Assembly (NCBI GenBank): GCA_030602665.1 | Contig: JAUVZE010000001.1 | Location: 1-29,023, forward strand | Length of the DNA stretch: 29,023 bases | Direction of reading: 5' to 3' | From: Dehalococcoidia bacterium | GTDB taxonomy: Bacteria > Chloroflexota > Dehalococcoidia > Dehalococcoidales > JAUVZE01 | Part shown: positions 1 to 29,023 of the stretch, piece by piece | How positions within the stretch are numbered: the stretch's first letter is position 1 | Layout of the letters: each line of letters starts with the position of its first letter | Made by a program: the position numbers and the translations under genes | Notes under the pieces: generated by a model | Databases searched by the model: none | Told to the model about the DNA's origin: nothing | The model's input: only the letters and a program-made list of their open reading frames with translations

Positions 1-512
1 TGCATGACGTCCAATACCGGCCGTACTACGCCGTCCACGCGGTCGCTACGGGCACAAAGTATACCTATAGGAATACCCAGTGCTACCGAGATAAGCACCG
101 CAGTAGCAATAAGCGCCAGGGTAGCCATGCTCAGCTCCCACAACCCGAGCATGCCGATGAAGTACATGGCAGCACCAGTAAATATGGCCACGCGGGCGCT
201 AGCCAGCCGCCAGGCCAGCAGAATGATGAGCAGCAGCACTGACCACCAAGGCAGCCAGAGCAAAAATTTCTCCAGGTTGTTCAGTACTACCGCAACAACC
301 TGCTTTATACCATCAAAGAATATTGCGAAGTTAACTACAAGCCAGTCTACCCCGGTATTCACCCAAGGGCCCAGGGGCAACTCATAGAAGCCCCCCTTGT
401 AGTCGTTCAATAGCCAGCCAAGTAGTAAGATAAGCCCGGACACCCCAAGCCAGAATAGCCAGCGGATGGCGGGGCGCTGGTTAAGCCTTCGGGCGAACCT
501 AGTTATCTCCAT
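1..512 (-). CDS. proW: Glycine betaine/proline ABC transporter permease (ProW/OpuAB family), N-terminal part; runs off the left edge
   Basis: Not in the ORF track. Translated by hand from ATG at 512: MEITRFARRLNQRPAIRWLFWLG...LPLGPWVNTGVDWLVVNF...LSMATLALIATAVLISVALGIPIGILCARSDRVDGVVRPVLDVMQ. It is hydrophobic, has the ProW-type 'GIPIGI...RPxLDxMQ' segment and starts 2 bp after the proV stop. Confidence 0.9.
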   Translation of the reverse strand, partial: MEITRFARRLNQRPAIRWLFWLGVSGLILLLGWLLNDYKGGFYELPLGPWVNTGVDWLVVNFAIFFDGIKQVVAVVLNNLEKFLLWLPWWSVLLLIILLAWRLASARVAIFTGAAMYFIGMLGLWELSMATLALIATAVLISVALGIPIGILCARSDRVDGVVRPVLDVM

Positions 513-514
513 CT

Positions 515-1759
515 TTATCTTTTTTGGTCGTTGACATGCTGGGCAGCGTTATTATTTTTCTCCTCTGCCATCATGCCCAATAACAGGGCCACGCGGGGTA
601 CCTCTCCGATAAGTCTTTCATCTTCATCAACTACCGCCACTGGGTTATCGCTGGTAGCCGCCAGCGGTATCACCTCTTCAATCGGCTGCTCAGACCCTAT
701 CTGAAGAGCATTCCCTTTCACGACCTTACTCAGCCTGGTGACACCATCTTTAATGGCTTGCCTTGCCTCATTGAGGGTGATAATCCCCCTCAGCCGTCTC
801 CCAGGGTCCATTACGAAGGCATATTGGATGTCTTTTTCCCTCATCCCATGCAGGGCTACCTTGGGCCCCTGCCAGCTGTACAGCGTAACCTCCGGCTCTC
901 TCATGATGTTTCTCACCGGGATGACCTTACTTCGGGGTATATCACGAACGAACTCAGTCACGTACTCGTCAGCCGGGTCGGCTACTATCTCTTCAGGGCT
1001 ACCGAGCTGGACGATTTCTCCGTCCTTCATGATGGCGATGCGTTCGCCCAGCTTGAGTGCTTCATTAAGGTCGTGGGTGATAAACACGATGGTCTTCTGC
1101 ACCACCGACATCAGGTTGATGAATTCGTCCTGCATCTGGCGGCGGATGAGAGGGTCAAGAGCGCTGAATGGCTCATCCATGAGCAGTATCTCGGGGTCTA
1201 CAGCGAATGCCCGCGCCAGACCTACTCGCTGTTGCATGCCGCCACTGAGCTCATCAGGATAGTTGTTCTCCCAGCCTTTGAGCCCCACCATCTCAAGCAC
1301 CTCCAGTGTCCGTTTTCGCCGCTGTGCCTTGTCCACGGCCTGCACCTCAAGCCCGTAGGCTGCATTGTCAAGCACCGAGCGATGAGGGAATAGGGCGAAC
1401 TGCTGGAACACCATGCACACCTTGTGGCGGCGGGTCATCCTGAGCTCTGTCTCATTCATGGTGGCAAGGTCAGCTCCATCGACGAGGATTCGTCCCTTGG
1501 TGGGCTTGATGAGGCGGTTAATGCAGCGGATGAGGGTGGACTTGCCACTACCAGATAATCCCATAATCACAAACGCTTCACCCTCATTGACATCAAAGGA
1601 AACGTCTTTCACAGCTATCACATGACCGGTCTGCTTCAGCACTTCCTCTTTGGTCATGCCATCCTTTATCAGGTTGAGAGCACGTTGTGGGTCAGGGCCG
1701 AAGACCTTCCACAGATTTTGACACGAGATTTTTACCTGGGTGTCCCCCTTTTCGCTCAT
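515..1759 (-). CDS. proV: Glycine betaine/proline ABC transporter ATP-binding subunit with C-terminal CBS domains
   Basis: Walker A GLSGSGKST, signature LSGGMQQRVGLARA, Walker B ILLMDEPFSALDPLIR, H-loop FITHDL and a CBS-like C-terminus, all typical of ProV/OpuAA. Confidence 0.93.
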   Translation of the reverse strand: MSEKGDTQVKISCQNLWKVFGPDPQRALNLIKDGMTKEEVLKQTGHVIAVKDVSFDVNEGEAFVIMGLSGSGKSTLIRCINRLIKPTKGRILVDGADLATMNETELRMTRRHKVCMVFQQFALFPHRSVLDNAAYGLEVQAVDKAQRRKRTLEVLEMVGLKGWENNYPDELSGGMQQRVGLARAFAVDPEILLMDEPFSALDPLIRRQMQDEFINLMSVVQKTIVFITHDLNEALKLGERIAIMKDGEIVQLGSPEEIVADPADEYVTEFVRDIPRSKVIPVRNIMREPEVTLYSWQGPKVALHGMREKDIQYAFVMDPGRRLRGIITLNEARQAIKDGVTRLSKVVKGNALQIGSEQPIEEVIPLAATSDNPVAVVDEDERLIGEVPRVALLLGMMAEEKNNNAAQHVNDQKR

Positions 1760-1959
1760 AAGCTCCTACCTTTTGGTTTCAGTAGTGGGTTTACAGCGGG
1801 ATGGAGTTCGGTTCAGAGTGGGAAGTAGAGAGGAAGGGAAAAAGTGGGGCAAAGACGAGGGAGCCAAAGGTTAGCTCAGGTTTCCTCCTGGCTAGGCTAA
1901 TTTAAGAACCTCCTCAGATTCGTATCACAGAATTACTGCGTACTATCTAAAACTCTTAT

Positions 1960-1988
1960 ACTATACCAGAGATTTCATAATTAGTCAA
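1960..1988 (-). promoter_or_regulatory. Sigma70-type promoter of the proVW operon
   Basis: On the minus strand: TTGACT (1988-1983), 17 bp, then TATAGT (1965-1960), preceded by an extended -10 TG. Confidence 0.65.
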
Positions 1989-2091
1989 CCCGGGTGGGGA
2001 GCATTAGCTGGGTAATGGTTTGTTGATTGTGTGGGGGAACAGGTTGTACCGGGCTTGAGCAAGTTGACTCAGCTATCTCGCCGGGATGATT

Positions 2092-2748
2092 TCAAACCGG
2101 CTCTACCATGATTAAGGATGCCGCTTCCCGACCTATAGCCTTGGTGGAATTATTGACCTCAATTGTCAAGGTGCCATCAAAAGATGCTTTCTCCAGGACT
2201 TTTACCTTCGCTCCAGGGATTAGACCCAGGCTGGTCAGATAACGCAGGAATTTTGAATTACTCTCGCTAACAACGCAAACCATCTTACCAGCTTGCCCCG
2301 CTTCAAGGTCAGCTAGCGGGATACCAGGCACCTTGGGCCTCTTGAGGTTGCTCTTGGGGATAGGACTGCCATGCGGGCAAACATCGGGATTATCCAGAAA
2401 CTTGCCCAGCTTTTCGGCGACTAAGTCGGATGTGGCATGTTCCAAACTACAGGCAGGCTGGTAGACATCTTCCCAGCCTATCCCTAGATACCTGTTGAGG
2501 AATACCTCCCACAGGCGATGACGACGGGTTAACTCCAAAAAGCGCCGTCTGCCCTTTTCAGTCAGCGCCGCACCTCCGTAGGGGTGGTACTCAACCAGCC
2601 CCTTTCTTAATAGTCGGCGTAGCATCTCGCTCACCGAGGCTGGAGATACTTCTAGAACTTGCGCTATAGAGGAAGTACTAACCGGACTCTCCCGCTCCTC
2701 AAGCGCACCGATGGATTCCAGATATTCCTCTACTGTCCGCTCACTCAA
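2092..2748 (-). CDS. DtxR/IdeR/MntR-family metal-dependent repressor with a C-terminal FeoA-like domain
   Basis: Motifs EEYLESI, HTH (VSPASVSEMLRRL), 'RRHRLWEVFL', 'ACSLEH', 'PDVCPHGSPIP' and a C-terminal 'YLTSLGLIPGAKVKV'. TTG start with an AGGAGG SD. Confidence 0.92.
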   Translation of the reverse strand: MSERTVEEYLESIGALEERESPVSTSSIAQVLEVSPASVSEMLRRLLRKGLVEYHPYGGAALTEKGRRRFLELTRRHRLWEVFLNRYLGIGWEDVYQPACSLEHATSDLVAEKLGKFLDNPDVCPHGSPIPKSNLKRPKVPGIPLADLEAGQAGKMVCVVSESNSKFLRYLTSLGLIPGAKVKVLEKASFDGTLTIEVNNSTKAIGREAASLIMVEPV

Positions 2749-2769
2749 AGCACGCCTCCTACAACCTTC

Positions 2770-2798
2770 ATTCTACTATATCTATTCGGATGAGTCAA
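2770..2798 (-). promoter_or_regulatory. Sigma70-type promoter of the DtxR-family gene
   Basis: TTGACT (2798-2793), 17 bp, TAGAAT (2775-2770). Confidence 0.65.
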
Positions 2799-2806
2799 GA
2801 AAATTT

Positions 2807-2820
2807 TAAGGGTGCCCAAA
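2807..2820. promoter_or_regulatory. Candidate DtxR-family operator 1 (TAAGG-GTGC-CCAAA)
   Basis: Imperfect match to the TTAGG-N4-CCTAA palindrome core of DtxR-family boxes; lies between the divergent promoters. Confidence 0.45.
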
Positions 2821-2839
2821 AATAACTATTAAGAGGTAT

Positions 2840-2868
2840 TTGACAAGCTCTCGGGTATCTGCTATAAT
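2840..2868 (+). promoter_or_regulatory. Perfect-consensus sigma70 promoter of ftr1-feoAB
   Basis: TTGACA (2840-2845), 17 bp, TATAAT (2863-2868). Confidence 0.85.
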
Positions 2869-2879
2869 AATCATAAGAA

Positions 2880-2893
2880 TAAGGCTATCCTAA
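2880..2893. promoter_or_regulatory. Candidate DtxR-family operator 2 (TAAGG-CTAT-CCTAA)
   Basis: One mismatch from TTAGG-N4-CCTAA and just downstream of the predicted transcription start, the usual repressor position. Confidence 0.6.
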
Positions 2894-2937
2894 ACAATAT
2901 ATTCGGGATACCATTAAATAAAGGCAAGTATAACTAA

Positions 2938-3837
2938 ATGCTGAGTTCACTTTTAATTACGTTAAGAGAGGGGCTAGAAGCTGTCCTTATCATCGGGATT
3001 ATTCTGGCTTATCTAGCCAGAACTGACAATCGCCAGGGCTTCAAATCTGTCTGGCTGGGGGCTCTACTGGGTGTGTTAGCTAGCTTAGTTGCCGGCGTCG
3101 TCATCTATCTTTCGGCTGGAGAGCTTAGTGGCCAAGCTGAAGAGGTCTTCGAAGGTATTGCCATGTTTGTTGCCGCCGGTGTCCTCACCTGGATGATATT
3201 CTGGATGCGTAAGCAGGCCGTCAATATCAAGGCCCACTTACATGCCCAGATACAATCTGTGCTTACCAGTGGTTCATCGTTGGGCTTGGTCATACTAGCC
3301 TTCGTGGCAGTGGTGAGAGAAGGCTTTGAGACAGTACTCTTCCTCTTTGCCGCTACTAGGGTAGCCGAATCGCCAGTCTTGTTTGTCGTGGGAGGCTTTC
3401 TAGGACTGGCCATAGCCGTAGCAATAGGGTACAGCATATATAAGGGTGCATCCCGACTCAATTTGAGGGCCTTCTTCAATGTGACCAGCCTAGTGCTCAT
3501 TCTGTTTGCTGCTGGCTTACTGACTCATGGAATTCACGAGTTTCATGAGGCTGGGATTATCCCGCCGGTGATGGAGCACGTGTGGGATATTAACCACATC
3601 CTTCCTGAAAAGTCGACCTTCGGGCGATTCTTGACGGCTATCCTCGGCTATAATGGCAATCCGTCCCTGGCGGAAGTGGTTACTTACTTTGTATATCTGG
3701 CTTTGGCCCTAGGAGGCTACTTCCGCCCCATCACAGTGAAGAGCGAAATGAAAGCTAGAGAAAGAGTGGCCTTGACAAAAGGAGATGATAAAGATGAGTT
3801 AGCCCGAAAGGAACCAGAAAGGACGGAAAGGAGATAA
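2938..3837 (+). CDS. FTR1/EfeU-family iron permease
   Basis: Two RExxE motifs (LREGLEA, VREGFET), about 7 hydrophobic segments, and 'GLLTHGIHEFHEAG'. Confidence 0.93.
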   Translation: MLSSLLITLREGLEAVLIIGIILAYLARTDNRQGFKSVWLGALLGVLASLVAGVVIYLSAGELSGQAEEVFEGIAMFVAAGVLTWMIFWMRKQAVNIKAHLHAQIQSVLTSGSSLGLVILAFVAVVREGFETVLFLFAATRVAESPVLFVVGGFLGLAIAVAIGYSIYKGASRLNLRAFFNVTSLVLILFAAGLLTHGIHEFHEAGIIPPVMEHVWDINHILPEKSTFGRFLTAILGYNGNPSLAEVVTYFVYLALALGGYFRPITVKSEMKARERVALTKGDDKDELARKEPERTERR

Positions 3838-3840
3838 TAC

Positions 3841-3900
3841 ATGTCAGTGAAGATACTGAGTGACTTAAAGCCCAAAGAGAAAGGTAAGATTTATGCCTAA
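3841..3900 (+). pseudogene. 19-codon FeoA N-terminal stub (MSVKILSDLKPKEKGKIYA)
   Basis: GGAGA SD, then ATG. The peptide matches the FeoA opening pattern 'LSDLKPGExGKI' and stops 8 nt into the intact feoA. Confidence 0.6.
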
Positions 3901-4135
3901 CGGAAAATTAGTAACTCTGCGCCAGATGCAATCCGGGCAGAGCGGTAAAGTAGTTCAAATTCAAGGGGGATTCGGGCTGGTTAATCGCCTTAGCGCTCTA
4001 GGAATCAGGCCAGGTAAGAGGATAACCAAGGTTAGCTCTATGCTTATGCGAGGGCCAGTAACCATCCAGGCAGGTAATACTCAGGTGGCTCTTGGTTTTG
4101 GTATGGCTAATAAGATAATAGTTGAATTAGATTAG
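3893..4135 (+). CDS. feoA: Ferrous iron transport protein A
   Basis: 80 aa, SH3-like pattern 'RLSALGIRPGKRITKV...GPVTI...VALGFGMANKIIVE', directly upstream of feoB. Confidence 0.92.
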   Translation: MPNGKLVTLRQMQSGQSGKVVQIQGGFGLVNRLSALGIRPGKRITKVSSMLMRGPVTIQAGNTQVALGFGMANKIIVELD

Positions 4136-4142
4136 GCAATAT

Positions 4143-5849
4143 ATGAAGATACTTTTGATGGGAAATCCCAATGTGGGCAAGAGCGTTGTTTTCTCCCGCC
4201 TAACCGGAGTCCATGTAATTGCTTCCAATTATCCCGGTACCACGGTGGGCTATACGCAGGGTTTTATGAAGCTGGGAGAAGAGACGGCCGAAGTTGTTGA
4301 TGTGCCCGGCACATATACACTGGAACCCACTTCTAAGGCTGAGGAAATAGCCTTAAAGATGCTCAGCACTGGGGATATAGTTATAAATGTGGTTGATGCC
4401 ACCAATCTGGAGAGGAATCTCAATTTAACTTTGCAATTGCTGGAAAAGGGGATCCCGGTGATAGTAGCTTTGAATATGTGGGATGATGTTGGGCATCGGG
4501 GAATACACATTAATTTGAGCCAGCTTGAGGAGCTATTGGGCGTGCCGGTTATTCCTACTGTAGCTGTAACCGGACAAGGAATAAAGAAATTGGTGGAACG
4601 TATCCCTCGCGCCAGTTCACCTAAGTTTCCTCCACGTAGTCGTGATGAGCGCTGGGTTACCATCGGCAATATTATTGAGCAGGTTCAGCAGGTCACACAC
4701 CGCCACCATACCTGGCTAGAGCGCCTGGAGGATGCTAGTGTCAAGCCTCTAACCGGGGGTTTTATAGCTTTGGTTGTTCTGGTTGGTACCTTTTTTGTGG
4801 TTCGTTTCATTGGTGAGAGCCTGATTGGCTATGTACTTGACCCCTTATTTGATACTCTATGGACACCAGTAATATTGCAGTTAAGCAGTCTCCTCGGCGG
4901 TTCCGGTTTTCTACACAGTACTTTGATAGGTAATATAGCCAACGGCGAAGTGAACTATGTTGAATCATTCGGATTGCTGACTACCGGACTTTACGTGCCC
5001 TTCGCTATGGTTTTACCTTACATTTTCGCTTTTTACCTCATACTGGGTCTGCTTGAGGATATTGGCTATCTGCCACGATTGGCCATTCTGATGGATACCA
5101 TTATGCACCGCCTGGGATTGCATGGTTACGCTATCATTCCCACCCTATTGGGGCTTGGCTGCAATGTACCCGCCGTCCTGGCTACCCGTATCCTAGAAAG
5201 TAAACGAGAAAGGTTTATTGCGGCGACACTTATATCTATTGCCGTCCCCTGCGCCGCCCTGCAGGCGATGGTCTTCGGTCTGGTTGGGGAACGAGGGATT
5301 CAGTATGTAGCTATCGTCTATGGGACACTATTTGTAGTGTGGATTATTTTGGGGTTTATTCTCAACCGGATGGTGAAAGGATTTAGCCCGGAGCTGTTAA
5401 TAGAGATACCACCGTACCGCCTGCCATTATGGCGAACGGTGTTATTAAAATTATGGATGAGGGTCTATGGTTTCTTAAAGGAAGCCATCCCCATAATTTT
5501 AGCTGCGGTTCTGGTAATAAATATACTCTACACCTTGGGTGTATTTGACGCTATCGCTAATTTTACCGCACCAATAGTGACCGGCCTTCTAGGACTACCT
5601 AAAGAGGCAGTGGTAGCCTTGGTTATTGGCTTCCTGCGCAAGGATGTAGCTATCGGTATGCTGGCTCCTTTAGGGTTGAGTGCTGGGCAACTGGTTGTTG
5701 GCAGTGTAGTTTTAGCTATGTTTTTCCCCTGTATTGCCACCTTTGTTGTCCTTCTCAGGGAACTGGGTGTTACTGGCATGCTCAAGGCAGCAGCCATAAT
5801 GGTTACCACAGCCCTAGTGGTGGGAGGGGTATTGAACTTAATCTTATAG
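4143..5849 (+). CDS. feoB: Ferrous iron transport protein B (compact, 568 aa)
   Basis: G1 GNPNVGKS, G2 NYPGTTV, G3 DVPGTY, G4 NMWD; membrane motifs 'LEDIGYLPR', 'GLGCNVPA' and 'FFPCIAT'. Confidence 0.95.
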   Translation: MKILLMGNPNVGKSVVFSRLTGVHVIASNYPGTTVGYTQGFMKLGEETAEVVDVPGTYTLEPTSKAEEIALKMLSTGDIVINVVDATNLERNLNLTLQLLEKGIPVIVALNMWDDVGHRGIHINLSQLEELLGVPVIPTVAVTGQGIKKLVERIPRASSPKFPPRSRDERWVTIGNIIEQVQQVTHRHHTWLERLEDASVKPLTGGFIALVVLVGTFFVVRFIGESLIGYVLDPLFDTLWTPVILQLSSLLGGSGFLHSTLIGNIANGEVNYVESFGLLTTGLYVPFAMVLPYIFAFYLILGLLEDIGYLPRLAILMDTIMHRLGLHGYAIIPTLLGLGCNVPAVLATRILESKRERFIAATLISIAVPCAALQAMVFGLVGERGIQYVAIVYGTLFVVWIILGFILNRMVKGFSPELLIEIPPYRLPLWRTVLLKLWMRVYGFLKEAIPIILAAVLVINILYTLGVFDAIANFTAPIVTGLLGLPKEAVVALVIGFLRKDVAIGMLAPLGLSAGQLVVGSVVLAMFFPCIATFVVLLRELGVTGMLKAAAIMVTTALVVGGVLNLIL

Positions 5850-5927
5850 CTCTTTGCTGGATATGATGACAAAGGAGAACCTCAGAGAGGCGACTGAGAG
5901 GGAAAATCTGGAAATCCTGTCAATTCT

Positions 5928-6869
5928 CTAATCTCCTCGGGGCAGGTAACGACATCCTGTCCGGCCCTGAAAACGTTCAATAGGTTGAGGGACATAGACG
6001 AATTCTGGGCTGGGGCACTGATGCATGCACTTGCCGCAAAAGTCAATGAAGCCCATGGCGTAAAGCCCCTCGTCGGCGAACTTACGCTTGGCCGCAGCAC
6101 GCACGAAATCGGCCTGCGTTATTCTTTCCGGGGGCTCGAAGTGCGTCCGACTGCCTGACCCCTCAGTGAATCCGTCCAGGCACCAGCGGCACCGCATGTG
6201 GTCGAGCGCCCCATAACGGTAGGTGCGCCCGTCCATGGTGAACTCTTGGGCCTCATCCTTGCTGAGGGCGCCGATAGGACAGGTCTCCACACAGGCATAC
6301 CCGCAGAGTTCAGGCTTGCAGAGCTGTTCAGAGGCCATCAACTCTCCGGCCTCCAGGGGTGCCTCGGTAATGACCGAGATTAGGCGCTGCCGGGCGCCAT
6401 AAGCCGGGGTGAGGAACAGGTTGCTCCAGCCGAAGGTCCCCAGCCCAGCAGCGAGGGCCGCGTGCTTATGGGAGAAGTCGCCCAAGTAACGGTTCCATTG
6501 GTCAAAGTATTCATCGTACCGATACCGCGCCAGCATATACGAGGGCGCCATGGGCAGGCTCTGGTAGCCATAGGTTTCGAGGGCCTTAGCCACCTTCAGT
6601 GCTACCCGAGATAGTTCCCAGTTTAAAAGGGCGAAGCCAAACAACATGTAGGGCGTGGGCAGGCAGCCTTTCTCAGTGAAGGTCCCCCAAACCTCTCCGA
6701 TGGCCCGTGGATAGCCAATGCCAGCCACCACCACCGAACGAGCTGACGACATATAGTAGTTGGGGTGGGTCTGTTCCGGTCCGGTGTCAAAGCGCTTCAC
6801 CGGAGCGAAGCCCACCATATCTGCCCCAGCGTCCAGAGTGACAGACCGTATCTCTTGGGAGAGGTTCAC
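5928..6869 (-). CDS. QueG/reductive-dehalogenase superfamily double-[4Fe-4S] protein, probably cobamide-binding; not a true QueG
   Basis: 'GADMVGFAP' N-terminus, 'SHKHAALAAGLGTFGWSNLFLTPAYGARQRLISVITEAPL', and Cys motifs CKPELCGYACVETCP, CRWC and CGKCMHQCP. The QueG 'DYH' motif is absent. Confidence 0.75.
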   Translation of the reverse strand: MNLSQEIRSVTLDAGADMVGFAPVKRFDTGPEQTHPNYYMSSARSVVVAGIGYPRAIGEVWGTFTEKGCLPTPYMLFGFALLNWELSRVALKVAKALETYGYQSLPMAPSYMLARYRYDEYFDQWNRYLGDFSHKHAALAAGLGTFGWSNLFLTPAYGARQRLISVITEAPLEAGELMASEQLCKPELCGYACVETCPIGALSKDEAQEFTMDGRTYRYGALDHMRCRWCLDGFTEGSGSRTHFEPPERITQADFVRAAAKRKFADEGLYAMGFIDFCGKCMHQCPSPEFVYVPQPIERFQGRTGCRYLPRGD

Positions 6870-6884
6870 ACAACACCCCTTATA

Positions 6885-7784
6885 CTATGTTCCTGAGCGC
6901 TTTCCTTCCTTGGCTTTAATCTCTGCCATAGCCTCAAGGATTTTCTTGGCTCCAACATAAACAGGCGTATCCACCATCTTACCTTTGTATGACACTGCCG
7001 CTGACCCCTTGGCGATTCCTTCCTCTTCAAACACCTTAACAATTTCTCTAGCCCACTCCACCCTATCAGGTGCTGGCGAGTAAATCCTATGAGAAGGTTC
7101 AATCTGACTGGGATGAATCAGCATTCTTCCCTCAAAGCCTAACTGCCGACCGTAGGCTGTATCCTTCTCAAAGCCCTCAGTGTCTCTGAAGTCTACATAG
7201 GGGGCGTCAATAGCTATAATACCGGCAGCTCTAGCCGCACAGGCCATGCGTGCCCTAGCCCATTTTTGCTCCTCACCTATCGGCTGATTCAGTTTAATCC
7301 TCATATCCGTAGTATAATCCACCGCTCCATAAATCAGTGAATTAACTCTTGGGCTTGCCGTAGCTGATTGGTAAACATTCATCATGCCTTTAGCCGTTTC
7401 AATCAATAGCTGAATTTTTATGTTCCCTATCTCTAATCCCCTTTTCTGTTCCATTTCCTCTAGTTTCCAATCCAGGCGCTTTACGTGGTCTGGCCCCCCA
7501 CACTTAGCCAGACAAACACCGGCAAGTCCCTCATCAACCATCGCTTCACAATCAGCATTAGTCATACCCGTTTCCCAGTTGTTGATACGAGTATAAACAT
7601 CGGCGCCGGATGATGCTGCAAATTTGAGATTTTGATGACTCAATTCCCGAGCTTTTTGTTTCTCTGCCGGCGGCACGGAATCCTCGAGGTCCAGTGTAAT
7701 GATATCCGCCAGTATCTTCGGAATCTTGCTAATCAAGTCCTCCCTATTCCCTGGAACATAAAACACGGAACGCATAACTGGCAT
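6885..7784 (-). CDS. CitE/malyl-CoA-lyase family acyl-CoA C-C lyase
   Basis: 'RSVFYVPGN', 'LDLEDSVP', 'RIN', 'IET', 'GAVDY', 'IHPSQI' and a C-terminal 'MVDTP'; the usual catalytic and Mg-binding residues are present. Confidence 0.9.
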   Translation of the reverse strand: MPVMRSVFYVPGNREDLISKIPKILADIITLDLEDSVPPAEKQKARELSHQNLKFAASSGADVYTRINNWETGMTNADCEAMVDEGLAGVCLAKCGGPDHVKRLDWKLEEMEQKRGLEIGNIKIQLLIETAKGMMNVYQSATASPRVNSLIYGAVDYTTDMRIKLNQPIGEEQKWARARMACAARAAGIIAIDAPYVDFRDTEGFEKDTAYGRQLGFEGRMLIHPSQIEPSHRIYSPAPDRVEWAREIVKVFEEEGIAKGSAAVSYKGKMVDTPVYVGAKKILEAMAEIKAKEGKRSGT

Positions 7785-7796
7785 TTTTTTAACCTC

Positions 7797-8693
7797 CTAT
7801 AAATTTAATAGTCTTTTAAGCGTAGGGACGATTTCTTTAGGTGTTTCCACCGGATAAGCTCCGGCCTCACGGAGAGCCTTTACCTTGCCCGGCACCGACC
7901 CACGCCCTCGCTCTACTATCGCCGATGCGTGGGAGAAGCGCTGTCCTTCCGGGGCGGCAACACCAGCAATATAGATGACGAAAGGTTTAGTAAATTCACC
8001 CGCCTTGATAACCTCGGCAGCTTCTTCCTCCTGACTACCACCGATTTCACCAAAAACGGCTACCCCAAGGGTCTGCTCATCCTTCTCAAATAAGAGAAGA
8101 TAGTCAGCCATAGACATCCCAAGAATCGGCTCCGTGCCGGTGTGGATGGCAGTACTGACACCAAGCCCACCGTTCTTAAGAATCCAGGGCAGTGTCCCGG
8201 ACTCTCCACCACTACGCGATAAAACCCCAATAGGACCAGGTTGAAATAACATATTTGCCCACTCCACATTTCCGCCTAACCATCCAGCAACCGCCTTTCC
8301 CGGACTTAACAGGCCAAGCGACCCTGGCCCAATTATGGTGGCGCCTTCCTTTTTGGCTACCGAGACTATCTCCATGATATCATGAAGAGGTACCCGCTCC
8401 GCAGGAGAAACAATATACTTAATACCAGCATCAAGAGCCTCCAGTATGGCCATTTTCACCACTGTTCCCGGAATAAAGGTAACGCTCATATCAATAGAGC
8501 CCTGTGCCCTAATTGCCTCTTTCACCGTATTATAGACCGGAATCCCATTCACCTCCTGTCCACCCCGACCCGGAGAGGTACCGGCTACCACCTTGGTGCC
8601 GTAGTCCTTCATATACTTAGAGCGCAGGGAGCCTTCTCGTCCGGTTATACCCTGAACGATAACCATGGTCTTCTCATCAATAAGAATTGACAT
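7797..8693 (-). CDS. ADP-forming acid:CoA ligase alpha subunit (SucD/ACL-alpha family)
   Basis: CoA-binding 'VIVQGITGREG...KVVAGTSPG', 'SRSGG', 'GEIGGSQEEEAA' and the phospho-His motif 'RFSHASAI'. Confidence 0.88.
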   Translation of the reverse strand: MSILIDEKTMVIVQGITGREGSLRSKYMKDYGTKVVAGTSPGRGGQEVNGIPVYNTVKEAIRAQGSIDMSVTFIPGTVVKMAILEALDAGIKYIVSPAERVPLHDIMEIVSVAKKEGATIIGPGSLGLLSPGKAVAGWLGGNVEWANMLFQPGPIGVLSRSGGESGTLPWILKNGGLGVSTAIHTGTEPILGMSMADYLLLFEKDEQTLGVAVFGEIGGSQEEEAAEVIKAGEFTKPFVIYIAGVAAPEGQRFSHASAIVERGRGSVPGKVKALREAGAYPVETPKEIVPTLKRLLNL

Positions 8694-8702
8694 TTTTACC
8701 CC

Positions 8703-8990
8703 CTATCTCAGATTGCGTTTCCTTAGATACTCATCCAAGCCTTTAATAGGAACCTCAATGCGGATGGCATTATTGCCAAGCTGCCAGCAAGCATACTCAC
8801 AGGCCAAACATTCCGTGCCTCTCCGCTTCACCTCTTCTGGACTGAGATGGTCCACCGAGGGCTTCCCATCGCTTAACTGCAAAATCCCCCGGTCGTAAAC
8901 CTGACAGGCATCAACACAAGCCTTGCTACTACAATCCGGACATTTGGTTGTATCAATGATTACCTTGATGGTTCTTTCTTCAAATTCCAT
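8703..8990 (-). CDS. Small ferredoxin-like Fe-S protein (7 Cys)
   Basis: CPDCSSKACVDAC and GTECLACEYAC; has its own SD and sits tightly between the ligase subunits. Confidence 0.8.
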   Translation of the reverse strand: MEFEERTIKVIIDTTKCPDCSSKACVDACQVYDRGILQLSDGKPSVDHLSPEEVKRRGTECLACEYACWQLGNNAIRIEVPIKGLDEYLRKRNLR

Positions 8991-9005
8991 CAGCCGGCAA
9001 CCTCC

Positions 9006-10253
9006 TTATCTTGCCTTCTCCTTTCGGTATTGTTTTATCAGTTCCAGCATTCTCTGGCCAATGAAATCGCTGTCCTCAACACGCTCGCTCCCATAGATTT
9101 CAATACGACCAGGCAGACCCTTCAGCCCCTCTCTTAATATTCGCAAGGACTCTTTCTCCTTATTCCCCGCCAAGAGAAGGACACACGGAAATCCCAACCT
9201 CTTGGGGAGTTCTTCTCTCAGCACCTTGACTAAGGCATGAGCATGATGCCACTGCTCCTGATTAGCTATCATGAAGCCGGCCAATAGGTAACCTTCAATA
9301 TTGGGCTGAGATAGAACTACTTTGGCCACCCGGTAAACCTTGGAAGCCACCGGATTGCCACTCGTGTCAGCAAAATTCGCCGGCTTGAGACCCACCCGGC
9401 TAAGTGCGTCCATCCCTATCATGGCTGCCCCACCACCGATGGCATGGAAGCCAATGAATCCGGTGCTGGTTTCATCCAATGTCATCTTCATGACAAACCC
9501 CGAACCACGAAGGTCAGTTTCCTCAATCCCCCAGCCAACCCTGTCAAAATCAGTCGCTTCCCAGGGAAATTCTCTAGGGATAGTGATTCCCATCTCAGGG
9601 TGACGGAAGGTTGAGTTATCATCAATACCCATGCGGCAGTCTCCAGCAATCACTCTACCCTCTTGAGTCAATATTAGAGGATTGATTTCCAGAATATTGC
9701 AATCACGCTTCTTAAAGACTTCCACAACCTTAGAAATCACCCCCGCCACTTCCCCCAGCAATTGATTTGGAATACCAGCACTGCTAGCCAGGTTCAAAGC
9801 ATCATAGATAGGAAACCCTTTAAGATAATCAATCTCAGCCCGGAAGATTTTGTCCTCAGGAACTTCTTCTATATCCATCCCCCCTTGAGTGCTAAACATA
9901 ACTACCGGAGCCTGGCTCTTCCACGAGGAATCAGGAATTACACCGACATAATATTCCTTCTCAATGTTCAATTTCTCCTCTACCAACACCTGCCGGACGG
10001 GAAATCCTTTTACTTCCATGCCTAAAATAACGCTGGCCGCCTTCTCTGCTTCCTCGGGCGTGTCAGCAAACTTTATCGCACCGGCTTTCCCACGTCCTCC
10101 AACCCAAACCTGTGCCTTTACCACGACAGGTTTCCCTACTCTAGCAGTAACTTCATATGCCTCTTTGGCAGTTGAGGCAACCTCCCCTGTTGGAATGGCA
10201 ATGCCAACATCTTTGAGAAACTCCTTTCCTTGGTATTCAAATAGCCTAGCCAT
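9006..10253 (-). CDS. ADP-forming acid:CoA ligase beta subunit (ATP-grasp; SucC/ACL-beta family, ACL-like substrate domain)
   Basis: 'RLFEYQGKE', 'VVVKAQVWVGGRGKAGAIK', 'LEINPL' and 'IGGGAAM', 'NFADTSGNP', 'MIANQE'. Confidence 0.88.
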   Translation of the reverse strand: MARLFEYQGKEFLKDVGIAIPTGEVASTAKEAYEVTARVGKPVVVKAQVWVGGRGKAGAIKFADTPEEAEKAASVILGMEVKGFPVRQVLVEEKLNIEKEYYVGVIPDSSWKSQAPVVMFSTQGGMDIEEVPEDKIFRAEIDYLKGFPIYDALNLASSAGIPNQLLGEVAGVISKVVEVFKKRDCNILEINPLILTQEGRVIAGDCRMGIDDNSTFRHPEMGITIPREFPWEATDFDRVGWGIEETDLRGSGFVMKMTLDETSTGFIGFHAIGGGAAMIGMDALSRVGLKPANFADTSGNPVASKVYRVAKVVLSQPNIEGYLLAGFMIANQEQWHHAHALVKVLREELPKRLGFPCVLLLAGNKEKESLRILREGLKGLPGRIEIYGSERVEDSDFIGQRMLELIKQYRKEKAR

Positions 10254-10285
10254 CTACACCTCCTTTTGTCGCTACCAGAAATCCT

Positions 10286-11038
10286 TCATTCACCCCTGTA
10301 TCCCATCGCCCGAGAAATCTCCAATCCACAACGTTTAACTAGTAGCTTTAATTCTTCCACTCTCTTATCGCTTAGACGGGCAGAAGGCCCGGAAACACTG
10401 ATAGCGGCCACTACATTTCCATCGCAATCTTTTACCGCTGAGGCCACACACCTTACACCTACTTCCATCTCTTCGTCATCCTCGGCAATACCTTCTCGCC
10501 TAACAATTAGAAGTGTTTTCTTCAATTGGCTAAAATCCGTTATAGTATTTTTCGTATAATAAGGCAGGGCTTTGCTATTCAAGAATCTTTCCACTTCTGC
10601 CTCTCCCATATGAGCCAAAAAAACCTTCCCCACTCCGGTGCAATGTAGTGGTACTCTATTTCCCACCGCGGTAAATATTCGCAAGTTGTAATTAGATTCA
10701 ATTTGCTCAATATAAACGGCCTCGTTGGCATCCAAAATTGCCAGATTGACAGATTCATCAACCACCTTATTTAGCTCCTGCAAAAAAGGAAGCGCCACAT
10801 CTCTAATTTTCATCCTCCGCTTAACAATACTGCCGAATTCTAGCAATCTTGGGCCAAGGTAATACTTTCCTCTCTTCTGCCGTTGGTTAAGGTAACCTCT
10901 CTTAACTAGCAACGAGGTAATCCGATGAGCAGTGCTGATATTTAACCGGCTTAAATTGGCCAGCGCTGCTAATCCCATTTCGCCTTCTTGCTTCAAGAAG
11001 CTCTCTAAAATATCAAGTGCTTTTTCAACTGTCTGCAT
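10286..11038 (-). CDS. IclR-family transcriptional regulator
   Basis: 'QTVEKALDIL', HTH 'NISTAHRI', 'VDESVNLAIL', 'GNRVPLHCTGVGKVFLA', 'DDEEMEVGVRCVAS...AAISVSGP'. Confidence 0.95.
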   Translation of the reverse strand: MQTVEKALDILESFLKQEGEMGLAALANLSRLNISTAHRITSLLVKRGYLNQRQKRGKYYLGPRLLEFGSIVKRRMKIRDVALPFLQELNKVVDESVNLAILDANEAVYIEQIESNYNLRIFTAVGNRVPLHCTGVGKVFLAHMGEAEVERFLNSKALPYYTKNTITDFSQLKKTLLIVRREGIAEDDEEMEVGVRCVASAVKDCDGNVVAAISVSGPSARLSDKRVEELKLLVKRCGLEISRAMGYRGE

Positions 11039-11048
11039 GATTCTTGAC

Positions 11049-11063
11049 TTTTATATAATGAAA
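11049..11063. promoter_or_regulatory. Candidate IclR operator TTTTAT-ATA-ATGAAA
   Basis: 15-bp palindrome, one mismatch from TTTCAT-N3-ATGAAA, located between the predicted transcription start and the iclR ATG. Confidence 0.5.
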
Positions 11064-11082
11064 ATGACTTTTATTTTTGAAC

Positions 11083-11111
11083 ATCTTACCAAAGAATTCT
11101 TATTTTGTCAA
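11083..11111 (-). promoter_or_regulatory. Sigma70-type promoter of the iclR-ligase-lyase operon
   Basis: TTGACA (11111-11106), 17 bp, TAAGAT (11088-11083). Confidence 0.7.
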
Positions 11112-11339
11112 TAGTTTTGTGCTACCTTGTGAAGAAAGGGGATATACCCAGGGTGTTGACAAGACACAAGATACTGGAGACGAATCCCTGTCCGAAGTGG
11201 AATCTAGTTACGACTTTAGGGGGAGGTGTTATTACCGAGAAACCGGACCAATCCACTGGCATGTTACCCAGATTGATTCAACAGTTTAACTTGGATTAGG
11301 ATACAAGTTAGGAGGTAGTTTCCTAGAGCGCGATTACTC

Positions 11340-11738
11340 TCAAAAGCCCACCCTCTTCAGCATCTTTTCTACTCGACTTAGCAGTTCGTCAGGAGGCACC
11401 GGTTTATCAATATAATCTTCTGCTTCAAGTGTAAGCCCTGCGCTGACTGGGATAGAGGTTTCTCCTTTCTTCTCCGCAAAGGCCGTCAGCATTAACACCG
11501 GGATTTTTGAAAGCTCCGGATTACCTTTGAGTTGTTCGCAGACGGTAAATCCGTCCTTAGTAGGCATGATTACATCTAAGATGATCAGGTCAGGGCGCTC
11601 GTCTTGTACCTTCTGCAAACCCTCGTCCCCGTCAAAAGCAGCGCTCACTTGGTAGTTTTTACTTTCTAGAACTACTTTTGTCGCCTGCACGAAAACAGGG
11701 TCATCATCAACAACTAGGATTCTAGCCTGTCTTGCCAT
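11340..11738 (-). CDS. Single-domain response regulator (receiver only)
   Basis: 'ILVVDDD', 'PDLIILDVIMP', 'MLTA', 'IDKP'. Start moved to ATG 11738 because an AAGGAGG SD lies just upstream. Confidence 0.9.
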   Translation of the reverse strand: MARQARILVVDDDPVFVQATKVVLESKNYQVSAAFDGDEGLQKVQDERPDLIILDVIMPTKDGFTVCEQLKGNPELSKIPVLMLTAFAEKKGETSIPVSAGLTLEAEDYIDKPVPPDELLSRVEKMLKRVGF

Positions 11739-11774
11739 TGTTTTTCCTCCTTCGGCTATGTTCAAGCTTTGTTA

Positions 11775-13331
11775 TTAAAGCCTAGACTTACACTTCATTA
11801 AAACTTTCTCTACCCGCTGAAGCAGGAGAGGAGGGGAAATTGGCTTTTCTACATAATCCTCGATGCCAGGGCTTGTCTTAGTTTCAAGCTCATAACGCCG
11901 GCGGCTGCTGTCCTCCCTCACTGCGCTTAATATCAGAATCGGTATCTTACTGCCACCAGCCCCTGCTTGCTCGTTAAGTCGCTTAACAACTTCAAATCCA
12001 TCCATCCTCGGCATAAGTAGGTCCAGAATCAGCAAGTCTGGTTTCTCCTCTTCTATTTTGGTTAAGGCCTCTTCTCCATCTTGGGCGGTAGATACCTGGT
12101 AACCTCGTGATTCTAGGACAAGGGTTATTACTTTTAGCATTTCGGGGTCATCATCAGCAACCAAGATTCTCTCTCCCCCCACCACCACCTTTTCCTCCTT
12201 TATTCTGCCTTTGGCTGCTACTGAGACCTTAGGTATAGTAAAGCTGAATTTGGTTCCTATTCCACTTTCAGGGCATGGACTTTCCACCCAAATTAGACCG
12301 CCATGTGCCTCAATAATCCTCTTTGCTATAGAAAGCCCTAAACCGACTCCTTCCGCATCTACCTTCACACCCCGATAAAAGTCATCAAATATTCTCGGCA
12401 GTTCTTCAGGAGAAATCCCTATCCCCGTGTCTGCGACATCTAACTGGATACAATCATCCATCTCCCGAGAGCTGATTGAGACCCTGCCACCAGCAGGAGT
12501 GAACTTAACGCCATCGCTCAACAAATTGGTAAACACCTGCCGCAAGCGCTTTGGTATTCCCAAGACTTGGGGCAATTTTGTAGACACATTGTTGTCTAAC
12601 TGTACTCCCTTTTGTTGAGCTACCCCCTGGACATCACCTATGGAACTTTCTATTACTTCAGACAGAGATAAGTTTTCAAAATCCAGTTCTCCAATTTCGA
12701 TATACGAAATGTCTAGGATATTGTCAATCATGCTGGTAAGGTCTGAAATTCGTTGCTTGCTTCCGGTTAGCAGCTCCTTCTGCCTGTCAGTAATATCTCC
12801 GCTATAGCCACTCACTATGACATCCAGACAACTTTGAACGGTAGCAAGAGGCGCTCTTAGATCGTGAGAACATACAGATAAAACATGAGCCAGTGTCTGT
12901 CTAGCATGTGACAACCTGCCAGACACTAAACTAACAAGCTCGTGCATCACCTTGCGGCATAAATCAGTGTCTTCATCACACAGATGGCGGAGAAGGTCTC
13001 CACTCAAGGCGAGTAATTTAGTATTTCCTGTAGATATTGCCGACAGGGTGAAAACTGGTGTCTCTGACAGTGCCGACCAGCCAAAAACCTGCCCCTCCGT
13101 TGCAATATCAATGGTTGCCTGTTTTCTCGTCCTTCGGCCAATACGAATCTCCATCTTAAGAGCGACTTGCCCCTCTGCGACGATGTAAAGATTGTGCGCG
13201 CTATCGCCCTCGCTGAAGATACGTGCCCCCGCCGCATAGGACTCCTCCCGGCATAACCCAGCTACTTTGTCTATCTGGGCGTCAGATAGTTTCCAAAACA
13301 TCTGGGAATTTTTGATAATCTCTCTCACCAT
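11775..13331 (-). CDS. Hybrid sensor histidine kinase: cNMP-like domain + HisKA + HATPase + receiver
   Basis: cNMP fold 'IFSEGDSAHNLYIVAEGQV', H-box 'SHDLRAPL', G1 'DTGIGI', G2 'GVGLGLS', receiver 'ILDLLMP'. The likely start is ATG 13331 or GTG 13334 rather than 13409, given the promoter position. Confidence 0.88.
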   Translation of the reverse strand: MVREIIKNSQMFWKLSDAQIDKVAGLCREESYAAGARIFSEGDSAHNLYIVAEGQVALKMEIRIGRRTRKQATIDIATEGQVFGWSALSETPVFTLSAISTGNTKLLALSGDLLRHLCDEDTDLCRKVMHELVSLVSGRLSHARQTLAHVLSVCSHDLRAPLATVQSCLDVIVSGYSGDITDRQKELLTGSKQRISDLTSMIDNILDISYIEIGELDFENLSLSEVIESSIGDVQGVAQQKGVQLDNNVSTKLPQVLGIPKRLRQVFTNLLSDGVKFTPAGGRVSISSREMDDCIQLDVADTGIGISPEELPRIFDDFYRGVKVDAEGVGLGLSIAKRIIEAHGGLIWVESPCPESGIGTKFSFTIPKVSVAAKGRIKEEKVVVGGERILVADDDPEMLKVITLVLESRGYQVSTAQDGEEALTKIEEEKPDLLILDLLMPRMDGFEVVKRLNEQAGAGGSKIPILILSAVREDSSRRRYELETKTSPGIEDYVEKPISPPLLLQRVEKVLMKCKSRL

Positions 13332-13413
13332 CACAAGCCTTATTCTTCTGACCCCTATTTCTAATCGTACCTGGATATGGCTAGGGCTATCGCCAAGCTC
13401 ATCTAACATTACT

Positions 13414-13442
13414 ATATTACTGGATGCTAACTAAGCCGTCAA
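13414..13442 (-). promoter_or_regulatory. Sigma70-type promoter of the kinase/receiver pair
   Basis: TTGACG (13442-13437), 17 bp, TAATAT (13419-13414). Confidence 0.5.
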
Positions 13443-13568
13443 GATTTCAACGGCTGTTGACCTTGATGGTAAGACCTCCTTCCTTTATTTCCTTTGTTCT
13501 AGGGTCAGTGCTGCCTTATCTTTTCTTACACAACTTTTTCTCCACAATTCAGAATAGAGCCCACAAGC

Positions 13569-13597
13569 TTGAACTTTTCTAAATGGGGGATTATAAT
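13569..13597 (+). promoter_or_regulatory. Sigma70-type promoter of the hdr-met-mvh operon
   Basis: TTGAAC (13569-13574), 17 bp, TATAAT (13592-13597). Confidence 0.7.
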
Positions 13598-13645
13598 AAA
13601 TAAATGGGAAAGAGATAAAGTGACTTTTTATAAGTTATAAAGGGC

Positions 13646-13672
13646 AAATACACAGGGGACTGTGTATTTTTT
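13646..13672 (+). other. Perfect 10-bp inverted repeat AAATACACAG-ggga-CTGTGTATTT followed by a T run (operator or leader terminator)
   Basis: Seen directly, between the promoter and the hdrA1 start. Confidence 0.55.
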
Positions 13673-13700
13673 GTGTCTGTTCCATTAGGAGTTTGGAGAT

Positions 13701-14954
13701 TTGGCAAATGAAAGTGTTTTAGTTATCGGAGGGGGTGTAGCTGGGGTATCCTCAGCATTGAAGCTGGCTGAGAATGGTTTCCAGGTTTATCTAGTAGAAA
13801 GAGGGCCGATAATAGGGGGGCAGGCTGCGGTATTCTGTTGCAAGGCAACCGAAACATGTAGCCAATGCTCTGTCTGTCTGGTGCCTGAAAAGATACTGGA
13901 GGTGGCAGCTAATTCCCAGATTTCGCTTGTGGTCAATTCGGAAGTGGTGGGAATAAGCGGTGGAATTGGTGATTTCAAGGTTGACTTGCTTCAAAAGCCT
14001 GGATTCGTTGACCCTGAGAAGTGTATCGCCTGTGGAATCTGCACGGAACTTTGCCCCTGTGAACCTCAAAAGGGGATTTATTTGCCGTTTCCGGAAACAG
14101 CGCCTCGCACATATATAATCGACAAAAATCAATGCCTTCGCTTTAAAGGGGCCGAGTGTAATGTTTGCCAAGATAACTGTCCGGCGGGAGCTATCGACTT
14201 TGAACAGAAACCTAAAGAATTAGAGGTTAGTGCAGTAATTGTGGCCACCGGTTTCGAGGTCTTTGATGCTAGAGAAAAGGGATTGCTAGGCTATGGCAGG
14301 TATTCCAATGTACTCACTGGGCTTGACCTTGAGAGGATATTTGCCACTGGTGACTCGGTCACCTTGCCTTCAAGCGGGGAATGCCCCCGGAATATTGCCT
14401 TTATTCAGTGTGTTGGTTCACGGGACGAGTATATTGGTAATGGCTACTGCTCTCAGGTATGCTGCAAATACGCTATGAGATTCGCTAAGCTTCTGCAATA
14501 TCAGAATCCTGAGGCAAAGGTAACCATATTCTACATAGACCTTCAGACTGCAGGAAAAGGCTTCGGCGAATTCTACAAGGAATGTAAGGAAACCATCCGA
14601 TTTGTCCGAGGCATACCGGTGGAGGTTTGCAAGCTCTCCCCTAATGAGCTAGAGGTTAAATACGAAGACCTTACCAAAGGGAAAATTACCAAAGAGAGCT
14701 ACGACCTGGTAGTCCTATCGGTAGGCACCGCCCCCAGAAAAGACTCTTGGGATTTAGCCAGGGTTTTAGGCATCAACTTAGGGGATTATGGGTTTTTTGA
14801 CACTCAGGACACCCTAGACAGCAGCAGAACCAACGTCAATGGCATCTTCCTAGCTGGAACCTGTCAGGGGCCAAGGGACATACCTGAATCCATAGCTCAC
14901 GGTATTCAGGCAGCATCTAAGGTCATCCAGACCTTAACAGCGAGGGCTATTTAA
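13701..14954 (+). CDS. hdrA: HdrA/QmoA-like flavoprotein 1 (FAD domain with inserted 2x[4Fe-4S])
   Basis: GGGVAG, CIACGICTELCP, CLRFKGAECNVCQDNCP, 'IQCVGSRD...YCSQVCC', 'GTCQGPRDIP'. Confidence 0.88.
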   Translation: MANESVLVIGGGVAGVSSALKLAENGFQVYLVERGPIIGGQAAVFCCKATETCSQCSVCLVPEKILEVAANSQISLVVNSEVVGISGGIGDFKVDLLQKPGFVDPEKCIACGICTELCPCEPQKGIYLPFPETAPRTYIIDKNQCLRFKGAECNVCQDNCPAGAIDFEQKPKELEVSAVIVATGFEVFDAREKGLLGYGRYSNVLTGLDLERIFATGDSVTLPSSGECPRNIAFIQCVGSRDEYIGNGYCSQVCCKYAMRFAKLLQYQNPEAKVTIFYIDLQTAGKGFGEFYKECKETIRFVRGIPVEVCKLSPNELEVKYEDLTKGKITKESYDLVVLSVGTAPRKDSWDLARVLGINLGDYGFFDTQDTLDSSRTNVNGIFLAGTCQGPRDIPESIAHGIQAASKVIQTLTARAI

Positions 14955-16628
14955 GTGGATAATGGGTTAAAATTAGGCGTTTTCCTCTGTGATTGCGGTG
15001 GTACTTTATCAAAAGTCACCGATTTTTCGGCTATCAAAGCGAAACTGCAAAAACTCTCCGATGTTACCTATGTAGGCATAAGCCATGACCTGTGCCTTAA
15101 GAGAGCGCAGCAGGCAATGCAAAAGGACATCAAGGATAAAGGCATCAACAGGGTTGTTGTTGCTGCTTGCTCACCAGAGCTCCACGAAAATGATTTCATG
15201 AATGTAGTCCAGTCAGCCGGAGTGAATCGGCACCTTCTCTCTATGGCAAACATCAGGGAGCAATGCTTTTGGGCTCACCCAGACAAGGGCAAGGCTGCCA
15301 AAAAAGCAATGACCCAAATAGGGATGGCTATAAATAGAGCACGATTTTTGGAGCCTGTGGAACAGACACAAATTTCAGTAAATAAGGATGTTTTAGTAAT
15401 CGGTGGTGGTATAACGGGTATCCAGGCAGCTATTGAACTCTCTAACCTGAATTTAAAGACCACTCTTGTAGAAAAAGAAGCTACCTTGGGAGGCAAGCTA
15501 AATCGGTTTGCCAACCTCTATCCAGTCCAGGTTAGTCCGGAAGAGGTGCTAGCCACAAAACTAAAGCAGGTTGCCGAGAGTCAAAACATCTATGTTTTGA
15601 CCTCTGCTGAGCTTATAGATGTAAGTGGGGAAGTAGGAAACTTCTCAGCACGGATAAAGAGAGGGAATGGAGAATTTGTGCGAAATTTTGGGGCTATTAT
15701 CTTTGCCACTGGCTACACCACTCAATTCTCAAGCCAAATCTACGGGCTTGAACTTTCAAACAATATCATCACTCAATCTCAACTGGAAGAGATGCTTAAA
15801 TCTTCCAGTGAAGTTAAACAAATACCCAAGAGTGTATGCTTCGTCACAGATATCTCCGATGAACATTCCCGAGTTTCACCCCTTTCTGCTTTGAGGAATG
15901 CTTTAGGCATCAAGGAGAAGTTCAGAGGTGAAGTCTGCGTATTGTGCCAGAATTTGAAGGTTGATGGCGCTGGCCTAGAGAAGCTTTACCGTGATTGCCG
16001 AAATAAGGGGGTGCTCTTTATCAAGTTTGACAATTCACCGAGAATCTCGAAGCAGGACGGGAAAATAAAAATCGAGGTAGAGGATGTTTTAATGTCAGGG
16101 GAGCAGGTGACCCTACCTTGTGACCTTCTTGTGGTAGAAGAAACATCCGTGCCACCTCTGGATTCTAAGGTTCTAGGTTCTACTCTATATATGGGTCTTG
16201 ATGCACAAGGTTTCTATCAGGAGAACAACGTTCATCTTTACCCCACGGCTTCAAATAGAGAAGGGATTTTCTTCGCTGGAAATTGCCACGCAGATTTAGA
16301 CCTGATGCAGGCATTGACCGACGCAAGCAATGTGGCATTGAGTGCCTACCAGCTCCTAGCCCAGGGGAAGATAGCTGTTGAAGCAGAAAAGGTGATGGTC
16401 GACCCTAATAAGTGCCGCTTTTGCTTAACCTGTATCCGTGCCTGCCCTCATCATGCGATTCAAGAAGCTAAGGTGAACCACGAAAAAATGGTTGCCCAGA
16501 TTGCAGACCTTGCTTGCCAAGGCTGCGGTATTTGTGCTGTAGTTTGCCCGGCTAAAGCCATAAAACCCAAAGATTGGAGCGACGAGCAAATACTAGCTGA
16601 ATTTGAGCTATTGGGAGAATATGTATGA
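14955..16628 (+). CDS. hdrA: HdrA/QmoB-like flavoprotein 2 (N-terminal Fe-S domain, FAD domain, C-terminal 2x[4Fe-4S])
   Basis: 'GVFLCDCG...HDLC...AACS...IREQC', GGGITG, CRFCLTCIRACP, CQGCGICAVVCP. The FAD-proximal Cys motif is degenerate. Confidence 0.85.
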   Translation: MDNGLKLGVFLCDCGGTLSKVTDFSAIKAKLQKLSDVTYVGISHDLCLKRAQQAMQKDIKDKGINRVVVAACSPELHENDFMNVVQSAGVNRHLLSMANIREQCFWAHPDKGKAAKKAMTQIGMAINRARFLEPVEQTQISVNKDVLVIGGGITGIQAAIELSNLNLKTTLVEKEATLGGKLNRFANLYPVQVSPEEVLATKLKQVAESQNIYVLTSAELIDVSGEVGNFSARIKRGNGEFVRNFGAIIFATGYTTQFSSQIYGLELSNNIITQSQLEEMLKSSSEVKQIPKSVCFVTDISDEHSRVSPLSALRNALGIKEKFRGEVCVLCQNLKVDGAGLEKLYRDCRNKGVLFIKFDNSPRISKQDGKIKIEVEDVLMSGEQVTLPCDLLVVEETSVPPLDSKVLGSTLYMGLDAQGFYQENNVHLYPTASNREGIFFAGNCHADLDLMQALTDASNVALSAYQLLAQGKIAVEAEKVMVDPNKCRFCLTCIRACPHHAIQEAKVNHEKMVAQIADLACQGCGICAVVCPAKAIKPKDWSDEQILAEFELLGEYV

Positions 16629-17050
16629 AGGCAAAGGGAGCCTTTTTGCCTGATATTGTTGCTTTCTGTTGCGCCCAGTCTGCTTACCAGGCAGCAGATA
16701 CAGCCGGTTCTATGAGGATTACCTACCCGGAGAATATTAGGGTTATTCGGGTTCCCTGTGCCGGAAGAGTGGATGTGCTTCACATCTTGAGAGCCTTTGA
16801 AAAGGGCGCTGATGGGGTACTGGTCTTAGGCTGCCATGAGGAAGCCTGCCGCCACCTTTCTGGCAATATCAGGGCCAAGAATAGAGTTCAGAGGGTGAAT
16901 ACCCTTTTGCAAGAAGTGGGAATAGACGGCAAGCGTGTTGAGATGTTCACTCTGGCACCAAATCAGGGTTCCAGATTTGCCCGCATAGCCAATGAAGTGA
17001 ATGAGAGAATAAAAGAGCTAGGTCCAAGTCCTGTAAAATCAGGGGCCTAG
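16625..17050 (+). CDS. mvhD: MvhD/FlpD-family [2Fe-2S] protein 1
   Basis: 'FCCAQSAY', 'RVPCAGR', 'GADGVLVLGCHEEACRH'; ATGA overlap with hdrA2. Confidence 0.9.
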   Translation: MKAKGAFLPDIVAFCCAQSAYQAADTAGSMRITYPENIRVIRVPCAGRVDVLHILRAFEKGADGVLVLGCHEEACRHLSGNIRAKNRVQRVNTLLQEVGIDGKRVEMFTLAPNQGSRFARIANEVNERIKELGPSPVKSGA

Positions 17051-17064
17051 GGGGAGATGATGAA

Positions 17065-17721
17065 ATGATAGTAGCCGAAAGAAAGCCTCTAGAAGATATT
17101 AGAGAGATGATAGCTGGGTATAAGAAGATATTGATAGTGGGCTGTGGCACTTGTGTCACCATTTGTTGGGCTGGTGGAGAAAAAGAGGTGGCAGTGCTTT
17201 CCTCTCAGCTTAGGCTAGCTTCTAAGAAAGATGGTAATGAGCTTGAAATCTTGGAAGCTACTATTGAGAGGCAATGTGAGAAGGAATTGGTAGAGGCACT
17301 GAAAGACAAGGTGCAGCAAGTAGAGGCGGTTCTGTCCATGGGATGTGGGGCTGGAGTGCAGCCTATTGCCGAGATATTCCCAGATATGCCAGTCTACCCA
17401 GCACTAAATACCACGTTTGTGGGAATGCCTGAGGGGGAAGGAGTGTGGGTGGAAACTTGTAGAGCCTGTGGCGATTGTTTTCTGGATAAGACAGGAGGGA
17501 TTTGTCCTATTGTGAGGTGTGCCAAAGGGCTGCTCAATGGGCCTTGCGGTGGCACAAACAATGGCAAGTGCGAGATAGACTCAGAGAAGGACTGTGCTTG
17601 GACGCTCATTTATCGGAGACTTGAGCAACAGGGAAGGCTCGATGCGATGCGGAAGTATTATCCGCCGAGGAATTTCCAGGCAGTGATAAGGCCTGGGAAA
17701 GTTGAGACCTTACCAGCATAA
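17065..17721 (+). CDS. metV: Methylene-THF reductase small Fe-S/Zn subunit MetV
   Basis: 'GCGTCVTIC', 'GCGAG', 'CRACGDC', 'CPIVRCAKGLLNGPCGG...CE...CAW'; directly upstream of metF. Confidence 0.92.
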   Translation: MIVAERKPLEDIREMIAGYKKILIVGCGTCVTICWAGGEKEVAVLSSQLRLASKKDGNELEILEATIERQCEKELVEALKDKVQQVEAVLSMGCGAGVQPIAEIFPDMPVYPALNTTFVGMPEGEGVWVETCRACGDCFLDKTGGICPIVRCAKGLLNGPCGGTNNGKCEIDSEKDCAWTLIYRRLEQQGRLDAMRKYYPPRNFQAVIRPGKVETLPA

Positions 17722-17735
17722 AAGGGGTGTGAGCC

Positions 17736-18626
17736 ATGGCTAAAGCATTTAAAGAAACCCTCAACTCAGGAAAATTCGTAGTGACGAGCGAGATTGGACC
17801 TCCAAAAGGGACCAATCTTGAGAAATTGATTCACCACATTGACCTTCTTAAGGACAAGGTGGATGCCCTGAATGTGACTGACAACCAAAGCTCAGTGATG
17901 CGCTTCCCTTCATTAGGAACTTGTCTACTCATTAAAGAGCGTGGCGGGGAGCCGATTCTGCAGATGACCTGTCGTGACCGCAACCGTATGGCACTTGAGG
18001 CAGACCTTCTCTTTGCTTACACCAGAGGAATTAAAAATGTTCTTTGCCTTACTGGCGATTTTATTACTATAGGTGACCATAAAGAGGCCAGAGCCGTCTT
18101 TGACCTTGATTCACTTCAGTTACTTCATATGGTACGTATCCTGCAATCAGGCAAAGACCTAGGAGGAAACGAACTAGACGGAGCGGTAGAGTTTTGTGCT
18201 GGTGCTACTGTTACCCCAGAGGCAAACCCTATCGAGCCTCAGCTCATCAAATTTGAAAAGAAGGTTCAGGCAGGAGCCGAATTTTTCCAGACGCAAGCAA
18301 TTTACGACCTTGATAACTTCAAGAAGTTTATGAAATATGTCCGTGGGCTAGACAAAAATATCAAAATTTTAGCTGGCATAGTGCTTTTGGCCTCAGCAGG
18401 AATGGCAAAATATATGAATGAAAATACCCCCGGTGTTTTCGTCCCGCAAGTTTTGATTGATGAGATGGCAACTGCTGAGAAAGGCAAGCGTGTTCAAAAG
18501 GGTATTGAGATTGCCGGCCGACTCATCAGGCAAATAAAAGAAGAAGCTATCTGTGACGGAGTCCATATCATGGCTATTGGCAGAGAAGAGGTAGTTCCTG
18601 ATATTTTAGCGGCAGGTGGACTTTAG
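17736..18626 (+). CDS. metF: Methylene-THF reductase MetF (canonical residues intact)
   Basis: 'TSEIGPPKG' (catalytic Glu), 'QMTCRDRNR', 'LTGD', 'FFQTQAIYD', 'GVHIM'. Confidence 0.93.
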   Translation: MAKAFKETLNSGKFVVTSEIGPPKGTNLEKLIHHIDLLKDKVDALNVTDNQSSVMRFPSLGTCLLIKERGGEPILQMTCRDRNRMALEADLLFAYTRGIKNVLCLTGDFITIGDHKEARAVFDLDSLQLLHMVRILQSGKDLGGNELDGAVEFCAGATVTPEANPIEPQLIKFEKKVQAGAEFFQTQAIYDLDNFKKFMKYVRGLDKNIKILAGIVLLASAGMAKYMNENTPGVFVPQVLIDEMATAEKGKRVQKGIEIAGRLIRQIKEEAICDGVHIMAIGREEVVPDILAAGGL

Positions 18627-18673
18627 CCAGCGGAAGTAAAGTATTCAAAACTTAGGAGCCAGAGGAGGCGAAG

Positions 18674-19168
18674 ATGGGAACTATAGTGTTAAGTGAGCTA
18701 GACCCCAAATTTAAGTATGAAGTCGCTGAGCAACCGGGGGGTGAGAATATTAAGGTCTGCTTCTCTTGTGGGCTTTGCACTGCTGGCTGCCCAGTTTCAG
18801 AAATCGATGAGAACTACAATCCAAGAAAGATTATTCACATGGTGTTACTTGGGATGAGAGAGCAGGTTCTCTCTTCCGATTTCATCTGGCTCTGCTCTCT
18901 GTGTTATACCTGTTATGCCCATTGCCCTCAAAATGTCAAATTCACCGATGTCATGCGCGCCTTGAGAACTATGGCAGTGAAAGAGGGTTATGTTCATCCC
19001 TCCTTTCCTGACCGGATAAAGGAAATTGATAATCTTTCTCAAAAATTGCGGCAGCAAATGGCACTGTCCATTTTGAGGAGAAAATCAGAGGATGCTAGTA
19101 TAAACCCAGCAGAGTTGCTGGCTAAAGCTTCACGGGAAGTAGAGAGAGCTAAGTCTCCCGTTTCTTAA
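18674..19168 (+). CDS. hdrC: HdrC-like 2x[4Fe-4S] protein
   Basis: CFSCGLCTAGCP, 'NPRKIIHMVLLG', 'IWLCSLCYTCYAHCP'. Confidence 0.9.
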   Translation: MGTIVLSELDPKFKYEVAEQPGGENIKVCFSCGLCTAGCPVSEIDENYNPRKIIHMVLLGMREQVLSSDFIWLCSLCYTCYAHCPQNVKFTDVMRALRTMAVKEGYVHPSFPDRIKEIDNLSQKLRQQMALSILRRKSEDASINPAELLAKASREVERAKSPVS

Positions 19169-19191
19169 ACTGAAGGGAGCAAGGAAAGTTC

Positions 19192-22100
19192 ATGAAATCA
19201 GGACCATCAGAAAATAAGCAAGTAGGGGCGGTACTGGTAGTGGGTGGTGGGATAGGAGGAGTACAGGCAGCACTTGATTTAGCTGAGTCTGGTTACTATG
19301 TTTACCTGGTAGAGAAATCTCCTGCCATTGGCGGGGTTATGGCTCAACTTGACAAGACCTTCCCTACCAACGATTGCTCTATGTGCATCCTTTCGCCCAA
19401 GCTTGTAGAGTGCGGAAGGCATCTCAACATTGAGCTAATAACTAATGCTGAGCTAAAGGAAGTCTCAGGAGAGCCGGGACAGTTTAAGGTTAAGATTCTG
19501 ACAAAATCACGATATATCGATACTCAGAAATGCACCGGCTGTGGTGAATGCGTTCAAGTCTGTCCCGTGGAGGTCGATAGTGAATTTGACGTGGGGTTAA
19601 CCAAGAGAAAGGCAATCTTTATACCCTATCCTCAGGCAGTCCCCAGCATTTTCACCGTTGACAAGAAGGAAAGACCGCCGTGCGTGAGAACTTGCCCGGC
19701 ACATGTAAATGTCCAGGGATACATAGCTCTTACCTCCAAGGGGAAGTACAAAGAGGCTCTAGAACTGGTCAAGGAGAACCTCCCCCTGCCAGGGGTATTG
19801 GGGAGGATCTGTCCCCACCCCTGCGAATCCAAATGCAATAGAGCGCCTCTTGATGAGCCTCTGGCTATTGCAAGCATCAAGCGGTTCATAGCGGACCAAG
19901 CTAAGGATGAGCTGCTCCCTCAGGTAAAGACGGAGAGAAAAGATGAGAGGGTTGCCATTGTCGGTTCTGGCCCTGCAGGGCTTACCGCCGCTTACCAACT
20001 GGCAAAGGAAGGATATGGGGTAACTGTGTTTGAGGCCTTGCCCGTTGTTGGTGGGATGCTATATGTCGGAATACCTGAATATCGTCTTCCTAAGGGGGTA
20101 TTGGAGCAAGAGGTTGAAGCTATCAAGCACATGGGCATCGAGATAAAAACCAACACCCCTATAGGCAAAGACTTAACCTTGGATACTCTCTTCACTCAAG
20201 GGTATAAAGCGATGTTTATTGCAGTTGGTGCTCACAAAAGCTTGGAGCTTGGTATCCCTGGAGAGCATGCTGCTGGTGTAGTTCAAGGTGTGGCATTCTT
20301 AAGGGAAATGAATTTGGGGAAGGAAGTAAGACTTGGGAGGAAGGTTGCCATAATTGGTGGCGGTAACGTAGCCATTGATGCAGCCAGAAGTGCACTTCGC
20401 TTAGGCGCTCAAAAGGTTTTCATCCTCTATCGCCGCTCTAGAATGGAGATGCCAGCAAGCGATGAGGAAATAGAGGCGGCTTTAACCGAAGGGGTTGAAA
20501 TACAGTATTTGGTTGCCCCAACAGAGGTTCTGGTTAAGGAGGTTAAGGATGGAAAGGTGGTGGGCATAAGGTGTATACAGATGGAGCTAGGGGCACCTGA
20601 TGCCACAGGGAGGAGGAGGCCAATACCCATCCCGGGCTCCGAGTTTGATATAGAAGCAGACATGATTATCCCTGCTATCGGTCAAGCTCCCGACCTTTCC
20701 TTCCTCGAAGGCTCAGGGGTAACACTCAGCAGAAGGGGCTTGATAGATGTCAACCCAATTACCCTTGCCACCAGTCGACCCGGTGTTTTCGCCGGGGGAG
20801 ATGCCCAAACTGGACCTGGGATAGCTATTGAAGCGGTGGCAGCAGGAAACAGGGCAGCAGTTTCCATCATAAGATACCTCAAAGGCGAGGATTTGAGAGA
20901 GGGGAGAGAAATAAAGGAAGAGGAGATTAGACCTCTCGGTTTGAGCGAACTCCCCGTGGGAGAGCCGAGGAAGCCCCGGGTACAAATGCCAACTATCAAG
21001 CCAGAAAGAAGGCAAAACAGCTTTGATGAGGTTGAGCTAGGCTTCACTGAGGAGACGGCTCTTCAGGAAGCAAAGAGGTGCCTTAACTGTGGGATCTGCT
21101 CCGAGTGTCTCCAGTGTGTCGCTGCCTGCAAAGCCGAAGCCATCGACCACGAGATGCAAGACAAGATGATAGAGATAAAGGTGGGGGCGGTGATAGTTGC
21201 TGGTGGCTACGAACTTTTTGACCCAAGCGTCCAATATGAACTCGGCTATACCAGGTCCCCCAACGTGGTAACCAGCCTAGAATTTGAACGTATATTAAGC
21301 GCCTCCGGTCCATTCCAGGGAACCTTGTTAAGACCTTCGGATTTAACCCCACCGCAAAAGATGGCCTTTATTCAATGTGTTGGCTCCAGGGATGCCCAAA
21401 ACCCCTATTGCTCTTCAGTATGCTGTACCTATGCTATTAAAGAGGCCATTATCGCCAAAGAGCATAGCACTGTTCCTCTGGATGTGACTATTTTCTTTAT
21501 GGATATGAGAACCTATGGTAAGGATTTTGATAGATATTATGACCGTGCCAAAGAGGAGAGTCAGGTTAAGTTCGTCAGGGCAAAGGTACATGACATTGAA
21601 GAGAAGGATGGCACTGGAGACTTAGTAGTCAAATTTGCCACAGAGGATGGGGGGATAAGGGCAGAGGATTTTAATTTGGTTGTCCTTTCTGTCGGCTTCC
21701 AAGCCTCCCCAGGGATGGTCGACCTAGCCAAGAAACTGGGGGTTCAGCTAAATCCCTACGGTTTCTGCCAAACCGGAAGTTTTTCCCCAGTTGAAACCTC
21801 AAAACCAGGCATATTCGTCTGCGGCGCCTTCAGTGGACCCAAAGACATCCCTGAGACAGTTATGCAGGCTAGCGGAGCAGCGGGAAGCGCTTCGGCTTTA
21901 CTTGCTCCTGCCCGCAAGACATTAGTCAAGGAGAAGGTATATCCTCCGGAAAAGGATGTCGCAGGGGAAGAGCCAAGGATTGGTATCTTCGTTTGCCACT
22001 GCGGAATCAACATCGGCGGGGTGGTAAATGTTCCTGAGGTGAGGGAATATGCAGCCACCTTGCCCAATGTCGTCTTCACCGATGCTAACCTCTATACCTG

Positions 22101-23658
22101 CTCTCAGGATACGCAGGAAAAAATAAAGGCAATGATTGAAGAACACAACCTCAACCGGGTGATAGTAGCCTCATGCTCTCCCAGAACTCATGAGCCTTTG
22201 TTTCAGGAGACTATTAAAGAGGCAGGCTTGAATAGATACCTATTTGAGATGACTAATATCCGTGACCAGTGCTCTTGGGTTCATATGCATGAGCCGGAGA
22301 AAGCTACCGAGAAGGCAAAAGACCTAGTGAGGATGGCAGTAGCCAAAGCGAGGCTGATTGAACCACTGAGACAATTGTCCCTCAGTATCAACCACTCAGC
22401 CTTGGTCATAGGTGGTGGAATATCAGGGATGGTGAGTGCCCTGACTTTAGCAGAGCAGGGATTTAAAGTGCACTTAGTGGAGAGGAATAGTGAGCTTGGT
22501 GGGATAGCAGGGAGGATACATTACACCTTAGAGGGTGGAAATGTTCAAGCTTATTTAGCTGGTCTTATTGAAAAGGTTACTAACCATGACTTAATTGAAG
22601 TATATACTAATGCTTATATTGTGGATGCCTCTGGTTATGTGGGAAATTTCACCACAGAGTTAATGAGGTATCGTGGGCCATATGTTGAGAGAATTGAACA
22701 CGGGGTAGTTATCATAGCCACAGGAGGTCAAGAATATAGACCTGATGAATATCTTTATGGGAGAGACCCCAGAGTGCTCACCGCTCTTGAGCTAGAGGAA
22801 GAAATAGCTAAGGGCAATCCAGACATCACTGATTGCAACAACTTGGTGATGATTCAATGTGTAGGCTCTCGCCATGACCAAAGACCCTACTGTAGCAAGG
22901 TATGTTGTAGCCAGGCGATAAAGAATGCTTTAAAGCTAAAAGAGATAAAGCCTGAGATGGAAATCTATATACTTTATAGAGATATGAGGACCTATGGGTT
23001 TAAAGAAGATTATTATCAGGAGGCTCGTCGCCGAGGGGTGATATTCCTCCGCTACGATTTGGATAAGAAACCTGAAGTCAGAGCGGTGAGGGAAAATGGC
23101 CAATATCTGCTGAAAGTAAAAGTTTACGACCCTGTAATAGGTGAACAAGTCCTTATCAATGCGGATATACTGGCTTTAGGTGTGGCTACAATCCCTTCAG
23201 CCGAAATTAGAGAATTGGCTCAGTTTTATAAGGTGCCTCTAAATGAGGACGGCTTCTTTGTAGAAGCCCATGTAAAGCTCCGCCCGGTTGATTTCGCTAC
23301 TGAGGGTGCTTTTGTATGCGGTCTAGCTCATGCGCCAAAGTCTATAGAAGAGAGCATTGCGCAGGCTAAAGCAGCCGCCTCACGGGCTACTACCATACTG
23401 GTTAAGGATACGATAACTGCTGAAGGCATAGTCTGCTCGGTAAATGAAGACATTTGCAGCGGCTGCGGTATCTGCGAGGTGCTTTGCCCTTATTTAGCTA
23501 TTGCCGTTGATAAAACAGAGAGGGTAGCCAAGGTTAATGAAGCACTGTGTAAAGGCTGTGGGACTTGCTGCGCTGCTTGCCCTTCCGGCGCTGCTCAACA
23601 ACGAGGCTTTAGAAGGGACCAGATATCTTCCATGATTAGTGCTGCTTTGGGGGTATAG
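19192..23658 (+). CDS. hdrL: HdrL-type large flavoprotein: two HdrA modules with an inserted GltD/NfnB-like NAD(P)H module
   Basis: 'LDKTFPTNDCSMC', GltD-like 'CVRTCP...GRICPHPCESKC...GSGPAG...GIPEYRLP...GGGNVA...YRR', two 'QCVGSR..YCSxVCC' motifs, 'VCHCG...REQC-like' domain, and C-terminal CSGCGICEVLCP and CKGCGTCCAACP. Confidence 0.9.
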   Translation: MKSGPSENKQVGAVLVVGGGIGGVQAALDLAESGYYVYLVEKSPAIGGVMAQLDKTFPTNDCSMCILSPKLVECGRHLNIELITNAELKEVSGEPGQFKVKILTKSRYIDTQKCTGCGECVQVCPVEVDSEFDVGLTKRKAIFIPYPQAVPSIFTVDKKERPPCVRTCPAHVNVQGYIALTSKGKYKEALELVKENLPLPGVLGRICPHPCESKCNRAPLDEPLAIASIKRFIADQAKDELLPQVKTERKDERVAIVGSGPAGLTAAYQLAKEGYGVTVFEALPVVGGMLYVGIPEYRLPKGVLEQEVEAIKHMGIEIKTNTPIGKDLTLDTLFTQGYKAMFIAVGAHKSLELGIPGEHAAGVVQGVAFLREMNLGKEVRLGRKVAIIGGGNVAIDAARSALRLGAQKVFILYRRSRMEMPASDEEIEAALTEGVEIQYLVAPTEVLVKEVKDGKVVGIRCIQMELGAPDATGRRRPIPIPGSEFDIEADMIIPAIGQAPDLSFLEGSGVTLSRRGLIDVNPITLATSRPGVFAGGDAQTGPGIAIEAVAAGNRAAVSIIRYLKGEDLREGREIKEEEIRPLGLSELPVGEPRKPRVQMPTIKPERRQNSFDEVELGFTEETALQEAKRCLNCGICSECLQCVAACKAEAIDHEMQDKMIEIKVGAVIVAGGYELFDPSVQYELGYTRSPNVVTSLEFERILSASGPFQGTLLRPSDLTPPQKMAFIQCVGSRDAQNPYCSSVCCTYAIKEAIIAKEHSTVPLDVTIFFMDMRTYGKDFDRYYDRAKEESQVKFVRAKVHDIEEKDGTGDLVVKFATEDGGIRAEDFNLVVLSVGFQASPGMVDLAKKLGVQLNPYGFCQTGSFSPVETSKPGIFVCGAFSGPKDIPETVMQASGAAGSASALLAPARKTLVKEKVYPPEKDVAGEEPRIGIFVCHCGINIGGVVNVPEVREYAATLPNVVFTDANLYTCSQDTQEKIKAMIEEHNLNRVIVASCSPRTHEPLFQETIKEAGLNRYLFEMTNIRDQCSWVHMHEPEKATEKAKDLVRMAVAKARLIEPLRQLSLSINHSALVIGGGISGMVSALTLAEQGFKVHLVERNSELGGIAGRIHYTLEGGNVQAYLAGLIEKVTNHDLIEVYTNAYIVDASGYVGNFTTELMRYRGPYVERIEHGVVIIATGGQEYRPDEYLYGRDPRVLTALELEEEIAKGNPDITDCNNLVMIQCVGSRHDQRPYCSKVCCSQAIKNALKLKEIKPEMEIYILYRDMRTYGFKEDYYQEARRRGVIFLRYDLDKKPEVRAVRENGQYLLKVKVYDPVIGEQVLINADILALGVATIPSAEIRELAQFYKVPLNEDGFFVEAHVKLRPVDFATEGAFVCGLAHAPKSIEESIAQAKAAASRATTILVKDTITAEGIVCSVNEDICSGCGICEVLCPYLAIAVDKTERVAKVNEALCKGCGTCCAACPSGAAQQRGFRRDQISSMISAALGV

Positions 23659-23659
23659 C

Positions 23660-24088
23660 ATGGATGGGTTTGAGCCCAAAATCATAGGCTTTTGCTGCAA
23701 CTGGTGTGCTTATGCTGGTGCTGACTTGGCTGGGATAGGTCGGATTCAGTATCCCCCTAACCTGAGGATGATAAGGGTGATGTGTTCCGGAACAATTGAG
23801 CCAGTATATGTCTTGGAAGCTTTTCAGAAGGGAGCCGATGGGGTCTTCATCGGAGGTTGTCACCCGGGGGATTGCCACTACCAAGCTGGAAATTATAAGA
23901 CCATGAGGAAGGTTATCTTGATGAAAAGACTGCTCTCTCAACTGGGGATAAGCCCTAAGAGGTTGAGACTGGAGTGGGTATCGGCAGCAGAGGGACAACG
24001 ATTCGCTCAAGTGGTTACCGACTTTATTGCCGAGGTAAAAGAACTGGGACCGAATCCATTGAATCAAGAGGTTGCTCAACATGGATAA
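23660..24088 (+). CDS. mvhD: MvhD [2Fe-2S] protein 2 (hydrogenase delta subunit)
   Basis: 'GFCCNWCAYAGAD', 'RVMCSG', 'GCHPGDCHY', 'EWVSAAEG'. Start set at ATG 23660, just after the hdrL stop. Confidence 0.93.
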   Translation: MDGFEPKIIGFCCNWCAYAGADLAGIGRIQYPPNLRMIRVMCSGTIEPVYVLEAFQKGADGVFIGGCHPGDCHYQAGNYKTMRKVILMKRLLSQLGISPKRLRLEWVSAAEGQRFAQVVTDFIAEVKELGPNPLNQEVAQHG

Positions 24089-25073
24089 AAAGATAAAGCT
24101 AGCTATTGGGCTGGGTGCCACATGTGCTGGATGTGACATCGCCATATTAGACCTTAATGAAAAGATTCTTGATTTGGCTTCCTTAGCTGATATTGTTTTC
24201 TGGCCAACGGCGATGGATTTCAAGCTCTCAGAATTGGAAAAGATAGAGAAAAACGAGATTGATATAAGTCTTTATCATGGTACTGTAAGAACCTCCGAGC
24301 ATGAACATATTGTTCACCTTTTAAGAGAGAGGTCCAAGGTTATAATTGCTTTCGGCTCGTGCTCTTGTTTTGGAGGCATTCCTGGACTTTGCAATCTCAC
24401 CAGTAAGGAAGAGATATTTGAAACTGCGTATAAAGAAACCCCGTCTACGGTAAATCCAGAATTTATTACCCCTAAAACTAAGGTTTCCCAAGATGGTCAT
24501 GACCTTACCTTACCGGAACTCTATAATGATGGAAGGGCATTGTCCCAAATTGCAGATGTGGATTACTACCTGCCAGGGTGTCCTCCAGCAGTGGAGCTGA
24601 TTGAGAGACTGATACCCATAATAAGCAACTTTCTGGAAACAGGCGAACTCCCACCTAAAGGCACAGTGATTGCCTCCGATAAGACGCTCTGTGACGAATG
24701 CCCTCTCACCAAAGAGAACAAAATGGTCTCAAGGATTTTTAGACCCCATGAGATTATCCCTGACCCTAAAAGGTGCTTGCTGGAACAAGGGATATTATGT
24801 ATGGGGCCTGCCACCAGAGGGGGCTGTGGTTCCAGATGCATCAATGTTGGTATGCCCTGCAGAGGGTGTATGGGACCTACAGCCGAGGTCAGAGACCAAG
24901 GGGCTAAAATGGTCTCGGCTATAGCTTCAATCCTAGGGGCAGAGAATGAGAAGGATTTGTCTGAAGATGATGTAGAGAAACTAATGGACCAGATTAAGGA
25001 CCCCGTGGGCACCTTCTATAGATTCAGTTTGCCAGTAGCCTTAGTCAATAAAAGAATAAAGGAAGGTAGTTAA
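24081..25073 (+). CDS. mvhG: Group 3c [NiFe]-hydrogenase small subunit
   Basis: 'CAGCDIAILDL', 'FGSCSCFGGIPGLCN', 'YLPGCPP', 'LCDEC...CLLEQGILCMGPATRGGC...C...MPCRGCMG'. Confidence 0.92.
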   Translation: MDKKIKLAIGLGATCAGCDIAILDLNEKILDLASLADIVFWPTAMDFKLSELEKIEKNEIDISLYHGTVRTSEHEHIVHLLRERSKVIIAFGSCSCFGGIPGLCNLTSKEEIFETAYKETPSTVNPEFITPKTKVSQDGHDLTLPELYNDGRALSQIADVDYYLPGCPPAVELIERLIPIISNFLETGELPPKGTVIASDKTLCDECPLTKENKMVSRIFRPHEIIPDPKRCLLEQGILCMGPATRGGCGSRCINVGMPCRGCMGPTAEVRDQGAKMVSAIASILGAENEKDLSEDDVEKLMDQIKDPVGTFYRFSLPVALVNKRIKEGS

Positions 25074-25076
25074 AGA

Positions 25077-26558
25077 ATGGCACAAGCCCAACAGCCTAAA
25101 TCAAAGCGGATTACTATTGAGCCCATAACCAGATTGGAGGGTGAGGCCAAGATAGATATATTCCTAAACGACGAGGGGAATGTGGATAATGCCTACTTTC
25201 AAGTAGTTGAGTTGCGAGGTTTTGAGAGGTTTTGCCAAGGGAGGCCGGTAGAGGAGATGCCTCGGATAACTACCAGAATCTGTGGTGTTTGCCCTGGTGC
25301 TCACCACATGGCTTCCTCTAAGGCAGTAGACGCTGTCTTTAATGTAGACCCACCAGAACCAGCAAAAAAACTAAGGGAACTCTTCTATTGCGCCCATATG
25401 CTCCATAGCCACATTGCCCACTTTTATGCCTTAGCCGGACCGGATTTTGTCCTAGGACCAGATGCCGACCCTTCAAAGAGGAATATCCTTGGCGTTATAG
25501 AAGCAGTCGGCTTAGATACCGGGAAGAAGGTTATTGCTGCTCGGGGCTATGCCCAGAGAATCCAAGAGATGATTGGTGGCAAAGCTACCCATCCAGTTTG
25601 TGGTCTCCCTGGAGGAATGTCTAAAGCGATAACAGAGGAAGAACGAAAAGAAATAGAAGAGATGGCTAAATCTTTGATAGACTTTGCCAAGTTTTCCCTA
25701 CAGTTAGTAGATGACTTAATTCTAAAGAACAAAGTCTATATGGATTTGATTACTGGCGACATTTACCACCATGAAACATATTATATGGGTATGGTGGATG
25801 AGAATAACAAGGTGAACTTCTATGATGGAGATATAAAGGTAGTAGACCAGAAGGGCAAGGAATATGCCAAGTTTAAGCCAAAGGACTACTTAAACTACAT
25901 TGAGGAGCATGTCGAACCTTGGTCATATCTCAAGTTCCCTTATCTAAAGGGTATAGGATGGAAGGGATTGGTTGATGGCAAGGATAGCGGCATTTACAGG
26001 GTCAACTCCTTGGCTCGGTTAAATGTAGCCGATGGCATGGCTACCCCCTTAGCCCAAGAGGCGTATGATAGGATGTTTGACATACTAGGGGACAAGCCAT
26101 CGCACGCCACACTAGCATTTAACTGGGCACGGATTGTGGAGATTATGTATGCTTCAGAGAGGCTGCTGGAATTAGCCACAGATAAGGACATTACCAGTAA
26201 AGATATTAGAACTATCCCCAAAGAGAAGCCAGGTGAAGGACTTGGCTGTGTGGAAGCACCCCGGGGAACATTATTCCATCATTATTGGTCAGATGAAGAG
26301 GGAATCATTAAGAAAGTAAACCTTATTGTGGCTACTGGGCAGAATAATGGACCCATGTGCATGTCGGTAAAGAAGGCAGCCCAGAGCCTCATCAAAAACT
26401 GGAAGGTTGACCAGGGACTCCTGAACATGGTGGAGATGGCATTCAGGGCTTATGACCCCTGCCTGGCTTGCGCTACCCATACATTACCTGGACATATGCC
26501 TTTGGAGGTCATTATCCGTGACCCTAAGGGCAAGATAGTGGAACAACTAAGGCAATAG
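25077..26558 (+). CDS. mvhA: Group 3c [NiFe]-hydrogenase large subunit
   Basis: 'IEPITRLEGE', L1 'RICGVCPGAH', 'VEAPRGTLFHHY', L2 'RAYDPCLACATH' followed by a cleavable C-terminal tail. Confidence 0.95.
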   Translation: MAQAQQPKSKRITIEPITRLEGEAKIDIFLNDEGNVDNAYFQVVELRGFERFCQGRPVEEMPRITTRICGVCPGAHHMASSKAVDAVFNVDPPEPAKKLRELFYCAHMLHSHIAHFYALAGPDFVLGPDADPSKRNILGVIEAVGLDTGKKVIAARGYAQRIQEMIGGKATHPVCGLPGGMSKAITEEERKEIEEMAKSLIDFAKFSLQLVDDLILKNKVYMDLITGDIYHHETYYMGMVDENNKVNFYDGDIKVVDQKGKEYAKFKPKDYLNYIEEHVEPWSYLKFPYLKGIGWKGLVDGKDSGIYRVNSLARLNVADGMATPLAQEAYDRMFDILGDKPSHATLAFNWARIVEIMYASERLLELATDKDITSKDIRTIPKEKPGEGLGCVEAPRGTLFHHYWSDEEGIIKKVNLIVATGQNNGPMCMSVKKAAQSLIKNWKVDQGLLNMVEMAFRAYDPCLACATHTLPGHMPLEVIIRDPKGKIVEQLRQ

Positions 26559-26564
26559 GGCATG

Positions 26565-27437
26565 TTAAAATCCGGCAGCATCCAAGACTGCTCCCACTCT
26601 GGACTCCCAACCCATAGCCATGATATGGATTCCCTGGCACATATCTTTCATTTCATTAATCAAGCGAGCGGCTATTTCAACGCTTTTTTGAACTTTGTCT
26701 TCAGCTTCCTCCATCTCGTCAAGAAGCTCGTCAGGGACATAGATGCCGGCAATGTTCCTGTTCATAAATCTTGCCATGGATGCCGACTTAAGTAACATTA
26801 TACCAACCAACACTGGCACGCTGAGCTTTTTAGCCTCCTGCATGAATGTTTCAAACTTCTTGGGTTCGTAAATAGCCCGAGTTTGAAAAAACTGGGCGCC
26901 AGCTTTAGCCTTTTTCTCCATTTTGATAAGCTCTGGTTCTACAGGCTCAGCCCCTGGCGTAACACAAGCCCCGAGGAAGAAGTGAGGAGCACCCCTCAGC
27001 TCCTTACCAGCCAAGTCTTTGCCTTGCTCCAATCCTCGGGCAGCTTGGAGTAAGGAAGCAGAATCATCAAGGTCAAAGACAGGCTTAGCCTGTTGTCGGT
27101 GGTCACCCGAATCAATATCGTCACCGGTGAGGCAAAGGATATTCTGAATGCCAAGAACATAAGCGTTAAGTAAGTCAGATTGTAAGGCGATTCGGTTACG
27201 GTCACGACAGGTCATGTGCAAGACCGGCTCTATGCCTTTTTGTTTAAGCAGACAGCAACCAGCTAATGAGCCCAATCTCATCACGGCGCTTTGCTGGTCG
27301 CTGACATTAACTGCATCAACCTTGCCCCGTAATAGTTCAACATTATTGAGAAATTCAGTGACATCCACGCCCTTAGCCGGGTCAATCTGAACAGTGACGG
27401 CGAACTTACCACTTTCAAGCACTTCACGTAGACTCAT
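26565..27437 (-). CDS. MetF-fold flavoprotein paralog with substituted folate-binding residues
   Basis: Aligns with the first MetF over its full length ('HMTCRDRNR', 'LTGD', 'GIHIM') but has 'TVQIDP' and 'FFQTRAIY'. Confidence 0.85.
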   Translation of the reverse strand: MSLREVLESGKFAVTVQIDPAKGVDVTEFLNNVELLRGKVDAVNVSDQQSAVMRLGSLAGCCLLKQKGIEPVLHMTCRDRNRIALQSDLLNAYVLGIQNILCLTGDDIDSGDHRQQAKPVFDLDDSASLLQAARGLEQGKDLAGKELRGAPHFFLGACVTPGAEPVEPELIKMEKKAKAGAQFFQTRAIYEPKKFETFMQEAKKLSVPVLVGIMLLKSASMARFMNRNIAGIYVPDELLDEMEEAEDKVQKSVEIAARLINEMKDMCQGIHIMAMGWESRVGAVLDAAGF

Positions 27438-27510
27438 TTTGTGACAAACCTCCTTCGGGTATACTTAGCCCCACCCATTTTATCATAATTAAAGCCAACA
27501 AACCTCGCAA

Positions 27511-27539
27511 ATTATAAATCCGCGGCCTTGGTTTTTCAA
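27511..27539 (-). promoter_or_regulatory. Sigma70-type promoter of the MetF paralog
   Basis: TTGAAA (27539-27534), 17 bp, TATAAT (27516-27511); AAGGAGG SD at 27455-27449. Confidence 0.7.
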
Positions 27540-27599
27540 GCAGCAATACTGATTCCCATTGTCTCTTTCTCAACCTCGCAGGTAGTCATAAGGAGTTTT

Positions 27600-27688
27600 T
27601 TAGGCTTTATCTTCCTCATCCAGTGCCTTTCTGGTAAACTCAACTACCTTTTCCCTGTCCAGACCTATGATGCTTCCTTTATCTCTTG
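27600..27688 (-). pseudogene. Frameshifted, truncated N-terminal cap of a methyltransferase corrinoid protein (MttC/MtgC-like)
   Basis: Reads QEIKEA in one frame, then IIGLDREKVVEFTRKALDEEDKA* in the next. This matches the cap-domain pattern 'EAII..D.EKV.ELT.KALDEG'. No start codon. Confidence 0.55.
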
Positions 27689-27726
27689 ACGAAAAGCTGG
27701 TGGTATTGCCAGCGATGTATTTTCGG

Positions 27727-29023
27727 CTATAGGGGCGGTTTGTCCATGCCGTATTTTCCTGCAGCCTTTGTCATGATTCTTATAAGCTCTCTATCAATGT
27801 CTTCGTCAAGGGGTTCCGGCTGGTGTGTAGCCAAGATTCTTTTGACCTCCTCCTTTGCTCGCTGCTCTGCCGTGGTAGCCCCCTTTTCCATCCACACCTG
27901 ATCCTTTTCCCGACTGATTACCGGCCCGGGGTAGAAAAACTCCTCTCTAAACCATTTCATAGTAGTCGGGGAGAGCAGGAAATGGTCTCCTTCATATAAT
28001 CTCTCGGTAAACAGGTCTTCCGCCAGGCGTTCCCCCCTTGGAGTAATCCCCCGCACCAGGCGGCGGGCCATCCCGCAAATCTCATTATCAATCACCAACT
28101 TTTCCAGGCTTTGAGCAGTCTCAAAATTCAGCATCCCTGCGCCCGATATTATGTTGGCCTGGCTGAGACTAGCCAAGATAATACCCATTCCCATCTCCAG
28201 TCCCGCTTGCGAATCAGGGCACTTGGCATCACAGCCCATAGTGACCCCGGTTGGCATTCCAAGGTATTTCCCCACCTCGTTGCAGGCTATATTCATCATC
28301 GCCGTCTCAAGGGCTCCCAGAGGTGTGGTGCCCCAGTGCATATCAAAGATTACTGGGCTGGCTCCCCAGATGATGGACGAGCCCCGGCTGGTAAGCTGGC
28401 TTATCACCACCCCAGTTAGGTTCTCGGCAGCGTGCTGAACAACACATCCTCCCATTGTGACCGGAGCTGTAGCCCCAGCTAAAGGCATGGGTATTAGTAT
28501 TGACGGAATCCAGTTCTCAGCACCTCGTATCAGGGCATGGCAGCAAAGTTCAGTCCACTTCAGGGGGGATGAGGGGCAAACTGAAAGGATGAGCAAGGGT
28601 TTCTCTTGGAGAGCCCTCTCACTACCCCGAATGGCCACCAAGAAATCCTTAAATACTTCAAAGCTCTCTTTGACATAAAGCGAGGCCCCGACCGACTTAG
28701 TCGAATACCTCAGGGATAAACAGACCTTGTGGCAATCCCAGACCTCTTTTGGGAGCTCAGTGCCAAAGAAGGGGAGCTGCCCATCTATATTGTCAAGGGC
28801 ATCAACCAGCTTGATATGGTTGATGGCGTCCTCGGTGAGAGACTCCCTGAACTGGTTCAGCTCTGAGTCCCATATTGTAGGAGTCGGCATGCCGTTAAAA
28901 TAGAAGTTGTTCCCCTCCGAATTCATGTCAAGGCTGCCGTTTCGGTCATAGAGCTTGATTGATGATGGAACCGACTTTAGCGATTCCTCAACCAGTCTCT
29001 TGGGAATAAAAGCTCTCTTTTTC
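27727..29023 (-). CDS. mttB: Trimethylamine methyltransferase (MttB) superfamily, non-pyrrolysine; 5' end outside the window
   Basis: 'SSPLKW', 'MPLAGATAPVTMGG', 'TTPLGALET', 'DAKCPDSQAGLEM', 'GAGML...SLEKLVIDNEI', 'GDHFL'. The frame stays open to the window edge (KKRAFIPKRLVEESLKSVP...). Confidence 0.92.
   Translation of the reverse strand, partial: KKRAFIPKRLVEESLKSVPSSIKLYDRNGSLDMNSEGNNFYFNGMPTPTIWDSELNQFRESLTEDAINHIKLVDALDNIDGQLPFFGTELPKEVWDCHKVCLSLRYSTKSVGASLYVKESFEVFKDFLVAIRGSERALQEKPLLILSVCPSSPLKWTELCCHALIRGAENWIPSILIPMPLAGATAPVTMGGCVVQHAAENLTGVVISQLTSRGSSIIWGASPVIFDMHWGTTPLGALETAMMNIACNEVGKYLGMPTGVTMGCDAKCPDSQAGLEMGMGIILASLSQANIISGAGMLNFETAQSLEKLVIDNEICGMARRLVRGITPRGERLAEDLFTERLYEGDHFLLSPTTMKWFREEFFYPGPVISREKDQVWMEKGATTAEQRAKEEVKRILATHQPEPLDEDIDRELIRIMTKAAGKYGMDKPPL

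Follow-up and report, generated by a model that had tools for sequence, protein, structure and literature searches.

A conserved four-gene ligase-lyase unit in a Dehalococcoidia bacterium and other bacteria that probably serves the anaerobic malyl-CoA pathway

The conversions between glyoxylate plus acetyl-CoA, malyl-CoA and malate are known from the serine cycle of methylotrophs, which uses the lyase Mcl together with MtkAB, a phosphohistidine-containing alpha/beta ligase of the ADP-forming acyl-CoA synthetase superfamily. The enzymology of a malyl-CoA pathway in Moorella sp. HUC22-1 is reportedly the subject of Sakai et al. 2008 in Appl Environ Microbiol 74:1447. This anaerobic pathway of glyoxylate/glycolate oxidation depends on a lyase for malyl-CoA, a malyl-CoA synthetase that forms ATP and, after these, malic enzyme. 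Going by the citations in PMC8092247 and PMC6313629, its physiology and enzymology were defined by Friedrich and Schink with Syntrophobotulus glycolicus and by Sakai et al. 2008 with Moorella sp. HUC22-1. A similar two-step logic, ligase then lyase, is found in citryl-CoA synthetase (CCS) CcsAB plus citryl-CoA lyase Ccl (Hydrogenobacter thermophilus, PDB 6HXQ) and in ATP-citrate lyase (ACL). No paper in the literature searched assigns genes to the malyl-CoA pathway activities, and public databases give the proteins described below generic names only, with the ligase annotated as succinyl-CoA synthetase (SCS); the link between these genes and the pathway is consequently one that we infer.

The window analysed here is a stretch of 29,023 nt from a Dehalococcoidia bacterium (GCA_030602665.1, contig JAUVZE010000001.1, positions 1 to 29,023). 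Six minus-strand ORFs at 5928-11038 make up an operon (Table 1), in which iclR, beta, the small gene, alpha, the CitE-like gene and the QueG-like gene are separated by 32, 15, 9, 12 and 15 bp, in that order. This is the iclR-beta-Fd-alpha-citE-queG-like layout with 9-32 bp gaps of the original prediction, and each of the motifs quoted with it (IGGGAA, NFADTSGNP..VYRVAK, MIANQE, LLAGNK, SRSGG and FSHAS) was recovered in the translations. A single strong match to the promoter consensus lies ahead of the operon, although such sites are no more numerous in the region than in shuffled sequence and the match is one of consensus only. The transcription unit likely ends at the predicted hairpin behind the last gene.

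Table 1. Features of the operon and its flanks, with positions in the window.
Feature	Positions	Strand	Size	Basis
Promoter-like site (TTGACA, 17 nt, TAAGAT, with TG), ~45 nt upstream of iclR	11083..11111	-		Consensus scan
iclR, IclR-family transcriptional regulator	10286..11038	-	250 aa	Pfam/NCBIfam
Ligase beta subunit	9006..10253	-	415 aa	Pfam, motifs, tree
Small Cys-rich ferredoxin-like gene	8703..8990	-	95 aa	Cys pattern, fold model
Ligase alpha subunit	7797..8693	-	298 aa	Pfam, motifs, tree
CitE-superfamily acyl-CoA lyase	6885..7784	-	299 aa	Pfam, catalytic residues
QueG/RdhA-like gene	5928..6869	-	313 aa	Family profile comparison
Terminator-like hairpin and T-rich tail, directly 3' of last gene	5880..5899	-		Consensus scan only

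The ligase shares its domain architecture with SucCD: Pfam recognises ATP-grasp_2 and a weak Citrate_bind match (29.9 bits, cut-off 26.8) in beta, and CoA_binding and Ligase_CoA in alpha. SucCD of Thermus aquaticus (3UFX) and Aeropyrum pernix (2YV2) is also the top overall match, at 221 bits (beta) and 278 bits (alpha), with CcsA as the second-best PDB match of beta (155 bits). However, as had been expected from the motifs, the ligase is not an orthologue of SucCD or MtkAB. It scores under every NCBIfam cut-off of the SucCD and MtkAB models (beta reaches 184 bits against 604 for MtkA), and in two subunit trees that covered SucCD and MtkAB but no CcsA sequence, neither subunit nested inside SucCD or MtkAB. 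Instead, the family formed its own clade outside SucC/MtkA and SucD/MtkB (support 98/97 and 100/98), and beta grouped with ACL-beta on a long branch (96/93). MtkA, by contrast, falls among the SucC sequences of proteobacteria and MtkB joins SucD, both carrying SucCD-type motifs.

Database sequences upheld the comparison motifs given with the original prediction. SucC and MtkA read NGAGLAM, ANFLDVGGGA, F[GA]GIxRCD and VRLxGTN, SucD and MtkB read SRSGTL and GHAG, and sequences of the ACL-beta type read AGGGASV, NYGEYSGxP..TYxYAKT, GGIANFTDV and VRRGGPNY. Beta combines an ATP-grasp domain with an ACL/CCS-like C-terminal domain, having in common with CCS and ACL the GGG[AS] loop, the GNP..K.Y..K motif and an inserted segment before it, which agrees with the ACL/citryl-CoA-synthetase-like character first ascribed to the ligase. 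The citrate-site motifs of ACL, on the other hand, are lost as described, ANFT and RRGGPN being replaced by ANQE and LLAGNK; the family signature ANQEQWHH is a pocket motif kept in 122 of 125 betas. The alpha subunit has RFSHAS as its phosphohistidine motif and, as a family, SRSGG[QE]SGT, and both alpha and the ATP-grasp domain are nearer to SCS (Aeropyrum, Thermus) than to ACL/CCS. We infer that the ligase became a malate thiokinase separately from MtkAB, out of a lineage close to ACL/citryl-CoA synthetase, and propose that beta binds the nucleotide and the acid in an ADP-forming malate-CoA ligase (malyl-CoA synthetase).

The lyase belongs to HpcH_HpaI (133 bits) and has all the catalytic and Mg-binding residues known from malyl-CoA lyases and from the CitE superfamily; among them is the lid Asp, at a position where thioesterases have Glu. 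It is a short CitE-type TIM-barrel protein, unlike the citrate-synthase-like lyase of ACL/CCS, and lacks the Mcl-specific insertion. The pairing of the ligase with a CitE-superfamily enzyme in place of a citrate-synthase-like domain, as read originally, is borne out by this assignment and by a near-invariant linkage. We propose an (S)-malyl-CoA lyase (glyoxylate + acetyl-CoA <-> malyl-CoA).

A further difference from MtkAB, and from CCS and ACL, which have no ferredoxin component, is the 95-aa protein encoded between beta and alpha. No Pfam Fer4 model matches it. Its cysteine pattern (C-x2-C-x4-C-x3-C ... G-x2-C-x2-C-x3-C) is invariant at all seven positions in 120 sequences, and its AF2 model (pLDDT 87.8) resembles 7Fe ferredoxins such as Desulfovibrio africanus Fd III and D. 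vulgaris Miyazaki Fd I, whose seven-Cys pattern it shares. In both, the second motif lacks its first Cys. The small protein probably binds a [4Fe-4S] and a [3Fe-4S] cluster. A ~25-residue insert and a C-terminal helix are the small protein's own, as is its strict confinement to the ligase operon, where its gene sits between beta and alpha in every one of the 122 loci, out of 125, that have it. Seven independent 50%-identity cluster representatives are natural fusions of beta with the ferredoxin, and for this reason the protein is probably a third, iron-sulfur subunit of the ligase, with a role that may be structural, redox-sensing or electron-transferring. The Fe-S domains of ABCE1 and of the archaeal RNA polymerase subunit Rpo3 are precedents in enzymes without redox chemistry.

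The neighbourhood survey suggested with the original prediction yielded 125 loci, 107 of them with all four genes and 72 with flanks of 5 kb or more on each side. In every one of the 107, which span at least five phyla, the genes stand on one strand in the order beta, small gene, alpha, lyase, the median gaps being 9, 23 and 54 bp. This order is far from chance, and beta-ferredoxin-alpha-lyase is a widespread, so far unnamed four-gene unit and the conserved core of the operon. Its carriers are Chloroflexota, Bacillota, Thermodesulfobacteriota, Actinomycetota, Pseudomonadota and Myxococcota-labelled MAGs. Among the 72 well-flanked loci, GlcF-like genes occur in 43, GlcD/E-like genes in 41 and malic enzyme genes in 37, with at least one of these in 62. 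The identity of these neighbours was tested with Pfam and NCBIfam models (TIGR00387 glcD, 496-598 bits, cut-off 568), and a fused GlcD-GlcE is among them. Proteins of the GlcD/GlcF type can equally be D-lactate dehydrogenases. Whole-pathway operons (beta, small gene, alpha, lyase, malic enzyme, GlcD, GlcF) are present in Bilophila and in an actinobacterial MAG, and Desulfofustis glycolicus DSM 9705 has the four genes followed at some remove by GlcDE and GlcF. The cassette is found in D. glycolicus and Moorella spp., both listed as malyl-CoA pathway users (PMC6313629), and in a genome that we take to be that of S. glycolicus, likewise described as a user of the anaerobic pathway. PMC8092247 implies a canonical malyl-CoA lyase in S. 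glycolicus as well, so the cassette need not be the sole route there.

A published proteome of Ca. Dichloromethanomonas elyunquensis strain RM, which dehalogenates dichloroacetate to glyoxylate, covers the unit (PMC8092247, Table S2; dichloroacetate versus dichloromethane cells). PROKKA_18948 to 18952, encoding beta, the hypothetical small protein, alpha, the CitE-like protein and malic enzyme, were up 13.4-, 11.7-, 8.4-, 11.3- and 6.7-fold on dichloroacetate, all flagged at p < 0.05, and the small protein was both abundant and co-induced. The authors favoured a glycerate route, with glyoxylate carboligase induced 272-fold, and did not discuss the cassette.

Gene context across the 125 loci, the carrier organisms and this proteome together make it likely that the operon core encodes the enzymes for both central reactions of the anaerobic malyl-CoA pathway, from glyoxylate and acetyl-CoA through malyl-CoA to malate and ATP, and anaerobes most likely use it to make ATP while oxidising glyoxylate or glycolate. 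The CitE-type lyase would join glyoxylate and acetyl-CoA to (S)-malyl-CoA, and the three-component ligase would convert malyl-CoA, ADP and Pi to malate, CoA and ATP by substrate-level phosphorylation. Malic enzyme and pyruvate:ferredoxin oxidoreductase, encoded elsewhere, would restore acetyl-CoA, for a net conversion of glyoxylate to 2 CO2 with one ATP. The cassette would probably run opposite to MtkAB, in the ATP-forming direction. The original prediction had an activate-then-cleave pathway for an unknown hydroxy acid; the same three lines of evidence favour malate as the most likely acid, and the usual direction is probably condensation followed by ATP formation. A preference for malate, which that prediction itself had named as speaking against it, would count against a novel substrate.

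Two other readings stay closer to the ligase's relatives. That the ligase is an ordinary succinyl-CoA synthetase paralogue, unrelated in function to the lyase and ferredoxin beside it, would agree with its public annotation, with the SCS subunits as its top PDB and NCBIfam matches, and with Moorella and strain RM, which have no other SucC-like gene (in the strain RM genome, where this was checked, the cassette beta is the single one). The sub-cut-off scores, the replaced C-terminal motifs common to SucC and MtkA, the position of both subunits outside the SucCD clade and the near-invariant linkage nevertheless make it highly improbable, as does the canonical SucCD encoded separately in the window's genome and alongside the cassette-type ligase in D. 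glycolicus, Bilophila and others. The other reading, in which a CitE-type lyase takes the place of the Ccl domain in a two-component ATP-citrate lyase or ATP-forming citrate synthase, is improbable to a slightly lesser degree: the motifs shared with CCS and ACL, the ACL-beta grouping and the Citrate_bind match fit it, and in citrate lyase it is CitE that cleaves the citryl thioester. Against this, the citrate positions of ACL are substituted, the lyase scores 205 bits with the true CitE model (cut-off 443), the unit is induced by a glyoxylate-yielding substrate, and it has genes for glycolate dehydrogenase and malic enzyme next to it, not those for aconitase, isocitrate dehydrogenase or citrate transport.

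The same enzymes might also act on another 2-hydroxy-dicarboxylate, at least in the Dehalococcoidia branch and possibly by activation then cleavage, for instance on citramalate/citramalyl-CoA (pyruvate + acetyl-CoA) or beta-methylmalate (glyoxylate + propionyl-CoA). CitE-superfamily lyases are promiscuous, CLYBL, a citramalyl-CoA lyase (123 bits), and RipC match the cassette lyase as well as malyl-CoA lyases do, and the ligase pocket is unlike that of any characterised ligase. Neither the window nor the closest Dehalococcoidales loci have an adjacent GlcDEF gene, no GlcD/E gene was found in the window's MAG, which is 56% complete, and the window has no malic enzyme neighbour. Even so, this reading is unlikely: malic enzyme lies directly upstream of the cassette in two of the Dehalococcoidia loci (the only two among the window and its closest relatives), identity to the glycolate-linked loci is 57-63% for beta and 62-67% for alpha and lyase, with the pocket motif conserved, and hydratase, mutase and CoA-transferase genes of the kinds that mark itaconate, citramalate or methylmalyl routes do not recur near the cassette. 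Least probable of all, and scarcely credible, is the suggestion of a less anionic or amine-bearing, carnitine-like acid with a reductive Fe-S/cobamide step. The QueG/RdhA-like gene does begin 15 bp behind the lyase, has an SD of its own with no terminator in between, and is probably co-transcribed, and an MttB-family gene is noted elsewhere in the window. Nothing was found in support of the substrate, however, and the gene adjoins the cassette in the window only (1 of 125 loci). Its homologues, 70-96% identical, adjoin peptidases, FlpD/Fer4 modules or DUF1961 genes and were never seen beside a cassette ligase. Its GC content is 59.3% against 48.4% for the genome, and its GC3 of 70%, where the cassette genes have about 46-51%, is the mark of a recent arrival; the gene is a passenger gained by horizontal transfer and does not belong to the conserved unit. 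It has no Pfam match; its family profile matches PceA (1.1e-16) and QueG (3.5e-16), pointing to an RdhA/QueG-superfamily Fe-S protein that probably binds a cobamide.

Returning to the malyl-CoA reading, the regulator ahead of the cassette (HTH_IclR, 48.5 bits; IclR_C, 177 bits) has as its top curated model NF045644 BhcR, at 202.9 bits, below the cut-off of 350. BhcR is the regulator of the beta-hydroxyaspartate cycle. The IclR-type protein would control the unit in the window, with glyoxylate as a likely effector, and 14 of the 72 well-flanked loci have an IclR gene ahead of the cassette, among them two in Chloroflexota (L006 and L015).

Six minus-strand open reading frames, separated by intergenic gaps of 32, 15, 9, 12 and 15 bp, occupy positions 5928-11038 of the window. 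The operon is plausibly one transcription unit, with a promoter-like site some 45 nt ahead of iclR and, past the last gene, a hairpin that resembles a terminator, both of them matches in consensus scans only. The 10-nt direct repeat ATAAAAGTCA is present twice, 20 nt apart, in the interval from the promoter-like -10 hexamer to the start codon of iclR (11045-11074, minus strand), where it could serve the IclR regulator as an operator. Since the best match of this regulator is the BhcR model (below its cut-off), and BhcR responds to glyoxylate, the effector is probably glyoxylate or a related acid.

Open reading frames of the operon with their best family assignments
Product	Position	Strand	Family evidence
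IclR regulator	10286-11038	-	best curated model BhcR, 203 bits against a cut-off of 350 (NCBIfam)
SucC-like ATP-grasp beta subunit, 415 aa	9006-10253	-	Pfam, NCBIfam
Small protein, 95 aa	8703-8990	-	no family match (Pfam, NCBIfam)
SucD-like alpha subunit	7797-8693	-	Pfam, NCBIfam
HpcH/CitE-type lyase	6885-7784	-	Pfam, NCBIfam
313-aa protein	5928-6869	-	weak reductive-dehalogenase match only

The beta and alpha subunits belong to the ADP-forming acyl-CoA synthetase superfamily (PF08442, PF02629, PF00549), and the His of the alpha motif RFSHAS aligns with that of GHAG, the catalytic phosphohistidine thus being kept. Both subunits scored below the cut-offs for succinyl-CoA synthetase (SCS), the beta subunit with 257.1 bits against 370 for SucC (NF001913) and the alpha subunit with 269.3 bits against 336 for SucD (NF004230), while the beta subunit was also far below the cut-off for the malate thiokinase subunit MtkA (183.7 bits by hmmscan and 180.3 bits in the genome search, against 604, NF010647). 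The SucC/SucD motifs NGAGLAM, ANFLDVGGGA, FGGIxRCD, SRSGTL and GHAG are replaced in the window by IGGGAAM, ANFADTSGNP, GFMIANQEQWHH, SRSGGESGT and FSHAS, respectively. Compared with solved structures, the beta subunit scored 221 bits with Thermus SCS-beta, 155 with the citryl-CoA synthetase (CCS) subunit CcsA, 145 with E. coli SucC and 101 with the beta part of Chlorobium ATP-citrate lyase (ACL), and the closest structure to the alpha subunit was an archaeal SCS-alpha (278 bits). In the printed alignments the ATP-grasp half of beta is SCS-like and its C-terminal half aligned best with CcsA, including GLKPANF.D..GNP.A.K.Y...K; the C-terminal domain shares the GGG[AS] and GxP..Y..AK motifs with ACL-beta and CcsA (6hxq_B). 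The Citrate_bind domain (PF16114) was matched weakly, at 29.9 bits against a cut-off of 26.8. The ACL motifs GGIANFT and VRRGGPN, whose residues bind citrate, are replaced by GFMIANQE and LLLAGNK, and ANQEQWHH forms a family signature found in 122 of the 125 beta sequences. The partner enzymes differ as well, as ACL and CCS have a citrate-synthase-like lyase partner or domain, whereas the window encodes one of the HpcH/CitE type.

For the maximum-likelihood trees, the comparators were eight MtkAB pairs above the NCBIfam cut-off, nine usable ACL-beta-type genes with strong Citrate_bind matches (eight of them with an alpha gene) and eight canonical SucCD pairs, including that of the window's own genome on another contig, C19. 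The ACL-beta row L157, a wrong ORF whose branch length was 6.7, was disregarded in the beta tree and dropped afterwards. The family was monophyletic with support of 98/97 for beta and 100/98 for alpha, and both subunits fell outside the SucC/SucD and MtkA/MtkB clades. The eight MtkA sequences formed a clade inside proteobacterial SucC, and MtkB grouped with SucD. The beta family joined ACL-beta with support of 96/93, on a long branch, a join that is to be read with care. The trees cover SucCD, MtkAB and ACL, and the relation to CCS was taken from phmmer scores and one printed alignment. A plain succinyl-CoA synthetase is rejected on the sub-cut-off scores, the replaced motifs and the clade separate from SucC/SucD. 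The original prediction had called the ligase ACL/CCS-like, neither SucCD nor Mtk, with the citrate site missing, and the scores, motifs and trees bear this out. Every motif that it quoted was found in the window translations, its motif comparison holds against the motif blocks of the actual comparator sequences, and neither subunit nests in SucCD or MtkAB in the trees of SucCD, MtkAB and ACL.

The lyase matched HpcH_HpaI (PF03328) with 133 bits, and its residues D31, E33, D34, R66, E129, D156 and D272 align with the superfamily residues listed in PMC3832036. Among these, E129 and D156 are the Mg ligands, and the lid residue D272 is the Asp of lyases and synthases, where the malyl-CoA thioesterase group has Glu. 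The protein is not CitE proper (204.8 bits against a cut-off of 443.4, TIGR01588), the NCBIfam models for RipC and haloarchaeal malyl-CoA lyase gave sub-cut-off matches, and it is about equally far from the Deinococcus CitE-like protein, CLYBL and the malyl-CoA lyases (Mcl) of Methylobacterium and Rhodobacter (128-111 bits). Mcl-type enzymes of the Rhodobacter and Chloroflexus types carry a 30-40-residue insertion after beta-strand 6 (PMC3832036), which is missing from the window lyase in the alignment to 4l9y_A and 5ugr_A. With the catalytic, Mg and lid residues kept, the protein is predicted to be a competent C-C lyase or synthase, and malyl-CoA is the substrate that fits the gene context.

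Beta homologues at 55-95% identity proved abundant, and two genome scans yielded 125 distinct loci. These lie in Dehalococcoidia and other Chloroflexota, Moorella/Neomoorella, Desulfosporosinus, Desulfitobacterium, Dehalobacter, Ca. Dichloromethanomonas, many Thermodesulfobacteriota (including Desulfofustis glycolicus DSM 9705 and Bilophila wadsworthia), Actinomycetota, one Thiobacillaceae MAG and Myxococcota-labelled MAGs. BLAST against all ORFs placed the small gene at 122 of the 125 loci, alpha at 121 and the lyase at 108, many loci being cut by contig ends, and the order beta, small gene, alpha, lyase on one strand was kept in all 107 loci with the four genes. Within the class Dehalococcoidia this four-gene cassette is an accessory trait, found in only 2 of 200 other genomes sampled. 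One Dehalococcoidia-class genome (L172, G695:C2) carries a divergent cassette (51% identity in beta, 40% in the small protein and 34% in the lyase) with a second SucCD-like pair immediately after it, and another Chloroflexota locus (L013/L171) has beta, small and alpha genes with no lyase detected within the contig. In the gut pathobiont B. wadsworthia ATCC 49260 (L100) the cassette is complete and continues into malic enzyme, GlcD and GlcF genes; its beta subunit shares 82% identity with versions from Peptococcaceae and falls among Bacillota in both trees, a pattern suggestive of lateral transfer.

The surrounding ORFs were clustered and the cluster representatives annotated. Recurrent neighbours were GlcD/GlcE-type FAD oxidases, including a fused GlcD-GlcE above the TIGR00387 cut-off, a GlcF-type Fe-S/CCG protein, malic enzyme, GntR/FCD or IclR regulators and TRAP transporters. 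At the 72 loci flanked by 5 kb or more on each side, which are mutually related so that the counts do not represent independent events, GlcF-like genes were present in 43, GlcD/E-like genes in 41 and malic enzyme in 37, with at least one of these in 62. The association was seen in several phyla. Operons covering the whole route occur in Bilophila and an actinobacterial MAG (cassette, malic enzyme, GlcD, GlcF) and in D. glycolicus (cassette, then GlcDE-GlcF further along). In Moorella thermoacetica malic enzyme follows the cassette, and in a genome from the family of Ca. Dichloromethanomonas elyunquensis strain RM a GNAT gene precedes the cassette and malic enzyme follows it. No glycolate dehydrogenase or malic enzyme gene lies beside the cassette in the window, and no GlcD/E gene was found in the window's genome, a MAG of 56% completeness. 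Its malic enzyme gene is on C19, about 1.7 kb downstream of the canonical sucC-sucD (C19:7640-12519 for the region with all three genes), and its product is 45% identical to cassette-linked malic enzymes; the likely downstream enzyme of the malyl-CoA module is thus encoded beside the ordinary SCS.

Two further sets of neighbours were seen. A formyltransferase-like gene (about 304 aa, Formyl_trans_N and Formyl_trans_C, best model fmt but below its cut-off) is linked to the cassette at 23 of these 72 loci, in most cases as the next gene after the lyase in Thermodesulfobacteriota (for example L023, L028, L032, L066, L067 and L139), and a 50% identical copy is present in the window's genome on another contig (C76:7936-8847). 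Operons of the Desulfocapsaceae type (L139, L046, L055, L058, L070 and others) carry a YkoF/Thiamine_BP-like gene (95 aa; 17 of the 72 loci) and a SAM-methyltransferase gene (15 of the 72) between the lyase and the fused GlcD-GlcE.

The most direct evidence linking the cassette to physiology is the proteome of strain RM (PMC8092247, Table S2), grown on dichloroacetate (DCA), which is dehalogenated to glyoxylate, or on dichloromethane (DCM). The ratios of DCA over DCM were 13.4-fold for PROKKA_18948 (annotated as SCS beta), 11.7-fold for PROKKA_18949 (hypothetical protein; 13 peptides, 77% coverage, log2 intensity about 23), 8.4-fold for PROKKA_18950 (SCS alpha), 11.3-fold for PROKKA_18951 (citrate lyase beta) and 6.7-fold for PROKKA_18952 (malic enzyme), with the significance flag on all five. 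The cassette proteins rank among the most intense signals of the table, and their mapping is secure, since the only SucC-like gene of the RM genome is that of the cassette (L048). The authors of that study noted that canonical malyl-CoA lyase genes are absent and favoured a glycerate route, glyoxylate carboligase being 272-fold up (PMC8092247). Anaerobic glycolate users that employ the malyl-CoA pathway include D. glycolicus, Syntrophobotulus glycolicus, Moorella sp. HUC22-1 and M. thermoacetica (PMC6313629), and glyoxylate is metabolised through malyl-CoA in S. glycolicus and fermented through it in Moorella HUC22-1 (PMC8092247). Both Moorella and D. glycolicus, named as users of this pathway, carry the cassette.

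On the basis of gene context, carriers and the strain RM proteome, we propose that the cassette ligase acts as a malate-CoA ligase. In the proposed route, the lyase would condense glyoxylate and acetyl-CoA to (S)-malyl-CoA, from which the beta, ferredoxin-like and alpha proteins would form malate, CoA and ATP at the expense of ADP and Pi. Malic enzyme, encoded on C19 in the window's genome, would then convert malate to pyruvate and CO2, and pyruvate would yield acetyl-CoA and CO2. The Dehalococcoidia branch may instead work in reverse, with activation of malate followed by cleavage to acetyl-CoA and glyoxylate.

The small protein has seven of the eight canonical Cys, and Gly in place of the Cys that would open the second motif; all eight positions are invariant across 120 distinct sequences. 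An AlphaFold2 model from 48 sequences (pLDDT 87.8) matched D. africanus ferredoxin III (E 4.5e-3) and D. vulgaris Miyazaki ferredoxin I (E 8.6e-3) in Foldseek, with a TM by hit of approximately 0.69, and the next fold matches after the 7Fe ferredoxins were the ferredoxin-like domains of Rpo3, RnfB and ABCE1. By its Cys motifs and predicted fold the protein is thus of the 2x[4Fe-4S]/7Fe bacterial ferredoxin type, and it is predicted to bind clusters. An exhaustive phmmer search returned 111 representatives of the domain, seven of which are complete beta subunits of 471-541 aa with a C-terminal fused ferredoxin domain (P0243, P0275, P0280, P0282, P0289, P0295 and P0318); one fused beta shows 50% full-length identity to the window beta and retains ANQEQW. 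All eight Cys are present in the fused domains, whereas in the window's clade the free-standing proteins carry Gly as the first residue of the second motif, which suggests a switch from a 2x[4Fe-4S] to a 7Fe form. Because of the fixed placement between beta and alpha, the natural fusions and the high, co-regulated abundance in strain RM, the most economical reading is that the small protein is a physical third subunit of the ligase, in a reaction that involves no redox chemistry.

Algae exude glycolate in large amounts, glyoxylate is central to C2 metabolism, and the biochemistry by which strict anaerobes oxidise them with a yield of ATP has been known since the 1990s. The pathway chemistry is known, and what is new is that it would be carried out by a ligase lineage not yet characterised, with a predicted Fe-S component that has no precedent; the SCS/ACL superfamily is not known to need an iron-sulfur subunit. 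No gene-level assignment of these malyl-CoA activities was found in the literature searched or in public annotation, where family members appear as "succinyl-CoA synthetase", "ATP-grasp domain protein", "acetate-CoA ligase family", "hypothetical protein", "4Fe-4S ferredoxin-type" or "CoA ester lyase". With a probability that we place slightly short of even, the cassette encodes an undescribed three-subunit Fe-S ligase, a malate thiokinase that arose from the citryl-CoA synthetase/ACL stem independently of MtkAB, whose obligatory ferredoxin, the first Fe-S subunit known in the superfamily, either couples the ATP-forming cleavage of the thioester to cellular redox state or carries electrons to or from neighbouring dehydrogenases; the anaerobic malyl-CoA pathway would thereby gain the genes that it has lacked. 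If the cassette encodes the lyase and the ATP-forming ligase of that pathway, hundreds of genomes (sulfate reducers, acetogens, organohalide respirers, Bilophila and sediment Dehalococcoidia) would be open to re-annotation from the current "succinyl-CoA synthetase / hypothetical / citrate lyase beta", a second, independent origin of malate thiokinase would lie near the ATP-citrate lyase root, and the SCS/ACL superfamily would gain an iron-sulfur subunit. An ATP-forming malyl-CoA synthetase would also be of practical interest for synthetic carbon-conserving pathways that now rely on MtkAB. The window itself adds membership, IclR control and a passenger gene, and nothing further.

Two other parts of the original prediction did not hold. 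The carnitine-like or amine substrate is rejected, as no neighbour that would support it recurs in the neighbour survey. The QueG/RdhA-like gene, read as a reductive Fe-S/cobamide step of the pathway, was rightly placed in its superfamily: the family profile matched PceA (1.1e-16) and QueG (3.5e-16) in the PDB, over a stretch that takes in the cobamide-binding core and first Fe-S motif, and with 36 bits against 160 for TIGR02486 the protein is neither a typical RdhA nor a typical QueG. A role in the pathway is rejected, since among the 125 loci the gene adjoins the cassette in the window only, its homologues (60-96% identity) occur in unrelated settings (with an M20 peptidase, with an FlpD, polyferredoxin and NAD-binding module, or with DUF1961), and its composition is foreign (59.3% GC and 70% GC3, against 48.4% GC for the genome and 41-51% GC3 for the adjoining genes). 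It is a recent insertion at the operon end, probably co-transcribed with the cassette. The family to which it belongs is compact, with about 90 clusters, and has neither a Pfam family nor a Tat signal. On two metagenome contigs (L165 and L169) the QueG-like gene lies directly upstream of FlpD(MvhD)-like, two polyferredoxin-like and NAD-binding/DHODB Fe-S genes, a placement which suggests that the family has its own electron-input module and carries out some cytoplasmic reductive reaction.

Follow-up and report, generated by a model that had tools for sequence, protein, structure and literature searches.

The window, by which we mean the whole 29,023-nucleotide stretch analysed, carries ten intact genes on the + strand between positions 13701 and 26558, to which domains were assigned with Pfam and NCBIfam. 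Two HdrA-type flavoproteins, HdrA1 (13701–14954, 417 aa) and HdrA2 (14955–16628, 557 aa), are followed by the FlpD-family protein MvhD1 (16625–17050, 141 aa; PF02662, 9e-49; five conserved Cys), by MetV (17065–17721, 218 aa; PF12225, 3e-37; 13 Cys) and MetF (17736–18626, 296 aa; PF02219, 6.5e-43), and by an HdrC-like two-[4Fe-4S] ferredoxin (18674–19168, 164 aa; TIGR03290, 9e-27). The remaining genes encode HdrL, an HdrA with a GltD/NfnB insert (19192–23658, 1488 aa), a second FlpD-family protein, MvhD2 (23639–24088, 149 aa; PF02662, 3.5e-56), and the small and large subunits of a [NiFe]-hydrogenase, MvhG (24072–25073, 333 aa; PF01058; VhuG, 4e-70; 14 Cys) and the group-3c-type MvhA (25077–26558, 493 aa; VhuA, 2e-130). 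None of the ten open reading frames contains an internal stop. The initial annotation had described ten same-strand genes separated by overlaps or by gaps of less than 50 bp, and the spacings bear this out (in operon order 0, −4, +14, +14, +47, +23, −20, −17 and +3 bp; range −20 to +47), with the MvhD2 gene overlapping its neighbours on either side, hdrL and mvhG.

The HdrA-type proteins form complementary pairs. HdrA1 combines an HdrA-type FAD domain with an inserted two-cluster ferredoxin domain, lacks the N-terminal domain and the C-terminal ferredoxin domain, aligns to solved HdrA (8rvv, 5odc) over chain residues 140–557 and keeps the CxxC motif, including the Cys197 equivalent (C56/C59). 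HdrA2 consists of an N-terminal domain that bears Cys residues, an FAD domain and a C-terminal 2×[4Fe-4S] ferredoxin domain; because it lacks both the inserted domain and the Cys197 equivalent, it is HdrA1's complementary partner. Several contigs encode it as a fusion with MvhD1 (678–707 aa). The same complementarity of N-terminal domain and Cys197 recurs between the two halves of HdrL, a pseudo-dimer of fused HdrA units, of which the N-terminal one is HdrA1-like, with its CSMC motif kept, and the C-terminal one HdrA2-like. Both pairs match the heterodimer pattern published for tandem and fused HdrA proteins, Moorella's included (PMC9012536). Inserted in the ferredoxin domain of HdrL's N-terminal half is an FAD/NAD(P)H module of NfnB/GltD type (approximately residues 156–667, bases 19657–21192) that contains two [4Fe-4S] clusters. 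Its match to Thermotoga NfnB (4ylf_B) reaches 359 bits and that to 9bov_A 487 bits, and it fits the published 'NfnB insertion' pattern. The NAD(P)H module previously proposed for the operon is thus located in HdrL.

MvhD1 belongs to the [2Fe-2S] connector family, and its gene lies directly 5′ of metV. MetV is the Fe-S subunit of a MetVF-type methylene-THF reductase, its closest named relative (94% identical) coming from an uncultured Dehalococcoidales MAG, and MetF is the catalytic flavoprotein, with motifs TSEIGPP and FFQTQAIY present. The HdrC-like protein retains both CxxCxxCxxxCP motifs with all eight Cys but, compared with canonical HdrC, lacks the canonical insertion and the C-terminal region beyond residue ~110, in place of which it has a short charged tail; accordingly, it matches solved HdrC over residues 8–110 only. 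It defines a distinct orthologue group, found at 62–98% identity in five other genomes and 80 metagenome contigs. As the initial annotation had stated, this hdrC is unaccompanied by HdrB or HdrD: no CCG domain (PF02754) occurs on the operon's contig. 'HdrB-less' nevertheless applies to the operon and not to the organism, because eight PF02754 matches lie elsewhere in the genome (contigs C79, C85, C91 and C98), with hdrB at four loci, one of them a canonical hdrCBA-mvhDG operon.

The arrangement is conserved. An eight-gene core, in unchanged order and at 44–75% identity, is present in four genomes of a second Dehalococcoidales family, and its full upstream half is visible in the 29 metagenome contigs that reach that far; no HdrB lies between metF and hdrL in any cluster contig compared. 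The gene-order search therefore recovers the HdrB-less MetVF-Hdr cluster as a unit, and the recurrence of one order in other genomes and tens of metagenome contigs takes it far beyond chance.

As first annotated, the hydrogenase belongs to the genuine group-3c-type Mvh enzymes: MvhA has intact L1 (RICGVCPGAH) and L2 (DPCLACATH) motifs, the latter followed by a 25-residue C-terminal extension. Its closest homologues (68–73% identity) belong to mvhDGA operons, in some cases located 3′ of hdrCBA. mvhGA lies directly 3′ of MvhD2 in 16 contigs, which by eye make up about eight sequence groups; MetVF is present in seven of these. Of seven cluster-linked MvhA sequences, six, the operon's included, group in one clade (SH-aLRT 100), whereas the seventh, in a contig (L144) whose HdrL is 93% and MvhA 64% identical, groups with unrelated mvhDGA, indicating a replacement; an AU test rejects a single origin of all seven (p about 1e-136). 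Inheritance of the hydrogenase together with the cluster is thus supported at the genomic level for six of the seven sampled MvhA, and the link is thus old and under selection, though not universal. The sister family's otherwise identical cluster lacks mvhGA, as do at least five contigs, so the hydrogenase is an optional module without which the core works.

We consider it somewhat probable that the operon provides a marine-sediment member of the Dehalococcoidales, from a lineage that uses the Wood–Ljungdahl pathway, with its methylene-THF reductase system, and that this system is a rearranged variant of the Moorella-type HdrCBA-MvhD-MetVF enzyme, in which flavin-based bifurcation or confurcation couples H2 and/or NADPH to ferredoxin and methylene-/methyl-THF. 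Electrons would enter from H2 through MvhAG and MvhD2, which would connect the hydrogenase to HdrL, and/or from NADPH through the NfnB module, and the pair would be split at an HdrA-type flavin of HdrL. The low-potential electron would pass to ferredoxin, and the high-potential electron would travel along Fe-S clusters to MetV, MetF and methylene-THF (about −200 mV), presumably leaving HdrL by the HdrC-like protein and reaching MetV either directly or by way of the HdrA1/HdrA2-MvhD1 module. Run in reverse, the system could use methyl-THF derived from methyl donors, together with reduced ferredoxin, to form H2 and/or NADPH. We infer the direction, stoichiometry, exact wiring and membership in one complex from sequence. 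In this operon MetVF lies directly 3′ of MvhD and an asymmetric HdrA1/HdrA2 pair, and there is no HdrB thiol/disulfide site. HdrCBA-MvhD-MetVF has been reported from Moorella and Sporomusa, with a second acceptor that is unknown (PMC9430772, PMC5736913), and an H2-coupled, Hdr-linked MetVF was proposed earlier for Acetothermia from genomic data (PMC9586279). The initial annotation named no characterized complex of this composition, and our literature search yielded no published account of it or of the architecture. We therefore take the operon to encode a not yet described version of an established enzyme type, one that offers a testable answer to the question of which electron donor serves MetVF-type enzymes.

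A rather unlikely alternative is that the operon encodes two enzymes: an HdrA1/HdrA2-MvhD1-MetVF reductase and a separate HdrC-like-HdrL-MvhD2-MvhAG hydrogenase, likened to Nfn- or Hyd-type bifurcating hydrogenases, that links H2, NADP+ and ferredoxin. The two would exchange electrons through soluble NADPH and ferredoxin only, and co-transcription would coordinate supply and demand. The halves can indeed stand alone, since four Desulfobacterota loci (L011–L013, L017) have HdrL-MvhD-MetVF with neither HdrC nor hydrogenase, and three contigs (L214–216) have HdrC-like/HdrA-fusion/MvhDGA/HdrL clusters without MetVF. Moreover, hydrogenase modules in mvhDGA order adjoin many different Hdr modules, and an extra HdrA-fusion plus MvhD module is tolerated between hdrC and hdrL in L142, L145, L175, L181 and G090. 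Nevertheless, metF lies 5′ of the HdrC-like gene in every contig reaching upstream except L214–216, and the hydrogenase-less eight-gene core still has HdrC-HdrL-MvhD2 beside MetVF, so this half persists without H2. HdrC serves in solved Hdr complexes as an internal wire leading to the high-potential site and not as a terminal carrier; a free-standing HdrC-HdrL would thus have no acceptor.

The same stand-alone loci bear on the wiring of the preferred bifurcating enzyme. Because MetVF occurs with HdrL-MvhD in the absence of HdrC, and the HdrC-like protein with two HdrA modules and Mvh in the absence of MetVF, they suggest that MvhD, rather than HdrC, plugs into MetV, and the HdrC-like protein may bridge the two HdrA modules. 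Three further architectures also combine MetVF with NfnB-like modules (a NuoF-NfnB fusion, HdrL-MvhD and an NfnB-Fd-MvhD fusion), and an MvhD gene or domain lies immediately 5′ of MetV in all Hdr- or NfnB-linked MetVF architectures found. The earlier proposal that MetVF replaces HdrB as the high-potential terminus is just one possible wiring.

H2 (−414 mV) and NADPH (−320 mV) are both more negative than the methylene-/methyl-THF couple, so methylene-THF reduction is downhill from either donor and bifurcation is not thermodynamically required. A simple chain, in which Fe-S and flavin relays carry these electrons without energy coupling and the HdrA-type flavins do no more than act as wires or let in electrons at NAD(P)H/ferredoxin sites, has a precedent in the MetVF of Clostridium ljungdahlii, which is reported to work with reduced ferredoxin and without bifurcation (PMC8515935, PMC8760232), and a NuoF-NfnB fusion is the sole partner at most MetVF loci of related phyla. 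We nonetheless regard such a chain as improbable, given that four FAD domains of HdrA type, whose cluster ligands complement one another as is typical of bifurcating HdrA, persist across wide divergence and would be costly as a wire, above all in 1–2 Mb genomes, and that low-H2, energy-limited sediment favours coupling. Very unlikely, finally, is a reading in which the HdrC-like protein pairs with an HdrB from C79 or C85 and the complex, besides acting on methylene-THF, still reduces some unknown disulfide, a situation suspected in Moorella. In its favour, the genome does encode no fewer than four CCG-domain proteins, hdrC-hdrB-hdrL-mvhD-metV-metF occurs in a related family (G061), and hdrCB lies directly 5′ of the HdrC-like gene in L214 and L215. 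Against it, each genomic hdrB has its own canonical hdrC as a neighbour or fusion partner, the HdrC-like orthologues are without the insertion and C-terminal segment of canonical HdrC, and no MetVF-linked contig has HdrB in the cluster.

ACS is encoded in all four cluster-bearing genomes of the sister family and in both of the more complete members of the operon's own family, and Fhs in all five genomes searched, three from its own family; neither was found in the operon's own assembly, which is 56% complete. In one genome (G002), cooC, fhs and the gene for RACo lie 3′ of the cluster. Convergent with mvhA and 6 bp from it, the window encodes a second MTHFR-family paralogue, MetF2 (26565–27437, − strand; PF02219, 1.6e-35), and a MetF2-type neighbour also lies 3′ of the cluster in L141, L142 and L144. 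Next comes an MttB-superfamily methyltransferase (27727–29022, − strand; PF06253, 4e-63), whose frame has no in-frame stop and is open up to the window end. The genome has five MttB-family matches; this methyltransferase is a possible methyl-group source, and the reverse direction would fit an MttB-rich genome living at low H2.

Upstream of hdrA1, a consensus scan located a promoter-like site on the + strand (TTGAAC-17 nt-TATAAT, 13569–13597), both hexamers of which are kept in contig L146 (HdrA1 83% identical) despite diverged flanks. Such sites are no commoner in the region than in shuffled sequence, so the promoter call is only suggestive, and a second, internal site 5′ of hdrC (18577–18605) is a further candidate; the single promoter initially annotated is thus plausible from the conserved site, with internal initiation also possible. 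Three metatranscriptome runs of samples containing this DNA yielded no contigs, a result from very small libraries that does not demonstrate a lack of expression. The 5′ leader (13598–13700, + strand; MFE −28.6 kcal/mol, z = −4.5 versus shuffles) contains a stable terminator-like hairpin (13646–13669) followed by a T-run. It matches no Rfam family, the hairpin is kept in contigs L141 and L146, and the leader may act as an attenuator or other regulatory element. Divergent from the operon lies a gene for a hybrid sensor histidine kinase with a cyclic-nucleotide-binding domain (11775–13409, − strand), a possible regulator; in genome G002, the gene directly 5′ of the cluster likewise encodes a kinase, with cNMP-binding and HATPase_c domains.

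We examined the contig of a metagenome-assembled genome (MAG; 890 kb, 101 contigs, 56% complete; the operon lies on its contig C11) that carries ten head-to-tail ORFs at 13701-26558 on the forward strand, spaced by 0, -4, +14, +14, +47, +23, -20, -17 and +3 bp. Pfam and NCBIfam place among them two HdrA-type flavoproteins (HdrA1 and HdrA2; 417 and 557 aa), two copies of MvhD (FlpD, PF02662), an HdrC-type two-cluster ferredoxin (164 aa), HdrL, which is an HdrA-type protein with an internal GltD/NfnB module (1488 aa), and a VhuG-like small and a VhuA-like large [NiFe] hydrogenase subunit (MvhG and MvhA); MetV (PF12225, 2.9e-37) and MetF (PF02219, 6.5e-43) were assigned with Pfam. These assignments bear out the tightly spaced, single-strand gene order of the initial annotation, HdrA1-HdrA2-MvhD1-MetV-MetF-HdrC-HdrL-MvhD2-MvhG-MvhA, and its claim that the operon encodes no HdrB or HdrD, as Pfam finds the CCG domain that marks these subunits neither among the ten proteins nor elsewhere on the contig. 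metV and metF lie side by side with 14 bp between them, MvhD1 ends 14 bp before the start of metV, and MvhD2 sits directly downstream of hdrL with a 20-bp overlap. Both MvhD proteins keep the same five cysteines, and MetF retains the TSEIGPP and FFQTQAIY motifs.

Alignment to the solved HdrA structures 8rvv, 8rvu and 5odc revealed that the two short HdrA proteins are complementary: HdrA1 has the CxxC with the Cys197 equivalent and the inserted ferredoxin domain, both absent from HdrA2, and HdrA2 has the N-terminal domain with its cysteine and the C-terminal ferredoxin domain, both absent from HdrA1. HdrL joins the two types in one chain, with an HdrA1-like N-terminal half that carries a CSMC motif and an HdrA2-like C-terminal half. 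Inserted in the ferredoxin domain of its N-terminal half is a GltD/NfnB module (PRK12771, 587 bits; Fer4_20 and Pyr_redox_2 over residues 161-552) of the NfnB type, with two [4Fe-4S] clusters, FAD and an NADPH site (359 bits to 4ylf_B, 321 bits to 5jca_L). The NfnB-type part is thus a domain of HdrL and not a separate subunit, and Pfam detects no PyrK-like FAD/[2Fe-2S] domains of an NfnA partner in the ten operon proteins. Complementary HdrA heterodimers and NfnB insertions are known from ANME HdrA paralogues, and the heterodimer also from Moorella HdrA (Chadwick et al., PMC9012536); HdrA1/HdrA2 and the HdrL halves match that published pattern exactly. The HdrL-MvhD gene pair is known as well, from its definition in Desulfobacterium autotrophicum (PMC2702500). 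As all three features are published, the parts are of known kinds, and it is their combination that is new. In an HdrL-MvhD-MetVF locus of a Desulfatiglandaceae MAG (L013, 4315-8844), HdrL contains an in-frame TGA (DCAM*VISPK) at the second cysteine of the CSMC motif, the Cys197 equivalent, which probably encodes selenocysteine.

We searched 201 genomes of the order with the HdrC-like protein as query and recovered full-length orthologues (62-90% identity) in five other genomes, one of the same family and four of a second family, in which HdrA1-HdrA2-MvhD-MetV-MetF-HdrC-HdrL-MvhD occurs in unchanged order at 44-75% identity. When the aligned HdrC-like orthologues were used to scan metagenomes, at least 80 further contigs were recovered, whose genes were assigned by BLAST comparison with the window's proteins. 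The gene order that the initial annotation had marked out for a wider search was therefore found again, as its eight-gene core (HdrA1 through MvhD2), in both the second family and metagenome contigs. The full upstream half of this core is visible in at least 29 contigs, HdrA2 and MvhD1 are fused (642-707 aa) in at least five or six of these, and none of the 80 contigs has an HdrB between metF and hdrL among the matches listed. One genome of a third family (G061) carries hdrC-hdrB-hdrL-mvhD-metV-metF, HdrB included, a form that looks intermediate to the Moorella type. A further variant, seen in a same-family genome (L127; G090:C76) and in loci L142, L145, L147, L153, L155, L170, L175 and L181, places two additional genes between hdrC and hdrL, one for an HdrA-fusion that has no NfnB insert (~1010-1017 aa) and one for a long MvhD (251-252 aa), bringing three HdrA modules into one operon.

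We lean towards the view that the operon encodes a flavin-based bifurcating or confurcating methylene-THF reductase system. Electrons would enter from H2 via MvhAG-MvhD2, from NADPH via the NfnB module, or from both, and reach an HdrA-type flavin, from which the high-potential electron would pass through Fe-S relays to MetVF and methylene-THF and the low-potential electron to ferredoxin. In reverse, methyl-THF and reduced ferredoxin would together yield H2, NADPH or both, a direction that would ease the uphill oxidation of methyl-THF during growth on methylated compounds.

The place of the hydrogenase in such a system was assessed from its distribution and phylogeny. mvhG/mvhA follow MvhD2 directly in at least 16 contigs, at least 13 of them with MetVF; by eye, the mvhGA-bearing contigs among the matches listed form about eight sequence groups, seven with MetVF, and their HdrC identities range from 62 to 98%. 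mvhGA is absent after MvhD2 in both second-family genomes whose sequence extends past that gene, and in at least five contigs the cluster stops after MvhD2 though >1.2 kb more sequence follows; these copies make the hydrogenase an optional module. MvhA itself has the L1 and L2 motifs RICGVCPGAH and DPCLACATH and a C-terminal tail of 25 residues, and its best family is VhuA/MvhA (VhuA, 2e-130, at 435 bits under the model's strict 800-bit cut-off); it adjoins MvhG and MvhD, and MvhD adjoins the HdrA-type HdrL. Group-3c-type MvhA occurs in 94 of the 201 genomes, and the nearest homologues of the window's MvhA (68-73% identity) belong to mvhDGA operons, some of them of the hdrCBA-mvhDGA type. We built a maximum-likelihood tree from 16 MvhA sequences, seven of them cluster-linked, and six of these seven group as a single clade (SH-aLRT 100). 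The seventh, from locus L144, is only 64% identical to the window's MvhA, although its HdrL is 93% identical, and groups with the unlinked mvhDGA of G090, a same-family genome; an AU test rejected a single clade of cluster-linked MvhA (p ~1e-136). The tree and the AU test indicate that the hydrogenase has long been passed on together with the cluster and was replaced at least once, which argues for a selected functional link and not a chance neighbour. A one-off juxtaposition in this genome, which we also considered, is countered by the metagenome contigs and the tree. Two co-transcribed enzymes that communicate by way of soluble carriers are an alternative that we hold possible but rather unlikely. 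The short intergenic gaps of the operon contain no convincing internal terminator. A hydrogenase-MTHFR juxtaposition of another type occurs in L135 (G064:C11, 1047-4186), where a [NiFe] large-subunit-like gene (504 aa, 40% to MvhA) directly precedes MetV-like (38%) and MetF2-like (57%) genes, with an mvhDGA set a few kb downstream.

To return to the bifurcating reductase, its possible wiring can be compared across MetVF loci. MetVF accompanies NfnB-type modules in three further architectures, namely NuoF-NfnB fusion-MetVF, the one most often found in Desulfobacterota and Dehalococcoidia, HdrL-MvhD-MetVF, which in Desulfobacterota MAGs has neither HdrC nor hydrogenase, and NfnB-Fd-MvhD fusion-MetVF. 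In every Hdr- or NfnB-linked form observed, MetV is immediately preceded by an MvhD gene or domain. Three clusters combine HdrC-like, HdrA-fusion, MvhDGA and HdrL without MetVF, two of them with canonical hdrCB just upstream, and among the loci observed, every HdrC-like protein that lacks an HdrB is accompanied by at least two HdrA modules. Comparison of these gene arrangements suggests that MvhD1 is the plug into MetV, and that the HdrC-like protein may link HdrL to the second HdrA module and not to MetV directly; this refinement of the initial proposal, in which MetVF takes the place of HdrB, draws on variant architectures that form few classes and are not mutually independent. The smallest set, 'NADPH module-MvhD-MetVF' without any HdrA, was observed in a Syntrophobacteraceae MAG (L021, 70-3627), whose MetV-MetF genes directly follow one for a 607-aa fusion of an NfnB-like module, ferredoxin and an MvhD-like domain. 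Two candidate forms were discarded: the ~1040-aa proteins encoded ahead of most MetVF loci are not HdrL, since their match is confined to its NfnB part, but NuoF-NfnB fusions, and an apparent MvhD-MetV fusion in L021 (a 365-aa 'MetV') is an ORF-calling overlap, the true fusion there being NfnB-Fd-MvhD.

The MvhAGD-HdrABC complex of hydrogenotrophic methanogens (5odc, 8rvu, 8rvv; 7bkb is a formate-dehydrogenase-linked Hdr relative) shares with the operon its type of MvhA, MvhG and MvhD, homologous HdrA FAD and ferredoxin domains, the HdrC core and the same expected logic, with the electrons of H2 divided between ferredoxin and a high-potential acceptor. We consider a downhill, non-bifurcating chain through the operon's proteins improbable. 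In contrast to the methanogen complex, the operon has no heterodisulfide site (HdrB), methylene-THF/MetVF is the only evident high-potential couple, its HdrA is an asymmetric heterodimer or fusion instead of a homodimer, and an NADPH module is added.

Whether the host genome encodes an hdrB, a question raised by the initial annotation, received a divided answer: the operon lacks one, but CCG loci are present on four other contigs of the genome. C79 carries a canonical hdrC-hdrB-hdrA-mvhD-mvhG operon running to the contig end (7398-12242), C85 has hdrC-hdrB at its end, C91 encodes mvhD-hdrCB fusion-hdrA (3-3904; HdrA is split after 198 aa, into 198 aa and a 610-aa HdrA-MvhD fusion), and C98 an HdrD-like protein. 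As hdrC is adjacent or fused at each HdrB locus, every HdrB is paired with an HdrC of its own. The HdrC-like protein of the operon is a member of a separate orthologue group; in alignment it keeps all eight cluster-binding cysteines, in two four-cysteine [4Fe-4S] motifs (C29/32/35/39 and C74/77/80/84), but lacks two stretches found in canonical HdrC, an insertion of nine residues and the long C-terminal segment. Its match to HdrC in solved Hdr complexes covers residues 8-110 only. In the M. wolfei structure, that C-terminal segment reportedly embraces HdrB. An HdrB supplied in trans strikes us as very improbable, even with HdrB genes at hand in the genome.

A more ambitious form of the bifurcating reductase, which we regard as speculative and on present evidence doubtful, would be a ten-protein supercomplex with up to three potential bifurcating flavins (the HdrA-type FAD of HdrL, the NfnB-type FAD and the HdrA1/HdrA2 FAD) that interconverts H2, NADPH, ferredoxin and methylene-/methyl-THF. 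As part of the same joint and doubtful claim, the HdrC-like protein would fill the place of HdrB's partner and wire one HdrA module to the next. If this were true, energy-starved subsurface Dehalococcoidia could drive methyl-THF oxidation, or conserve the energy of methylene-THF reduction, at very low H2.

Among described enzymes, the closest is the methylene-THF reductase HdrCBA-MvhD-MetVF, known from Moorella thermoacetica and Sporomusa ovata (Mock et al. 2014, as cited in PMC5736913 and PMC9012536; Kremp et al. 2022, PMC9430772), and Moorella-type clusters are also mentioned for marine Chloroflexi in PMC5736913. Both systems place MetVF directly behind MvhD, have two complementary HdrA halves and an HdrC with two [4Fe-4S] motifs, and belong to organisms with the Wood-Ljungdahl pathway, and for neither has a second electron carrier been identified (for the Moorella and Sporomusa enzyme, PMC9430772 and PMC8760232). 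In contrast to that enzyme, the operon described here has no HdrB, two MvhD proteins, an HdrC with a truncated, charged C terminus, two HdrA modules (the split HdrA1/HdrA2 and the fused HdrL with its NfnB-type NADPH module) and a cytoplasmic group-3c [NiFe] hydrogenase in the same operon. Known HdrL systems, in Desulfobacterium autotrophicum and Syntrophobacter fumaroxidans (PMC2702500 and PMC5947623) and ANME-1 (HdrA9-11; PMC9012536), also have a large HdrA with a GltD/NfnB-type NAD(P)H module in the ferredoxin domain and mvhD always downstream of it, whereas here HdrL is one part of a MetVF operon that also encodes a second HdrA pair, an HdrC without HdrB, and mvhGA. For type I Acetothermia, an H2-dependent bifurcating MetVF-HdrA-MvhD with MvhAG and HdrBC was proposed on genomic grounds (Colman et al. 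2022, PMC9586279); there too a group 3c hydrogenase would feed Hdr-linked MetVF and metVF, hdrA and mvhD are colocalised, but in that case hdrBC and mvhAG are grouped at another genomic site, with HdrB present, whereas here mvhGA is in the metVF operon, HdrB is missing from it and an NfnB module is included. None of the open-access papers examined on Moorella-type clusters, HdrL, tandem HdrA and Acetothermia describes an operon of this composition, in agreement with the initial annotation. The HdrB-less, two-HdrA-module, NfnB-bearing, mvhGA-linked MetVF operon is thus probably new, and its component parts are already known. Its interest lies in two questions about acetogens, the electron donor of MetVF and energy conservation at the most exergonic step of the Wood-Ljungdahl pathway: the operon is a natural, conserved set that combines MetVF with genes for its likely donors (group 3c hydrogenase and NfnB-type NADPH module) and without the enigmatic HdrB, which narrows the possible reactions and offers a concrete enzyme to study.

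The nearest named relative of the host is an 'uncultured Dehalococcoidales bacterium' MAG (MetV identity 94%). ACS (PF03598) and Fhs (PF01268) had no match in the 56% complete assembly, which we do not take as absence, since other members of the family carry both (Fhs in three of three searched, ACS in two of two searched for it). All four sister-family genomes with the cluster likewise carry ACS, and one of them (G002) has cooC, fhs and RACo directly after the cluster. At least eight metagenome studies, of marine sediment, the subsurface, hydrothermal vents and cold seeps, contain near-identical DNA, with the operon DNA at ~34x in one marine sediment metagenome; three metatranscriptomes from DNA-bearing samples gave no match, and as very small libraries they have no bearing on expression or co-transcription. 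The cluster's hosts are small-genome Dehalococcoidia rich in MttB-family methyltransferases, with five MttB-family matches in this genome, one of them 1.2 kb past the operon behind a second MetF paralogue, and twelve in a same-family genome. Given this wide marine and subsurface occurrence in small, MttB-rich genomes, the system may be central to the handling of H2 and methylated compounds by abundant subsurface Chloroflexota. Many MttB paralogues of the host's own family have no in-frame TAG; sister-family MttB-family genes with one or two in-frame TAG codons (G131:C3:34920-36332, G174:C58, G118:C17/C6/C53 and G002:C17), one of which lies ~6 kb upstream of the eight-gene cluster in G131, may encode pyrrolysine-type trimethylamine methyltransferases. 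The second MetF paralogue, MetF2 (26565-27437, reverse strand), converges on mvhA across a 6-bp gap and is the same neighbour after the cluster in L141, L142 and L144. MetF2-like genes (32-38% identity) also lie directly upstream of NuoF-NfnB fusion-MetV-MetF in about half of the sampled Desulfobacterota genomes (for example L018, L020, L022 and L033), so the MetVF/MetF2 pairing recurs across phyla.

Two features upstream of the operon, a hairpin of the leader with its U-run (13646-13669) and a promoter-like site (13569-13597), are kept in a relative (L146, HdrA1 83% identical) in which the flanks have diverged. The stable 5' leader fold (13598-13700; MFE -28.6 kcal/mol, z = -4.5) contains this terminator-like hairpin followed by the U-run, and Rfam families gave only sub-threshold chance matches in the leader region; the leader may function as an attenuator or as a riboregulator of unknown type. 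Adjacent to the cluster on its upstream side lies a gene for a histidine kinase with a cyclic-nucleotide-binding domain, divergent in the window (11775-13409, reverse strand) and in the same direction as the cluster in the sister-family genome G002 (L125, 14755-15912), and this kinase may be a conserved regulator.

Follow-up and report, generated by a model that had tools for sequence, protein, structure and literature searches.

A conserved group of MTHFR look-alikes in marine Dehalococcoidia with glutamine at the catalytic acid position

We found that MetF2, the second MetF protein encoded in the window, belongs to a small conserved group of MTHFR look-alikes in marine Dehalococcoidia, in which the catalytic glutamate of the family is replaced by glutamine (hereafter the Q clade). 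The window is a complete 29-kb contig of a Dehalococcoidia MAG (0.89 Mb, 56% complete). Judged by its active-site residues, MetF2 is probably no ordinary reductase any more. As the best explanation, which we hold to be somewhat better than an even call, we propose a re-tooled MetF paralog that lost the canonical methylene-THF chemistry and kept a selected function, either in ligand binding or on a different substrate.

No catalytic residue of the methylene-tetrahydropterin reductases is better supported than the glutamate at this position. The Q clade, a natural lineage, has fixed the inactivating amide there and still remains under purifying selection, which provides a ready-made case of either a pseudoenzyme or a repurposed enzyme, in the setting of the Wood-Ljungdahl C1 module of uncultured sediment Dehalococcoidia. 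The metF copies of such genomes can also not all be read as reductases in metabolic reconstructions. Full-text literature searches returned no published description of the Q clade.

Fold and active-site residues of MetF2

The open reading frame of MetF2 is intact, as the sequence-only reading had stated, and encodes 290 aa with the N-terminus MSLRE that is found in all homologs. It matches the MTHFR profile PF02219 end to end (profile positions 2-286 of 287). In the AlphaFold2 model (pLDDT 94, pTM 0.92), eight strands and helices make up a complete (beta-alpha)8 barrel, for which Foldseek returned the MTHFRs of T. thermophilus, E. coli and human as top matches (TM 0.72-0.82). Profile and barrel fold thus both place MetF2 in the MTHFR/MetF family, at 55% identity to MetF1 of the same contig and about 19% to E. 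coli MetF.

Residue equivalences were taken from an alignment that included E. coli K-12 MetF and, for position 187, from HMMER alignments to the T. thermophilus and human MTHFRs. Q17 of MetF2 corresponds to E. coli Glu28, D19 to Phe30, D106 to Asp120 and R187 to Gln183, the last falling on the Gln of the 'ITQ' motif. Codons and alignments bear out the two substitutions on which the sequence-only reading was built, as well as its statement that MetF1 keeps both residues. MetF2 has Gln17 in place of the catalytic general acid and Arg187 in place of the pterin-binding Gln. The counterpart of Asp120, which stabilises the iminium intermediate, is present as Asp106 in an LTGD motif. The equivalents of Lys172, Thr182 and His273 are kept, as are the positions that contact FAD in the E. 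coli enzyme.

Both substitutions hit positions that are strongly conserved in the family. Among 150 diverse family representatives, position 17 is Glu in 93% (138 aligned) and position 187 is Gln in 87%. MetF2 keeps 33 of the 36 positions that are conserved at 85% or more in this set, and departs from it by E17Q, Q187R and P21A. Since P21A is common to MetF2 and its canonical sister clade, E17Q and Q187R are the only lineage-specific departures from the family core. D19 lies just after strand beta1 (residues 13-18) of the model, two residues past Q17. It is not diagnostic in itself, because about 17 of the 150 representatives combine Asp or Glu at this position with Glu17. Two independent lineages also lack the glutamate, one with Gln (P0208) and one with Thr plus Asp (P0140); both lie on short contigs with no informative context.

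Origin of the Q clade and selection on it

A search of 5.8 billion proteins yielded 120 close homologs. About 38 clusters form the Q clade; they are 78-100% identical to MetF2, nearly all 290 aa long and share the motif T-x-Q-[IV]-D-P. A sister clade of 80 clusters (72-82% identity, nearly all 288 aa) carries TAE-x-GP together with QTQ, and its members, where named, come from Dehalococcoidia or Chloroflexota. In a quick maximum-likelihood tree (IQ-TREE), the Q clade is monophyletic (aLRT 99) and nested in a Glu-bearing, 288-aa group of hydrogenase-linked MetVF sequences (aLRT 98), and MetF1-type sequences branch elsewhere. MetF2, which the sequence-only reading had called the paralog of MetF1, is hence not derived from MetF1 but descends from a different, hydrogenase-linked MetVF lineage.

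The sequence-only reading had asked whether Gln17 and Arg187 occur together in a conserved clade. This holds for Gln17, which is fixed under purifying selection, but not for position 187, where the Q clade has Arg in 24, Gln in 13 and Gly in 1 cluster. The Arg codon CGG of MetF2 is one transition away from the CAG of other members. Because the earliest-branching group of the clade retains Gln187, the order of events was E17Q and G19D, along with other changes, followed by Q187R in some lineages. Gln17 is coupled not to Arg187 but to Asp19 and about a dozen further fixed changes, which the sequence-only reading had not noticed.

In total, 14 positions are fixed differently in the Q clade and the sister clade: E17Q, G19D, T46S, F73L, Q74H, Y107D, V108I, an inserted Arg114, P115Q, Q169E, V214M, R217K, K227R and L277W. 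Active sites of TIM barrels are located at the C-terminal strand ends and in the loops after them. In the modelled barrel, these strand ends and following loops comprise 56 of the 290 residues, yet they hold 8 of the 14 clade-fixed changes (hypergeometric p=0.0014). Positions that are merely relaxed, i.e. newly variable, show no such enrichment (2 of 15). As the newly fixed residues cluster in this region, they point to new constraint on the catalytic face rather than to drift.

Pairwise Nei-Gojobori estimates gave dN/dS values of 0.12-0.19 for the Q clade at dS 0.35-0.9, and of 0.017-0.06 for the sister clade (0.017 for one pair at dS 0.39). MetF2 is thus under purifying selection that is several-fold weaker than in its canonical relatives; the higher ratio is also compatible with a slow decay of constraint. 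Codons 17 (CAG/CAA), 19 (GAC/GAT) and 107 (GAT/GAC) vary synonymously within the clade, and neither a frameshift nor a stop was found in the approximately 38 clusters or in 16 inspected coding sequences. The possibility that Gln17 is private to this genome, through decay or assembly error, can therefore be set aside.

No Q-type copies were found in 60 GTDB genomes of the same order, in which the best matches were Glu-bearing MetV-MetF pairs with 55-62% identity. The MAG NIOZ-UU108 contains all three types, namely the Q type by mvhA, the sister type paired with MetV, and the MetF1 type accompanied by MetV and HdrA, adding up to three MetF matches and only two MetV matches. In a second MAG with seven MetF matches, the Gln/Asp combination is restricted to the mvhA-adjacent copy.

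Gene neighbourhood, promoter and MetV

The location of MetF2 at the end of a MetV-MetF1-HdrC-HdrA-MvhD-MvhG-MvhA operon is summarised in Table 1. MetF2 is convergent with mvhA, the 3' end of this operon, in every Q-clade locus with sufficient flanking sequence, with one exception (L013, 3486-4652), in which mvhA is absent and MetF2 adjoins mvhG. In the window, the two stop codons are 6 bp apart (26559-26564), and the gap ranges from 9 to about 220 bp in other loci. As 6 bp leave no room for terminators, the transcripts of mvhA and MetF2 probably overlap as antisense.

Table 1. Features of the window around MetF2 and the MetVF-Hdr-Mvh operon.
Feature	Position	Strand	Remark
MetV-MetF1-HdrC-HdrA-MvhDGA operon	13701-26558	+	
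metV plus metF1, canonical Glu-bearing MetVF pair of the operon	17065..18626	+	PF12225 and PF02219 matches
MetF1	17736-18626		E19 and FFQTQ kept
mvhA, last gene of the MetVF-Hdr-Mvh operon	25077..26558	+	convergent with MetF2
MetF2 CDS, 290 aa, Q-clade (Gln17/Asp19) member of the MTHFR family	26565..27437	-	PF02219, E=1.6e-35
Codon 187, CGG = Arg, at the pterin-binding Gln (E. coli Gln183)	26877..26879	-	variable in the Q clade
Codon 107, GAT = Asp, immediately C-terminal to Asp106, the retained equivalent of E. coli Asp120	27117..27119	-	Asp in 33/38 Q-clade clusters, Tyr in 75/80 sister-clade clusters
Codon 19, GAC = Asp	27381..27383	-	Asp in 38/38 Q-clade clusters, Gly in 80/80 sister-clade clusters
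Codon 17, CAG = Gln, at the catalytic acid position (E. coli Glu28)	27387..27389	-	Gln in 38/38 Q-clade clusters, Glu in 80/80 sister-clade clusters
Conserved 5' leader with AAGGAGG ribosome-binding site, about 75 nt	27438..27510	-	conserved across 8 loci
Sigma-70-like promoter TTGAAA-17-TATAAT	27511..27539	-	11/12 consensus positions
MttB-family gene, incomplete at the contig end, 290 bp upstream of MetF2	27727..29022	-	PF06253

The mvhA neighbour persists despite at least five different upstream contexts and despite a diverged MvhAG module. In L003 and L017, this module is only 55-66% identical to that of the window, while HdrA and MvhD are about 90% identical (the HdrA/MvhD figure refers to L003), which suggests that the hydrogenase module was swapped in some Q-clade loci. 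The drop in MvhA/MvhG identity was seen at L003:11092-13535 and at L017/L187. The synteny may in part reflect shared ancestry, as every locus belongs to a single, rather narrow lineage (dS up to 0.9). A search based on MvhA, which avoids the ascertainment bias of starting from MetF2, again revealed a 290-aa MetF downstream of a 92% identical MvhA, and retrieved operons with 89% and 78% identical MvhA that lack MetF2. Because the same operon type occurs without it, MetF2 is a lineage-limited addition and not an obligate subunit gene of the operon.

The genes upstream of MetF2, in contrast, vary between loci and include MttB, an SRP54-domain gene, a chromate transporter with a tRNA, PrpD and others. 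The sequence-only reading had tied MetF2 to the MttB locus. MttB is found upstream only in the window and in the 99%-identical locus L012, and five MttB-family matches in the 56%-complete genome (G000; contigs C41, C18, C3 and C11) make such an adjacency cheap. The recurrent neighbour is the convergent mvhA end of the operon and not MttB. One of the MttB-family matches, C18:20806-22221, contains an in-frame TAA, and a pterin-binding methyltransferase is located 4 kb away. Behind mttB in the window lies a short open frame (27600-27726, minus strand) ending in ...REKVVEFTRKALDEEDKA*, directly beyond the stretch that other MetF2 loci have in common with the window.

ARAGORN detected no tRNA genes as insertion sites upstream of MetF2. 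In L008, Rfam reported a tRNA (2906-2974, minus strand, 35 bits) that ARAGORN did not, about 170 bp upstream of MetF2, and in L003 a fragment resembling a tRNA 3' end was read by eye upstream of the gene (about 9750-9790). Such a tRNA or tRNA fragment may point to a breakpoint, left by rearrangement or integration, at the upstream border of the MetF2 unit.

The promoter proposed from the sequence alone was recovered at the consensus match given in Table 1, with AAGGAGG 11 nt before the MetF2 ATG. A scan of the 1.4-kb region gave four promoter-like sites where 1.6 were expected. Both hexamers are invariant in eight aligned Q-clade loci, and similarity stops just upstream of the -35 box, beyond which the sequences are unrelated; in one more locus, L202, the upstream sequence differs. 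The leader matched no RNA element or riboswitch in Rfam, and its structure was not supported by compensatory pairs or covariation. An inverted repeat spans the -10 box (window 27506-27524; A4 columns about 300-320). It reads GTAGATT-TAT-AATCTAC in L013 and L017 and CGCGGATT-TAT-AATTTGCG in the window, with the right arm better conserved, and may represent an operator for a repressor.

No metV adjoins MetF2, here or in any Q-clade locus, so that MetF2 lacks the metV adjacency of MetVF-type (type II-IV) MTHFRs. In agreement with the sequence-only reading, genome-wide family searches of the 56% complete genome returned a single PF12225 match, beside MetF1. Complex prediction for MetV and MetF2 gave an ipSAE of 0.37 (runs 0.37, 0.41 and 0.31; best control 0.00), a range of weak reliability in which passes are more often wrong than right, so that the score counts neither for nor against a pairing. 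At least 92% of the contacts agreed between runs, and partner pLDDT was at least 92. When the tool was calibrated, 58 of 80 solved complexes passed this mark, as did 2 of 110 mismatched pairs; values of 0.60 or below were found in only 7 of the 80 solved complexes and in both passing mismatches. Close cousins of a true partner pass as well, and the PDB holds no MetV structure. FolD, looked for with a methenyl-THF ligand in mind, was not found in the window's own genome, of which 56% is covered.

The sister-clade MetF is always encoded in a same-strand operon with the small and large subunits of a [NiFe] hydrogenase, a HycI protease and MetV (L009:6303-10867, L010:6661-10867, also L018 and L020). 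This operon looks like a candidate for a directly hydrogenase-coupled methylene-THF reductase without Hdr, and in L009 it directly follows CODH/ACS, FolD and Fhs genes. Other arrangements exist as well. In a genome of the same family (L104; G002:C47:2073-6870), a [NiFe] hydrogenase large subunit is followed by a tandem pair of metV and a tandem pair of metF genes, all of them Glu-bearing. Three genomes of the same order (L197-L199; G049, G036 and G056) contain a three-gene unit of a GltD/NfnB-like module, MetV and a MetF1-like protein (72-76% identical to MetF1) without Hdr/Mvh genes.

Possible function and comparison with known systems

The exchange found in MetF2 has been studied in three reductases, in which Glu-to-Gln mutants lose 99.6-99.99% of kcat, retaining 0.01% (E. 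coli MTHFR), 0.2% (hMfr, a flavin-free Mfr) and 0.4% (jMer) with little change in Km, and Gln183Ala/Glu exchanges raise the folate Km more than 250-fold (PMC11094777). The oxidised E. coli E28Q protein has been crystallised in complex with methyl-THF (title of PDB 1ZP4). From the published mutants, 1ZP4 and the clade evidence, we infer that the canonical interconversion of methylene- and methyl-THF was lost and that a function depending on the active site was kept. The suggestion of the sequence-only reading that MetF2 is a repurposed or non-catalytic MetF-fold protein is, in light of these mutants, a fair one, apart from the linkage to MttB.

According to the explanation that we prefer, the MetF of a [NiFe]-hydrogenase-MetV-MetF operon gave rise to a clade without a MetV of its own, whose genes meet mvhA tail-to-tail where the MetVF-Hdr-Mvh operon ends and mostly have their own promoter. 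The catalytic face has been rebuilt by exchange of the general acid Glu for Gln, by a new Asp at +2 and another next to the Asp120 equivalent, and by altered strand-end residues, and the pterin-binding Gln has become dispensable. MetF2 would no longer interconvert methylene- and methyl-THF at a useful rate. With its cofactor binding presumably retained, it would have been preserved as an accessory protein or sensor that binds flavin and folate and serves the neighbouring C1 module, or as an oxidoreductase acting on another substrate. A more specific version, which is speculative and which we regard as rather improbable, pictures MetF2 as a naturally 'trapped' MTHFR barrel that would bind methyl- or methylene-THF beside its flavin without canonical turnover. 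The two new carboxylates would favour a cationic C1-pterin such as methenyl-THF as ligand. For the HdrB-less, hydrogenase-linked MetVF complex encoded next to it, MetF2 could then be a subunit that senses folate or has a gating role, or else a new flavin-dependent C1 oxidoreductase.

MetF2 might instead still work as a methylene-THF reductase or methyl-THF oxidase, with the acid moved to Asp19 or Asp107 and electrons supplied by the operon's MetV or another donor. We give this a modest chance of being right. Q17 and D19 appeared together on one branch and neither of them varies, the second new Asp adjoins the Asp120 equivalent, and residue 19 may, judging from its place just after beta1 in the model, face the same side as Q17; the retained FAD-contacting equivalents and the MetV-partnered nearest relatives also fit. 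To replace an acid only to resupply it is, however, less parsimonious, and since other family members combine Glu17 with Asp or Glu at position 19, this residue is no known substitute. Variation of the pterin-binding Gln (Arg, Gln, Gly) would be unexpected if folate were bound tightly, and dN/dS is several-fold above that of the canonical sister clade. This relaxed selection, the other MetF copies in the same genomes and the related contigs with the same operon type but without MetF2 could also indicate a redundant duplicate heading for loss, whose substitutions are tolerated damage with no function. Such simple decay is very improbable given the intact reading frames, dN/dS values of 0.12-0.19 sustained over dS up to 0.9, and new residues that are themselves invariant amid synonymous variation. 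The retention of 33 of 36 family-conserved positions and the conserved promoter and leader likewise speak against it.

Least probable is a role of MetF2 as methyl-THF-oxidising partner of the adjacent MttB-family methyltransferase, a reading that synteny has already largely refuted. It has published precedents in MetF paralogs tied to demethylation clusters, namely Ruegeria pomeroyi MetF2 (PMC12478193) and the Sphingobium MTHFR S6MTHFR (PMC11868366), and it draws on the MttB gene directly upstream on the same strand in the window and L012 and on the many MttB paralogs of the genome. The other Q-clade loci nevertheless show no such adjacency and have mutually unrelated upstream genes, and MetF2 has its own promoter, just upstream of which conservation ends. 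S6MTHFR moreover keeps Glu28, Asp120 and Gln183 (PMC11868366), and E. coli E28Q binds methyl-THF when oxidised (1ZP4).

The comparison with known systems shows where MetF2 stands apart. With the demethylase-coupled MTHFRs, S6MTHFR and Ruegeria MetF2, it shares a second MetF beside a C1-demethylation gene in this window only; S6MTHFR has the canonical residues, and the demethylase linkage of MetF2 is not conserved. MetF1 and MetV of the Hdr-Mvh-MetVF operon, which are related to the type IV MTHFR of Moorella thermoacetica, are encoded 9 kb away in the same genome. Although MetF1 is of the same family, it belongs to a separate clade, has retained Glu and Gln and shares a transcript with MetV and the Hdr/Mvh genes. 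Closest to MetF2 is the sister-clade MetF, a hydrogenase-linked MetV-MetF that resembles type II MetVF MTHFRs. It has the same length class and barrel, but retains Glu17, Gly19 and Tyr107 as well as Gln at the residue that matches position 187, and is encoded directly after metV. The E. coli MetF Glu28Gln laboratory mutant (1ZP4, 1ZPT, 1ZRQ) carries the same isosteric swap at the same position, and this mutant keeps FAD and binds methyl-THF with essentially no turnover. It is, however, an engineered single change in an NADH-dependent FAD enzyme, whereas MetF2 is a natural protein that descends from FMN-type, MetV-dependent enzymes and has about 14 further fixed changes.
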